DNA from: Eledone cirrhosa
Lineage: Eukaryota
Reading direction: 5' to 3'
Length of the DNA stretch: 64,000 nucleotides
Assembly: GCA_964016885.1 (NCBI GenBank)
Contig: OZ024744.1
Coordinates: 106,330,001-106,394,000, forward strand
In this document: positions 1-64,000 of the stretch, piece after piece
Numbering within the stretch: the first letter of the stretch is position 1
Layout: every line of letters starts with the position of its first letter
Notes under the pieces: model-generated
What the model was told of the DNA's origin: nothing
The model's database searches: none
Seen by the model: only the letters and a program-made list of their open reading frames with translations
Made by a program: the position numbers and the translations under genes

Positions 1-25
1 GTGCCAATAGTAGAAACAATTATTA
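1..25 (+). mobile_element. 3' tail of tRNA-derived SINE family 1 (cut by window edge)
   Basis: gtgccaatagtagaaacaattatta matches the 3' end of full copies (e.g. 24241-24268). Confidence 0.6.
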
Positions 26-1289
26 ATGTTTTGCAACACTTGGCATCAAGAACTGCCATAGGTTATCAAGGTGGAGACTACAGTCCACTATCATCTCGGT
101 CCCCACTTTTTCCTTGAACAGTTATGTAAAGTGTTGCTGGAAAGGATGAGCCTAATAGTCTAAAGACTGAATTGTGACTTTCATTCCTTGCTCCACCTCG
201 GTCACTCTGGCTCATCAAACAGCTTTTGCTCCTTCATGTCTCAGAGCACATGCATTACCTCTGACAATAGTATTAGCTGCTGTTATCAGCTTTTAATAGC
301 ACTCTACATCAGCTGCTGAGAACTCTATGTGCTCAACTCAGTCCACCAATGACTGAAGTGTGACTTTTCATGCTCCACCTCTTCCACTCAGACCCATCAA
401 ACAGCTTTAGTTCTTTCATCTTTTATCTCTGACCATGTACCTTCATCTTTCACATTAAAGAAATAGTCTATTGCTATTCTTGCAGCTAGTACATTAGTTG
501 CAATGCCACTCCTAATAATCTCTTCTAGTTTAGCTACCAACTCCCTCTCTGCTCTATTTCTACTTCTTTACTAAAAGCTATTGATTCTACCTTACTTAAT
601 AAAGTGACTGTAGTGACCCCTAGCGGTGGAGCCCAGAACTCATTAGAGTTACGTCCCTTTGGGATGGTAGTGACCCCTAGTGTCAAGAAGTAATCGAGGT
701 TACATCCCCATTGGGACTATATATTGAGACCCTCAGAACATTCTCTTTCTTTTCGCTCCTTCACTCTATTTAGCGATGTAGCAGCCCTGGAGAACGGAGC
801 TGATTTCTCCCACGACAAGTGTGGAGGCCAATACCTAACTACACCAGTGAACATGTAAGAGCCTTCTCTCATCAAGCACAAACTTTGGTCTCAATCCATT
901 CAACTACTTGAAACATCGACAAACTCTGTATTCTCCTGTAATTTATATAATGTTCTCTTTTGACTTCCGTGAAGTAAACCAATCTACAAACAAATTAAAT
1001 CAACCTTTCATGTTATGTATCTAAAATAGTAGTAATAAATTATATATATAATACTAATCTTCTAAATGACCAATTAAAAATGTAACTCACTTATCAGATA
1101 TTGGTGTGAAAGTATCTGTATTTTTGTAATATGAGCTCTGGATTCCAACTGAAGCACAACATCTTGTGGATACATACAGAACCTGAAATTGAAAGAAAAA
1201 CTGGAATGTACAACAGTGTTTTTAATTTGGGTACATTACCACCAATTTGTTGGAAAACTGGAATATATAACTTCTTCACCCACTTATCC

Positions 1290-2170
1290 CTAAGAGGGTC
1301 TTAGGGGCATGGTTCTCAAACACACCTTCTAGTGGGTCCTGTTAGAGGCAATCATCTCCAACTGATCCCCAAGCAAGACCAGTCAAACTCATGGATAATA
1401 TCCAACCATCTTGCTCAGGGTCTACCCCTGCGTCTCATGCTGGTTGGTTTTGCTTGTAAAATCTGTCCAGTGATTCTTTCCTGAGACATTCTAACCACAT
1501 GCCCATAGTATCGAAGCTGTGATCTCTCAATGCAGAGAAGTAGCGGCTCTACCTGGAGTAACTCTCTGATCTCCGAGCTACACATTCTATTGAGTAATGT
1601 TGCTCCAAAGACCCTTCGGCGGAATACCAATTTGACTGCTTGTATTCGCGATCATATTCTTTCGGTCATTACCCAAGATTTGTGACTAAATTGAAGATAG
1701 CGAGTTTGGCTTTTACACCTGCCTCCCTTCTTCTGATTACTGAAAACTGAAGCTGATTCATTATTGCACCAGTTCCTGCAATTGTTGCATTTAATTCAGG
1801 CCCCTGCCTTCCATCACTTGTGAACATGGCCCTGAGATACTTGGACTTCTCCACCTGCTTCAGTGGAACTCCATTCACATGTAGTGTGCACTGCACTAGG
1901 CTTCTTGAGAGGACAAGTGCCTCAGTTTTTGCAGCACTGATTTTCATTCGAGCCATGCAACACTCGGCATCAAACCTATCGACTGCAAGTCAGAGATCAA
2001 CTTCTTTTGAATTAAGTAACACCATGTCATCTGCAAATTCAGGTCAACTGATTTTACACTCACCAGTCATGATACCACTTCTAACCTGGCTAGGCATGTC
2101 AATCCTGTTCATAAAGATTATGAATGGGAGAGGTGACAGTGCACACTCTTGGCAGTGACTGACACCTACA
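1290..2170 (-). pseudogene. Degenerate RTE-clade LINE, RT C-terminal part and 3' end
   Basis: Minus-strand translation gives GVSHCQECALSPLPFIIFM (GVRQG..LSPLLF), EFADDM, KTEALVL, QLRYYGHVVRM and RRRGRP, broken by frameshifts (ORFs 1415-1630, 1669-1956). Confidence 0.85.
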
Positions 2171-2174
2171 GTGT

Positions 2175-2370
2175 TTTTAATTTAGGCTCAAGACCAGCAA
2201 TTTTGGGGGAGGGGATATTGACTCCAGTACTTCACTGTACTTTATTTGATTGATCCTAAAAGATGAAGGGTAAAGTTGACCTTGGTAGGTTTTGAACTCA
2301 GAATTTAAAAAAAGCCACAGATAAATACTGTAAAGCATTTCATCTAACAGTCTAACAATTCTAGCAGAAC
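2175..2370 (-). mobile_element. Old, diverged tRNA-derived SINE related to family 1
   Basis: gtactttattt..gatgaagggtaaagttgaccttgg..ttgaactcagaa is a diverged reverse complement of the SINE family 1 core. Confidence 0.7.
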
Positions 2371-2372
2371 AA

Positions 2373-3290
2373 TCTCTTTCATTGGTAGACTAGTAACTAG
2401 TCGTTTTCATTGGTGGACTAGTAGTTAGTCTCTTTCATTGGTAGACTATTAGTAGCTAGTCTCTTTCATTGGTAGACTGGTAGTAGCTAGTCTCTTTACT
2501 TGGTAGACTAGTAGCTAGTCTCTTTCATTGGTAGACTAGTAGTAGCTAGTCTCTTTCATTGGTAGACTAGTAGTAGCTAGTCTCTTTCATTGGTAGACTA
2601 GTAGTAGCTAGTCTCTTTCATTGGTAGACTAGTAGTAGTTAGTCACTTTCATTGGTAGACTAGTAACTAGTCTCTTTCATTGGTAGACTAGTAGTAGCTA
2701 GTCTCTTTACTTGGTGTACTAGTAGCTAGTCTCTTTCATTGGTGGACTAGTAGTAGCTAGTCTCTTTCATTGGTGGACTAGTAGTAGGTAGTCTCTTTCA
2801 TTGGTGGACTAGTAGTAGCTAGTCTCTTTCATTGGTGGACTAGTAGCTAGTCTCTTTCATTGGTGGACTAGTAGTAAGTAGTCTCTTTCATTGGTGGACT
2901 AGTAGTAGCTAGTCTCTTTCATTGGTAGACTAGTACTTAGTCTCTTTCATTGGTAGACAAGTAGTTAGTCTCTTTCATTGGTAGACAAGTAGTTAGTCTC
3001 TTTCATTGGTAGACTAGTAGCTAGTCTCTTTCATTGGTAGACTAGTAGTAGTTAGTCTCTTTCATTGGTGGACTAGTAGTAGTTAGTCTCTTTCATTGGT
3101 GGACTAGTAGTAGCTAGTCTCTTTCATTGGTGGACTAGTAACTATTCTCTTTCATTGGTGGACTAGTAGTTAATCTCTTTTATTGGTAGACTAGTAGTTA
3201 GTCTCTTTCATTGGTGGACTAATAGCTAGTCTCTTTTATTGCTAGAGTAGTAGTAGCTAATCTCTCTCATTGGTGGACTAGTAGTAATTG
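2373..3290. repeat. Minisatellite, 30-33-bp unit (ctagtctctttcattggtagactagtagtag), roughly 29 copies
   Basis: Direct tandem repetition; each unit contains the inverted pair tagtct...agacta. Confidence 0.95.
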
Positions 3291-3936
3291 CTTTCATGAA
3301 TCTGACTCAAATTAATCAGTGTTGGTATATCATAATATATAAAATAGACTAATATCTCTAGCTGAGACTTTCAGTTTGATGGAGAGGGCGGAGGGGCAGT
3401 TGAACTGAGGAATCTGTCTTATTTCTTCTCTGATGTAAGGACACCGTGTGAGAAATATCCATTTTTAATTCATCACATTACACAATAACATATACCTCAT
3501 CACTTTTTATTAATTTCTGATTTTCTATAGTAAAATATTTTACACAAATTCAATCAATATTGAAAAAATAAAACAACAATTCTAAAAAGAAATTTTATAA
3601 ATATTCGAATTTTGTATTGGGTCGTCAAGTATGAAATTTGTAGAAATTTGTACAAATTTCCTACTTGACGACACAATAGTAGAAGGTTGTGTAGTATGTC
3701 ATGTATATTTGGGTAGAAACTAACATCTATTGTGTTGAGGGCACATAAGACCTACAGGACAGATGTTCATTTGTGGGTGAGGAAAACCTATCACGATGCT
3801 CCTGTTGTGTCACACCCACCGAGGAAAGTACAATAATGGCTACAGTCAAATGTTACACCCTCAGATCTACTGTTTCAGATCTACAGGTGAAAGAATCAAC
3901 CAAATCTTGGCTGATTTTAAGAATAGAAGCAATAAC

Positions 3937-4122
3937 TGTTTCTACTTTAGGCACAAGGCCAGCAATCACCCAGTGCATTACTGGTACTTTATTTTATCGA
4001 CCCCGTAAGGATGAAAGGCAAAGTCAACCCTGGCGGGATTTGAACTCAGATCGTAAAGGAACGTAACTATGCTGGAAAGCATGGTGTCCGACCCTCTACC
4101 GATACTGCCAATCCACCGCCCG
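3937..4122 (-). mobile_element. tRNA-derived SINE family 1, full length, 17-bp TSD
   Basis: A-box-like tggcagtatcgg, B-box gagttcaaatcc, core gcctttcatccttacggggtcgataaaataaagtaccag; agaatagaagcaataac duplicated at 3920-3936 and 4123-4139. Confidence 0.92.
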
Positions 4123-5320
4123 AGAATAGAAGCAATAACACACCCAGAGAAGCTTTGAGACTGATAAAAGAACTTTCTGGTAAGAAGAGGCAGAATGTAG
4201 TATATATCGAAAGGGAAGACTGCCTTGGGAGTTGGAGGGTGCACTTTCACAAATTCCTCTCAGTAGACAATCATTGTGGCCCAGACATAGAGATTGGCCC
4301 ATTATTTGAAATCCATCCAGAGATAAGTATCGCTAAATTCTCGGTAGAAGAAGAGAATATTGACCTAAATGGCAATGAAACCAAGCAAAGCTCCTGAGCT
4401 TGATTCTCTAACTATAGACCTATGGAAAATACCCCAAACTAACAATTTTCTTCACATTGAAACCTTTGAAAGGCACAGGCCTGAGGAATGGGGAATATCA
4501 GGAATAGTACCAATACCCTCAAAAGGTAACCTTACCATCTGCACCAAACATAGAGGCATCAGTCTTATACATTGTAGCAAAAACTTACAATAAGATGTCC
4601 CTGAATAGAATCAGACCATATATTGACCACACTCTACATGGATTTCATCTATTTCACTCTACTACCTCACACATCTTGGCTCTAAAAAAGGATTATTGAG
4701 GAGGTACAGAATCACAAGAAGGAGGCAGCACTTGTATTAATAGATTTCAAGATGGCTTTCAATCCAATCAACCAAATGAAAATGCTCAAAATTCTTCTTG
4801 TGTATGGAATACTCCACTAGATTGTGATTGAAATTAAAGTCAGGTATGAAAATACTTCAACTCCTTGTAATGGACCAATGAAGGAAACTCAGACTTATTC
4901 TCCATTGATACTGGAGTTCTCAGGGAGATCCTCTGACTCTTTTCCTCTTTGTAATTTGCCTTGATTTCGCATTGTGTAATGCCTTTGCACCATCAGACAA
5001 GATAATGCTGAAAAGTCGACAAACTACCCGACATCCGGAGGTAGTTCTACCAGAAATGCCTTATGCAGATAACATAGCTTTCCTGGAAAGTATCATCAGA
5101 GAAGCTGAGGACATATTACACAAAATGGAGGCTGCAAATTAAAATGCATGTCAATACAATGTCAAATAAATACATGTGCTGAATGATTCGGAGTTTGAGG
5201 AAGTGGATGACTTATAATACCTTGGTGGGTTTATGAACACAGAGCATGATGAGGACACAGGATAGGGAAGGCATGGGGGGGGGGGGGGGGGAGGTCTCAA
5301 CACCTTGTCAAAGATGTGAG

Positions 5321-6168
5321 TAGCTCTGATGAAGGAATCTATGAACATGAGGCTATTCAAAACAATGGTTGAGTCCATTCTTCTCTACAGATGGGAGTAG
5401 CTCTGATGAAGGAATCTATGAACATGAGGCTATTCAAAACAATGGTTGAGTCCATTCTTCTCTACAGATGGGAGTAGCTCTGATGAAGGAATCTATGAAC
5501 ATGAGGCTATTCAAAACAATGGTTGAGTCCATTCTTCTCTACAGATGGGAGTAGCTCTGATGAAGGAATCTATGAACATGAGGCTATTCAAAACAATGGT
5601 TGAGTCCATTCTTCTCTACAGATGGGAGTAGCTCTGATGAAGGAATCTATGAACATGAGGCTATTCAAAACAATGGTTGAGTCCATTCTTCTCTACAGAT
5701 GGGAGTAGCTCTGATGAAGGAATCTATGAACATGAGGCTATTCAAAACAATGGTTGAATCCATTCTTCTCTACAGATGTGAGTAGCTCTGATGAAGGAAT
5801 CTATGAACATGAGGCTATTCAAAACAATGGTTGAGTCCATTCTTCTCTACAGATGGGAGTAGCTCTGATGAAGGAATCTATGAACATGAGGCTATTCAAA
5901 ACAATGGTTGAGTCCATTCTTCTCTACAGATGGGAGTAGCTCTGATGAAGGAATCTATGAACATGAGGCTATTCAAAACAATGGTTGAGTCCATTCTCCT
6001 CTACAGATGGGAGTAGCTCTGATGAAGGAATCTATGAACATGAGGCTATTCAAAACAATGGTTGAGTCCATTCTCCTCTACAGATGGGAGTAGCTCTGAT
6101 GAAGGAATCTATGAACATGAGGCTATTCAAAACAATGGTTGAGTCCATTCTTCTCTACAGATGGGAGT
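5321..6168. repeat. 77-bp tandem repeat x11 derived from RTE ORF2 coding sequence
   Basis: tagctctgat recurs at 5321, 5398, 5475 ... 6091; the unit encodes the RTE motif MRLFKTMVESILLY and the LINE resumes after the array. Confidence 0.95.
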
Positions 6169-6409
6169 CATGGAGGCTGACAAAAGATACTCACAAAGTA
6201 TTCAGCCAGATGCTGAGAAAGGTCCAGAACAGATCCTAGAGAACATACGTAACAAATAAATCACTCTACAGTTTATACTTTCACCTTTCTGACATGATAA
6301 GGAGGAGGTGGAGGAGGCTCGCATTAGCTGGACATGTGAAGAAGGAGGAGAAGGAGGAGGAGATATACAGCTATGTAGTAGGAAATGTTAGGGAAAGCAC
6401 CTTTTATAT

Positions 6410-6610
6410 GATTGTTTCTACTTTTGGCACAAGGCCAGCAATCATCCCAGTGTATTACTGGTACTTTATTTTATTGACCCCCCTGTAATGGGATGAAAGG
6501 AAAAAGTTAACCTCGGCTGGGATTTGAACTCTGAACGTAAAGGGCCATAACTCTATGCTGCAAAGCATGACGTCCAACCCTCTACCGATACTGCCAATCC
6601 ACCACCCCTT
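6410..6610 (-). mobile_element. SINE family 1 copy
   Basis: Same head, core and tail as 3937-4122. Confidence 0.88.
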
Positions 6611-6976
6611 TTATATAATTATAGATATACCTAACTCTGTTGAAACCATACTCTTAATGAACTACACCATATTTCAATTAATTAATGAATTTAGAGAGAT
6701 ATATTCTAATTATTAAATATTTCATTAATAACAGATTATTGGTAACAAAATTTAAGAAAAGGTTTATATACATATTTCTCTGTGATATACATTGTCCCTG
6801 GGGGGGGGGGTTGATAGGGTACACATCAGCCATATCATCATCATCATCATTGTTTAATGTCCAGAGTCCACATCTTTATTTTGACTTGGTTTCTATGGCT
6901 GGAAGCCCTTCTTAACACCAACCATTTTACACTGTGGACTGGGTGCTTTTTTGTTGTGTCTCCATCACAACCCCCT

Positions 6977-7379
6977 TATAAAGGATGGTCTGGATTCTCT
7001 TGTTGATGTGATGCCAGATCAGCATACAGGGTGGACAGGGTGGACTTTGTAATGGCATGGCATGGCATTGTGGGAGTTATAAAGGATGGTCTGGATTCTC
7101 TTGTTGATGTGATGCCAGATCAGCATACAGGGTGGACAGGGTGGACTTTGTAATGGCATGGCATTGTGGGAGTTATAAAGGATGGTCTGGATTCTCTTGT
7201 TGATGTGATGCCAGATCAGCATACAGGGTGGACAGGGTGGACTTTGTAATGGCATGGCATGGCATTGTGGGAGTTATACAGGATGGTCTGGATTCTCTTG
7301 TTGATGTGATGCCAGATCAGCATACAGGGTGGACAGGGTGGACTTCGTAATGGCATGGCATGGCATGGCATTGTGGGAG
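6977..7379. repeat. ~100-bp tandem repeat x4 with variable (ggcat)n inside
   Basis: ggatggtctggattctcttgttgatgtgatgccagatcagcatacagggtggacagggtggac repeated four times. Confidence 0.93.
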
Positions 7380-7523
7380 GTCTAGGTTTCGTGGGCTGGG
7401 CCACTGAGGTGTAGCAGGGATGGTTTGAGGCAGGTAAGTGAGTTCGATGTCAATTAGGTGCATGGGATATTTAGGTGTGCGTGGGGTATGTACTTGTGAC
7501 AAGTCAATCAACACTGCTCTTCT

Positions 7524-7811
7524 TTAACTCTTTAACATTTACAATACTCTAGATAACTTTGATAACTTTGATAACTTTGATAGGTTTCAGCCAGTATTGG
7601 CCCAGGCCATGTCTAACTTAATATATATACTATTATATTTTCACAGTAATCACTTTATCTCACAAAATATCAAATCTATGACATTTTGATAATATTTATT
7701 ATGAGAACAATACCTTAACATCAGTATGAGCAGCTGGTTACGGCCGGTTTGAACGGAAAGAGATGAGAGGATTCTGGCCGGATATGGCTAGTTTAAATGC
7801 TAACGGGTTAA
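7524..7811 (-). mobile_element. piggyBac-type non-autonomous DNA transposon (MITE), diverged copy
   Basis: TTAA at both ends; reverse complement of the element at 8344-8770 (ccggatatggc..tttaaatgctaacgggTTAA). Confidence 0.75.
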
Positions 7812-8343
7812 ATTTGGAGTTTTTTGACAATGTAAGAACTCAATATCCAACCCCCACCCCATAAGCTTAATTTGTAGAACAAAATAACCCCCCCCCCTCC
7901 AAAAAAAATACAAACCAAAATCAATATCTCCCCTATCTTTTTTACTTATCAAGAAATCAATATTTCCCCTATCTTTCAATTGTTGTTCCACAAGTAATCA
8001 ATATCAATATCTCTCTTCCAATGTAGAAAAACAATATACCTTCTCTCTCTTTCGCTCTCCCTCTCCCTTTCCCCTCCCCCCCCTCTCTCTCACTCTTTCT
8101 CCTCATAAAAAAGTCAATATACTCCCATATCTCACCATTTTTATCACTCACACACAGACACACACGTATACACACACACAGTCACACACATAGACACACA
8201 TAGTCACACACATATACACACACACACATACACATAGACACACACACACACACACACACACATACATAGACACAGACACACACATATACATACTCATACA
8301 CACACATACATACACACATATACACATTTAAATACACATTGCT

Positions 8344-8770
8344 TTAACCCTTTAGCATTTAAACCGGCCATATCCGGCCAGAACTGTCTCACCTCTTTCT
8401 GTTCAAACTGGCTGTAACCAGCCACTCATACTGATGTTAAAATATTGTTCTTAAAATAAATAACATCAAAATCTCATAGATTCGATATTATGTGAGTTAA
8501 TAATTGTTTCTACTTTTAGGCACAAGGCCATCAATTACCCCAGTACATTACTGGTACTTTATTTTATCGACCCCGTAAGGATGAAAGGTAAAGTCAACCT
8601 CAGCGGGATTGGAACTCAGAATGGCAAGGGCCGTAACTCTATGCTGGAAAGCATAGCGTCCGACCCTCTACCGATACTGCCAATCCGATGTGAGATAATT
8701 ATGTAAGATAAACTGTTAACCATGAACATACAATAATAAATATAGAGTAATGTAAATGGTAAAGGGTTAA
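8344..8770 (+). mobile_element. piggyBac-type MITE containing a SINE family 1 insertion (~8500-8687)
   Basis: TTAA-ccctttagcattta ... taaatggtaaaggg-TTAA: TTAA target site and CCC/GGG termini typical of piggyBac. Confidence 0.8.
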
Positions 8771-8956
8771 ATCCTGTATTATTCTTGGTAATTTGTCTTT
8801 TGATATTAATCAATTTATTGTTATCTTTAATTATATTTCCTGAAGAAATACAACTCTGAGTAAAGCCCCTATAATGGATAACTTTACTGATAATATCTGT
8901 TTTTTGTCTCCACAATGGTGAAATACTCTAGCTGTGTTGAAACAACTGTAGATGTG

Positions 8957-8963
<7 letters not shown>

Positions 8964-9036
<73 letters not shown>
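8964..9036. repeat. (AAAT)n/(AAT)n microsatellite
   Basis: Direct. Confidence 0.98.
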
Positions 9037-9037
<1 letters not shown>

Positions 9038-9490
9038 TTTTCTTTATTAACCACAAGGGTTTACATAAAGTAGACATTAAGGACAGTACAGGACAATACA
9101 GGACGGTACAAATGGGCATTTCTGCATGTAAAAAAAAACAGAGGATGTAATAAAATAACAAAGAAAAATTCCCCAATAGGGGGGGGGGGGGGAGACTTCC
9201 GAGAGACATTTGTGGAGAAAGCCCATTAAAAGGCCACAGTGACCCTGACCACCAGGGCAAGTGCCCTCTCCCAGTTTTCCACCTTTAATTTACAGACACA
9301 TACTCAGAGAAGGCCCATTCATTCGAGCCATACTTGCTTCTCTCACCCATCTTTCAACAAAATGCTGGGAAGAGAGCACTTCCCTCTCTACCCTGATTTT
9401 CCTTTTCAAATGAAATTTGAAAAAGTTAATCAGGGCATCACCGAAGAGGTAAGTGCTCGTCTTCAGCCCTTTCAAACATGTCCACCATAC
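9037..9490 (-). mobile_element. 5'-truncated 3' end of a Tx1/L1-like LINE between (ATT)n tracts
   Basis: Minus-strand WWTCLKGLK...FFKFHLKRKIRVEREVLSSQHFVERWV resembles the Tx1-clade ORF2 C-terminus; 3' UTR ends aataaagaaaac(att)n. Confidence 0.6.
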
Positions 9491-9508
9491 TAATAATAAT
9501 AATAATAA

Positions 9509-9698
9509 TTGTTTCTACTTTTGGCACAAGGCCAGCAATTATCCTAGTGTATTACTGGTACTTTATTTTATCGACCCCGTAAGGATGAAAGGCAAAGTTA
9601 ACCTCGGGGGGATTAGAACTCAGAACGTAAAGGTGTCATAATTCTATGTTGCAAAGCATGGTGACAAACGCTCTACCGATACTGCCAATCCACTGCCT
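9509..9698 (-). mobile_element. SINE family 1 copy with (ATT)n tail
   Basis: Same core; tail continues into the (AAT)n tract at 9491-9508. Confidence 0.9.
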
Positions 9699-9727
9699 TT
9701 ATAATAATAATAATAATAATACTGCCC

Positions 9728-9792
<65 letters not shown>

Positions 9793-9794
<2 letters not shown>

Positions 9795-10937
9795 TGCAAC
9801 AATTGGATTATCTACATATCTAAGGGAATCACATGATTGGATGATCAAACTCGTTTTGAAACACGAAAGCATCAAAAGATCATATTCCATTACAAGAGAT
9901 GCACAAAGATACAGTAATGGACTACAAATTTCAGAAGTCCCATTTACTGCTGAAATGGAAAACACAGAAAAAGCAAAGCAGGTAAAAGTAACTGCAAAGA
10001 AAGAACTGCTACAGAAACTGGCTAAGAAATGGCAAGAAAAGCCTCTGTATGGAAAATACCCAGAGCGAGCTAACAATCCTGATGTTGACAAAACTTTAAC
10101 CCATCAGTGGTTGGCATCCTCTGGACTGAAATCAGAGACTGAAGGACTGATTATATCAGCACAAGATCAGTGTCTGCCAACAAAAAATTACCAAGCCAAC
10201 ATAATAAAAAATGGATGCAACCCATTATGCCTTGTGTGTAAAAATCAACCAGAGACCATTGATCATATAATTTCAATGTGCAGTCCTATAGCTCCAACCG
10301 AATACCTAAACAGGCATGACAGAGCTGCACAATACATACATTGGATAATGTGTAAGCATTTTGACCTGCCCCATCAAAAGAATTGATGGGAGCATCAACC
10401 ACCTCCCATACTTGAAAAAGATCACATCTCAATCTTGTGGAACTTTAGCATCCAAACAGACCGAAAAATAGATGCAAATAGACCTGATATAATATTGAAG
10501 GACTTTCAAAAGAGGGTATGCCTGCTAATTGATATGTCTGTTCCAACAGACAAGAATGTATCTATAAAAACATTTGAAAAATTGAGCAAGTATAAGGACC
10601 TGGAGATAGAAATTGGAAAAATGTGGAAATTGAGAACTAAAACAATACCAGTGGTTGTAGGCGCTCTGGGAATGATACCTAAGGGGTCTAATGACTACTT
10701 ATCGCAAATCCCAGGAAACCCGCGTATAGGAGAAATACAAAAGATAGTACTAATGGGAACTGCCCATATACTAAGGAAGATTCTGTCAATATAAGTACAT
10801 CACAAGTCTAAACACTAAAGATGCATGTGTGAATATGTATGTTCTTTCTTGAACATGGCGGACCTTGTTGTCTCTTGAGGTCACTGGTTGTGACTTGGTG
10901 ATAACTCGTATGAACATAAAGCAAGATAAATGCAACT

Positions 10938-10938
<1 letters not shown>
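9793..10938 (+). mobile_element. R4/Dong-type RLE retrotransposon family A, 5'-truncated 3' fragment in (TAA)n
   Basis: CCHC motif CLVCKNQPETIDHIISMC, RHD, RLE NRPDIILKD..LIDMSVP..EKLSKYKDL; a TGG>TGA stop at ~10384; near-identical to 16844-17985; (AAT)n on both sides. Confidence 0.93.
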
Positions 10939-10979
<41 letters not shown>

Positions 10980-10980
10980 T

Positions 10981-11398
10981 TCCTTGGTCTTATTGAATTT
11001 TGAATTATAAATGCTCTGCTACTATAACTGTTGGCTCCTGAAGAACAAAGGGTAAAAATGTACATTGAGCTTAACTTAACTTATCAATGAAAATGGTGAA
11101 CTATTACCTTATATATATAAATAATCTGTTCTTATAATACATATATATATCATGATATATATATGTATTACTATAAACCTAACTAAAATTTAAAATATAT
11201 ACACAAAGAGTCTTGCCATCCTCCTATAGTATTTAAAAACCTTATTCCTAATATTAGTCATAGGATATCTACCATATCTTCTTCTGTAGACATTTTTAAT
11301 AAAGCAGCCCCTTATGTACATTTTTACCCTTCATTCTTCAGGAGCCAACAGTTATAGTAGCAGAGCATTTATAATTCAAAATTCATTAAGACCAAGGA
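10981..11398. mobile_element. Element with 85-bp terminal inverted repeats, flanked by (AAT)n on the left and (ATT)n on the right
   Basis: 10981-11065 is the reverse complement of 11314-11398 with 3 mismatches. Confidence 0.8.
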
Positions 11399-11412
11399 TT
11401 ATTATTATTATT

Positions 11413-14400
11413 GTTCTTTGAGTCTCAGTCATTGATGTTATTTAACTGGAAAGTTTGTTGAAATGAATATCAAGCCACTACCTGCAGCCTCAGACATTCA
11501 GGACGTATCAGAGGGTTCTTGCTGTTCCCAGCAAGCATGCCTTTTGAAGTGTTCCAAAAAGCGGGGCTGGACTAATTTTCTTTAACCATCCTTGGAAACT
11601 CTTTGAGATAGTACCTAGTGCTCCTATGACAATTGGGACGACCTTGATTTCATGGCAGTTCCAAATCCTTTTTAACTCCCACTTTAAATCCTGGTATCGA
11701 CTAATTTTCTCCCTCTCCTTTTCTTGCACTCTCGTGTCAAATGGGCAGGCTACATCTACAATCAGGCACAATCTTTTTTCCTTGTCCAAAACCACCAGGT
11801 CAGGCCTATTGTGTTCCAGTTTCTTGTCCGTCTGTATCCTAAAATCCCATAACACCTTCACCTGATCGTTTTCTATCACTGACTCTGGCTTATGTTCATT
11901 TCACTTCTCAGAATGTGGTAAATTGTTTACTTTGCATAGGTGCCAGTGGATCACCCTGCCCATCACATCATGTCTCCAGCCCTTATAGTGAGTCTGGGCT
12001 AGGTGTTTACACTTGGATACAATGTGAGCCACAGTCTCCTCTCTCTCTCCACAGATCCTGCACAGTGGGCTAGCCTCCTCCTTGTAAATATGGTGTTTCA
12101 CCCACTTCGTTCTGAGGGCCTGCTCTTGCGCAGCCATTAGCATTCCTTCTAAAGCCTTTTTAAGGCCTCCTCTTTTTAACCAGTTCCATGTCTGTGGATC
12201 TCTAAATTCAGTTTTCCTAAAGAAGGTACTATGAAGGGATTTTTCCTGAAGGCTGCTCTTCCTCATCATTGTTATTTCCTCCTTGGACATCCCCTGGTCT
12301 ATTGTCCTCTCCTTCATTACAATTCTGAACATTGGCTCCCTACTGTCAGTCACGTATTTGCGCAGGTTGTTTTTCTCCATCTGAACACAGTCCTCTATGC
12401 TGATAAGACTTCTTCCACCTTCAGATCTCTTTAAGTAGTGTCTATCAACATCACTCCTCTTGTGGAACATGTTGTAGATAGTCAATAGCTTCCTAGTCTT
12501 CCTATCCATTTCTTTTTGTTCAGCAACATTCCATTTCAGAATTCCCGCACTGTACCTAATAATAGACACAGCTCAGGAATTCACTGCACTTATGACATTC
12601 CTACTATTTAGATTTGATTTTAATACGCTCCTTACTCTCCTAACGTACTCAGATCTTATCAATTCCTTCATTTTTTTTGTTCTTGATGTCATCTGCCTCC
12701 AGAACACCTAAATATTTGTATCCTTCTTCAGTGTCAATTTCCTTTATCATCTCACCTGTTGGTACCTGGATTCCATTGCTTCTTGCTCAATTTACCCCCT
12801 CTTCATCACAAGGACTCCACACTTACTAATACCAAATTGCATACATATATCATTGCTGAAAATATGGACAGTGTCAACAAGCACATCCAACTCCTTCTCA
12901 CGCTTCCCAAAGAGTTTATGATCGTCCATGAAGAGGAGGTGGTTGATGGTAAGTTCTCCCTTTCACAACTTGTATCCTGCTCTCACTTTTCACAGTATAA
13001 TGGTCAGGGGTGTCAGGGCAAGGACAAACAACAGAGAGGACAGACTATCTCCCTGGAAGATACCTCTCTTGACCTTCATGCCTCCCAAGGATTCTCCAGC
13101 TGATGTTAACTCTGTTTTCCAGGACTTCATACTTTTGCTCAACAACTGTCTGATGTTATCTGCCACCTTGAAGATCTCTAGGCTTTTGATTATCCAAGAA
13201 TGAGGTACCATGTCGAATGCCTTTTTGTAATCTATCCATCCCATGGCAAGACCAGTGTGTCTCCTCTTGCAATTCCTCATTACCATCTTATCAATAAGCA
13301 ACTGGTCCTTTGTACCACGAGACTTCTTTCGGCATCCTTTCTGTTCGTCCGGTAACAAGTTGTTTATGTGGTGGTGTTGGTAGATTTCCTCAGACACAAT
13401 GCTTATTAACAGTTTCCACATTACGGACAGACATGTGATAGGTCTATAGTTGGTAACATCATTACCCTTGATTTGGTCTTTCATTACCAGAACTGTTGTA
13501 CTTTTTGTCAACCACTCTGGTACCTCACCCGACATCAAGCAGTCATTGAGCATGGTTGTCAGTTTTGGGTAGAGGGATGTTATATTTTTAATCCAATACC
13601 CCTGCACACCATCTGGGCCTGGTGATTTCCACTTGGTTAGTTTTCTGGCCTGCCCTTTAAGAGTTTCAACTGTGATACTCAAATCAGTTTGTTGGTGTGC
13701 TTGTTCACTAATCTCCCTTTGTACTGTCTCAATCCACACTGCCTGATCATTATGTTCAACATCCTGCTCCCATATTCCTCTCCAGAATGTCTTAGTCTGT
13801 TCCATCTCAGGGATCAAGTCGTTGCCTCTTTCTTTCCCTTCAAGCTGTCCAAACAACATCTTCTGGTTGTTGTCAAACATGCGGTTCTGTCTATACTGAC
13901 TAACTCTGTTCTTATACCGCCTAATCTTTGCACTCTTTGCTACAATGTGTTGCTTCAGTTCCTTTATGATAATATTTAGCTTTTTCCCCTAGTTTTGTAC
14001 TTTATTTCCAATCTATCTTTAGTGTCTATGTTTTGTAGTGTCCCATTCAGTAGGGACTCAAGCTTTCCAATGTCATATCTCATTTCCTTGATTTGACCAT
14101 TCAGTCGTTTCTTCCACCAAGGTTCTGATCTTTCTTGTTTATTGTTTCCTCTCGTTTTTATGCCAAGTAATTTCCTCACCGCATTTACTGTTCCTTTAAG
14201 GATATTGTTGCACTGGTGAAGGCTCCTCGCCTCAAGGTATGGGATGACTTTGTTTACCTTAGCTGTTGTTTCTTTTAACTTTTTCCTGTCTACAAATCTT
14301 AGGTTCATAGGTTTCCCACTATCATTGTTCATTTCATCTACCACTAAGTTTAGGATATCAACCAAATCTTGTCCTAGCCCGTCAGCATTCATTTCCTCAA

Positions 14401-15045
14401 TGGCCGTATCTTTGTTCCAGATGTTATTTATTTCAGCATTCAGATCATTGTCTGCTTCAGATGCTTCCTCCGTTCTCTCAACCTCTTCACCTTCATTTCC
14501 TACTGGCTCGTTTGTCTGGCATACTCCACTCTCCATTTCTAACCTAATCTCTCTGCTCATTTCCTCCAGTTCCAGCTCGCTTATCCACCCATTAGTTCTT
14601 ATTACCCGAGCCTGCCCAGTCAATTTTTGTTCCTCTAATTTAAATAGACCAATCTCGTTCCAGATATTATGCGTCCGTTTCCTATAGCCTTTCTCCTTGG
14701 GGTTACTCTTCAGGTAACATTCCATGACAGTTCTATTCAATTCTTTCGTCCAGTTGGTTCTGGTCCCTTTCCTTCTTTTCTTCCTCCGACACCGGCAGTA
14801 TTTGGATGACAGCCAGGTCCCTGCTGCTGGGCCAGGGGGCACTTGCTGGGTGAGAATCTGTCACATGACATTCTAGTCTCCATTTCACCGTTATTCGAAC
14901 TGTTTAGGTTCGACATTTAAACACTCATATCGAGGATTGGTGAATGTATGGTTACATAACCACCGGTGATTTCATCAGCCCCAGTGATTTCATCACCCCC
15001 GGTGATTTTAGCGTGGCACCATCACGCTGTAGACGAACATAAATA
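11413..15045 (-). mobile_element. R4/Dong-type RLE retrotransposon family B, apparently full-length but frameshifted
   Basis: ORF pieces 13976-14842 (WTKELNRTVMECY..GYRKR), 12990-13880 (NYRPITCL, WIDYKKAFD, GIFQGDSLS), FMDD at ~12921-12932, 11901-12569 (CRICGEREETVAHIVSKC, RHD), 11508-11879 (NRPDLVVLD RLE); (ATT)n-like flanks. Confidence 0.93.
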
Positions 15046-15081
15046 AATAAACAAATAAATATTTTTATTATTATTGTTGTT

Positions 15082-15232
15082 ATTCCTTGAATCTCAGTCA
15101 TTGATGTTGGTTAACTGGAAAGTCCGTTGGAATGAATATCAAGCCACTACCTGCAGCCTCAGATATTCAGGACGTATCGGAGGGTTCTTGCTGTTCCAAG
15201 CAAGCATGCCTTTTGAAGCGTTCCAAAAAGCG
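15082..15232 (-). mobile_element. Very short 3'-end copy of family B (last codons plus 3' UTR)
   Basis: Near-identical to 15269-15419, separated from it by (ATT)n. Confidence 0.88.
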
Positions 15233-15268
15233 TTATTATTATTATTATTATTATTATTGTTATTGTTA

Positions 15269-16817
15269 TTCCTTGAATCTCAGTCATTGATGTTGGTTAA
15301 CTGGAAAGTCCGTTGGATTGAATATCAAGCCACTACCTGCAGCCTCAGATATTCAGGACGTATCGGAGGGTTCTTGCTGTTCCAAGCAAGCATGCCTTTT
15401 GAAGCGTTCCAAAAAGCGTGAAGGGGCCGATTTTCTTTAACCATCCCTGGAAACCTTTGGAGATAGTCCCCAGTGCGCCTATGACAATCGGGATCACTTT
15501 GACTTCATGGCAGTTCCAAATCCTTTTCACCTCCCACTTTAGGTCCTGGTATCGGTTAATTTTCTCCCTCTCCTTCTCTTGCACTCTCGTGTCGAACGGG
15601 CAGGCCACATCCACAATCAGGCACGATCTTTTTTCTTTGTCCACAACCACCAGGTCAGGTCTATTGTGTTCCAGTTTTTTGTCCGTCTGTATCCTAAAAT
15701 CCCACAGCACCTTCACCTGACTGTTCTCCATCACCGCCTCTGGCCTATGCTCATACCATTTCTCAGAATGTGGTAGATTGTTTACTTTGCACAGGTGCCA
15801 GTGGATCACCCTGCCCATCACATCGTGTCTCCAGCCCTTATAGTGGGTCTGGGCTAGGTGTTTACACTCGGACACAATGTGAGCCACAGTCTCCTCTCTC
15901 TCTCCACAGATCCTGCACAGTGGGCTAGCCTCCTCCTTGTAGATATGGTGCTTCAACCACTTCGTTTTGAGGGCCTGCTCCTGCGCAGCCATTAGCATTC
16001 CTTCTGTAGCCTTTTTGAGGTCTCCTCTTCTCAACCAGTTCCATGTCTGTGGATCTCTAAATTCAGTTTTCTCAAAGAAGGTACTATGAAGGGATTTTCC
16101 CTTAAGGCTGCTCTTCCTCCTTGATGTTATTTCCTCCTTGGATATCCCCTGGCCTACTGTCCCCTCCTTCAGTACAGCTCTGAGCATTGGCTCCTTACTA
16201 TAGGTCACGTATTTGTATAGGTTGTTTTTCTCCATCTGAACACAGTCCTCTATGCTGATAAGACCTCTTCCACCCTCAGATCTCTTTAGGTAGAGTCTAT
16301 CGACATCACTCCTCTTGTGGAACATGTTGTAGATAGTCAATAGCTTCCTAGTCTTCCTATCCATTTCTTTTTGTTCAGCAACATTCCATCTCAGAATTCC
16401 CGCACTGTACCTAATAATAGACACAGCTCGGGAATTTACTGCGCTTATGGCATTTCTGCTGTTCAGATGTGACTTCAATACGCTCCTTACTCTCCGAATG
16501 TATTCAGTTCTTAACAATTCCTTCATTTTTTTGTTCTTTATGCCATCAGCCTCCAGAACGCCCAAATACTTGTATCCTTCCTCAGAGTCAATTTCCTTTA
16601 TCATCTCACCTGTTGGTATCTGGATCCCGTTACTTCTGCTCAACCTACCCCTCTTCATCACAATGACTCCACATTTACCAATACCAAACTGCATACATAT
16701 ATCACTGCTGAAAATACGGACAGTGTCAACAAGCACATCCAACTCCTTCTCACTTTTCGTCCATGAAGAGGAGGTGATTGATGGTAAGCTCTCCCCTTCC
16801 CAACTTGTATCCTGCTC
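15269..16817 (-). mobile_element. R4/Dong-type family B variant, 5'-truncated at the RT active site
   Basis: Open frame through thumb, CCHC and RLE (ORF 15345-16850); ~17-nt deletion within the HLLFMDD motif relative to the 11413-15045 copy; (ATT)n on both sides. Confidence 0.92.
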
Positions 16818-16843
16818 TATTATTATTATTATTATTATTATTA

Positions 16844-19800
16844 TTTGCATTTATCTTGCTTTATGTTTATACGAGTTATCACCAAGTCACAACCAGTGAC
16901 CTCAAGAGACAACAAGGTCCGCCATGTTCAAGAAAGAACACACATATTCACACATGCATCCTTAGTGTTTAGACTTGTGATGTACTTATATTGACAGGAT
17001 CTTCCTTAGTATATGGGCAGTTCCCATTAGTACTATCTTTTGTATTTCTCCTATACGCGGGTTTCCTGGGATTTGCGATAAGTAGTCGTTAGACCCCTTA
17101 GGTATCATTCCCAGAGCGCCTACAACCACTGGTATTGTTTTAGTTCTCAATTTCCACATTTTTCCAATTTCTATCTCCAGGTCCTTATACTTGCTCAATT
17201 TTTCAAATGTTTTTATAGATACATTCTTGTCTATTGGAACAGACATATCAATTAGCAGGCATACCCTCCTTTGAAAGTCCTTCAATATTATATCAGGTCT
17301 ATTTGCATCTATTTTTCGGTCTGTTTGGATGCTAAAGTTCCACAAGATTGAGATGTGATCTTTTTCAAGTATGGGAGGTGGTTGATGCTCCCACCAATTC
17401 TTTTGATGGGGCAGGTCAAAATGCTTGCACATTATCCAATGTATGTATTGTGCAGCTCTGTCATGCCTGTTTAGGTATTCGGTTGGAGCTATAGGACTGC
17501 ACATTGAAATTATATGGTCAATGGTCTCTGGTTGTTTTTTGCATACACGGCATAATGGGCTGCACCCATTTTTTATTATGTTGGCTTGGTAATTTTTTGT
17601 TGGCAGACACTGATCTTGTGCGGATATAATCAGTCCTTCAGTCTCCGATTTCAGTCCAGAGGATGCCAACCACTGATGGGTTAAAGTTTTGTCAACATCA
17701 GGATTGTTAGCTCGCTCTGGGTATTTTCCATACAGAGGCTTTTCTTGCCATTTCTTAGCCAGTTTCTGTAGCAGTTCTTTCTTTGCAGTTACTTTTACCT
17801 GCTTTGCTTTTTTTGTGTTTTCCATTTCAGCAGTAAATGGGGCTTCTGAAATTTGTAGTCCATTACTGTATCTTTGTGCATCTTTTGTAATGGAATATGA
17901 TCTTTTGGTGCTTTCGTGTTTCAAAACGAGTTTGATCATCCAATCATGTGATTCCCTTAGATATGTGGATAATCCAATTGTTGCAGTTTTCAACGCAATG
18001 TCTAACTGGATTAACCCACGTCCTCCTTCTTTCCTAGGGAGATATATTCTATCTATGTCTGCCTTAGGGTGATGCATTCTGTGCATGGTTAAGAATTTTC
18101 GGATTTTTGTATCGAGCCTACGGATCTCTGTGCTTGACCAGTTGATGACATTGTAACTGTAGGTTACTACTGGTATGGCAAGCGTGTTTATGGCATCGAT
18201 CCTATTCCTTGCATTCAATTCCGTTCTTAAGATTGCTCTGACTCTGCGGTAACATTCCTTCCTTATCCTTTCCCTCATTGTCGAGTGCTTGATTCCGTCT
18301 CCTTCACAAACACCTAGATATTTGTAAGTTTGTTCTTGATCAAGCTCTCTTATCACGTTCCCCCGATCAAGATTAATGTCTGAACTCTTCAGCAGCTTTC
18401 CTCTGGTGAACGTTGCTTTGGCGCATTTATCCAGTCCAAACTCCATTTTAATGTCATCACTGAACTGCTTCACAGTGGATAATAGCCCTTGCAATTGTTC
18501 ATCATTTTTTGCAAATAGTTTCAGGTCATCCATGTAGAACAGGTGATTAATGGTTTTGTCATAGACTCTATATCCATGTTTTGTTTCATTGAGCATTTTA
18601 CTTAATGGTATAAGTGCGATGCAGAATAAAAGCGGTGATAAAGAGTCACCCTGAAAAATTCCACAATTAATGTTAACTTCTCCAGCTTCCAGTGATTTTG
18701 TTTCACTATTCAAAAGGAGTGTCGTTCTCCATGTCCTCATACTGAATGACAAAAACCTCCTGATAACGGGGGATATTTTGAAAATCTCTAAACATTTTTC
18801 AATCCAACTGTGTGGCAAACTATCAAATGCTTTTTTATAATCTATCCAAGCAATCGATAGATTTTTGTGTCTATTATGACAATCTTCCAGTATCATTTTG
18901 TTAACCAGAAGCTGATCCTTACAGCCATATGAGCCTCGTTTACACCCTTTCTGCTCAATGGGAAATAGGTCATTTGTTATCAGGTGGTCATATGTGTATT
19001 CAGTTAGGACTGATGTTAAAATTTTATACATTGTGGTCAAGCAGGTTATCGGTCTGTAATTTTTGGGATTGTTTGTCTCATCATTCTTCGGTAGCAGGAA
19101 TGTAATGCCGTTAACTAGCCATGATGGTATCTTTTCTGGCTCCTTAACTATTTCATTGTAAAGTTGGGCTAACAGCTCATGAGACTCTGTGAAGGCATTT
19201 ATCCAAAAGTTTTGTATTTTGTCTTTTCCTGGGGATTTCCATTTGCTGGTTTTTCTTAGAGCCAAGCGCAGCTGTTCAACTGTTATATTTTCCCATGTTT
19301 GTTCTTCAAGGTGAGCTGTTTCTTTCATTTGTCTGTCTATCCATGGGGCATGTATGTTATGAACTTTTTCTTCGGCCCAGATCTTTTCCCAGAATTCTTG
19401 CACTTCCTCCTTGGGTGGTATTGATTTAGCAGTTATTGTTGACTTACCAATTTTTCTGTAGAAGTTTCTTTGGTTGTTTTTGAACATATTATTGTCCTTA
19501 TAGAATCTAGATCGTTTTTCAAAGCGCCTTATACGAGCAGCTTTGGCCGACACTTTTTGCTTGATTGTTTCTATCAGCATGTCTATGTCACATGTTGATC
19601 TTATACTGTACTTTTTTTTCAATTTTCTAAGTTTAGTTTGTTTAACATGTTCACCTACTTTATAGTTTGTTAAAATTTCTATGTCAGATCGGAGAAGGTT
19701 TATTTGGCGATTGATGTTATCTTGCCAAGTAGATTTCTTGTGGGAATTCCTTTGTTTTTTCATCTTCACTCCACATAAGTGAGTGGTGACTTTAGCCGAT

Positions 19801-20178
19801 GCATAATAGAGATGATTTAAGTCAGTAATGCTTAGTTTGTTTGTGATGATAATGTTTTTGAGAATTATGTTAGTCTTGTGTATTATCTTTTGGTTCTGTT
19901 TGGAGTTCTGGATCTTAGGGAGGGTGTCTCGTTCCCCCATGTCAGATTCTTTCATTTTCATCCATTCGATCATAATTTCATCCTTCAAGTTGGCAAGTTC
20001 ATTTTCATTCATTTCTTTATCATTTACGATCTCATTATTTTCATTTGGAGTTTCATCCTGAGCATGCACTCCCTCCACTTTTTCGCTCCTTTCTTTAATT
20101 TGTTCTATTGCCAGTGATTCCGCCCCAACTCTGGGATTCGAAGTGTTACAGTTTACCTCGTTTTCACTGACACATGCT

Positions 20179-20180
<2 letters not shown>
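16844..20180 (-). mobile_element. R4/Dong-type family A, long copy with intact ORF, in (TAA)n
   Basis: (ATT)n at 16818-16843 and 20181-20237; 3' UTR ends ...gcaagataaatgca as in the 9793-10938 copy. Confidence 0.95.
16986..20180 (-). CDS. RT / CCHC zinc knuckle / restriction-like endonuclease polyprotein (~1060 codons, no stops; N-terminus probably truncated)
   Basis: KSPGKD, NYRPITCL, QKGC, GCKDQLL, WIDYKKAFDS, GIFQGDSLSPLLF, HLFYMDDLKL, YKYLG, CRVCKKQPETIDHIISMC, RHD, NRPDIILKD...IDMSVP...EKLSKYKDL; the first ~30 aa of the listed 1094-aa ORF come from the SINE and microsatellite. Confidence 0.93.
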
Positions 20181-20237
<57 letters not shown>

Positions 20238-20238
<1 letters not shown>

Positions 20239-20396
20239 GGTAGAGGATCGGACACCACGCTTTGCAGCATAGAGTTACGGCCCTTTACGGTCTGAATTCA
20301 AATCCCGCCGAGGTTAACTTTGCCTTTCATCCTTACGGGGTCGATAAAATAAAGTACCAGTAATGTACTGGGGTAATTGCTGGCCTTGTGCCAAAA
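20238..20396 (+). mobile_element. SINE family 1 copy lacking its first ~18 nt
   Basis: cggtagaggatcggacacc...gcctttcatccttacggggtcgataaaataaagtaccag. Confidence 0.88.
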
Positions 20397-20479
20397 TGCC
20401 CTTAATAACAGGCCCTTAAAAATAGCGGTTTCAACAAACAAATCAAATATATACCTACTCCTCCTACTACCACTAAACA

Positions 20480-21135
20480 CAATAATAGGAAAAGAAAAAT
20501 TATATGGTTTACTCCACCTTTCTCTTTAACAGTTAAAACTAATGTAGACAGAAAATTCCTTGAAACTTTTAGACAAACATTTCCCCCAACAACATAGATA
20601 TAATAAGATATTTGATAGAAATTTAATAAAAATTTGCTACTCTTGCTGCCCATCCATGAAATCTAAAATTACCAACATGAATATCACTAAAGGAAATCCA
20701 GGATGTAGTTGAAGAAAAGCTGAAGAATGCTCTTTACGGAGCAAATATAATACGAAATCGATCGTATACGAAGTTAAAGTAACACCTATTAACAATAACC
20801 AACCAGCCATGAGTGAGCGATATGTGGATATGACGCGAGATAGATTCAAACTCAGATACTACGCACGTCGCTTCCTTCAGACACCCAGATAAAAGGAAAA
20901 CTACGGTGCTGGCAAATACAGTGTGGTAGTTAAAAGAACGTAGGATTCCATATTTGATTGATTGGTCTATTTTAGATTATTCAAAAGAATACCAGAAAGG
21001 CACAAAAATATGTTCTTTGTGCATAACCGAAAAATACAGAATCCTGCAAAATATGAAATCTCCTAATACAATTCTAAAACTGAGATCTTCAGAAGTTGTC
21101 CACACATGAAATCACATCTTCTTTCCAGCTGGTAT
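20480..21135 (+). pseudogene. Penelope-like element remnant (C-terminal linker and GIY-YIG endonuclease)
   Basis: RKIIWFTPPFS..VKTNV, DKHFP, GCS*RK..C, SIVYEVKVT, YVDMT, FKLRYY, CSLCITEKY, CPH; frameshifted. Confidence 0.8.
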
Positions 21136-21726
21136 AATATACCTTTAGACACTCAACCACCCTGAACTTCCTCCTATTACGAATTAACTCTTTCACTCAC
21201 TACCCTGATCTCTTTATGAACACATACATTTAACTACAACCAATACACACAATAAACACCCACTTTTTCATTATAATTATATCCCCTTTGTCATACCTTT
21301 AACACACACACACCGACGACTTTCATTCTTTCCCCCTTCATAACGTATTAGAGACTTTGATCACTTCTTCCTTCTTAACCTTTAACCATACCTTTATCTA
21401 CAACCACAAATCACAAAAATACTCTCATATTCACTCTAATCACACATCCTTTGTCATACCCTTAACACACGATCACACTGACTACCCTCATTCCATCCAC
21501 CTCTAATACTCAATCAAAGTCTTTAAAAACTGTTGCTTTCTACCTAATTGTTATGCTCTTTCTACATACACCGTTATATTTCATTATTGTAATAACGGGA
21601 ACCCCAATTCTATCTTTCACATACTATATTCATAGATATATATATGAATATATGCCCGTTTATGTATGTATGTATGTGTTTATGTATGTTTATGTGTGTG
21701 TATTCTTGTATTAATATGTGTATATT

Positions 21727-22130
21727 ATCATCATCATCATCACCGTTTTACGTCCGTTCTTCCACGCTAGCATGGGTTAGACGGGTTGTCCTGTTGTGGG
21801 CAGTGTCTGGTCGGCTGACCTTGTCTTGCTCATACGGGAACTGATTCTGGCTTGATTTCTACAGCTGGATGCCCTTCATAACACCAACCTCATTTACAGT
21901 GAGTGCCTTTTTCTGTGGCGCCTACACGTCTACTTTACAGTGTGGGCTGGATGCTTTTTTGCCGTGGCACCTCCACGACCACTTTTTCATTTCTACAGCT
22001 GAGTAAACTGGAGCAATGTGAAATAAAGTGTCTTGCTCAAGGAAACAGTACATCACCCGGTCCGAGAATTGAACTCACAACCTTTCGATTGCAAGCCCAA
22101 TGCTCTAATCACTAAGCCATGCGCCTTCAT
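21727..22130 (-). mobile_element. SINE family 2: tRNA head, CORE-like segment and RTE-derived 3' tail ending (GAT)n
   Basis: Reverse complement reads ggcgcatggcttagtg.ttagagc..gtgagttcaattc, ccttgagcaagacactttatttcacattgctcc, gaagggcatccagctgtagaaa, (gat)n. Confidence 0.85.
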
Positions 22131-22200
22131 GTTTCAAACAGAACTTAAAACGATAAGTTCTTGTTTTTTGGATATGTCACTATTTATAAAACAACTTTTG

Positions 22201-22261
22201 TATTTTATCTGATGAGGGCGTACCAAAATTTTGGTACCCTTGATATATATATAATAAAATA
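22201..22261 (+). ncRNA. Type I hammerhead ribozyme motif, probably inactive (GAAA>GATA)
   Basis: Stem I tattttat/ataaaata, CTGATGA, stem II gtaccaaaa/ttttggtac, GAtA, palindromic stem III tatata, UA site. Confidence 0.75.
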
Positions 22262-22703
22262 AATATTGTTTTATAAAGATAGTTTCCATTTATTAATATT
22301 ATTGATATATATATATATATTCGTGTACGTATTTCTTATTTCTATATTCTATATAAGTCTAAATACGTATATATGTGCACGGATGCGTATAATTATGTAT
22401 GCGTTTCTATTTTTTTTTTTTTGTATAATTAATTTATTTTAATTTTATTTTTATATTAAAGTCGTGCCTGTATGTAAGTATGTTTATGTGTGTGTATATA
22501 TATATGTATATGTATGTATGTGTGTGTATATATGTATGTATGTGAGTATGTGTGTGTGTATGCATATGTATAATTATGTGTATTTATGTGCGTATTCTTA
22601 TTTTCTTTACAAGTCATAAATTTCCTATATATATTTGCGTGGTTATGTGCTATTATTTCCTTATTTATTTTTTGGATTCAATACTTACATATTTGTTAAT
22701 GCG

Positions 22704-22744
<41 letters not shown>

Positions 22745-22803
22745 GTGTTAATATATATATATGTGTGTGTGTGTGTATGTTTATATGTATGTCTATGTAT
22801 GTT

Positions 22804-22887
<84 letters not shown>

Positions 22888-22947
22888 TTAGAACCCTGTA
22901 ACCATTAAGCTCTAAGTATAAAGTACAAATAAATACTGAGCCGATTA

Positions 22948-23068
22948 ACAATATATAGTAAGAAACACAGTAAACCGTGTGTCTTGGTTAAATATTTCAA
23001 GCATATGTGGTTTTTCAACCCTTGTAATTTTAGACACACGGTTTACTGTGTTTCTTACTATATATTGT
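22948..23068. repeat. Perfect 37-bp inverted repeat with 47-nt spacer
   Basis: acaatatatagtaagaaacacagtaaaccgtgtgtct (22948-22984) and its reverse complement (23032-23068). Confidence 0.93.
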
Positions 23069-23456
23069 ATATATATATATATATATATAACGAAGGAAGT
23101 GTGGTAAGGAACCAGATGGACCATAACGCACCAGAGTACTCAATACTTAGGGAAGTAGAATGGGTTAAAAATGTTCCTATATATATATGTATGTGTGTGG
23201 AAAAAATGAAATTTCATTTCACACTTTTAGTACGGCTGGTACTTAAATATAAGTATGTATACGTACATACATATATGTATACAGACGTACAGTAGTATGT
23301 ATATACATACATACATGTACACATATATATATATGTACGTATGGATTTACCGAACATTTATTATAATATTCGGTTTGTTTGTAAACAAACAGCCCGAATT
23401 AAGCCGTACAGTGTTCGGCAACCATCGTTGCCCTTTTGTTCAACACTGACAAAGGA

Positions 23457-23499
23457 ACGATGAACTAGTTTCTAGCTTATTAGCTGTCATCAGCACCGT
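23457..23499 (-). ncRNA. Minimal type I hammerhead ribozyme motif
   Basis: acggtg-CTGATGA-c-agctaataagct-a-GAAA-ctag-TT-catcgt; palindromic stem III, GUU site. Confidence 0.75.
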
Positions 23500-23680
23500 A
23501 TACCTTCAAGGTATACGATGCTGATGATAGCTTATATATATAAGCAAAAGGGATATTCAATTTGTTGGTAATTCAACAAATATATATGTTTATAACTGAT
23601 TCAGAGCACTCGACAGATTTTCTGGAGTATAATATTCAATGATATTTAATAAATGGAAACTATATTTATAAAACCATATT

Positions 23681-23741
23681 TATTCTATTATATATATTTC
23701 AAGGGTACCAAAACTTTGGTACGCTTTCATCAGATAAAATA
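23681..23741 (-). ncRNA. Type I hammerhead ribozyme motif, intact core (inverted homolog of 22201-22261)
   Basis: tattttat-CTGATGA-aagcgtaccaaagttttggtaccctt-GAAA-tatata-TA-atagaata. Confidence 0.8.
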
Positions 23742-24078
23742 CAAAGTTTGTTTTATAAATTTTGACATAACCAAGAAAAGATACCTTAACGGTTCAAATT
23801 TTTCTTGGATAGTGAAGGGAAAAGAGAAGAAAAGTCAGATATTTCAAATTATTAAGATGAGTATGCAAATGAGGTTGAAGTATAGGGCTGAAAAAACATT
23901 ATTTTAGACGCTATGCAGAATTTAAATAATTAGGATATATATATGTATAAGTAGGAAAAAGAAAAAAAGAAAGAAGAGCTTGTATTTACGTTAATTTAAA
24001 AGGAATTAACAATTTGCGGGAATGGTAGAATATGATTCCAGAATTTAAATTTATTTAGCTATATTATGAGTTATAATA

Positions 24079-24264
24079 AGGGCGGTGGATTGGCAGTATC
24101 GGTAGAGGGTCGGACGCCATGCTTTCCAGCATAGTTACGTCCCTTTACAATCTGAGTTCAAATGCCGCCGAGGTTGACTTTGCCTTTCATCCTTACGGGG
24201 TCGATAAAATAAAGTACCAGTAATGCACTGGGTAATTGCTGGCCTTGTGCCTACAGTAGAAACA
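24079..24264 (+). mobile_element. SINE family 1, full length, 16-bp TSD
   Basis: attatgagttataata at 24063-24078 and 24265-24280. Confidence 0.93.
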
Positions 24265-25029
24265 ATTATGAGTTATAATATTGTATATATAATCAATTAG
24301 ATTATATGAAGATTATATAAAGTAGAGACAATATATTTCTAATATAAGTTACGAAGGATGTTGATTTTGTATTTTACATAAAAAAACACATAGTTCAAGT
24401 TGTAAGAGGAGAACAATTTGTAGATTCAAATATTTTGTTCCAACATTGAAAATGTTTTCAGAATATTGTTAATTTAGCGAAGTTATATAGTTTATCATAC
24501 ATATTATATTATAATATAATGTTTATTTTTGCACAATTGAAAAGGGAAAGATAACTCTAATCTTGTTTGTTAACCGTTAAATTTGATGAATGATTTACTC
24601 AGAAAATATATAGAGAAAATTATATATTATTTTGTGTGAGATTAATTTCAATTATATATTATTTTAGTCGAAAGATGTGTGAAAGTTTGAAGATCAAAAG
24701 AAGAGGAAAAAGTAACGTGCATTTCGAAGAACTATCGTAAAGAGGATAAACTTTCAGAATGTCAATTAAAGATTATCAATCTACATCTAAAAGAATATAT
24801 TTAGAGGCGTGTCATTAGGAAAATAATGTCAAAAGGTAAAAATAGTAAAAAGATATATTAAAAAATTAAAAAATTAATGTCAAATGGTAAAAATAGTAGA
24901 AATATTAAAAATATTAAGAAGGAAGATCATTTAAAAAAATTTAAATTTAAATTTTTTAAGAAAATAGGATCATTTTGAAGGTGTATAAGATATAGTCAAG
25001 TGTAATGAATATCATAAATTAAAAATACT

Positions 25030-25680
25030 TCTGAAAGTGGAATTTTGGCGATGTCTGCAAGTAGAAAATAATTCTGTTTTAAGATTAATAGAGTTTTGAC
25101 AGTTAATTATATAAAAAAAAATTCTTCGATACACAAGTTACAGAATCTTGAGAAAGCCATATTTCGGTATGCAGGTGCTTTCGAAATCGTTCCCCAAGAT
25201 ATTGAATAGTCTATATTGTTGTCTTTTAAGTTCCAAATTAAATGTGAAAGTGAAGTGGAAGATTTTTTATCGGATCTATTAAATGTGTGTTTATGGTTAT
25301 ACCAGCGTTCTTTGAATTTTATAGAAGTGGCGCCAATATAGTTAAATACTTTGTCTCTAGTTTTAACTGTGCATTTATAAATTACGTTTTTGTCTAAGCA
25401 ATTATTTTGTAAAGGGCAGTTTGATTTAATTCTACAGTTACATTTTCTGGAGTTGTTGTTGTTCGGAACGGTACTATTTTTCTGAATATTGTTGTTAGAA
25501 ATATTATTATTGCTATCTTAGTTAGTTTGGTTAGGGCTTAAATTTAATTTTCTATTATTAATTCTATTTATATTTTGTGCTATGTTCATAGTAGTAGAGT
25601 AAGATAGTGTTATAGTGTGTCTGTTAAAAATATCTGTGGGCTTTAGGAAAACATTTATCTAGTGCTTTAAAACATTTTCT
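25030..25680 (-). pseudogene. Penelope-like element GIY-YIG endonuclease remnant
   Basis: ALDKCFPK, TLSYSTTMN, KCNCRIKSNCPLQNNCLDKNVIYKCTV, YIGATSIKFKERWYNHKHTF, STSLSHLIWNLK, CNLCIEE, TCRHR. Confidence 0.88.
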
Positions 25681-25867
25681 GAGCCATATGATACAATTCA
25701 ATATAATAAAGAGAGATAAACAGAGATATATACATTTCTGTGTACAAATCATAAGGGACCTATATCACTAGGGTGAATAAGATACTAACTATGAACAATA
25801 CAGTTTGCCAGACACTGTTAAAAGAATAAATTAAGAAATAGTACAAACCGAATCGTGAAAACTATCA

Positions 25868-25945
25868 ACATCCAGACAGTCTTTGGTAAAACTGTTTCAC
25901 ATCAAGTGAAGGGAATTACCAATTATATTGCTCTTCAGTGGATGT
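25868..25945 (-). ncRNA. Type I hammerhead ribozyme motif with GUC cleavage triplet
   Basis: acatcca-CTGAAGA-gc...gt-GAAA-cagtttt-acca-aagactg-TC-tggatgt: 7-bp stem I, 7-bp stem III, weak stem II. Confidence 0.8.
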
Positions 25946-26233
25946 AAAAATTAGTAGACCTTTCACTTCTGGGTTTCTTAGAAGACTAAATGAAGCGCGT
26001 GTTTAGAAAAATGTACGTGGCATCCAGAGCCTAGCGTGTCTCATAAACGTATGCTGCTAAAAATAGCAGCCTGGTTCATTCGACAATTATTAAGCTCTAC
26101 AAAATTCAAGGAACCATATTTATCAAAAGTATATGCTGAGTTAGGAACTCAGAATAGTCCCTTACAAATAAAATAGCTTGAGGAAAAAAATGTTCCTACC
26201 CGTGTAATATAATAAATTATATATATATATATA

Positions 26234-26326
<93 letters not shown>

Positions 26327-26327
26327 T

Positions 26328-27560
26328 ACTGATCCTCCACTGATTCGGGGCAACTCCTTTCTCCAGTGCCCGGTTACAGAACCCCAGGATGATATCATCA
26401 AAATCATACCTCTTCATCACCTCTGATGCCACTCCATCTTCTCCATGAGCCTTGCCCTCCTTGATCCTCTTCTTGGCTCTCTGAAGCTCCTCTCTGGTGA
26501 AGGGCTCTGTCTCAATATCCAGTTCCTCAAACAGCCGCCTGATCTCCCCAGTGCTCTGGGCTGTGGAGGGTGGCTCTCCTAGTAGGGTCCTAAAATGGTC
26601 TAGCCATTTCCTTTTCCTATCCTCAGGCCCCGTTCCCTGGATCTGACTCGAACACCTTCTCTTCCTCCTAGGGAGATACATTGGCTCCCTACCTTTTTAT
26701 GATCGTAGTGGACTATTGTATGCGCCTTGCACTGGAGAAACACCAGGACTCTGGCTTTACTGTAGCACCAGCTCAGAGCAGGAGAGTTAAGGCGAAAAGG
26801 GTATCGGGTGCTGAATTTGCCAACGACATAGTTTTGGTGACAAATACAGTGAAGGAGGCAGAGGATTTGATGCGGGAGGTTGAGACTGTGTCGATGAGTG
26901 TGGGGCTGAGAATGAATGAGACTAAAACAAAATATCTGGTAGAGAATGTTGAGAAGCCAGAGGGGATCACTAATGTAGGCGGGAAGCCGCTAGAATTGGT
27001 TGAGGGCTTCCTGTATTTGGGAGCAAAGATTAGGAATACGGAAGATGATGTGGTTGAGAGGAAGAGCAAAGCCTGGGCAGCGTGCCACAGTTTGAGATCG
27101 GTGTGGAAGTCGGACCTTCGTAAAGACCTGAAAATCCGCCTCTTCATTGCTGTAGTGGAGTCTGTGCTGCTGTATGGGTCTGAGACTTGGACACTGACCA
27201 AGAAACTCACTCAGATGGTGGATGGGTGCTACATGAGAATGCTGAGGATGGCTCTGAACATTAATCAGTATACACTGAGGATGAAAAACTCAGAGCTGTA
27301 TGGAAGCCTCCCAAAAGATCAGCTCAAAAGTGACGCAGAGGAGACTGAGGTTAGTTGGACATGCTCACCGACATCCAGAGTTGACATTGCACTCAGTGCT
27401 CCTGTGGGAGCCTAGAAGAGGAAGACCAAGGTTAACGTATGTTGATGCCCTAAGGACAGACACTGGTCTGTTGGAGACGCAGGACATAGCAGCGATAATG
27501 AGGGACAGAGACCGCTGGAGAGAACTCGTCCATGGATCTCGGGAATTTTACCCCCCTTAG
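26328..27560. mobile_element. RTE-like LINE with 5' inversion (26328-26680 minus; 26681-27560 plus), between (TA)n tracts
   Basis: Minus part: pre-RT region (PFTREEL..KAHGEDG..PNQWR); plus part: LAPYLF, EFANDI, FLYLG, SVLLYGSETW, RRGRP to the 3' end. Confidence 0.88.
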
Positions 27561-27829
27561 ATAGATATATATATATATACAATAAAGAGAGACAAACACA
27601 GATATATACATATATGTGTTCAAATCACAAGGGACAAAAACCACCTTACAGTGTGAGCTGGGACTTTGGTGGGGGAGGTGTGTGGCGACTGGGGGGGGGG
27701 GGGGGCGACGTACGTGGTATTTGAGCATGTGTGAGGGGTGGAGAGATAGGACGTGGGAATTATGTGGCGGGAGGTGGGATGGAGCAGAGAAGATGTGTGC
27801 TCCAAATGTAAACTACGGGTACACAAGAG

Positions 27830-29185
27830 ATGTATGGGATCTCAGGAAGTTTAGCTAAGAATGTAGGCTTTACATGTAGCATTTGCACTGGGGCAGTAAG
27901 CAACAAACAGCCACAGGAAACAAGCACTACCAAACTCTGGAAGGGTTCTGTAGAAACAGTAGACACCTTCTGCTATGCAGGTGACCTAATTAGCACTGGA
28001 GGTGGGTGTTCGGAAAGTACAGTAACCAGGGTAAGAACGGGATGGAAGAAGTTCAGGGAGCTACTACCACTGAAAGCCACAAAAGGCTTTTCCCTCAAAA
28101 TGAAAGGCAGACTGTATGATGTGTGTATACGAACAGCAATGTTACATGGTAGTGAGACCTGGGTGTTGTGTGTAGAAGGGCTTGCGTAGATTGGACAGAA
28201 ATGAAGCTTGCTCCAATGGATGTGTAATAGTAATATACGTGAACAGCAAAGCATAAACAGAGAGAGAAACTAGGCATGAGAGGAATCCAATGTTGTGTGC
28301 AGAAGAGGAGGTTGCATTGGTATGGACATGTGATGCGTATGAAGGATGGCAGAGTGCTCAAAGTTGATGGAAGCCTTGGAGTGGAGAGACCCAAGAAGAC
28401 CTGGGATGAGGTGATAAAAGCCGACCTTGCACAATTGCACCTTTCAAAGGCGATGACACAGGACTGAGATCTCTGGCGTTGTGGAGTATTATTGAAGACG
28501 AGACTTTCCATGGGCACAGGCTGAGACTGAAGCATATATAGTATACACCACCCCACCCAACCCACTCCCATACATCTCTCATGAGGACAGGCTGAAGTAT
28601 ACATCTATTGAAGCCTCCAGCCGACGCTGTAAAGTAGTTGTGTAGATGTCACAACAAAAAGTACCCAGCCCACGCTGTAAAGTAGTTGTGTAGATGTCAC
28701 AACAAAAAGTACCCAGCCCACGCTGTAAAGTAGTTGTGTAGATGTCACAACAAAAAGTACCCAGCCCACGCTGTAAAGTAGTTGTGTAGATGTCACAACA
28801 AAAAGTACCCAGCCCACGTTGTAAAGTAGTTGTGTAGATGTCACAACAAAAAGTACCCAGCCCACGCTGTAAAGTAGTTGTGTAGATGTCACAACAAAAA
28901 GTACCCAGCCCACGTTGTAAAGTAGTTGTGTAGATGTCACAACAAAAAGTACCCAGCCCACGTTGTAAAGTAGTTGTGTAGATGTCACAACAAAAAGTAC
29001 CCAGCCCACGCTGTAAATGAGGTTGGTGCTAGGAAGGACATCCAGCTGTAGAAACCAAGCTAAAATCATTTCTGTATGAGCAAGACATGATCACCTGACC
29101 TGGTATTGCCCGCAACAGAACAACTCATCTAGCCCATGCCAACATCGAAAAAAAGGCGTTAAACGATGGCGATGGTGATGATGAT
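27830..29185 (+). mobile_element. RTE-family LINE 3' portion with 3' UTR and (GAT)n tail
   Basis: VDTFCY.GD, RTGWKKFRELLPL, MLHGSETW, RLHWYGHVMRM, RPKKTW; tail ..ggcgttaaacgatggcgatggtgatgatg. Confidence 0.88.
28617..29016. repeat. 48-bp tandem repeat (~8 copies) inside the RTE 3' UTR
   Basis: cagcccacgctgtaaagtagttgtgtagatgtcacaacaaaaagtacc. Confidence 0.95.
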
Positions 29186-29458
29186 TTCTGTCTCAAAGAT
29201 GAAGGCAAAGTGAGATTGTTTTTGAAATTCATAGAAATAACTAGTAAAATCTATGCAAGAATTGCTGTTAAAACAGGCAAATGTTGTCGATGAGAGTATG
29301 TAAGCTGGGTAAAAATATCTCAGAGGAGAGGAATTAGTGGTCTGTGGTTGGTAAAGAGAAAAGTAAAGCTGTGTAGTGAGTGAAAAGCAAATGAAACATA
29401 GTAAAGATTGAGAGAGAAGGAGATGTGTATGGGCAGATAGAAGTGACAGGAAGAAAGA

Positions 29459-31705
29459 AGTCCTTGGGTGTCTTTTTGTTTGGGGTCATTGGGTTTAAAA
29501 CCCCCACTTGGTCCTTGGGTGTCTTTTTGTTTGGGGTCATTGGGTTTAAACCCCCACTTGGTCCTTGGGTGTCTTTTGTCTTGGGTCATTGGGTTTAAAA
29601 CCCCCACTTGGTCTTTGGGTGTCTTTTGTTTGGGGTCATTGAGTTTAAAAACCCCACTTGGTCCTTGGGTGTCTTTTGTCTTGGGTCATTGGGTTTAAAA
29701 GCCCCACTTGGTCTTTGGGTGTCTTTTTGTTTGAGGTCATTGGATTTAAAACCCCCACTTGGTCCTTGGGTGTCTTTTGTCTTAGATCATTGGGTTTAAA
29801 ACCCCCACTTGGTCTTTGGGTGTCTTTTTGTTTGGGGTCATTGGGTTTAAAACCCCCACTTGGTCTTTGGGTGTCTTTTTGTTTGGGGTCATTGGGTTTA
29901 AAACCCCCACTTGGTCTTTGGGTGTCTTTTGTCTTGGGTCATTGGGTTTAAAACCCCCACTTGGTCTTTGGGTGTCTTTTGTTTGGGGTCATTGGATTTA
30001 AAACCCCCACTTGGTCCTTGGGTGTCTTTTGTCTTAGGTCATTGGGTTTAAAACCCCCACTTGGTCTTTGGGTGTCTTTTTGTTTGGGGTCATTGGGTTT
30101 AAAACACCCACTTGGTCTTTGGGTGTCTTTTTGTTTGGGGTCATTGGGTTTAAAACCCCCACTTGGTCCTTGGGTGTCTTTTGTCTTGGGTCATTGGGTT
30201 TAAAACCCCCACTTGGTCTTTGGGTGTATTTTTGTTTGGGGTCATTGGGTTTAAAACCCCCACTTGGTCCTTGGGTGTCTTTTGTCTTGGGTCATTGGGT
30301 TTAAAACCCCTACTTGGTCTTTGGGTGTCTTTTTGTTTGGGGTCATTGGATTTAAAACCCCCACTTGGTCTTTGGGTGTCTTTTTGTTTGGGGGTCATTG
30401 GATTTAAAACACCCACTTGGTCTTTGGGTGTCTTTTGTCTTAGGTCATTGGGTTTAAAACCCCCACTTGATCTTTGGGTGTCTTTTTGTTTGGGGTCATT
30501 GGGTTTAAAACCCCCCACTTGGTCTTTGGGTGTCTTTTTGTTTGGGGTCATTGGGTTTAAAACCCCCACTTGGTCTTTGGGTGTCTTTTGTCTTGGGTCA
30601 TTGGGTTTAAAACCCCCACTTGGTCTTTGGGTGTCTTTTTGTTTGGGGTCATTGGGTTTAAAACCCCCACTTGGTCTTTGGGTGTCTTTTTTTTGGGGGT
30701 CATTGGGTTTAAAACCCCCACTTGGTCTTTGGGTGTATTTTTGTTTGGGGTCATTGGGTTTAATACCCCCACTTGGTCCTTGGGTGTCTTTTGTCTTGGG
30801 TCATTGGGTTTAAAACCCCCACTTGGTCTTTGGGTGTCTTTTGTCTTGGGTCATTGGGTTTAAAAGCCCCACTTGGTCTTTGGGTGTCTTTTTGTTTGAG
30901 GTCATTGGATTTAAAACCCCCACTTGGTCCTTGTGTGTCTTTTGTCTTAGGTCATTGGGTTTAAAACCCCCCACTTGGTCTTTGGGTGTCTTTTTGTCTT
31001 AGGTCATTGGGTTTAAAACCCCCACTTGGTCTTTGGGTGTCTTTTGTCTTGGATCATTGGGTTTAAAACCTCCACTTGGTCTTTGGGTGTCTTTTGTCTT
31101 GGGTCATTGGGTTTAAAACCCCCACTTGGTCTTTGGGTGTCTTTTTGTTTGGGGGTCATTGGATTTAAAACACCCACTTGGTCTTTGGGTGTCTTTTGTC
31201 TTAGGTCATTGGGTTTAAAACCCCCACTTGATCTTTGGGTGTCTTTTTGTTTGGGGTCATTGGGTTTAAAACCCCCCCACTTGGTCTTTGGGTGTCTTTT
31301 TGTTTGGGGTCATTGGGTTTAAAACCCCCACTTGGTCTTTGGGTGTCTTTTGTCTTGGGTCATTGGGTTTAAAACCCCCACTTGGTCTTTGGGTGTCTTT
31401 TTGTTTGGGGTCATTGGATTTAAAACCCCCACTTGGGCCTTGGGTGTCTTTTGTCTTAGGTCATTGGGTTTAAAACCCCCACTTGGTCTTTGGGTGTCTT
31501 TTTGTTTGGGGTCATTGGGCTTAAAACCCCCACTTGGTCTTTGGGAGTCTTTTTGTTTGGGGTCATTGGATTTAAAACCCCCACTTGGTTTTGGGTGGCT
31601 TTTGTCTTGGGTCATTGGGTTTAAAACCCCCACTTGGTCTTTGGGTGTCTTTTTGTTTGGGGTCATTGGGTTTAAAACCCCCACTTGGGCCTTAGGTGTC
31701 TTTTG
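29459..31705. repeat. 50-51-bp minisatellite, roughly 44 copies
   Basis: gtctttgggtgtctttttgtttggggtcattgggtttaaaacccccacttg, with two alternating length variants. Confidence 0.97.
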
Positions 31706-31890
31706 CAGAGTGAACTTTGTTGTAAATATCCTTGCCAAGTCTTTAGAAGATAACTTCCTCCCTTCCTCCTACCAGTCTTAAGACCTTTGTAAAATAAAAT
31801 AGTCAGGAACCCTCTACCTTTCCCTCATGTAGATATGTTACTCAAGCAACAAAGATGTTGAATAAACAGTTTTCAATGTAAGTTTCAACT

Positions 31891-33423
31891 AATGATCAGA
31901 AAAACACAAAAATATACAAAATATAAATACGTGTTTATAGAAAGGAACAGGCATATCATGTTTTTTAAACAATGTCATGGATTGGCACCACAAGTCTTTT
32001 AAAACAGTGTCATGTCATGGATTGGCACCACAAGTTTTTTATGTCATGGATTGGCAACCACAAGTTTTTTATGTCATGGATTGGCAACCACAAGTTTTTT
32101 ATGTCATGGATTGGCAACCACAAGTCTTTTATGTCATAGATTGGCACCACAACTTTTTTATGTCATGGATTGGCACCACAACTTTTTTATGTCATGGATT
32201 GGTACCACAAGTATTTTAAAACAGTGTCATGTCATTGATTTGCCACAACAAGTTTTTTAAAATAGTATCATGTCATGGATTGGCACCACAAGTCTTTTAA
32301 ATATGGATTGGCCCGCACAAGTTTTTTAAACAATGTCATGGATTGGCCCGTGCAAGTTTTTTAAACAATGTCATGGATTGGCACCACAAGTTTTTTAAAC
32401 AATGTCATGGATTGGCACCACAAGTTTTTTAAACAATGTCATGGATTGGCACCACAAATTTTTAAAACAATGTCATGGATTGGCACCACAAGTTTTTTAA
32501 ACAATGTCATGGATTGGCTCCACAAGTTTTTTAAACAATGTCATGGATTGGCACCACAAGTTTTTTAAACAATGTCATGGATTGGCTCCACATGTTTTTT
32601 AAACAATGTCATGGATTGGCACCACAAGTTTTTTAAACAATGTCATGGATTGGCTCCACAAGTTTTTTAAACAATGTCATGGATTGGCACCACAAGTTTT
32701 TTAAACAATGTCATGGATTGGCACCACAAGTTTTTTAAACAATGTCATGGATTGGCTCCACAAGTTTTTAAAACAATGTCATGGATTGGCACCACAAGTT
32801 TTTAAAACAATGTCATGGATTGGCACCACAAGTTTTTTAAACAATGTCATGGATTGGCACCACAAGTTTTTTAAACAATGTCATGGATTGGCTCCACAAG
32901 TTTTTAAAACAATGTCATGGATTGGCACCACAAGTTTTTAAAACAATGTCATGGATTGGCACCACAAGTTTTTTAAACAATGTCATGGATTGGCACCACA
33001 AGTTTTTAAAACAATGTCATGGATTGGCTCCACAAGTTTTTAAAACAATGTCATGGATTGGCACCACAAGTTTTTAAAACAATGTCATGGATTGGCACCA
33101 CAAGTTTTTAAAACAATGTCATGGATTGGCACCACAAGTTTTTAAAACAATGTCATGGATTGGCACCACAAGTTTTTAAAACAATGTCATGGATTGGCAC
33201 CACAAGTTTTTTAAACAATGTCATGGATTGGCACCACAAGTTTTTAAAACAATGTCATGGGTTGGCACCACAAGTTTTTTAAACAATGTCATGGATTGGC
33301 ACCACAAGTTTTTTAAAACAGTATATCTAGATACATTGTTTGAAAAATTTGTGGTGTCAATCCATGACATGCCTGTTCCTTTCTATAACACATGTATTTA
33401 TTTTTTGTGTTTTTCTGATCATT
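31891..33423. mobile_element. Foldback (hairpin) element whose left arm contains a 34-bp minisatellite (~31972-33320)
   Basis: aatgatcagaaaaacacaaaaa..tatagaaaggaacaggcat (31891-31955) is inverted at ~33368-33423; a single inverted copy of the 34-bp unit lies at ~33334-33370; palindromic centre tatctagata. Confidence 0.85.
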
Positions 33424-33560
33424 TCTATAAAAGCTAATCATAAATAAGGTAATTTCAGACATGCCGTAACAAGCTATGTTGTGACAAAACATTTACACAA
33501 ATATGATAAGATTTGTGTAAAATATCAATTGTTCCTATCAATATAGACATATCTAACAGC

Positions 33561-33633
<73 letters not shown>

Positions 33634-33773
33634 TCTCTCCCTCTCTCTCCCTCTCTCTCTTTCTCTCTCTCAATCACCACACCTTATTCTGCTTAGCATT
33701 AGCACGCTTTACTGTCCTAAATGAGAAACATGATTTATGAGTCGATTGCTAGCTATCTATTGCATATCAATAT

Positions 33774-33862
<89 letters not shown>

Positions 33863-33939
33863 TATACATATATATTCACACACACACACATATATATATA
33901 TAAGAGTTATTGGAGCAGTCAATACATTTAAAAACCAAA

Positions 33940-34064
33940 CTTTACTTCTTACATGGTGTTTCATTTATACAATATCGAATAACAGTTCACACATATTTTG
34001 TGCGTGTACACACACATATACATTGTTCTTAATGATATTAGTATAGAATCTTCAGAGAAGAAAG
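33940..34064 (-). ncRNA. Hammerhead-like motif with very long stem II, in an inverted-repeat pair (partner 34215-34340, plus strand)
   Basis: ctttcttct-CTGAAGA-ttctatac.taatatc...gatattgtataaat-GAAA-caccatg-TA-agaagtaaag; the partner has GAAA-cactgtg-TA-agaag. Confidence 0.6.
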
Positions 34065-34492
34065 AATTGTTAATATTGGTGTTTGAAGTTAGTCCAACTA
34101 ATCTTTCCTTGGATAAAAATTCCTTTAAAGGATAGGTAAATAGACGACAGAGGGCATAATTTAGGACGATGAGTTCAAATAGGCCCAATTTATAAATAAA
34201 AATGGTGCTATTTTTATAATATCATTAACAACAATATATATGTGTTTGTACACGCACAAAATATGTGTGAACTGTTACTAGTTATTGTATAGATGAAACA
34301 CTGTGTAAGAAGTAAAGTTTAGTTTTTAAATGTATTGCCTTCTTCACCATTTATTCTTATTATATTTGCTCTGCTTACCTTCTGCTCTTAATCTTCATTA
34401 AATATTAACCTTTCTATAATATTTAACACTGCACCCCTAAACATTGAGCACACTTTGTTTCGACTATTGGTGTCTAGTATAGTGTATCACTG

Positions 34493-34526
<34 letters not shown>

Positions 34527-34734
34527 CATTCTTATGAATCATATCTCTTCATTATATATATATATATATAATTGGATATTTAGTAAAATCGAATCTCTGG
34601 CTCGGCCTACTTATGAGGTGATGAATTAGCAAAGCACTCGATAAGTTAGGTCCTTAGAGTAACTTTGCATATATATAACAAAATACACCCCGTCCCACCA
34701 CCCCCACCCCCACCCCATCCACACCACCCCGTTC

Positions 34735-35036
34735 TATGTAAAGTTATGTTGGTGCCGCGCCATCCAGGCCGAAACAAATGAGATCGTGTAGGTGTCACGA
34801 CAAAAAAACACACAGTCCACGCTGTAATGTGGCCGTGTAGGCAACACGGTAAAAACCTCCCAGACCCACACTGTAAATGTGGTTGGTGTTAGGAAGGGCA
34901 TCCAGCTGTAGAAAACCTGCCAGACAGTCCTATGCGAGCAAGACAACCACTCTTGCCTCAAGTGGGACTACCCCCGTCCAAACCCATGCAAGCGTGGAAC
35001 ACGGACGTTAAACGTTGATGATGATGATGATGATGA
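34735..35036 (+). mobile_element. RTE-related 3' UTR/tail fragment ending (GAT)n
   Basis: gttggtgttaggaagggcatccagctgtagaaa...ggacgttaaacgttgatgatgat. Confidence 0.75.
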
Positions 35037-35379
35037 TATATATATATATATGTATAATCCTTATCAAGTTTTCTTCTTCGGATTTTGGATTTCATAATTA
35101 TTATAACTATATATATATATCATCTTCATCTTAATCATGATCATCATTATTTAATGTCTGGTTTCCATACCAACAAGGATTAGAGACCAAGTCAGTACTC
35201 AAGGGGAGCTACTGACCTCACAGAGTGGCTAGGAGTTTCTATCTCACTTATATATGGTCCCATGTTCTATTGAGTGCATTATATTGTGACACCAGTACTA
35301 AAGAGTTTGTCATATCTTTGACATAACTGGAAGGTCCCCCAACCCTTTGTTTTGCAAGCTTTCTACAGCTGTATGCCAA

Positions 35380-35600
35380 AACTATAGAAGCTCGTACATT
35401 GGAAGTACTGTCCAGATGTTACACATATGGATCAAAGAAGACATAACCATTGGTGCTTCCTCTATCAAAAGACACCAGCAGGAATGCTGCAACTGAGAGA
35501 TAATGGCATCAAAGAGGAATGTGGGGAATCTACAAATTAAAGAAACTTTCATTATAAACATGCATAAGCCATTCATCAACAAAGATGAGAGCTACATGGA
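35380..35600 (+). pseudogene. Penelope-like GIY-YIG remnant (different subgroup)
   Basis: SSYIGSTVQMLHIWIKE ... LQIKETFIINMHKPFINKDE. Confidence 0.6.
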
Positions 35601-35914
35601 GTAAGTGGCTGTTATAATTGGCCTGTACTTGTACACTCCGTCCAATGGTCAGTCACACACATAACACAGGAAAAGTTTTTCTGCTTTCATCACCCATCAT
35701 TTGAAAAGAAGGACTTTATCTTAAAATGTCATGAAGACATATATTGAGTAAAAACATTATTTTGTTTTGTTTTGTCATTCTTTTTACTCCAGTTCGATAT
35801 ATATATTTCTGATTTCATTGAACCAGCTTTCCAAACACCATATTTCTTTATTACATATCTCACAATGTTTTATTGAAACTATACCATTAAATTTTAATGA
35901 AATAGAATTACACC

Positions 35915-36240
35915 CATCATCATCATCATCATCATTTTATTTTACGTCCACATTTTCCCTGCTTGCAAGGGTGGGATGGGAACTGATTCTGGCTTGATTT
36001 CTACAGCTGGATGCCCTTCCTAACACCAACCTCATTTACAGTGAGTGCTGGGTGCTTTTTTGCCGTGGCACCTCCACGACCACTTTGCAGTGGAATTATA
36101 GGGACCCCAGTCCCTATCATCTCATTTCTACAGCTGAGTAAACTGGAGCAATGTGAAATAAAGTGTCTTGCTCAAGGAAACAACACATCACCCGGTCTGA
36201 GAATTGAACTCACAAGGAAACAACACATCACCCGGTCTGG
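35915..36240 (-). mobile_element. SINE family 2, head-truncated, with a short terminal duplication
   Basis: Same sequence as 47007-47350; caaggaaacaacacatcacccggtctg duplicated. Confidence 0.85.
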
Positions 36241-36869
36241 AGAGAAAAAAAAATTCAAGGTAGACAACTCCAAAATTCAAATTATCCTATACAGGGCACC
36301 TCGCATGACACCTGAGGACCTGCAACTGTCAACTGGGCCTTCACAATAGCCAATTATGCAACTGCCCCCAGACACACTGCATGGACCTCATTATCTCCAT
36401 CTTGCTTATGTGTATATGCAGGGTGGACAGTTTTTACCCAGAGAACAACATATCAAAAGAAGATTTTATCAATTCTGAGCAGTATCACATAAACCTCTAG
36501 TTAATCTCACAGCAACAGTGGAGATACCAGAATCATATAAAAGTATTAACCCGGTAGTGGTGACATCAGATAACAAAGGCAGTCGTTAGAGACAACTACA
36601 GTGTCTCTGTATATAAACCACTCTGAGACAATGTGACATCAGGTGCTATATTGTCACCATTAACTGGATGGTTTAAATATCATATATCACTATATATAAA
36701 ACACCACATAAAGAACTTTCTTAAAACAGTTCAACAACTTCATTTCAAATTCCAATTATTTTGATTGCATTAGAAACAGCTTGTATTTATGGCCATTAAA
36801 AACATATGGGAATATAAAATTAAGTCAAATTGTAAATATATATATATGTGTGTGCATGTATGTGTGTAT

Positions 36870-37280
36870 GTATGGGTTTCTCTTTCTCTTAATTTCGAGT
36901 CCATTTTTGACTGGCCACCTTCCTGGTGGCAAGGTTGTAAAAGAAAAGAAATTGTCATCCCTTGAATTGCAAGAATGTTTTGCAAATTTTTAAGGTGCCA
37001 GCTATCGCAGCCATTTGTTGTCTATGAATTAGGGAGCTGTGCTCTTTGTCCACAAATCCAAGTTCAGTTATACTTTGGTCCTGGGATGGTATATAACCTA
37101 CATGGTATATAATGATGGGTATGAAGCTGAATGTGTATCTTGGATACTGGATTTGCAAATTCCTCATCAATGGCCCGTAGATGTCCTCCCCTCTTGTATT
37201 TCTCTTACAATATTGACATCAAGTGGGCAGCTGATCTCTACAACAGAGCACATCTTCAATGTGTGGTCCCAAACAACAAA
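36870..37280 (-). pseudogene. 3' end of a third RLE-type non-LTR family (endonuclease C-terminus and 3' UTR)
   Basis: VVWDHTLKMCSVVEISCPLDVNIV...DIYGPLMRNLQIQYPRYTFSFIPIII..VGYIP...GTLKICKTFL* fits an RLE domain end; followed by (CATA)/(CA)/(TA) repeats. Confidence 0.7.
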
Positions 37281-37284
37281 ATCA

Positions 37285-38195
37285 GGTGACCGAATTAGCA
37301 GTGGAGGTGGGTGTTCCAAACGGGATAGAAGAAGTTTTGGGAGCTACTTCCACTGCTAGCTACAAAAGGCTTTTCCCTCAAAATGAAAGGCAGACTGTAT
37401 GATGCCTGCATTCGAACAGAAATGTTACACGGTAGTGAGACCTGGGTGCTGTGTGTGGAAGATTTGTGTAGATTAGAAAGAAACAAAGCTTGCATGCTCC
37501 GATGGATGTGTTATAGTAATATATGAGAACAGCAAAGCATAAATGAATTGACAGAGAAACTGGACATAAGAGGGATTAGATGGAGTGTGTAAAAGAGGAG
37601 ATTGTAGTAGTATGGACATGTGATGAGTTTGGAAGATGACAACTGTATAATATTAATAGGGCGACCAAAGTTGATGGAAGATAGAGTTTGGCAAGCCCCA
37701 GGAAGACCTGAGATGAGGGGATAAAAGCTGACCTCATAGAATTACACATCTCAAAGGTGATGACACAAGACTGAGATCGCCGGCGTTATGCAATAACACA
37801 GAAAACCTGCCTTCCCATGAGCACAGGTTGAAGCATACATCTAGTATAAACCACCTTCACCTCCATCTCGCCTTCCATACACCCGCCACATCGTAACACT
37901 CCACCCCTCACACATACCCATAAACCCACCTCCTTAATCCCCACACACCCTTCCTACCAAAACCCCTAGCCCACATTGTAAAGTGGTTGTTATAGCAACA
38001 CAACAAAAAACGCCCAGCCCACACTGTAAATGTGGTTGGCACTAGGAAGGGCATCCAGCTGTAGAAACCATGCCAGAAACAGTTCTATATGAGCAAGACA
38101 TGGTCATCTGACATAGCCTATCTCACAGCAGGACAACCTATCTAACCCATGCTAATGTGGAAAAACGAACGTGAAATGATGATGATGATGATGAT
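37285..38195 (+). mobile_element. Older RTE-family 3' portion with 3' UTR and (GAT)n
   Basis: Homologous to 27975-29185, many stops. Confidence 0.85.
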
Positions 38196-38844
38196 ATATC
38201 ATCATCATTTAACATCTGCTTTCCCTCCTCACAAGGGTTGGATAGGTCTATCTAGACCAAGTCAGTACTGAAGCAGGGCTACTGACCTCCCAGACAGGCC
38301 AAGGGGTCTGTATTCTCCTTATGTATGGTCATATCTCGTGCAGAGGAGATGTTATTGTCTTTTGACACAAACTGAAGGGTCCTCCCAACCCTTTGTTTGG
38401 CAAGCTTTCTATGGCTAAATGTCCTTCCTAACACAAACCACTTTACAGCATGTACTGTTGTTTTTATTGTGTAGCTCACCAGCACTAGGAAGGCAGTCAT
38501 ATATATATATTAATATTCTACTCAATTAAGGTAGGACATATAACCTTATTAGAACTCAATGTAGTGTTTATTTGATTATCTCATCAAATAAAAGTAAACT
38601 TTGTTATGGATACGTGGTATCCTATTGCATGTCATTAAGTATTAAAAAAACTACAGAGTCAGATAATGTTGAACAATGAAAACAAATAAGACAAGGCTTA
38701 TTACTTAATTAATCCATTGTTTCTAAGGGTAAAATAAACAAAAGTTTTATCAAAATATTGACTAACTGATGTCAGCCATTAATGTAATTGGTGTGGCATG
38801 TTTTGTAGTCTCATATTTACTTTAGGACCAGCTTGTTACAATAT

Positions 38845-38982
38845 TTCAGTCACCATCTTTCCCAGGTGTTTTATCAATGTTCAGTTGCCCCCACTGCAGT
38901 CTCAACCTCTTCCAATGTGTGAGGATCGGCAAGCTCATTAATGACAGGAACCTGCCCCATGGCCTCTCGTTCACATTAGGAT
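38845..38982 (-). pseudogene. Short RTE-like ORF2 fragment beside the gap
   Basis: Alternative frame VPVINELADPHTLEEVETAVGQLNIDKTPGKDG (pre-RT KAPG.DG motif). Confidence 0.6.
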
Positions 38983-39182
38983 NNNNNNNNNNNNNNNNNN
39001 NNNNNNNNNNNNNNNNNNNNNNNNNNNNNNNNNNNNNNNNNNNNNNNNNNNNNNNNNNNNNNNNNNNNNNNNNNNNNNNNNNNNNNNNNNNNNNNNNNNN
39101 NNNNNNNNNNNNNNNNNNNNNNNNNNNNNNNNNNNNNNNNNNNNNNNNNNNNNNNNNNNNNNNNNNNNNNNNNNNNNNNNNN
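38983..39182. other. Assembly gap (200 N)
   Basis: Direct. Confidence 1.
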
Positions 39183-39391
39183 ACCATCATTATTTAATGT
39201 CCATTTCCCTGATAGCAAGGGCTAGAAGTGACTTCACACACCATGTCAGTACTCAAATGGAGCTACTAACCTCATATATATCTTACACAGGTTTTCAATG
39301 TAATTAAATACTATCATATATATTTCTCTACATACAAATTGAGTTATATATGTTTTGCCTTTGCTCTGTGTGTGTGTGTGTAAAGAGAGAG

Positions 39392-39499
<108 letters not shown>

Positions 39500-40112
39500 G
39501 GACAGTCAGGCAGACAGAGATAAGTATATATTTTTCCCACATTGAAAACGTATGTTGGCCAGAAAAAAAGAGAATGGTTAAGGGAATATTAACCTTATTG
39601 ATTGCCATCCTTTGTTGAGGGGGTCCATGGTAGTTTAATTCTGAAGCACTGTAATTCTTCTCTCCTGACTTGACACATGAGTCACATGGAATGTATCTTC
39701 TGGGGCATTATAGATGATTTTATGAGCATAATGATTCAAAGCCTCTCAATTTATGAGCTGGGTTGGTTTGCTGTGCTACTAACAAGTTCAGACAACATCC
39801 ACATATCAAATATTCTGAAACAACAAAGTACATAAAAGATAGATTTAATTTGTCTTTTATAAACCCCACGACAATACATGTCAGAAATATACTTGCACAC
39901 ACACACACAGATTCACACACGCACGCACACACACACGCATGCACACACATATGTATATATATATATAAATTAAGAAATGACATATTTTTGCATTATCAAA
40001 TGGTTTTGTGGTTTTCAATATGTCTATCTCTTCCAAATTTGAAATGAAGTTGGTGAAGTGAATGTTTTCAAAAGAGCCTCTACATAGTTTTATATATAGC
40101 AACATGAGATAT

Positions 40113-41000
40113 TTAACCCTTTAGCATTTAAACCGGCCCTATCCAGTCAGAGTTCTCTCACCTCTTTCTGTTCAACAAGCTGTAAGTGGCCCGCTCATAC
40201 CTCTACTAAGGTAGTGTTCTCAAAATAAATAACATCAATCTCATAGATTCGATATCAGTGAGATAATTATGTAAGATAAAGCCTTTTCCCATGAAAATAT
40301 AATAGTAAATGGGCGCTGAAGGTGGAAGACTTACATAGATTAGAGAGAAACGAAGCCTGCATGCTCCGATGGATGTGTAATAGTAATATACGCGAATGGC
40401 AGGCAAAGCATAAATGAACTAAGAGAGAGACTGAGCATAAGAGGAATCGAATGCTGTGTGCAGGAGAGGCGGTTACGTTGGTATGGGACATGTGATGCGT
40501 ATGAAGGATGACAGCTGCATAAAAAGGTGCCAGAGCACTAGAAGTCAATGGAAACCGCGGAGTAGGGAGACCCCAAGATGACCTGGGATGACAGGTGATA
40601 AAAGCCGACCTTACCCAATTACACCTCTCAAAGGCGATGACACACGACCGTGACCTCTGGCGTCACGCAGTAATACAGAGTACCCGACCTCCCATGGGTA
40701 CAAGCTGAAGCATATAGACAATATGCCCCCCACACACCCCCCACTGCAAAGTGGTCGTGGAGGTGCCACGGCAAAAAGCACCCAGCCCACACTGTAAAGT
40801 GGACGTGTAGGCGCCATGGGAAAAAAGCACCCAGCACTCACTGTAAATGAGGTTGGTGTTAGGAAGGGCATCCAGCTGTAGAAATCAAGCCAGAATCAGT
40901 TCCTGTATGAACAAGGCATGGTCAGCCGACCGACAGACACTGCCCACAACAGGACAACCCGTCAAACCCATGCTAGCATGGAAGAACGGACGTAAAATGG

Positions 41001-41036
<36 letters not shown>

Positions 41037-41062
41037 GAGTAATGTAAATGGTAAAGGGTTAA
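40113..41062 (+). mobile_element. piggyBac-type MITE (same family as 8344-8770) split by an RTE 3' fragment (~40315-41035)
   Basis: TTAA-ccctttagcatttaaaccggcc ... gagtaatgtaaatggtaaaggg-TTAA; the insert encodes RTE C-terminal motifs and ends (gat)n. Confidence 0.8.
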
Positions 41063-41189
41063 ACTGTCAAGTCTATGCAGGTAACATGACACTTGATGCT
41101 CCCATATTGTCTGTTTTAACAGAGTTGATGAGAGCAGCTGTTTGTAATCATGCATGGAGAAGACAAAAAGATGTAGAAACACAAAAAGA

Positions 41190-41900
41190 AGTTAGTTCAA
41201 CCCTCCATCTAGACTAGATGTTTCACTAAACATATTTCCATTAGAAGTCACATCCCTACCAACCATAAAAAAGCCATAAACTCTTCAGCTCTCACAATGT
41301 TAAAGTTATCTACTTCTGTCTAGATAACATTATCCTGCCGAGGTTAACTTTGCCTTTCATCCTTACAGGGTCGATAAGATAAAGTACCAGTAATATACTG
41401 GGTAATTGCTGGCCTTGTGCCAAAAGTAGAAACAATTATTTCTAACATCAATGTGATGTACAACAATGAAAAAATTCACATCTACTTAGACAACACACAC
41501 ACAAACCTGGAATTGACAAACCCTTCCTAACTCACCTCTAGGTGGACCCTGCCTCTCACAGGCTATGTGCTACAGAGTCCCCCTCACACCAGGTGGTTTC
41601 CAGAGGAATTATATGGGCTAAACAGGCCAATGAATTCAAGGATAAATTTACCAAGCATGTATGCTACATCAGATGCAGGAAAAGAAAAAATTCTACCTCC
41701 TTGAACCATTTCTCTGTGACCAGGGGAACAACATCCCCTCCCTTTGTTGAATTATCTGAGATAGGGGACCCCCCCCCCCCGCCGCACTGAGGGTCGCTAC
41801 TGCCTGCTTTGCCTCAACAAGAGATTGTACAAATTGCAGCAACTTATAATATCCATTAACAGGAAAACTAACTTAACATTTTGCTGCCATGCAAGAAACT
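41190..41900 (+). pseudogene. Very degenerate Penelope-like GIY-YIG remnant with a partial SINE family 1 insert (41335-41440)
   Basis: NVKVIYFCLDNI, YMG, EFKDKFTKH, YCLLCLNKR, CCH. Confidence 0.55.
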
Positions 41901-42859
41901 CTGTAAACAAACTCCATACCAGTATCACCAGATATCCAACAAGAAATACCTGATTTATTGTTGTTGTTGTCCTCAGACATAATCATTCCTGTGGGGTTTA
42001 AAAGCATGTTGCCATCACTACTAAAGTTACTAGAAACTCCATTAACATTAGGGATGCTTTAAGGTAGGTCTAAACTCTAGTTCTTAGTGTCTGTGCTTCC
42101 ATTGGTTTTTCAATTGCTAATATAGTTCTGTAGGTTATGTGTGCCATGTTCTTCTTACAATATAGTTCTGTAGGTCACAATTTCTCACAGAAGGTGCCAT
42201 GTTCTTCTTACATGTTCTCTTTGCTGAAGATGGTTTATCTCCATAAATATGCCAAGCAAAAGTTGCATTGAATGAGGTTAAATTAAAATGTCTTTGTTGC
42301 CCTCCACCACAAAAACTTCCACCCAGGTAATTTGAATTCAATGTAAAGAACTGGGACAAATACCACCAATCTTGACCAATGTTGTAACAATTCTGCCAAT
42401 ATTCTGGCCTTTCACAAATATTCCTTTTTTTCTTTTTAATTAGTTTCTCGTTTTAATCTACAACTCTTGCTCTTATCTAATCTGAAACGTTCATTATTTC
42501 AGACTTGCCACTTCAACTATTAACCGATTTTTAAAAACATGTTTCAACTTGTCTCCATTAAATTTTTTCCATATCCTCCCTACTATGTCTCAGAATAAAA
42601 TCTAATTCCTTTCTCTTGGTGTACTGCTGTCAAAGAATGTGCCTCCTTTCATTCTATATAATGACATTATTTATAATTGAAGTTATATAACTCTGACAGT
42701 ACAAAACTACACTAAATGACTTCATATCTAATTTCATGTTTATTTTCTTATTGGAAATGACGCAAATGCTTAACTTACTTTTGTTGCTGTTGAGTCCCAG
42801 GTGATCAAATACATTCAAGTTAAACATACTGTCATGTTGTATTCACTTACAAAGCTATT

Positions 42860-44018
42860 GTGTATGTAGAAAGACAGGGTCTCAAAGTCAACCTGACAAA
42901 GACTAAGGTCCTCGTAAGTAGACGAGAAAACAGAACCCAGATCCCCTCAGGGAAATGGCCTTGCTCAGTATGTAGGAAAGGTGTAGGTAGGAATTCCATC
43001 CTCCACCCCAAATGCAAATTATGGGATCTCAGGAAGTTTAGCTAAGAATGTAGGCTTTACATGTAGCAGTTACACCGGGACAGTAAGCAGCAAACGGCCA
43101 CAGGAAACAAGCACTACCAAACCCTGGGAGGGCTCTGCAGAAACAGTAGACAGCTTCTGTTACCTAGGTGACCAAATTAGCAGCAGTAGTGGGTGTTCTG
43201 AAAGTACAGTAACCAGAGTAAGAACAGGATGGAAGAAGTTTAGGGAGCTACTACCACTGCTAGCTGCAAAAGGCTTTTCCTTCAAAATGAAAGGCAGACT
43301 GTATGATGCATACAAACAGCAACGTTGCATGGTAGTGAGACCGGGGCACTGTGTGTAGAAGACTTGCATAGATTAGAAAGATACGAAGCTTACATGCTCC
43401 GATGGATGTGTAATAGTAATATACGTGAACGGCAAAGCATAAATAAATTGAGAGAGAGACTGAGCATAAGAGGAATCAAATGTTGTGGGCAGGAGAGGAG
43501 GTTGTGTTGGTATGGACATGTGATGTGTATGAAGGATGACAGCTGCATAAAAAGGTGCAGAGCACTAAAAGTCAATGGAAGCCTTGGAGTGGGGAGACCC
43601 AAGAAGACCTGGAATGAGGTGATAAAAGCCGACCTTACCCAATTGCACCTCTCAAAGACAATGACACACGACCGTGACCTCTGGCGTCACACAGTAATAC
43701 AGAAGACCCGACTTCCCATGGGTACAAGCCCAAACTAAAGCATATAAACAATATTCCCCCCACCCCTCCCACTGCAAAGTGATCATGGAGGTCCCACGAC
43801 AAAATAGCACCCAGTCCACACTGTAGAGTGGCCATGTAGGCACCACAGAAAAAAAGCACCCAGCACTCACTGTAAATGTGGTTGGTGTTAAGAAGGGCAT
43901 CCAGCTGTAGAAATCAAGCCAAAATCAGTTCCCGTATGAGCAAGACATGGTCACCTGACCTGGCACTGCCCACAACAGGACAACCCATCTAACCCATGCT
44001 AGCATGGAAGAATGGATG
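42860..44018 (+). mobile_element. RTE-family 3' portion
   Basis: GLKVNLTKTKVLV, WPCSVCRKGVGRNSI, HGSET, RLCWYGHVM, GRPKKTW, then the 3' UTR. Confidence 0.88.
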
Positions 44019-44335
44019 TGATCCCAGTCCTGTATCATCATCTTTGAAAGGTGCAATTGGGCAAGGTCAGCTTTTATCACCTCATCCCGAATCTTCCTGG
44101 GTCTCCCCACTCCAAGGCTTCCATCAATTTTGTATGCTCTGCACCTTTTTATAGAGCTGCTATCCTTCACACACATCACATGTCCATACCAACGCAATCT
44201 CCTCTCCTTCACACTGTATCTGATTCCTCTTATGTTTAGTTTCTCTCTCAGTTTGTTTATGCTTTGCCATTCACATATATTACTATTACACATCCGTCAG
44301 AGCATGCTAACTTCATTTCTTTCCAATCTGCGCAA
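44019..44335 (-). mobile_element. RTE-family fragment, tail-to-tail with the preceding copy
   Basis: ORF 43925-44293: RRLRWYGHVMC..GRPRK. Confidence 0.85.
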
Positions 44336-44359
44336 ATATTGTGCATATATGGTTAACTA

Positions 44360-44730
44360 AAGCAAGTTTACTACCCCTAACTCGACACATATATTCATAG
44401 GAGCAATGTCATCAGGTGGTATAATCACTACCACTGCTTTAATAGACAGGTGGTATAATCACTACCACTCCTTTAATAGAATCGACAAATGGAAATGTAT
44501 GGCCCTTTCCAAACAAATCTGGAAGCTCAAGCTGGACAAGACCCCATACTCATTGGTCTGGTCCAAGGTTAGGGAGGTACCCCTAGACTGAGCTGGGTCT
44601 GGAATTTGCAGCTTGTCTGAGTGAGACCCTCAAGATACTCAGAAGTGGAATAAATATAATCGATCACAGGGCAGATTTCTTTGGTACATGTCGACACCTA
44701 AGGACAGGAACTTTCCTCAAGCTATATGGA
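44360..44730 (+). pseudogene. Penelope-like GIY-YIG C-terminal remnant
   Basis: RWYNHYHSFN, ALSKQIWKLK, YSLVWSKV, CSL, TCRH. Confidence 0.7.
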
Positions 44731-45208
44731 TAGCATCCCTAACACACTCAGTCCCAGAGACACCAACCCTGCCCACTGGACCTATCTCTTCTCTCTCTTC
44801 TCTTCGTGTCTTGATTAGCATCTAAAAGAACCCCTGACCCACACTAATTCAGTGGTTGGGCCCATGCCTTACTTTGTCTTGGATTTTCTCTCTTTCTCAC
44901 TTCCTTAGTTCTAATCCAAGTCTCTAACCACTTGCTATTTAGCGAGATAATATACATTGGCAGAACCCAATCCAGGGTAGCTACACACATCCTACATTTC
45001 TGCTCTCTAGCTTTCACCATCTACCCTTTGTCTATAATTTGGTTTTCCTAAGCTCAAACTATCTCCAACCTAATTCCTTTCACCAATAAAAGTCAATACA
45101 AACTGTGATAAGTAAATAGCACGTACATGTTATTTCTATTTTCATCCTTCTAAAGGGTACATATGTGTCTATAGGTGTGTGTATATATGTGTATATATAT
45201 ATATATAT

Positions 45209-45630
45209 GGCCATCCAAAATCACCGGGAGAGATGACCCCTTAGCCTTTGTCAAGGCAGAATTCTAGGAGAAGGAAAACTCTGATATAACACCTGCAACC
45301 CTGATGGTATCCAATGATGTTGACTTGTTCTTCTTTTTGGTAAATATCATCTTGGTTAAGAGAGTGGGACTGGCTTTGTGCAGTGCCTTTGCTCACTATA
45401 AAAGCTTCACGGCACAGGCATTGCTTTATATCTGGAGATCTCTGCACTTGTCGTCACAGGGTACCATGGGCCCAGCACTATGTGTCAATAATTGTCACAA
45501 GTGTAGTGTTTGTACCAGAGTTTTCAAGTCGCTGGCTGGAATAAAAAGTCACATTCGTTCAGCGCATCGGTAGGGGTTCTCCTACATGGATATAAAGTAG
45601 TGGCCGTACTCGAAAACGAGTTGGCAGCCA

Positions 45631-45632
<2 letters not shown>
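45209..45632 (+). mobile_element. LINE 3' end (RTE/BovB-like, C-terminal C2H2 finger) between (TA)n tracts
   Basis: CSVCTRVFKSLAGIKSHIRSAHR*, short 3' UTR with hairpin ctcgaaaacgag, then (AT)n. Confidence 0.65.
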
Positions 45633-45710
<78 letters not shown>

Positions 45711-46229
45711 ATGTAGATGCATGTGTGCATGTATATATATATATATATTTACAATGTGGATTATAATTTTAACACCTTTTATTATGAATCTTTATATTGA
45801 TAAGCGTACACATTTCTAAATGAACTCACCTCTGTTTATATATGTGAAACGTTCATTAACTCTAATACATTCACCTACAACCTGGGGAGTGGTTGTAGCA
45901 TATTAACACTACTACCACTAATACAACTACAGAGATCACGATATTCAGGGTAACTAGAGTTATTATTGTTGGTTGCTAAATCAACCTTAACCAACTGACC
46001 TAAGAAATTCAATAGACTTGTCATAGGAATGGTGAAACTAAATCTGACCAATTGGAAGGAGATGAATTCTACTGATGCTTAAATTTGTTCATTCTAAATG
46101 ATATGCTACCAGTGCTTTGAGAAAACAACACCATACTTCAGCACTGAGCATATTATTAAAAAAATTGAAATAACAGAAGTAAACTTTATTCCATCATTAT
46201 GTTTTTCTATTTTTTTAGTTCAAATTCTA

Positions 46230-46288
46230 GCTGTCTGTTGAGGTCATAGCTGTTGCATAATGGTTATCACCGAAATATATATAATAGC
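46230..46288 (+). ncRNA. Type I hammerhead motif (core A>T variant)
   Basis: gctgt-CTGtTGA-ggtcatagctgtt-gcat-aatggttatcacc-GAAA-tatata-TA-atagc. Confidence 0.7.
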
Positions 46289-46704
46289 GAATATGAAGAA
46301 ATAAAGTTAATTTTAACCTGCTGACTTACACTTCTTGTTTTATATATATCTATCTATATATATATAGATATATATATATATGTATATACAGAAAAAATGA
46401 ATGGAATAACAAGAACACCTAAACAAACAACACTGACCTAAGAGAAGTATAAATAAATAAATAAATAAATACATACACAAGCACAATAACAACAAACACA
46501 TATAAACACACGCTAGTAAACTAAGATAGAATACAATAACCAATACACAGTCACCCAAACACGAACACACATCAAACACTATACACACACGCAAACGCAT
46601 GCGCAGAGAAGACAAAAAAAAATTTTTTTTTAATAAATAAATAAATAAACAGACTAAATAAAGATGGCGTAGGCATACAATACAACAGGAGGAAACATAA
46701 TAAC

Positions 46705-46746
46705 ACCACTGACGATGTTGCAGATGTGCAACGAAAGAACTTTGTT
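46705..46746 (+). ncRNA. Minimal hammerhead motif with an extra U after the core
   Basis: acca-CTGACGA-t-gttgca-gatg-tgcaac-GAAA-gaac-TT-tgtt; one mismatch in stem I. Confidence 0.6.
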
Positions 46747-47006
46747 AGACTATATATATGTGTTTGTGTCTATATTGTATCTGTATTTTTGACTGTTGGT
46801 CAGTCAATGGCAACATTGAAGACCGAATATATTAAATTAACCGATATAAAAGACAGAAGCGAAAACCAACCAAACAGTGAGTATGTTCTGTTATTAATTC
46901 TGGCAATAATATTACACAAATATGACCCTCCCCAAGTATAACAATATTTGTTTCAACACACGATTTCATATCAAAACCTCGCAAATCTCTCTCTATATAT
47001 ATATAT

Positions 47007-47350
47007 ATCATCATTTTCATCATTCCATTTTACGTCCACTTTTCCCTGCTTGCAAGAGTGGGACGGGAACTGATTCTGGCTTGATTTCTACAGCTGGATG
47101 CCCTTCCTAACACCAACCTCATTTACAGTGAGTGCTGGGTGCTTTTTTGCCGTGGCACCTCCACAAGCTCTTTGCAGTGGAATGATAGGAACCCCAGTCC
47201 CTATCATCTCATTTCTACAGCTGAGTAAACTGGAGCAATGTGAAATAAAGTGTCTTGCTCAAGGAAACAACACATCACCCAGTCTGAGAATTGAACTCGC
47301 AACCTTTCGATTGCAAGGCCAATGCTCTAACCACTAAGCCATGTGCCTCC
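47007..47350 (-). mobile_element. SINE family 2, full length
   Basis: tRNA head ggaggcacatggcttagtggttagagc..gcgagttcaattc, CORE-like block, RTE tail. Confidence 0.88.
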
Positions 47351-47792
47351 ATATATATATATAGTAATAATAATAAATGTGCAGACTAAAATCCGAAGAG
47401 GGCTCGATGTACAATTAAATCTCTCAAAGGAAATGGCACAGCATTATGCTGTACTGCCGAAGACCTACCTTCCCATGTGCACAGGATGGAACAAACACGT
47501 AGAGGACACTAACCTACACTAAACCCCACCCTCACCAACTAAATATACCACTCACCTTATCCATGTCTAACATGCATATTCCTTCTCCTCCCCACCTTCG
47601 ACACTCCTGACACACCCCCTCCTGTCCTGTTCAACCCATGCATAAGAGCATGGAAAGCTGGACGTTCTACAAATTTGCTCCTCCACCCCATCTCTTGTAA
47701 TGCTGCGGCCTCAGCTAAAAAGCACTTAATCCACCCTGAATGGCAATCAGATACCACAACAACAAAAGCAACCATTCCATCCTGGTAGCATG

Positions 47793-50700
47793 ACAAACAG
47801 TGCTCTGTCCACTCTATAAGGTGGTCATGTTGGTGACAACAAAAAGTGCCCTGTCCACTCTATAAGGTGGTCATGTTGGTGACAACAAAAAGTGCTCTGT
47901 CCACTCTATAAGGTGGTCATGTTGGTGATACAACAAAAAGTGCCCTGTCCACTCTATAAGGTGGTCATGCTGGTGACACAACAAACAGTGCCCTGTCCAC
48001 TCTATAAGGTGGTCATGTTGGTGACACAACAAACAGTGCCCTGCCCACTCTATAAGGTGGTCATGTTGGTGACAACAAAAAGTGCCCTGTCCACTCTATA
48101 AGGTGGTCATGTTGGTGACAACAAACAGTGCTCTGTCCACTCTATAAGGTGGTCATGTTGGTGATACAACAAAAAGTGCCCTGTCCACTCTATAAGGTGG
48201 TCATGCTGGTGACACAACAAACAGTGCCCTGTCCACTCTATAAGGTGGTCATGCTGGTGACACAACAAAAAGTGCTCTGTCCACTCTATAAGGTGGTCAT
48301 GCTGGTGACACAACAAACAGTGCCCTGCCCACTCTATAAGGTGGTCATGCTGGTGACACAACAAAAAGTGCTCTGTCCACTCTATAAGGTGGTCATGCTG
48401 GTGACACAACAAACAGTGCCCTGCCCACTCTATAAGGTGGTCATGCTGGTGACACAACAAACAGTGCCCTGCCCACTCTATAAGGTGGTCATGCTGGTGA
48501 CACAACAAACAGTGCCCTGTCCACTCTATAAGGTGGTCATGCTGGTGACACAACAAAAAGTGCTCTGTCCACTCTATAAGGTGGTCATGTTGGTGACACA
48601 ACAAACAGTGCCCTGCCCACTCTATAAGGTGGTCATGTTGGTGACACACAAACAGTGCTCTGTCCACTCTATAAGGTGGTCATGTTGGTGACACACAAAC
48701 AGTGCTCTGTCCACTCTATAAGGTGGTCATGTTGGTGACACAACAAAAAGTGCTCTGTCCACTCTATAAGGTGGTCATGCTGGTGACACAACAAACAGTG
48801 CCCTGCCCACTCTATAAGGTGGTCATGTTGGTGACACACAAACAGTGCTCTGTCCACTCTATAAGGTGGTCATGCTGGTGACACACAAACAGTGCTCTGT
48901 CCACTCTATAAGGTGGTCATGTTGGTGACACACAAACAGTGCTCTGTCCACTCTATAGGGTGGTCATGCTGGTGACACACAAACAGTGCTCTGTCCACTC
49001 TATAAGATGGTCATGTTGGTGACACACAAACAGTGCTCTGTCCACTCTATAAGGTGGTCATGCTGGTGACACAACAAACAGTGCTCTGTCCACTCTATAA
49101 GGTGGTCATGCTGGTGACACAACAAACAGTGCTCTGTCCACTCTATAAGGTGGTCATGCTGGTGACACAACAAACAGTGCCCTGCCCACTCTATAAGGTG
49201 GTAATGTGGGTGACACAACAAACAGTGCTCTGTCCACTCTATAAGGTGGTCATGTTGGTGATACACAAACAGTGCTCTGTCCACTCTATAAGGTGGTCAT
49301 GCTGGTGACACACAAACAGTGCTCTGTCCACTCTATAAGGTGGTCATGTTGGTGACACAACAAACAGTGCTCTGTCCACTCTATAAGGTGGTCATGTTGG
49401 TGATACAACAAAAAGTGCCCTGTCCACTCTATAAGATGGTCATGTGGGTGACACACAAACAGTGCCCTGCCCACTCTATAAGGTGGTCATGTTGGTGACA
49501 CAACAAACAGTGCCCTGTCCACTCTATAAGGTGGTCATGTGGGTGACACAACAAACAGTGCTCTGCCCACTCTATAAGATGGTCATGTTGGTGACACACA
49601 AACAGTGCTCTGTCCACTCTATAAGGTGGTCATGTTGGTGACACAACAAACAGTGCCCTGTCCACTCTATAAGGTGGTCATGTGGGTGACACACAAACAG
49701 TGCTCTGTCCACTCTATAAGATGGTCATGTTGGTGATACAACAAAAAGTGCCCTGTCCACTCTATAAGGTGGTCATGTGGGTGACACACAAACAGTGCTC
49801 TGTCCATTCTATAAGGTGGTCATGTTGGTGACACAACAAACAGTGCTCTGTCCACTCTATAAGGTGGTCATGCTGGTGACAACAAACAGTGCCCTGCCCA
49901 CTCTATAAGGTGGTCATGTTGGTGACACACAAACAGTGCCCTGCCCACTCTATAAGGTGGTCATGTTGGTGACACACAAACAGTGCCCTGTCCACTCTAT
50001 AAGGTGGTCATGTTGGTGACACACAAACAGTGCTCTGTCCACTCTATAAGATGGTCATGTTGGTGACACAACAAAAAGTGCCCTGTCCACTCTATAAGAT
50101 GGTCATGTGGGTGACACACAAACAGTGCTCTGTCCACTCTATAAGGTGGTCATGTTGGTGACACACAAACAGTGCCCTGCCCACTCTATAAGGTGGTCAT
50201 GTTGGTGACACAACAAAAAGTGCCCTGTCCACTCTATAAGATGGTCATGTGGGTGACACACAAACAGTGCTCTGTCCACTCTATAAGGTGGTCATGTGGG
50301 TGACACACAAACAGTGCTCTGTCCACTCTATAAGGTGGTCATGTGGGTGACACACAAACAGTGCCCTGTCCACTCTATAAGGTGGTCATGCTGGTGACAC
50401 ACAAACAGTGCTCTGTCCACTCTATAAGATGGTCATGTTGGTGACACACAAACAGTGCCCTGTCCACTCTATAAGGTGGTCATGTTGGTGACACACAAAC
50501 AGTGCCCTGTCCACTCTATAAGGTGGTCATGCTGGTGACACACAAACAGTGCTCTGTCCACTCTATAAGATGGTCATGTTGGTGACACACAAACAGTGCT
50601 CTGCCCACTCTATAAGATGGTCATGTTGGTGACACAACAAACAGTGCCCTGCCCACTCTATAAGATGGTCATGTGGGTGACACAACAAAAAGTGCCCTGC

Positions 50701-53700
50701 CCACTCTATAATGTGGTCATGTGGGTGACACACAAACAGTGCCCTGTCCACTCTATAAGGTGGTCATGTTGGTGACACACAAACAGTGCTCTGTCCACTC
50801 TATAAGGTGGTCATGTGGGTGACACAACAAAAAGTGCCCTGTCCACTCTATAAGGTGGTCATGCTGGTGACACAACAAACAGTGCCCTGTCCACTCTATA
50901 AGGTGGTCATGCTGGTGACACAACAAACAGTGCTCTGTCCACTCTATAAGGTGGTCATGTTGGTGACACACAAACAGTGCTCTGTCCACTCTATAAGGTG
51001 GTCATGTGGGTGACACACAAACAGTGCTCTGTCCACTCTATAAGGTGGTCATGCTGGTGACACAACAAAAAGTTCTCTGTCCACTCTATAAGGTGGTCAT
51101 GTTGGTGACACACAAACAGTGCTCTGTCCACTCTATAAGGTGGTCATGCTGGTGACACAACAAAAAGTGCCCTGTCCACTCTATAAGGTGGTCATGCTGG
51201 TGACACACAAACAGTGCTCTGTCCACTCTATAAGGTGGTCATGTGGGTGACACACAAACAGTGCTCTGTCCACTCTATAAGGTGGTCATGCTGGTGACAC
51301 AACAAAAAGTGCCCTGTCCACTCTATAAGGTGGTCATGCTGGTGACACAACAAAAAGTGCTCTGTCCACTCTATAAGGTGGTCATGTTGGTGACACAACA
51401 AAAAGTGCCCTGCCCACTCTATAAGGTGGTCATGTTGGTGACAACAAAAAGTGCCCTGTCCACTCTATAAGGTGGTCATGCTGGTGACACAACAAAAAGT
51501 GCCCTGTCCACTCTATAAGGTGGTCATGTTGGTGACACAACAAAAAGTGCCCTGTCCACTCTATAAGGTGGTCATGTGGGTGACACAACAAACAGTGCCC
51601 TGTCCACTCTATAAGGTGGTCATGTGGGTGACACACAAAAAGTGCTCTGTCCACTCTATAAGGTGGTCATGTTGGTGACAACAAAAAGTGCCCTGCCCAC
51701 TCTATAAGGTGGTCATGTTGGTGACACAACAAAAAGTGCCCTGTCCACTCTATAAGGTGGTCATGTGGGTGACACACAAACAGTGCCCTGTCCACTCTAT
51801 AAGGTGGTCATGTTGGTGACACACAAACAGTGCCCTGTCCACTCTATAAGGTGGTCATGTTGGTGACACACAAACAGTGCCCTGTCCACTCTATAAGGTG
51901 GTCATGTTGGTGACACACAAACAGTGCCCTGTCCACTCTATAAGGTGGTCATGTTGGTGACACAACAAAAAGTGCCCTGTCCACTCTATAAGGTGGTCAT
52001 GTGGGTGACACAACAAACAGTGCTCTGTCCACTCTATAAGGTGGTCATGTTGGTGACAACAAAAAGTGCCCTGCCCACTCTATAAGGTGGTCATGTTGGT
52101 GACACAACAAACAGTGCCCTGTCCACTCTATAAGGTGGTCATGTTGGTGACACAACAAACAGTGCTCTGCCCACTCTATAAGGTGGTCATGTTGGTGACA
52201 CAACAAAAAGTGCTCTGTCCACTCTATAAGGTGGTCATGTTGGTGACACAACAAAAAGTGCTTTGTCCACTCTATAAGGTGGTCATGTTGGTGACACACA
52301 AACAGTGCTCTGTCCACTCTATAAGGTGGTCATGTTGGTGACACAACAAACAGTGCCCTGTCCACTCTATAAGGTGGTCATGTGGGTGACACAACAAACA
52401 GTGCTCTGCCCACTCTATAAGGTGGTCATGTTGGTGACACAACAAACAGTGCCCTGTCCACTCTATAAGGTGGTCATGTTGGTGACACAACAAACAGTGC
52501 CCTGTCCACTCTATAAGGTGGTCATGTTGGTGACACAACAAACAGTGCCCTGTCCACTCTATAAGGTGGTCATGTGGGTGACACACAAACAGTGCCCTGC
52601 CCACTCTATAAGGTGGTCATGTTGGTGACACAACAAACAGTGCTCTGTCCACTCTATAAGGTGGTCATGTTGGTGACACACAAACAGTGCTCTGTCCACT
52701 CTATAAGGTGGTCATGTTGGTGACACACAAACAGTGCTCTGTCCACTCTATAAGGTGGTCATGTTGGTGACACAACAAACAGTGCTCTGTCCACTCTATA
52801 AGGTGGTCATGTGGGTGACACACAAACAGTGCCCTGTCCACTCTATAAGATGGTCATGTTGGTGACACACAAACAGTGCTCTGTCCACTCTATAAGATGG
52901 TCATGTTGGTGACACACAAACAGTGCTCTGTCCACTCTATAAGATGGTCATGTTGGTGACACACAAACAGTGCTCTGTCCACTCTATAAGATGGTCATGT
53001 TGGTGACACACAAACAGTGCTCTGTCCACTCTATAAGATGGTCATGTTGGTGACACACAAACAGTGCTCTGTCCACTCTATAAGGTGGTCATGCTGGTGA
53101 CACAACAAACAGTGCCCTGTCCACTCTATAAGGTGGTCATGTTGGTGACACAACAAACAGTGCCCTGTCCACTCTATAAGGTGGTCATGTTGGTGACACA
53201 CAAACAGTGCTCTGTCCACTCTATAAGATGGTCATGTTGGTGACACAACAAACAGTGCCCTGTCCACTCTATAAGGTGGTCATGTTGGTGACACAACAAA
53301 CAGTGCCCTGTCCACTCTATAAGGTGGTCATGTTGGTGACACACAAACAGTGCTCTGTCCACTCTATAAGATGGTCATGTTGGTGACACAACAAAAAGTG
53401 CTCTGTCCACTCTATAAGATGGTCATGTTGGTGACACACAAACAGTGCTCTGTCCACTCTATAAGGTGGTCATGTTGGTGACACACAAACAGTGCCCTGT
53501 CCACTCTATAAGGTGGTCATGTTGGTGACACACAAACAGTTCCCTGTCCACTCTATAAGGTGGTCATGTTGGTGACACACAAACAGTGCTCTGTCCACTA
53601 TATAAGGTGGTCATGTTGGTGACACAACAAACAGTGCTCTGTCCACTCTATAAGGTGGTCATGTTGGTGACACACAAACAGTGCTCTGTCCACTCTATAA

Positions 53701-54765
53701 GGTGGTCATGTTGGTGACACACAAACAGTGCCCTGCCCACTCTATAAGATGGTCATGTTGGTGACACACAAACAGTGCTCTGCCCACTCTATAAGGTGGT
53801 CATGTTGGTGACACAACAAACAGTGCTCTGTCCACTCTATAAGGTGGTCATGTTGGTGACACACAAACAGTGCTCTGTCCACTCTATAAGGTGGTCATGT
53901 TGGTGACACACAAACAGTGCCCTGCCCACTCTATAAGATGGTCATGTTGGTGACACACAAACAGTGCTCTGCCCACTCTATAAGGTGGTCATGTTGGTGA
54001 CACAACAAACAGTGCTCTGTCCACTCTATAAGGTGGTCATGTTGGTGACACACAAACAGTGCTCTGTCCACTCTATAAGGTGGTCATGTTGGTGACACAC
54101 AAACAGTGCCCTGCCCACTCTATAAGATGGTCATGTTGGTGACACACAAACAGTGCTCTGCCCACTCTATAAGGTGGTCATGTTGGTGACACAACAAACA
54201 GTGCTCTGTCCACTCTATAAGGTGGTCATGCTGGTGACACACAAACAGTGCCCTGTCCACTCTATAAGATGGTCATGCTGGTGACACAACAAAAAGTGCC
54301 CTGTCCACTCTATAAGATGGTCATGTTGGTGACACACAAACAGTGCTCTGTCCACTCTATAAGGTGGTCATGTGGGTGACACACAAACAGTGCCCTGTCC
54401 ACTCTATAAGGTGGTCATGCTGGTGACACAACAAACAGTGCTCTGTCCACTCTATAAGGTGGTCATGTTGGTGACACAACAAACAGTGCCCTGTCTACTC
54501 TATAAGGTGGTCATGTGGGTGACACAACAAAAAGTGCCCTGCCCACTCTATAAGGTGGTCATGCTGGTGACACAACAAACAGTGCTCTGTCCACTCTATA
54601 AGGTGGTCATGTTGGTGACACAACAAAAAGTGTCCTGTCCACTCTATAAGGTGGTCATGTGGGTGACACAACAAAAAGTGTCCTGTCCACTCTATAAGGT
54701 GGTCATGTTGGTGACACAACAAAAAGTGTCCTGTCCACTCTATAATGCTAGTGACACAACAAAAA
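47793..54765. repeat. ~7-kb minisatellite, 46-48-bp unit, roughly 150 copies, inside an old RTE 3' UTR (47420-54995)
   Basis: gtccactctataaggtggtcatgttggtgacacaacaaacagtgccct; the left flank matches the RTE ORF end and the right flank the RTE tail (cagctgtagaaac...gatgatgatg). Confidence 0.97.
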
Positions 54766-55102
54766 CCACCCGGTTGGTCCAGTAAGATGGTCATTTTGGT
54801 GCCACAATAAAAGCAACCAGTCCACATTGTAACATGGTTCGTATCAGAAAGAGCAAGCAGCTGTAGAAACTAAGCCCAAATAAAATTCCATATGAACAAG
54901 ACATGATCATCTGACCTGGTTGTCTTCATACTGTGACAACCCATCTAACCCAAACAAGCAGAGAAAATGGATGATAAACATTGATGATGATGAACAACAT
55001 TATATTTATATATACATAATACAGCCAGAGAAATATCAATGTATTAAAGCAGCAGGAATAATTTTTATTTCTTATTCATATTTTTTTTCTGTTCAACTAT
55101 TA

Positions 55103-55161
55103 GCTGTCTGATGAGGTCATAATCGTTGCATAACAGTTATCATTGAAATATATAAGACAGC
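55103..55161 (+). ncRNA. Hammerhead motif homologous to 46230-46288, cleavage site mutated
   Basis: gctgt-CTGATGA-ggtcataatcgtt-gcat-aacagttatcatt-GAAA-tatata-ag-acagc; shared downstream cctg.tgactt..acttc. Confidence 0.68.
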
Positions 55162-55236
55162 AATTCTATAATGAATAAAATTCAAGCCTGTTGACTTGTA
55201 CTTCATTACTATAATTATACTTTGGAGTATAACTTT

Positions 55237-56022
55237 ATTAACTTATGTAATTAGTAGATACTACAGACCCAGTGGTCATTAACTTATGTAATTAGATACT
55301 ACAGACCCAGTGGTCATTAACTTATGTAATTAGATACTACAGACCCAGTGGTCATTAACTTATGTAATTAGGTATTACAGACCCAGTGGTCATTAACTTA
55401 TGTAATTAGATATTACAGACCCAGTGGTCATTAACTTATGTAATTAGGTATTACAGACCCAGTGGTCATTAACTTATGTAATTAGATACTACAGACCTAG
55501 TGGTCATTCATCATCATCATCATCATTTTACGTCTGCTTTTCTCTGCTTGCAAGGGTGGGACGGGAACTGATTCTGGCTTGATTTTTACAGCTGGATGCC
55601 CTTCCTAACACCAACTTCATTTACAGTGAGTGCTGGGTGCTTTTTTTTTTCGTGGCACCTACACGTCCACTTTACAGTGTGGGCTGGGTGCTTTTTTGCC
55701 ATGGCACTCCACGACCACTTTGTAGTGGAATGATAGGGACCCCAGTCCTATCATCTCATTTCTACAGCTGAGTAAACTGGAGCAATGTGAAATAAAGTGT
55801 CTTGCTCAAGGAAACAACACATCACCCGGTCTGAGAATTGAACTCACAACCTTTCGATTGCAAGCCCAATGATCTAACAACTAAGCCATGTGCCTCATTA
55901 AGTTATGTAATTAGATACTATAGTTCTAGTGGTCATTAAGCTATGTAATTAGTAGATACTACAGACCTAGTGGTCATTAACATATGTAATTAGTAGATAC
56001 TACAGACCCAGTAGTCATTAAC
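55237..56022. repeat. 38-41-bp tandem repeat (~10 copies) interrupted by a full SINE family 2 copy (55508-55897, minus)
   Basis: attaacttatgtaattagatactacagacccagtggtc on both sides of the SINE. Confidence 0.92.
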
Positions 56023-56039
56023 CCAAAATCTGGACAGCA

Positions 56040-57370
56040 ACTAAGCTGTTGAAAATAGTATGGAGCTTATTCAGACGTCTGATAGCAGTTAATAGTGGTT
56101 TGTTGGACTTTTGCTAACTTTAAAGCCTTGATAATCCACCAGTGTGGTATACTTTGATAAGTCGTTTGGTAGTCCAGCCACACTACAGTTAAGTTCCAGT
56201 GATTCTTTACTGTTTTTTCCTGGATCATTTTATTAATTAGTAGCTGCTCTATACACCCCTACACCTCATCCTTTTCCCCCAGCTTTCTCAGGTGTCATAA
56301 TGTTATTGGTGGCACAATGATCTTGCAACAACAAATGCACACACTGTATAATGTGTAAATGATGTCTTGGCAGGCCATTGGGTGGTAATTCTTAACATGG
56401 GTAGTTTAGTGGGATGAGGAGAGTAGTGGTAGTTGATAACCAATGGACAAGTTCTTGTGTGTCCTTGATACTTTCTCCATATAACCGTATGAGATCTCTG
56501 TGATAAAAGGTGAAATTCTTCAGGCAGTTACCTGTTATGAGGTCTGGGCTTGGGGTTTCCTGTTTGACATTTTCTGTAGAGCTGTTTCCAGAACTACACC
56601 ATCTATTTCATATTCTAGCTATACAGCTTGCTTGTTAAACTTGTTCAGCAGCTCTCAACCTGATCTCAACCCGATCTTTTGTAGGGGTGTCTTTTACAGA
56701 GCTTCGGTCTTTCACATTTTCTGTAGGGGTGTCTTTTACAGAGCTTCAGCCTTTCACATTTTTCTGTAGGGGTGTCTTTTACAGAGCTTCAGCCTTTCAC
56801 ATTTTTCTGTAGGGGTGTCTTTTACAGAGCTTCAGCCTTTCACATTTTTCTGTAGGGGTGTCTTTTACAGAGCTTCAGCCTTTCACATTTTTCTGTAGGG
56901 GTGTCTTTTACAGAGCTTCAGCCTTTCACATTTTTCTGTAGGGGTGTCTTTTACAGAGATTCATCCTTTCACATTATCCTCTGTAGGGGTGTCTTTTACA
57001 GAGATTCAGCCTTTCACATTTTTTTGTAGCGGTGTCTTTTACAGAGATTCAGCCTTTCACATTATCTTCTGTAGGGGTGACTTTTACAGAGTTTCAGTCT
57101 TTCACATTTTCTGTAGGGGTGTCTTTTACAGAGCTTCAGCCTTTCACATTATCCTCTGTAGGGGTGTCTTTTACAGAGCTTCAGCCTTTCACATTATCTT
57201 CTGTAGGGGTGACTTTTACAGAGATTCAGCCTTTCACATTGAAGCTATGAGAGACTGATTTGAGATCTCTGGCAAACAATATATTTAGTATTTGCTGTTT
57301 ATATGATGTAGATTTATATTTTAGTTTTTTGGCTGCTGTAGTTTGGAGTTTAAGGTTTTAAATCCCATAC
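56040..57370 (-). pseudogene. Degenerate RLE-type (R4-like) RT fragment containing a ~43-bp tandem expansion (56678-57240, ~13 copies)
   Basis: ALQKMSNRK, PDLITG, WLSTTTTLLIP, KNYHPMAC, DHCATNNIM, GCIEQLLINKMI, VWLDY, WWIIKALKLAKV. Confidence 0.75.
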
Positions 57371-57414
57371 TTCCAAATCACCTCATCATTATCATCGTCA
57401 TCATCATTTTAATT

Positions 57415-58445
57415 CCATTTTATATCTATACTTCCATAGGTTGGACATATCTTTTCCAACACAACAACACTCCACTTGCTGCTGTCCACCATTTTATATC
57501 TATAATTCCATAGGTTGGACATATCTTTTCCAACACAGCAACACTCCACTTGCTGCTGTCCACCATTTTATATCTATACTTCCATAGGTTGGACATATCT
57601 TTTCCAACACAACAACACTCCACTTGCTGCTGTCCACCATTTTATATCTATACTTCCATAGGTTGGACATATCTTTTCCAACACAGCAACACTCCACTTG
57701 AGCTGTCCACCATTTTATATCTATAATTCCATAGGTTGGACATATCTTTTCCAACACAACAACACTCCACTTGCTGCTGTCCACCATTTTATATCTATAA
57801 TTCCATAAGTTGGACATATCTTTTCCAACACAGCAACACTCCACTTGCTGCTGTCCACCATTTGATATCTATACTTCCATAGGTTGGACATATCTTTTCA
57901 ACACAGCAACACTCCACTTGCTGCTGTCAACCATTTTATATCTATACTTCCATAAGTTGGACATATCTTTTCAACAAAGCAACACTCCACTTGCTGCTGT
58001 CCACCATTTTATATCTATACTTCCATAGGTTGGACATATCTTTTCCAACACAACAACACTCCACTTGCTGCTGTCAACCATTTTATATCTATACTTCCAT
58101 AGGTTGGACATATCTTTTCCAACACAACAACACTCCACTTGCTGCTGTCCACCATTTTATATCTATACTTCCATAGGTTGGACATATCTTTTCCAACACA
58201 GCAACACTCCACTTGCTGCTGTCCACCATTTTATATCTATACTTCCATAGGTTGGACATATCTTTTCCAACACAGCAACACTCCACTTGCTACTGTCCAC
58301 CATTTTATATCTATACTTCCATAAGTTGGACAAATATTTTCCAACACAACAACACTCCACTTGCTGCTGTCCACCATTTTATATCTATACTTCCATAGGT
58401 TGGACATATCTTTTCCAACACAACACTCCACTTGCTGCTGTCCAT
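57415..58445. repeat. 74-bp tandem repeat (~14 copies) made from the last ~74 bp of a minus-strand RTE element (57385-58730)
   Basis: Array bounded by a (cat)n tail at 57385-57407 and an RTE C-terminal remnant at 58445-58730. Confidence 0.9.
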
Positions 58446-58868
58446 CATCCTCTTCTCTGAGAGCTTCAACAATTTGAAATCAGCTTTCCCAACCTCCATC
58501 TAGGTCTTCCTTAGTCTCCCTCCTGTATTTTCCTTCTACTGGGATTTCTGGGCATCTCTTCACCCAAATATTATCCTCCATATACATCACATGTCCATAC
58601 TAGTACAGTTTTTTTCTGCTGCATACATGTTCTTCGACCTATACCTAGTTTTTCTCTCAGTTCATCCATGCTTTGTTGATCATACACATTAACATTGCAC
58701 ATCTATAGGAGCTCACTTGCTTCATGAGTGTAAACACACACACACACACACATACGCACACATTTAAGTATAAATATGTGGTACAAGGAAAAAAATCAGG
58801 AACAACTAGACAGGAAGATATATATTTATATATATATATACACAGACAAACAACGAGAAAGAAAGAGG

Positions 58869-58920
<52 letters not shown>

Positions 58921-59077
58921 GAAAAAGAGATTCGTTATATTTATCTTTTCCTCGTTAGACTGTAGCACAACTGGAGCACCACAATGAAAAGAATTAGTCA
59001 GTCATAGATTTCAGTTCTTATTCGATTGGTCTCTTATAAATGTGCAAAAAAGTGGTAAAAGATATATATGTATATAT

Positions 59078-59318
59078 ATCATCATCATCATCATCATTAT
59101 TTAACGTCCATCTTCCACGCTTGCATGGGTTTGGACGGGAATTTTCCCACTTGAGGCAAGATTGGTTGTCTTGCTCGTATAGGACTGTCTGGCGGGTTTT
59201 CTACGGCTGGATGCCCTTCCTAACACCAACCACGTTTACAGTGTGGACTGGGAGGTTTTTACCGTGTTACCTACACGGCCACATTACAGCATGGACTGTG
59301 TGTTTTTTTGTTGTGACA

Positions 59319-59375
<57 letters not shown>

Positions 59376-60160
59376 ATTCAGGACCCCCAACAGCTGAGCT
59401 CCAGCCATTTCAAAAGCTGGATCCATTCAGATCTAGTTGTCAAAATGGCCAGAGCTCATCCATCGGGGGTCCTGAATTTTTTCATATTACCAACTCTACT
59501 ACCCCAAGTATCGAGTACTCATCATCATCATCATCATCATCAACGTTTAACGTCCGTGTTCCACGCTTGCATGGGTTTGGACGGGGGTATTCCCACTTGA
59601 GGCAAGAGTGATTGTCTTGCTCGCATAGGACTGTCTGGCAGGTTTTCTACAGTTGGATGCCCTTCCTAACACCAACCACATTTACAGTGTGGGACTGGGA
59701 GGTTTTTACCGTGTTGCCTACACGGCCACATTACAGCGTGGACTGTCTGGCGGGTTTTCTACAGCTGGATGCCCTTCCTAACACCAACCTCATTTACAGT
59801 GTGGGGCTGGGAGGTTTTTACCGTGTTGCCTACACGGCCACATTACAGCGTGGACTGTCTGGCGGGTTTTCTACAGCTGGATGCCCTTCCTAACACCAAC
59901 CACATTTACAGTGTGGGACTGTGTGGGAGGTTTTTACCGTGTTGCCTACACGGCCACATTACAGAGTGGACTGTGTGTTTTTTGGTCGTGACACCTATAT
60001 ATATATATATATAAAGATTCAGGACCCCAACAGCTGAGCTCCAGCCATTTCAAAAGCTGGATCCATTCAGATCTAGTTGTCAAAATGGCCAGAGCTCATC
60101 CATTGGGGGTCCTGAATCTTTTCATATTACCAACTCTACTACGCCAAGTATCGAGTACTC
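59078..60160. repeat. Tandem duplication of a composite unit (RTE-type tail, (TA)n, ~110-bp foldback element); second copy has an internal triplication
   Basis: 59078-59520 recurs at 59521-60160; aagattcaggacccc...ggggtcctgaatctt inverted ends at 59372-59481 and 60013-60122. Confidence 0.85.
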
Positions 60161-60503
60161 TGGTGGATTATGGTCTAACTGGTTTTTACCACACCCCCAC
60201 CTGATATATATATATATATATATATGTGTATATGTATCACCATCACCATCATCACCACCATCATCACCACCATCATAACCGTCACCACCACCACCACCAA
60301 CACTACTACTACCACCATCACCATCACCACCATCACCAATATCACCATTGTCGTCATCATCATCATCATCATCATAACTACACGTATACAGCTCTCAAGC
60401 TGTTGTCACAAACAGACATCACAAACACACTTCATATATATATATACACACACATACACACTTCATATATATATATATATATATACACACACATACACAC
60501 TTC

Positions 60504-60581
<78 letters not shown>

Positions 60582-60844
60582 CCATATATATATACACACA
60601 TGTGTGTGTGTATATATAAAGTAAATATCCGAGGTTTAATCCCAAATAAATGGGACCACCCAGTTCTACACTCTAAATGTGGTGGGTGTTAAGAAGGACA
60701 CCTTTGAAACTCCCAGCAAAAATATACTTCTGTTTGAACAAGGAACGGCACCGCCACATGGCCAGACTTGCCGTGTAACATGCAGCGCATGTCTGACCCA
60801 TGCAAGCATGGAGGAATACATGTTAAATGGTGAGGATGATGATA

Positions 60845-61006
60845 ATTGTTTCTACTTTAGGCACAAGGCCAGCAATTGCCCAGTGCATTACTGGTACTTT
60901 ATTTTATCGACCCCGTAAGGATGAAGGGCAAAGTCAACCTCGGCTGGATTTGAACTCAGACCGTAAAGGGACGTAACTCTATGCTGGCGTCCGACCCTCT
61001 ACCGAT
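60845..61006 (-). mobile_element. SINE family 1 copy, head partly deleted
   Basis: Same core and tail. Confidence 0.87.
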
Positions 61007-61079
61007 AATGGTGATATATATATATATATATACAAGAAAGATGTGTGTATGTGTGAGTGTGTGTGTGTGTATGTAGCAT

Positions 61080-63490
61080 AGTATGGTAAGGTGTCACGGA
61101 GTAACGTGTACTGTGGTATAGTATGAAAGGGTGTAGTGTGGGGTAGCATGGCGTAGTGGGTGTGGTGTGGTGAGGTGTGTTGTGGTGTGGTGTGGTGTAG
61201 TGTGGTGTGGTGTGGTGTAGTGCGGTGTGGTGTGGTGTGGTGTGGTGTAGTGTGGTGTAGTGTAGTGTGGTGTAGTGTGGTGTAGTGTGGTGTGGTGTGG
61301 TGTGGAGAAGTGGGTGTGGTGTGGTGAGGTGTGGTGTAGTGTGGTGTAGTGTGGTGTAGTGTGGTGTAGTGCGGTGTGGTGTGGTGTAGTGTAGTGTGGT
61401 GTGGAGTGGTGTGGTGTGCTGTGGTGTGGTGTAGTGCGGTGTGGTGTGGTGTAGTGTAGTGTGGTGTGGTGTGGAGTGGTGTGGTGTGCTGTGGTGTGGT
61501 GTAGTGTGGTGTGGTGTAGTGTGGTGTAGTGTGGTGTACTGTTGTGTGGTGTTGTGTGTTGTGATGTAGTATGGTGTAGTGGGTGTGGTGTGGTGAGGTG
61601 TGGTGTGGTGTAGTGTGGTGTAGTGTGGTGTAGTGTGGTGTAGTGTGGTGTAGTGTGGTATAGTGTGGTGTGCTGTGGTGTGGTGTGGTGTAGTGTAGTG
61701 TGGTGTAGTGTCGTGTAGCGTGGTGTAGTGGGTGTGGTGTGGTGAGGTGTGGTGTGGAGTGGTGTGGTGTGCTGTGGTGTGGTGTGGTGTAGTGTGGTGT
61801 AGTGTGGTGTACTGTTGTGTGGTGTTGTGTGTTGTGATGTAGTATGGTGTAGTGGGTGTGGTGTGGTGTGGTGAGGTGTGGTGTGGTGTAGTGTGGTGTA
61901 GTGTAGTGTGGTGTAGTGTGGTGTAGTGTGGTGTGGTGTGGCGAAGTGGGTGTGGTGTGGTGAGGTGTGGTGTGGTGTAGTGTGGTGTAGTGTAGTGTGG
62001 TGTAGTGTGGTGTTGTGCGGTGTGGTGTTCTGTGGCGTAGTGGGTGTGGTGTGGTGTGGTGAAGTGCGGTGAGGTGTGGTGAGGTGTGGTGTAGTGTGGT
62101 GTAGTGTTGTATACTGTTGTGTGGTGTTGTGTGTTGTGATGTACTGTGGTGTAGTGGGTGTGGTGTGGTGAGGTGTGGTGTGGTGTAGTGTGGTGTAGTG
62201 TGGTGTGGTGTAGTGTGGTGTAGTGTGGTGTAGTGTGGTGTGGAGTGGTGTGGTGTGCTGTGGTGTGGTGTGGTGTAGTGTGGTGTAGTGTGGTGTACTG
62301 TTGTGTGGTGTTGTGTGCTGTGATGTAGTATGGTGTAGTGGGTGTGGTGTGGTGTGGTGAGGTGTGGTGTGGTGTAGTGTGGTGTAGAGTGATGTAGTGC
62401 GGTGTGGTGTGGTGTAGTGTGCTGTGGTGTAGTGTGCTGTGGTGTGGTGTAGTGTGGTGTAGTGTAGTGTAGTGTGGTGTGGTGTAGTGTGGTGTAGTGT
62501 GGTGTGGTGTACTGTGGTGTAGTGTGGTGTAGTGTGGTGTAGTGTGGTGTAGTGTAGTGTAGTGTGGTGTGGTGTGGTGTAGTGTAGTGTGGTGTAGTGT
62601 GGTGTAGTGTAGTGTAGTGTAGTGTGGTGTAGTGTGGTGTGCTGTGGTGTAGTGTGGTGTGGTGTAGTATGGTGTAGTGTAGTGTAGTGTAGTGTAGTAT
62701 AGTGTGGTGTGGTGTAGTGGAGTCTGGTGTGGTGTGGTGTATAGTGGTGTGGTGTGGTGTAGTGTAGTGTAGTGTGATGTGGTGTAGTGTAGTGTAATGT
62801 AGTGTAGTGTGGTGTAGTGTGGTGTAGTGTAGTGTGGTGTAGTGTGATGTGATGTGGTGTAGTGTCGTGTAGTGTGGAGTGGTGTAGTGTTATGTGGTGT
62901 AATGGTATGGTGTGGTGTAGTGTGGTGTAGTGTAGTGTAGTGGGTGTAGTGTTGTGTGGTGTGGTGTGGTGCATTGTAGCATGGTGTAGTGTGGTGTAGT
63001 GTGGTGTGGTGTAGTGTGGTGTAGTGTTGTGTGGTGTGGTGTATTGTAGCATGGTGTAGTGTAGTTTACTGTTGTGTAATGTAGTGTAGTGTAGTGAAGT
63101 GGGGTGTAGTGTGGTGTAGTGTAGTGTGGTGTGGTGTAGTTTACTGTTATGTAGTGTAGTGTAGTGTAGTGTAGTGTGGTGTAGTGTAGTTTACTGTTGT
63201 GTAGTGTAGTGTAGTGTAGTGAAGTGGGGTGTAGTGTGGTGTAGTGTAGTGTGGTGTGGTGTAGTTTACTGTTGTGTAGTGTAGTGTAGTGTAGTGAAGT
63301 CGGGTGTAGTGTGGTGTAGTGTAGTGTGGTGTGGTGTAGTTTACTGTTGTGTAGTGTAGTGTAGTGTAGTGTAGTGAAGTGGAGTGTAGTGTGGTGTAGT
63401 GTAGTGTGTTGTGGTGTAGTTTACTGTTATGTAGTGTAGTGTAGTGTAGTGTAGTGTGGTGTGGTGTAGTTTACTGTAGTGTAGTGTGGT
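61080..63490. repeat. Pentanucleotide satellite (GTGTG/GTGTA)n with higher-order variant blocks
   Basis: Direct; blocks such as gtactgttgtgtggtgttgtgtgttgtgatg recur. Confidence 0.97.
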
Positions 63491-63893
63491 CGAGTGTTAT
63501 TTTATTTTATTGACTGGAGAAGAGTGACAATTATCTCTCAATTAATAACACTTATACATCCGTTGTACATCAATATTACATCAAATTATGATAGACATTA
63601 AAATAATATATGTAAAAGAAGCCCCAAAAGTATAAAACGTTTGAGGCTAAACATAAAAATATGTTAAATATTAAATAATTCTTCAGATTGTTTACCTACA
63701 TTCACAAAATCAAATTGGTTGTTTCTGTAGCTTGCTTGGTGTGGACAGTTGACAACTCTCACTTGCAGTTTTATTCTAACAATTATTAGAAAAATCTTAA
63801 GACATGTAGAAGCTTGGTTAATGTTGTTTTTACTGTTTGTGTATACTGTTAGTTTTGTGTTATATACACACCTGTATGTGGTATATGTGTGTA

Positions 63894-63965
<72 letters not shown>

Positions 63966-64000
63966 GATTATATATAATATATATATATATATAATATATA

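Follow-up and report, generated by a model that had tools for sequence, protein, structure and literature searches.

Two R4/Dong-type retrotransposon lineages stacked in (TAA)n tracts of Eledone cirrhosa share a 5' end that was probably exchanged between them

The window analysed here, the whole 64,000-nt stretch of Eledone cirrhosa DNA at positions 106,330,001 to 106,394,000 of contig OZ024744.1 (assembly GCA_964016885.1), contains between positions 8964 and 20396 a block of microsatellites and transposable elements (table 1). A Penelope-like relic, one piece of which lies at 11169-11315, is interrupted and continues from 20397, the two halves overlapping by 7 bp. In the spacer that holds the first piece, the terminal part of a dispersed repeat, Y, is present as two inverted copies of about 85 bp; the spacer was considered as a MITE and rejected as one, as its whole length matched only in the window and the other 39 scored places matched one part of it. 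From its size, we take the repeat at 9509-9700 to be putatively SINE-like.

Table 1. Features of the block at positions 8964 to 20396 of the window.
Feature	Position	Strand	Remarks
(TAAA)n/(TAA)n run	8964..9036	.	3' tail of the - strand X copy; without A or B copy
Family X copy, 5'-truncated (two-ORF APE-RT LINE, L1 group by sequence)	9037..9490	-	(ATT)n on sense strand, both ends
(TAA)6 spacer between X copy and SINE-like repeat	9491..9508	.	
SINE-like dispersed repeat with (ATT)n tail	9509..9700	-	46 matches in 400 kb
(TAA)n target 5' of A1	9702..9792	+	one short interruption
A1, family A, 5'-truncated, older 3'-end variant	9793..10938	+	zinc knuckle, RLE, 3' UTR; one in-frame stop
(TAA)n tail/downstream target of A1	10939..10979	+	
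Spacer where TAA orientation flips	10980..11398	.	inverted Y-end copies flanking the Penelope-like piece
(TAA)n tail of B1	11399..11412	-	
B1, older family B subfamily	11413..15061	-	putative Myb-like N-terminus, RT, zinc knuckle, RLE; 5' UTR truncated
B2, 3' end (151 bp) of young family B	15082..15232	-	one base and tail variant unlike B3
B3, young family B, 5'-truncated	15269..16817	-	17-bp deletion close to 5' junction
A2, young family A, 5'-truncated	16844..20180	-	1064-aa open frame (RT, zinc knuckle, RLE)
(TAA)19 target upstream of A2	20181..20237	-	
Second SINE-like copy	20237..20396	+	right edge of the block interrupting the Penelope-like relic

The first-pass annotation had described a single (TAA)n landing pad bearing five insertions from two retrotransposon families, A and B. 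All five copies were found where it had placed them, with (TAA)n on their sense strand and TAA on both sides of each. The single pad did not hold up: there are two tracts of opposite orientation, A1 lying in the + tract (9702-10979) and the other four copies forming a stack in the - tract (11399-20237), and the run at 8964-9036, previously counted as part of the pad, is devoid of A and B copies and forms the tail of a different element, X. One boundary also moved, B1 starting at 15061 instead of 15045, and the AT-rich stretch near it, earlier read as degenerate target, is B1's own 5' UTR (query position 6 is where 39 of the 40 matches to this end of B1 start).

All five copies are 5'-truncated, and they differ in age. 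A2, which starts at base 1573 of a 4909-nt full copy, the first 152 aa being absent, is young (99.85% identical to an intact copy); A1 belongs to an older variant (98.2%; 98.0% to A2) and carries a stop. The extra bases at its 3' end were considered as a target-site duplication and rejected as such: they are a subfamily variant that recurs in other loci. B1, of an older subfamily 90.0% identical to young B (89.4% to B3), has a complete ORF region broken by frame changes and stops, with most of its UTR absent. B2 and B3 are young (98.0% and 98.3%, respectively) and 99.3% identical to each other; they differ by a single base and by their tail variant, that of B2 being present in other loci too.

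Each family encodes a single ORF, the intact examples being 1216 aa long in A (locus L074) and 1141 aa, stop to stop, in B (locus L077). In Pfam searches both proteins matched RVT_1 above the cut-off and no APE domain. A C-terminal CCHC-type zinc knuckle is followed by the RPD..D..K motif of a restriction-like endonuclease (RLE), in columns at least 80% conserved among 116 aligned proteins, none of which has a zinc-finger pattern ahead of the RT region. The best solved relatives are R2 proteins (profile E-value 3e-60), the alignment extending through the knuckle and endonuclease region, then L1 ORF2p (3e-18); only R2 and L1 were matched. An AlphaFold model of the B protein (mean pLDDT 89.7) has a confident four-helix domain at residues 41-113, for which the nearest named Atlas clusters are Myb, at 0.85 and 0.86, under the Atlas line of 0.9 and hence a lead only; Pfam returned no Myb family for the A and B proteins. 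The earlier view that A and B are clearly different stands: their proteins are 36% identical, their 3' UTRs are distinct, and their sole nucleotide match is 71 nt within the RT. Each is 65-68% identical to proteins from other samples, in separate starred clades of a tree composed of unnamed or "uncharacterized" homologues.

Dong elements have been described as targeting (TAA)n in most insects, molluscs, and cnidarians, and as encoding a single ORF with RT, a C-terminal RLE, and a Myb/SANT-like domain at the N-terminus, zinc fingers being absent (sections available of PMC7998251; PMC3812793). Compared by description, A and B resemble Dong of Bombyx mori, DongAg of Anopheles gambiae, DongBg of Biomphalaria glabrata, and Darwinula Dong1/2 in their single ORF, RT, RLE, and (TAA)n. 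They depart from the R2 clade, which is marked by one or more N-terminal zinc fingers together with Myb and by a 28S rDNA target, in lacking a zinc finger and in having (TAA)n as target. Domain anatomy and target together fit the published description, and would make A and B two long-separated RT+RLE lineages of R4/Dong type. Bombyx mori Dong self-cleaves at its 5' junction through an HDV-like ribozyme (PMC3774820, in the part available), whereas none was detected in A or B: Rfam gave no relevant match in the 5' UTRs of three loci, and our own pattern scan, run without positive control, gave 0 of 4 UTRs.

The association with TAA extends well beyond the window. Among full-length copies, a TAA run lies ahead of 29 of 30 in family A and of 30 of 30 in family B, and a TAA tail ends 30 of 30 family A 3' ends. 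Of 62 distinct 5'-truncated A/B junctions, 56 have TAA on the same strand within 45 nt and none has it on the opposite strand only; this pool comprises all loci fetched, is enriched for arrays, and leaves aside six further matches that were internal breaks. The six junctions without TAA all belong to older copies (85-94%). In unselected DNA (40 stretches of 10 kb chosen at round coordinates, 400 kb), a same-strand TAA run lies within 30 nt upstream of 0.28% of positions, and five of the six visible A/B 5' junctions carry TAA, one being without it. Among the contrary outcomes with which the first-pass annotation had reckoned were most copies lacking (TAA)n at the 5' junction and orientation being random; instead, full-length and truncated 5' junctions alike carry TAA, and the orientation of A and B relative to the repeat is fixed. 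Because TAA occurs at 5' junctions far above background, (TAA)n is a target and not only a tail; upstream of truncated copies, moreover, it cannot have its origin in the RNA's 5' end. Target-site duplications were not readable in 20 extended loci, nor was the cleavage register inside pure repeat.

Arrays are a common outcome. Among full-length copies, 15 of 30 in family A and 13 of 30 in family B have the 3' end of an A or B element immediately upstream, and mixed A/B stacks of different ages are frequent, in line with the initial proposal of two lineages sharing one target and building head-to-tail arrays. It could be supposed that the TAA runs are mere 3' tails and that stacks form by read-through, template-jump co-insertion, or local duplication, without sequence-specific targeting. 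Every copy does end in TAA, B2/B3 form a 186-bp tandem at 97%, and one array (L274) contains the same truncation point twice, indicating that some array members are duplications rather than new insertions. This explanation is nevertheless largely refuted, and we regard it as very improbable. TAA is present at 56 of the 62 junctions of truncated copies; upstream of solitary and outermost copies it adjoins unrelated DNA, neighbours are unlike in family and age in both directions, and B2 differs from B3 by a base and by a tail variant known from other loci. Sequential stacking is supported because neighbours are mixed in family and age. The window and the extended loci suggested polar growth, the young copy always being upstream, and this was rejected: 7 of the 13 upstream neighbours of full-length B are old (at most 97% identical to young references). 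As to recent activity, 40 of 40 scored matches to the last 307 nt of A2, out of 1226 candidates, are 100% identical. Separately, contigs of three runs cover family A, with a coverage that can neither show starts nor date the 5' end discussed below.

On its other strand, the (TAA)n repeat is also used by a third family, X, unrelated to A and B. X has two ORFs, the second with Exo_endo_phos, RVT_1, and zf-RVT domains (Pfam) and an E-value of 3e-52 against L1 ORF2p, and by these sequence features we class it as an APE-RT element of the L1 group. It may belong to Tx1, which it resembles; none of the 26 homologues returned bears that name. In 19 stretches with 17 visible outer 5' junctions, (ATT)n is present at 15 and missing at two, and X tails in turn act as targets for A and B. 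Like the Tx1-clade elements Kibi, (TC)n, Koshi, (TTC)n, and crocodilian Tx1, (TTCC/TTTC)n, X is an APE-RT element of the L1 group that has two ORFs and is bordered by microsatellite on both sides; it differs in its (ATT)n target, on the strand opposite to that of Dong, an ATT-type target not being described in the portions available of PMC4494074 or PMC3812793.

X and the SINE-like repeat bear on a second alternative, in which the (UAA)n tail of the RNA pairs with the TTA strand where it is nicked or broken and the protein does not read the target. Tail and target strand agree in all three families, and under such priming the complementary tail of X would place it on the other strand. The ATT-tailed SINE-like repeat has a similar, weak bias, ATT being upstream of 4 of 30 copies and TAA of none; the same figure implies that a matching tail alone confers little specificity. 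Since, in addition, A and B retain all of the RLE active-site pattern as well as a putative Myb-like domain, and published accounts credit the element's protein with the choice of site (PMC7998251 and PMC4494074, as far as available), we consider tail-guided priming unlikely.

The 5' ends of A and B tell a different story from their proteins. The first ~380 nt are common to A and young B at 81.5% identity, whereas young B and B1-type copies are only 60% identical in this module although their ORFs are 90% identical. Young B resembles A over the first ~380 nt and B1-type copies from ~600 onward; over the first ~140 nt, the four groups all resemble one another, whether old or young. In the module tree, young-B modules are nested within the A-body ladder (99/97), and AU tests gave modest rejections of one A clade (p = 0.013) and of one B clade (p = 0.0145). 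This tree is unrooted and is built on ~270 columns; in it, young B and B1-type modules sit on long branches, and 8 of the 27 old-A loci, those without a match to the anchor motif, are omitted. The likely donor of the first ~380 nt of young B, which we presume to be a promoter, is A, in a transfer that came after an older exchange. If the module were instead a functional RNA or promoter conserved since the common ancestor, or a sequence captured separately from a third source, no A-B transfer would be needed; the likeness of the first ~140 nt across the four groups is in favour of this, as are the older sharing between old A and B1-type copies, which may have had either direction or another source, and the 3 of 30 old-module loci without an assigned body. 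Vertical descent cannot account for 81.5% module identity, because the proteins are 36% identical, the 3' UTRs are unalignable, and the modules of B subfamilies have drifted to 60%. With young B nested inside A, no third body type among those of 90 loci with the three module versions whose body could be assigned, and no Rfam family for the module (three loci), this alternative is quite improbable.

The reading we favour, at a probability of roughly 80%, combines R4/Dong-type A and B elements, a fixed orientation in (TAA)n, head-to-tail stacking, likely nicking of the TTA strand, and the likely transfer of a 5' end from A to young B. The putative N-terminal Myb-like domain and the RLE would read the repeat and nick the TTA strand, insertion would proceed by target-primed reverse transcription, and the fresh TAA tail left behind would be re-used by the next copy. 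Every insertion would divide one tract into two usable targets, so that arrays could grow on either side. The 5' module may act as an internal promoter, and its transfer may have come about when co-oriented neighbours recombined or when the template was switched between them, helped by homology remaining from the earlier exchange.

TAA targeting and stacking are a known habit of Dong; new here are the probable 5' end exchange between A and B and the opposite-strand family X. Unlike the named Dong elements, A and B are two 36%-identical lineages that are active together in a single genome, in high copy number and in mixed stacks, with a 1.1-kb 5' UTR whose front end has probably been swapped. 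For Octopus vulgaris, 13 L1-Tx1 families are listed along with five Dong-R4 families that were recently active and account for 1129 insertions (PMC13282606, Table 1), a full-length Dong consensus is available for Octopus bimaculoides (PMC9115989), and the Dong-R4 class has expanded in coleoids (PMC8967140); in the parts available, these reports contain no analysis of target, arrays, or 5' UTR ("target" does not occur in PMC13282606, nor TAA/AAT in PMC8967140). In mouse L1, families replace or borrow 5' UTRs, and it has been proposed that they do so through template switching and through recombination at the site of insertion (PMC3600994, in the portion available). There, exchange involves close families, and coexisting families have non-homologous promoters, whereas A and B, at 36% identity, carry a homologous 5' module and lie side by side through their shared target. 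The A/B module runs contrary to the L1 pattern of coexisting lineages with different promoters, and its probable exchange, to which a direction can be given for the recent event, concerns lineages separated by a much greater distance than the L1 families with described swaps.

A microsatellite that receives an L1-group APE family on one strand and two RLE families on the other offers a natural test of protein against RNA tail in site choice. Microsatellite recognition is directly testable with the intact copies, which are very young and encode an RLE type without close solved relative. A broader interpretation, to which we give slightly less than even odds, is that three autonomous LINE lineages with two endonuclease types supply, from either strand, a (TAA)n/(ATT)n niche that renews itself, and flank a large part of the long TAA tracts in the genome, and that the 36%-identical Dong lineages repeatedly pass on a promoter module because they are forced into co-oriented stacks. 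If so, shared target choice would drive regulatory recombination between ancient lineages. In the 400 kb of unselected DNA, 10 of 24 TAA tracts adjoin A or B, all 10 in the expected orientation, and A-like plus B-like DNA amounts to ~3.5% of the sequence, an abundance that bears on microsatellite origin and on marker design in this genome.

Insertion into (TAA)n in a fixed orientation characterizes both A and B, the two retrotransposon families of R4/Dong type. The repeat had been regarded as more than a 3' tail, and this holds at the 5' junctions: TAA follows the 3' end in 30/30 A copies and precedes 29/30 full-length A (the remaining one has an AAG run at the junction and TAA ~170 nt further up) and 30/30 full-length young B. 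Among the distinct 5'-truncated A/B junctions of all fetched loci, a pool enriched for arrays, 56 of 62 carry TAA, the six others all belong to older copies, and none of the 62 has TAA on the opposite strand alone. In unselected DNA, TAA was found at five of six visible A/B junctions versus a background of 0.28%, and A or B abuts 10 of 24 TAA tracts, each time in the expected orientation. Target-site duplications are unreadable at A/B insertions.

All five copies described in the window by the first-pass annotation were recovered at their places, with a TAA run on the sense strand at both sides of each; all are 5'-truncated, and identities are 98.0% for A1 versus A2, 99.3% for B2 versus B3 and 89.4% for the older-subfamily copy B1 versus B3. 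The single landing pad that it proposed has to be divided, as A1 lies in a plus-strand tract and the stack B1-B2-B3-A2 in a minus-strand tract; the run at 8964-9036, counted as part of the pad, is instead the tail of another element, and B1 starts at 15061 rather than at 15045. Because A/B orientation follows the flip of the TAA tract, the window contains an internal control for orientation. This flip falls within 10980-11398, where a dispersed-repeat end, in two inverted copies, surrounds a piece of an old relic that we take to be Penelope-like from motifs in its translation. A 9-kb block separates the two halves of the relic and, since the second half resumes with a 7-bp overlap, was likely one small founder insertion, later enlarged to 9 kb by four Dong copies.

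Elements in the window and the block between the relic halves
Feature	Position	Strand	Remark
X, truncated copy	9037-9490		two-ORF element
A1	9793-10938	+	5'-truncated
Penelope-like relic (presumed), first half	11169-11315		
Block between relic halves	11316-20396		likely founder insertion
A2	16844-20180	-	5'-truncated
Penelope-like relic (presumed), second half	20397-20700		

The third family, X, an APE-RT element of the L1 group, shares the repeat from the other strand. It contains Exo_endo_phos, RVT_1 and zf-RVT domains, and its nearest relative of solved structure is L1 ORF2p. On its sense strand, (ATT)n was read at 29/30 3' ends (the other being a TTC run), at 4/6 short truncated junctions and, in 19 loci picked by their 3' end alone, at 15 of the 17 outer 5' junctions that were visible. 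Full-length X stands head-to-head with A in seven loci (L064-L068, L070, L075), and A or B often sit within the X tail. From the upstream parts of the same seven loci, X has three or more dissimilar 5' UTR/ORF1 types, two of which have a common ORF2 region at 95-96% identity, so that front ends may be swapped in X too.

Most likely, the A and B proteins would bind the repeat, nick its TTA strand and prime on the nicked strand, leaving TAA on both sides, and X would act likewise on the other strand. That specificity would be read by the protein is suggested by the literature on these families; the alternative, in which the tail guides priming, appears unlikely. That literature covers R4/Dong anatomy and the TAA target in most insects, molluscs and cnidarians (PMC7998251), Dong, DongAg and DongBg with a list of microsatellite targeters (PMC3812793), RLE clades and tandem Utopia (PMC4640811), octopus Dong-R4 (PMC13282606, PMC8967140, PMC9115989) and the targets of Tx1 elements (PMC4494074). 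The observation is real and its core of a known kind; what is new, as variants of this kind, is a probably swapped 5' end and the sharing of a target from two strands. We found no report in the open literature of an ATT-targeting L1-group element or of 5' UTR exchange between Dong lineages. A, B and X may be in Repbase, Dfam, subscription journals or the supplements of the octopus repeat paper.

A full A copy measures 4909 nt, with a 5' UTR of 1.1 kb and an ORF of 1216 aa, and a near-full B copy has an open frame of 1141 aa. Domain searches detected RVT_1 in both families and an APE domain in neither. Across 116 aligned proteins, the zinc knuckle and the RPD..D..K endonuclease pattern are kept and no N-terminal zinc finger was found. 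R2 proteins are the best relatives of solved structure. For B, the model from AlphaFold (mean pLDDT 89.7) confidently folds residues 41-113 into a domain of four helices; Myb domains are the nearest named Atlas clusters to this part of both A and B, which is a lead only. The two proteins are 36% identical, fall into different starred clades in a tree of 34 rows, none of them a named reference sequence, and are each 65-68% identical to proteins from other samples; relatives of A include coral proteins (58% for Oculina). Family A is very young, since its last 307 nt are identical in all 40 matches scored among 1226 candidates. In this 3.0-Gb genome, 40 unselected 10-kb stretches contained seven copies at at least 85% identity, spread over three stretches. 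One unselected stretch (L195, 52-6048) holds diverged B-like relics, 68-80% identical to young B and without TAA flanks, which represent a further, older Dong-type family. Family A pieces ~98-99% identical to the intact copy L074:4816-9724 occur in two runs labelled as two other organisms (X5, X6), one 3750-nt contig showing 56 differences at depth 5; close relatives, a mixed sample or transfer may account for them.

The first ~380 nt are common to full-length A and young B. In this module, A and young B are 81.5% identical, versus 60% for young B and B1-type copies, the ORFs of which are 90% identical. In the sampled loci, the body of an element corresponds to its module version: the A N-terminal tag accompanies the young-A module in 28/30 (the other two also proved to be A), the B tag accompanies the young-B module in 27/30 and the A tag in 0/30, and older modules precede an A body in 27/30, three having no assigned body. 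A tree was built from 30 modules: 19 of the 27 old-A loci, four young A, three young B and four B1-type. It rests on a short alignment, has no root and shows long branches to each of the two B groups; in it, old A copies branch off one after another towards young A, and young B groups within this ladder as the sister of young A (support 99/97). Single clades of A-body modules (AU p=0.013) and of B-body modules (AU p=0.0145, 32 rows) were both rejected, and sliding windows place the switch point in young B at ~nt 400-600. These sequences are most simply read as a recent transfer of the module from A to B that followed an older exchange in either direction; 5' UTR exchange is described for L1 (PMC3600994). 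Its position, and the start point shared by many full-length copies, suggest that the module may act as an internal promoter. A ribozyme is described for Dong (PMC3774820); none was detected in the A/B 5' UTR by Rfam in three loci or by our own pattern scan of four UTRs, run without a positive control. Young A contains a piece of a SINE-like repeat's 3' end (L074 5640-5700; A 5' UTR 828-880) that is missing from an older variant (L117). The final ~150 nt of the A 5' UTR (L074 ~5790-5910) are A-specific and well conserved; nested inverted repeats and a possible 7-bp loop pairing just ahead of the start codon were noticed there by eye, and this segment could serve translation start. In many copies of young B, the 5' UTR contains a tandem duplication of ~325 bp (L063 2063-2880).

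Another A/B copy ends directly upstream of 15/30 full-length A and 13/30 full-length B. Old copies make up seven of these 13 neighbours of B and also lie downstream of young copies, which indicates that a stack is extended on either side by independent events; a few array members are duplications (L274). Several A/B 5' junctions have a run of (AAG)n or briefly repeat the initial bases of the element, a pattern that slippage or templated repair would produce when the second junction forms. Such runs, or else one or two additional copies of the initial 5-20 bases, are frequent at 5' junctions (L039, L047, L049, L050, L054, L057, L092, L096, L020, L121, L131), and (TTC)n occurs at some X junctions; new kinds of microsatellite may start from insertion junctions. 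The window also contains long tandem arrays at 47793-54745, 29460-31705, 31960-33317, 61130-63490, 57415-58448 and 5312-6168, with periods of 48, 51, 34, 5, 74 and 77; the 48-bp unit resembles a portion of one of the window's dispersed repeats.

Follow-up and report, generated by a model that had tools for sequence, protein, structure and literature searches.

Architecture of the locus

We analysed a 64,000-nucleotide stretch of Eledone cirrhosa DNA (hereafter the window; contig OZ024744.1, positions 106330001–106394000) and ran all genome searches on the 3.0-Gb, 1796-contig assembly to which it belongs. The window contains an inverted repeat whose arms, with the microsatellite included, occupy 10961–11065 and 11314–11418 (105 nt each, 94% complementary, separated by 248 nt; repeat search of the window). 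With the microsatellite left aside, the arms span 10980–11065 and 11314–11399, and 82 of 86 aligned columns are identical, with three mismatches. Each ~85-nt arm runs outward into (TTA)n and the microsatellite flips polarity across the repeat, the plus strand reading (TAA)13.7 at 10939–10979 (TRF) versus (TTA)5 at 11399–11413 (ATTATTATTATTATT), while internally both arms stop at ATGTACAT. A preliminary description of this DNA, made from its letters, had reported the ~85-bp arms with three mismatches, their outward (TTA)n, the polarity flip and the shared internal stop, and each of these observations was reproduced by the repeat search, TRF or direct reading of the sequence. Its argument that a simple insertion into one tract cannot account for the flip is likewise upheld.

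The repeat lies within a nest of interspersed elements. In the following list, F denotes the repeat family from which the arms come, LINE-A and LINE-B denote the LINEs of the locus, and the name Penelope-like rests on the protein evidence set out below.

8767–8982, plus strand: distal part of the left F copy (F ~351 to 138; BLAST, sequence)
8971–9036, plus strand: (AAT)22, read as the left remnant of an expanded F microsatellite (TRF)
9037–9793, plus strand: unclassified TAA-flanked repeat (9037–9490), SINE (9503–9697) and (ATA)30 (9701–9793) (sequence, self-BLAST, TRF)
9795–10938, plus strand: LINE-A, 5′-truncated 1.14-kb 3′ part (self-BLAST, copy comparison)
10939–10979, plus strand: (TAA)13.7, read as the right remnant of the internal tract of F (the left cap; TRF)
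10980–11112, plus strand: proximal 133 bp of the left F copy, including the left arm (10980–11065) and reaching the sharp terminus at the TA-rich core
11113–11168, no strand: degenerate (TA)n core with a 36-nt palindrome (11135–11170; sequence, self-match)
11169–11315, plus strand: Penelope-like element, first piece, thumb-region coding, equivalent to L061 4985–5131 (BLAST)
11316–11399, plus strand: right arm, F 48–133 inverted, without the terminal 47 bp of F (BLAST, sequence)
11399–11413, plus strand: (TTA)5, the right cap (sequence)
11414–16818, minus strand: LINE-B copies, comprising B1 (reverse-transcriptase and zf-RVT fragments), two tandem 174-bp 3′ ends (15060–15419) and B2 (15253–16818)
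16818–16845, plus strand: (TAT)9 (TRF)
16846–20180, minus strand: LINE-A, long young copy (profile match, copy comparison)
20181–20237, plus strand: (ATT)19 (TRF)
20238–20396, minus strand: SINE, its truncated 5′ end adjoining the resumed Penelope-like element (self-BLAST, sequence)
20397–21708, plus strand: Penelope-like element, second piece, equivalent to L061 5125–6397 at 20399–21708 and starting with an approximate GCCCCTTA repeat

The degenerate core at 11113–11168 is presumably the tract into which both F and the Penelope-like element first inserted. The palindrome within this TA-rich core is perfect over 36 nt and reads ATACATATATATAT CATG ATATATATATGTAT. Beside it lies a 16-nt piece, AATCTGTTCTTATAAT, that recurs near TA runs in loci L044 and L052 and is perhaps the terminus of another (TA)n-associated repeat. 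Elsewhere, the window carries tandem arrays: a 77-bp unit repeated 11 times at 99% identity (5312–6168), a 51-bp unit repeated 44 times (29460–31704), a 34-bp unit repeated 40 times (31960–33317), a 48-bp unit repeated 147 times over 7 kb (47793–54745), a 74-bp unit repeated 14 times (57415–58448) and (GGTGT)x474 over 2.4 kb (61130–63490).

Repeat family F and its split left copy

F is a non-coding interspersed family of ~0.8–1 kb. A 133-bp query running from the left arm to the TA-rich core drew at least 217 candidates, of which the best 40 were scored and 29 other loci were retrieved; this and the other F candidate counts are lower bounds, with the best 40 candidates scored in each search. 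Because the arm belongs to a repeat family with this many candidates, the match between the two arms is not a matter of chance. All 29 other loci share a sharp boundary that begins TGAGGTTATAGTG, and in 25 of them a TA run lies directly upstream of this end (regular expression). About 150 bp inward sits an internal (TTA)n, a short tract mostly of 3–5 units. By eye, F sequence goes on beyond the tract in 24 of 29 copies, directly in 22 and after a SINE insertion in two, with ...TTTATTTATACATC... as the common past-tract sequence. Of the remaining five copies, two end short of the tract, and in the others the tract is occupied by a SINE, by a SINE together with LINE-B or by a palindrome.

The longest F copies have 730–815 bp in common, and a few extend ~100–150 bp more. 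A distal 316-bp probe drew at least 29 candidates at 68–78% identity, versus at least 217 for the proximal 133 bp, and the end of F away from (TA)n is ragged and varies among copies. One end fixed at (TA)n, the other ragged, and fewer copies at greater distance from the fixed end are the pattern expected of a 5′-truncating retroelement, and they suggest that F is such an element with its 3′ end at (TA)n. F is AT-rich with no evident ORF, and an Rfam search of F returned no family match and no hammerhead ribozyme, only sub-threshold microRNA models on TA/TG runs. Helitron-type ends follow the form TC...CTRR and Tc1/mariner elements typically give a TA duplication; both assignments were considered for F and rejected, as by eye the family has no pair of sharp termini and its far end is ragged.

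At eight of the 29 F loci the arm has a short inverted partner of ~27–33 bp, with tracts that face inward in all eight. These loci (L035, L043, L049, L052, L057, L074, L078 and L096) each contain a short inverted partial copy of F placed head-to-head at variable points, and some of the pairs amount to almost perfect palindromes with the internal TTA/TAA tract at their centre. The arrangement expected from the preliminary description, arms in inverted pairs with outward (TTA)n throughout the genome, occurs at none of the 29 other arm loci. The arm thus occurs unpaired, all 29 loci being without an outward partner, a situation that the preliminary description had itself named as speaking against its interpretation.

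When three long F copies were aligned to the window by BLAST, the left arm proved to belong to a whole F copy that is split in two, with F 138–351 lying at 8982–8767 and F 6–159 at 11113–10961. The 1.9 kb separating the two halves consists of (AAT)22, the unclassified repeat, a SINE, (ATA)30, the LINE-A 3′ part and (TAA)13.7, all on the plus strand. On these alignments, the left cap is the internal tract of F itself, expanded and split by TAA-specific insertions. Seven of the 29 other F copies also hold a SINE or LINE insertion inside the internal tract, which bears out the earlier proposal that the repeat supplies target sites for TAA-specific LINEs and SINEs. The unclassified ~455-bp repeat at 9037–9490 (plus strand) has (TAA)n on both sides, begins ...TTTCTTTATTAACCACAAGGGTT and is also found at L018/L035; the TAA-specific machinery probably mobilises this repeat as well.

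An interrupted Penelope-like element and the polarity of LINE insertions

The interior of the repeat at 11169–11315 matches an abundant coding repeat at 90–95% identity. The two-piece match to L061 is also given by L062 and L063, and the insertion site can be seen in 14 other copies of the element. Since the Penelope-like element is continuous across 11315 to ~20397, the intervening 11316–20396 constitutes a 9.1-kb insertion block inside a single copy, breaking it at ...GCCCCTTAT (site ...GCAGCCCCTTAT^). The far junction carries an approximate, imperfect duplication of 7–8 bp, GCCCCTTA versus GCCCTTA, which is the probable target duplication of the block; a similar motif lies in the Penelope-like element 10 bp downstream, and a small local duplication could mimic such a signature. 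Homologues of the interior piece are ~700-aa proteins with PF26215, PF28514 and sometimes a weak RVT_1, look-alike Atlas clusters contain GIY-YIG in 26–58% of members and RVT_1 in up to 92%, and YRDD-like and GIY-YIG-like motifs can be recognised in the interior element by eye. We call the repeat Penelope-like from these homologues, clusters and motifs; Pfam returned nothing on the broken ORFs of the element itself. The copy at this locus is 5′-truncated and sits beside F in the same TA-rich tract. A derivation of the arm from the 3′ end or a pseudo-LTR of this interior family was considered and rejected, as 10-kb stretches around three of its copies contain no similarity to the arm. The end of F likewise has no similarity to the 3′ region of Penelope-like elements in the one Penelope-like family examined.

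In order from the left, the block contains the right arm, (TTA)5, LINE-B1, the two tandem 174-bp LINE-B ends, LINE-B2, (TAT)9, LINE-A, (ATT)19 and the SINE, with all LINE and SINE copies on the minus strand. The right arm joins the Penelope-like element at 11315 with 1–2 nt of microhomology. The long LINE-A copy has a stop-to-stop frame at 16986–20297 of 1103 aa that matches RVT_1 at 1e-29, and its residues 297–1010 align to residues 409–1102 of the R2 protein 9nl3_A (E 1.5e-27), from the reverse transcriptase to the C-terminal region. At superfamily level only, this alignment indicates that one ORF encodes a reverse transcriptase and, behind it, a restriction-like endonuclease region. RVT_1 and zf-RVT matches occur in the LINE-B fragments, and all 39 other scored LINE-B copies have at least five (TAA) units after the 3′ end. 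A (TAA)n tract also flanks both LINE-A copies of the window.

Dong of Bombyx mori, a member of the R4 clade, is TAA-specific. LINE-A and LINE-B would fit the microsatellite-specific LINEs with a restriction-like endonuclease, the Dong-R4 class, and their placement holds at superfamily level, with R4, R2, NeSL and HERO as candidate clades. LINEs with a restriction-like endonuclease are described among elements that target microsatellites (PMC4640811), and one account of cephalopod genomes lists Dong-R4 and Penelope among the abundant repeats (PMC8967140). As with the nested microsatellite LINEs of the R4 clade, the similarity of LINE-A to R2 proteins extends from the reverse transcriptase to the C-terminal region, and (TAA)n borders both LINEs, always in the same orientation. 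Unlike free microsatellite targets, one tract at this locus lies inside F, and the other was probably made by an earlier TAA-tailed insertion.

The LINE 3′ ends all point toward the inverted repeat, from 9795–10938 on the plus strand and from 11414–16818 and 16846–20180 on the minus strand, and the heads of the outer SINEs at 8498–8686 (plus) and 20238–20396 (minus) face outward. Both patterns had been seen in the preliminary description, which took the repeat to be the symmetry centre of the locus. TAA-specific LINEs carry (TAA)n behind their own 3′ end, so that tracts of opposite polarity collect LINEs that point inward, and the locus has a LINE symmetry centre because LINE orientation follows the polarity of its two opposite tracts.

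The elements in the tracts differ in their likeness to other copies. The right LINE-A has 0–2 mismatches over 1145 bp to five copies elsewhere (99.8–100%), and a 601-bp LINE-A probe drew at least 1128 candidates, the 39 others scored all being ~100% identical; with these near-identical copies and its 1103-aa open frame, LINE-A is very young and probably still active. The LINE-B 3′ end (11414–11560, minus strand) is also young, at 98–99% identity in the 39 others scored from at least 1224 candidates. The left LINE-A (9795–10938) is ~98% identical to each of six other copies compared. The SINEs of this window resemble those of cephalopods.

Origin of the right arm

The inverted repeat is probably a single-copy composite of two inverted F fragments, the right one likely a local templated copy of the left, and not a mobile element. 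No second copy of the whole ~420-bp unit was found in the 3.0-Gb genome among the best 40 of 1821 candidates, and the other matches in this set cover the arm only (query 2–134, 2–177 or 2–226) or an interior piece only (190–336). Of 30 copies compared with the right arm, the left arm matches it most closely (82/86, next best 81/86), and two of the three arm mismatches fall at one ancestral CpG that reads TG in one arm and CA in the other. A 33-mer common to the arms has only three exact occurrences in 3.0 Gb, and a 31-mer pattern with at most one mismatch has a single genome-wide occurrence outside the two arms, at a locus on C18. These near-private shared variants lead us to infer that the right arm was copied locally from the left. 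F has at least 217 copies spread over 3 Gb and the nearest relative lies at a distance of 250 bp, which makes local copying the economical reading. The proposal rests on a few shared variants over 85 nt, and gene conversion between close inverted arms could also have made them alike.

The preliminary description had proposed instead a DNA transposon or MITE with 85-bp terminal inverted repeats that end in or seed (TTA)n, in the manner of a telomere-bearing element, or an inverted retro-product with two (TTA)n tails. The transposon would account for a genuine inverted repeat that extends into the microsatellite on both sides, for an arm that is repeated in the genome and for the inverted partners at eight of 29 F loci. 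However, those eight partners are 27–33 bp long and face inward, outward-facing pairs number 0 of 29, and the unit has no second copy among the best 40 of 1821 candidates. Its (TTA)n is internal to F, which continues past the tract in 24 of 29 loci and in the left copy, its interior is a Penelope-like fragment whose other half lies 9 kb away, and no direct target-site duplication flanks it, the flanks being (TAA)n and (TTA)n, inverted, followed by LINE 3′ ends. We therefore see only a very slim chance that the unit is a transposon. The inverted retro-product fares no better, as the best 40 candidates hold no second copy of the unit and the left F copy continues at 8767–8982. Two independent insertions of F in opposite orientations into the same (TA)n tract would agree with the landing of F at (TA)n, a palindromic target open to either orientation, and with the TA-rich core between the arms. 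Such a pair is highly improbable given that the right arm lacks the terminal 47 bp of F and sits in Penelope-like coding sequence rather than at (TA)n, that the arm variants are nearly private to the arms genome-wide, and that BLAST of long F copies found no distal F sequence after the right tract within the window.

Palindromic, repeat-rich regions are generally prone to misassembly, and the preliminary description had asked whether the repeat might be an assembly fold-back. The read check covered the inner right junction at 11315, which read-derived contigs of runs X5 (96 nt, 11268–11363) and X6 (78 nt, 11286–11363) cross without any difference; this part of the concern is answered in favour of the assembly, with the qualification that the underlying runs may come from the assembly's own sample and so may not be independent. 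Run X1, which carries another organism label, covered LINE-B only and has no coverage at the arm, so it provides no evidence either way. The arms also differ at three positions, including the opposite decay of one CpG, which a fold-back would not yield, and we give the artefact almost no credence.

A further possibility is 3′ transduction, in which transcription of a TAA-tailed SINE or LINE, lodged in an F tract at this locus or another, ran on through the tail into 85 nt of F, and the RNA was then reverse-transcribed on the minus strand at a TTATTA-like site in the Penelope-like element. The block does have an approximate target duplication and a 5′-truncated SINE at its far end, the required SINE–(TAA)n–F order and orientation is common (6–7 of 29 F copies), and a junction with only 1–2 nt of microhomology is what target-primed reverse transcription predicts. 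Against this, the right arm and its only close relative have no vehicle in common. The right SINE and the left-cluster SINE at 9519–9679 are 88% identical, no better than unrelated copies (which reach 90–95%), the left and right LINE-A copies are independent insertions, and the LINE-B next to the arm is 98–99% identical to 39 other scored copies, none of which has F behind its tail. At C18, the only other locus with the arm variants, the SINE lacks the 3′ part present here. In addition, a TTTT run lies 20 nt into the flank, and RNA polymerase III tends to terminate at runs of this kind. A transduction that started in the left cluster is not supported, and we consider transduction as a whole to be unlikely.

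Two larger duplications were also tried and rejected. The match of 9792–10964 to 17988–16818 (1173 bp, 97.8%) prompted a model of a 1.27-kb inverted duplication comprising the LINE-A 3′ part, the tract and the arm. This was ruled out because the right LINE-A passes the truncation point of the left copy, as do 39 other loci at ~100% identity, and because the left LINE-A is ~98% identical to all copies compared while the right one is 99.8–100% identical to copies elsewhere. A mirror copy of the left SINE–(TAA)n–arm was set aside given the 88% identity of the two SINEs.

Under the preferred reading of a local templated copy, a minus-strand TAA-tailed retro-insertion, probably a SINE, would first have given the Penelope-like element an internal (TTA)n tract. 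This tract may later have been nicked or broken, or the reverse transcriptase may have switched templates while the insertion was under way; either event could have allowed a (TAA)n 3′ end to pair with its inverted counterpart in the left F copy, 250–400 bp away. About 85 nt of F would have been copied from the left F copy before the copied end rejoined the Penelope-like element through 1–2 nt of microhomology, and the younger LINE-B and LINE-A copies would have landed in the right tract afterwards. Priming through the microsatellite is the step that we propose, and either DNA repair at an endonuclease nick or a template switch by reverse transcriptase may have carried it out.

Templated inverted duplications are known to arise at breaks through snap-back or synthesis-dependent repair, and also by L1 twin priming, in which another part of the same RNA is inverted and a single tail remains. 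The right arm is like such duplications in being a short inverted copy of its neighbour, with 1–2 nt of microhomology, beside a retrotransposon endonuclease site. Unlike the product of twin priming, it duplicates neighbouring genomic sequence, and its pairing would have occurred through a microsatellite. The family that supplied the arm has parallels of its own. Penelope-like elements are described as having a (TA)n bias, strong 5′ truncation and adjacent inverted 5′-truncated copies (Craig et al. 2021, PMC8557442). F resembles them in its sharp end at (TA)n (25 of 29 loci), in a copy number that drops with distance from that end (at least 217 versus at least 29 candidates) and in the short head-to-head inverted partner of eight of 29 loci, and the interior coding element also ends at TA-rich tracts. 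Unlike Penelope-like elements, F is non-coding, has an end dissimilar to that of the one family examined and has no hammerhead ribozyme that we found, a motif expected in canonical clades only, and the arms in the window are tail-to-tail, unlike typical Penelope-like head-to-head pairs. F may be a non-autonomous Penelope-type element.

Together, these data describe an ordinary nested-transposon architecture, in which target-specific transposons have gathered on a (TA)n tract, plus a single short inverted duplication, probably local. This removes the candidate for a new transposon that ends in microsatellites, and the symmetry of the locus is explained by the tract polarity rule. F emerges as an apparently undescribed non-coding family that inserts at (TA)n and provides another guild of transposons with TAA tracts. 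We can envisage a broader picture, speculative and as a whole rather unlikely, in which F is a Penelope-type non-autonomous (TA)n-targeter that brings its own (TAA)n landing pad and so couples two target-specific guilds, and in which nicks by TAA endonucleases drive microsatellite-primed copying of neighbouring sequence, making inverted duplications recurrent. The locus offers a clean example of a short inverted duplication beside a retrotransposon target tract, and any recurrence of such events would be relevant to the way in which site-specific LINEs harm and remodel the places where they insert.
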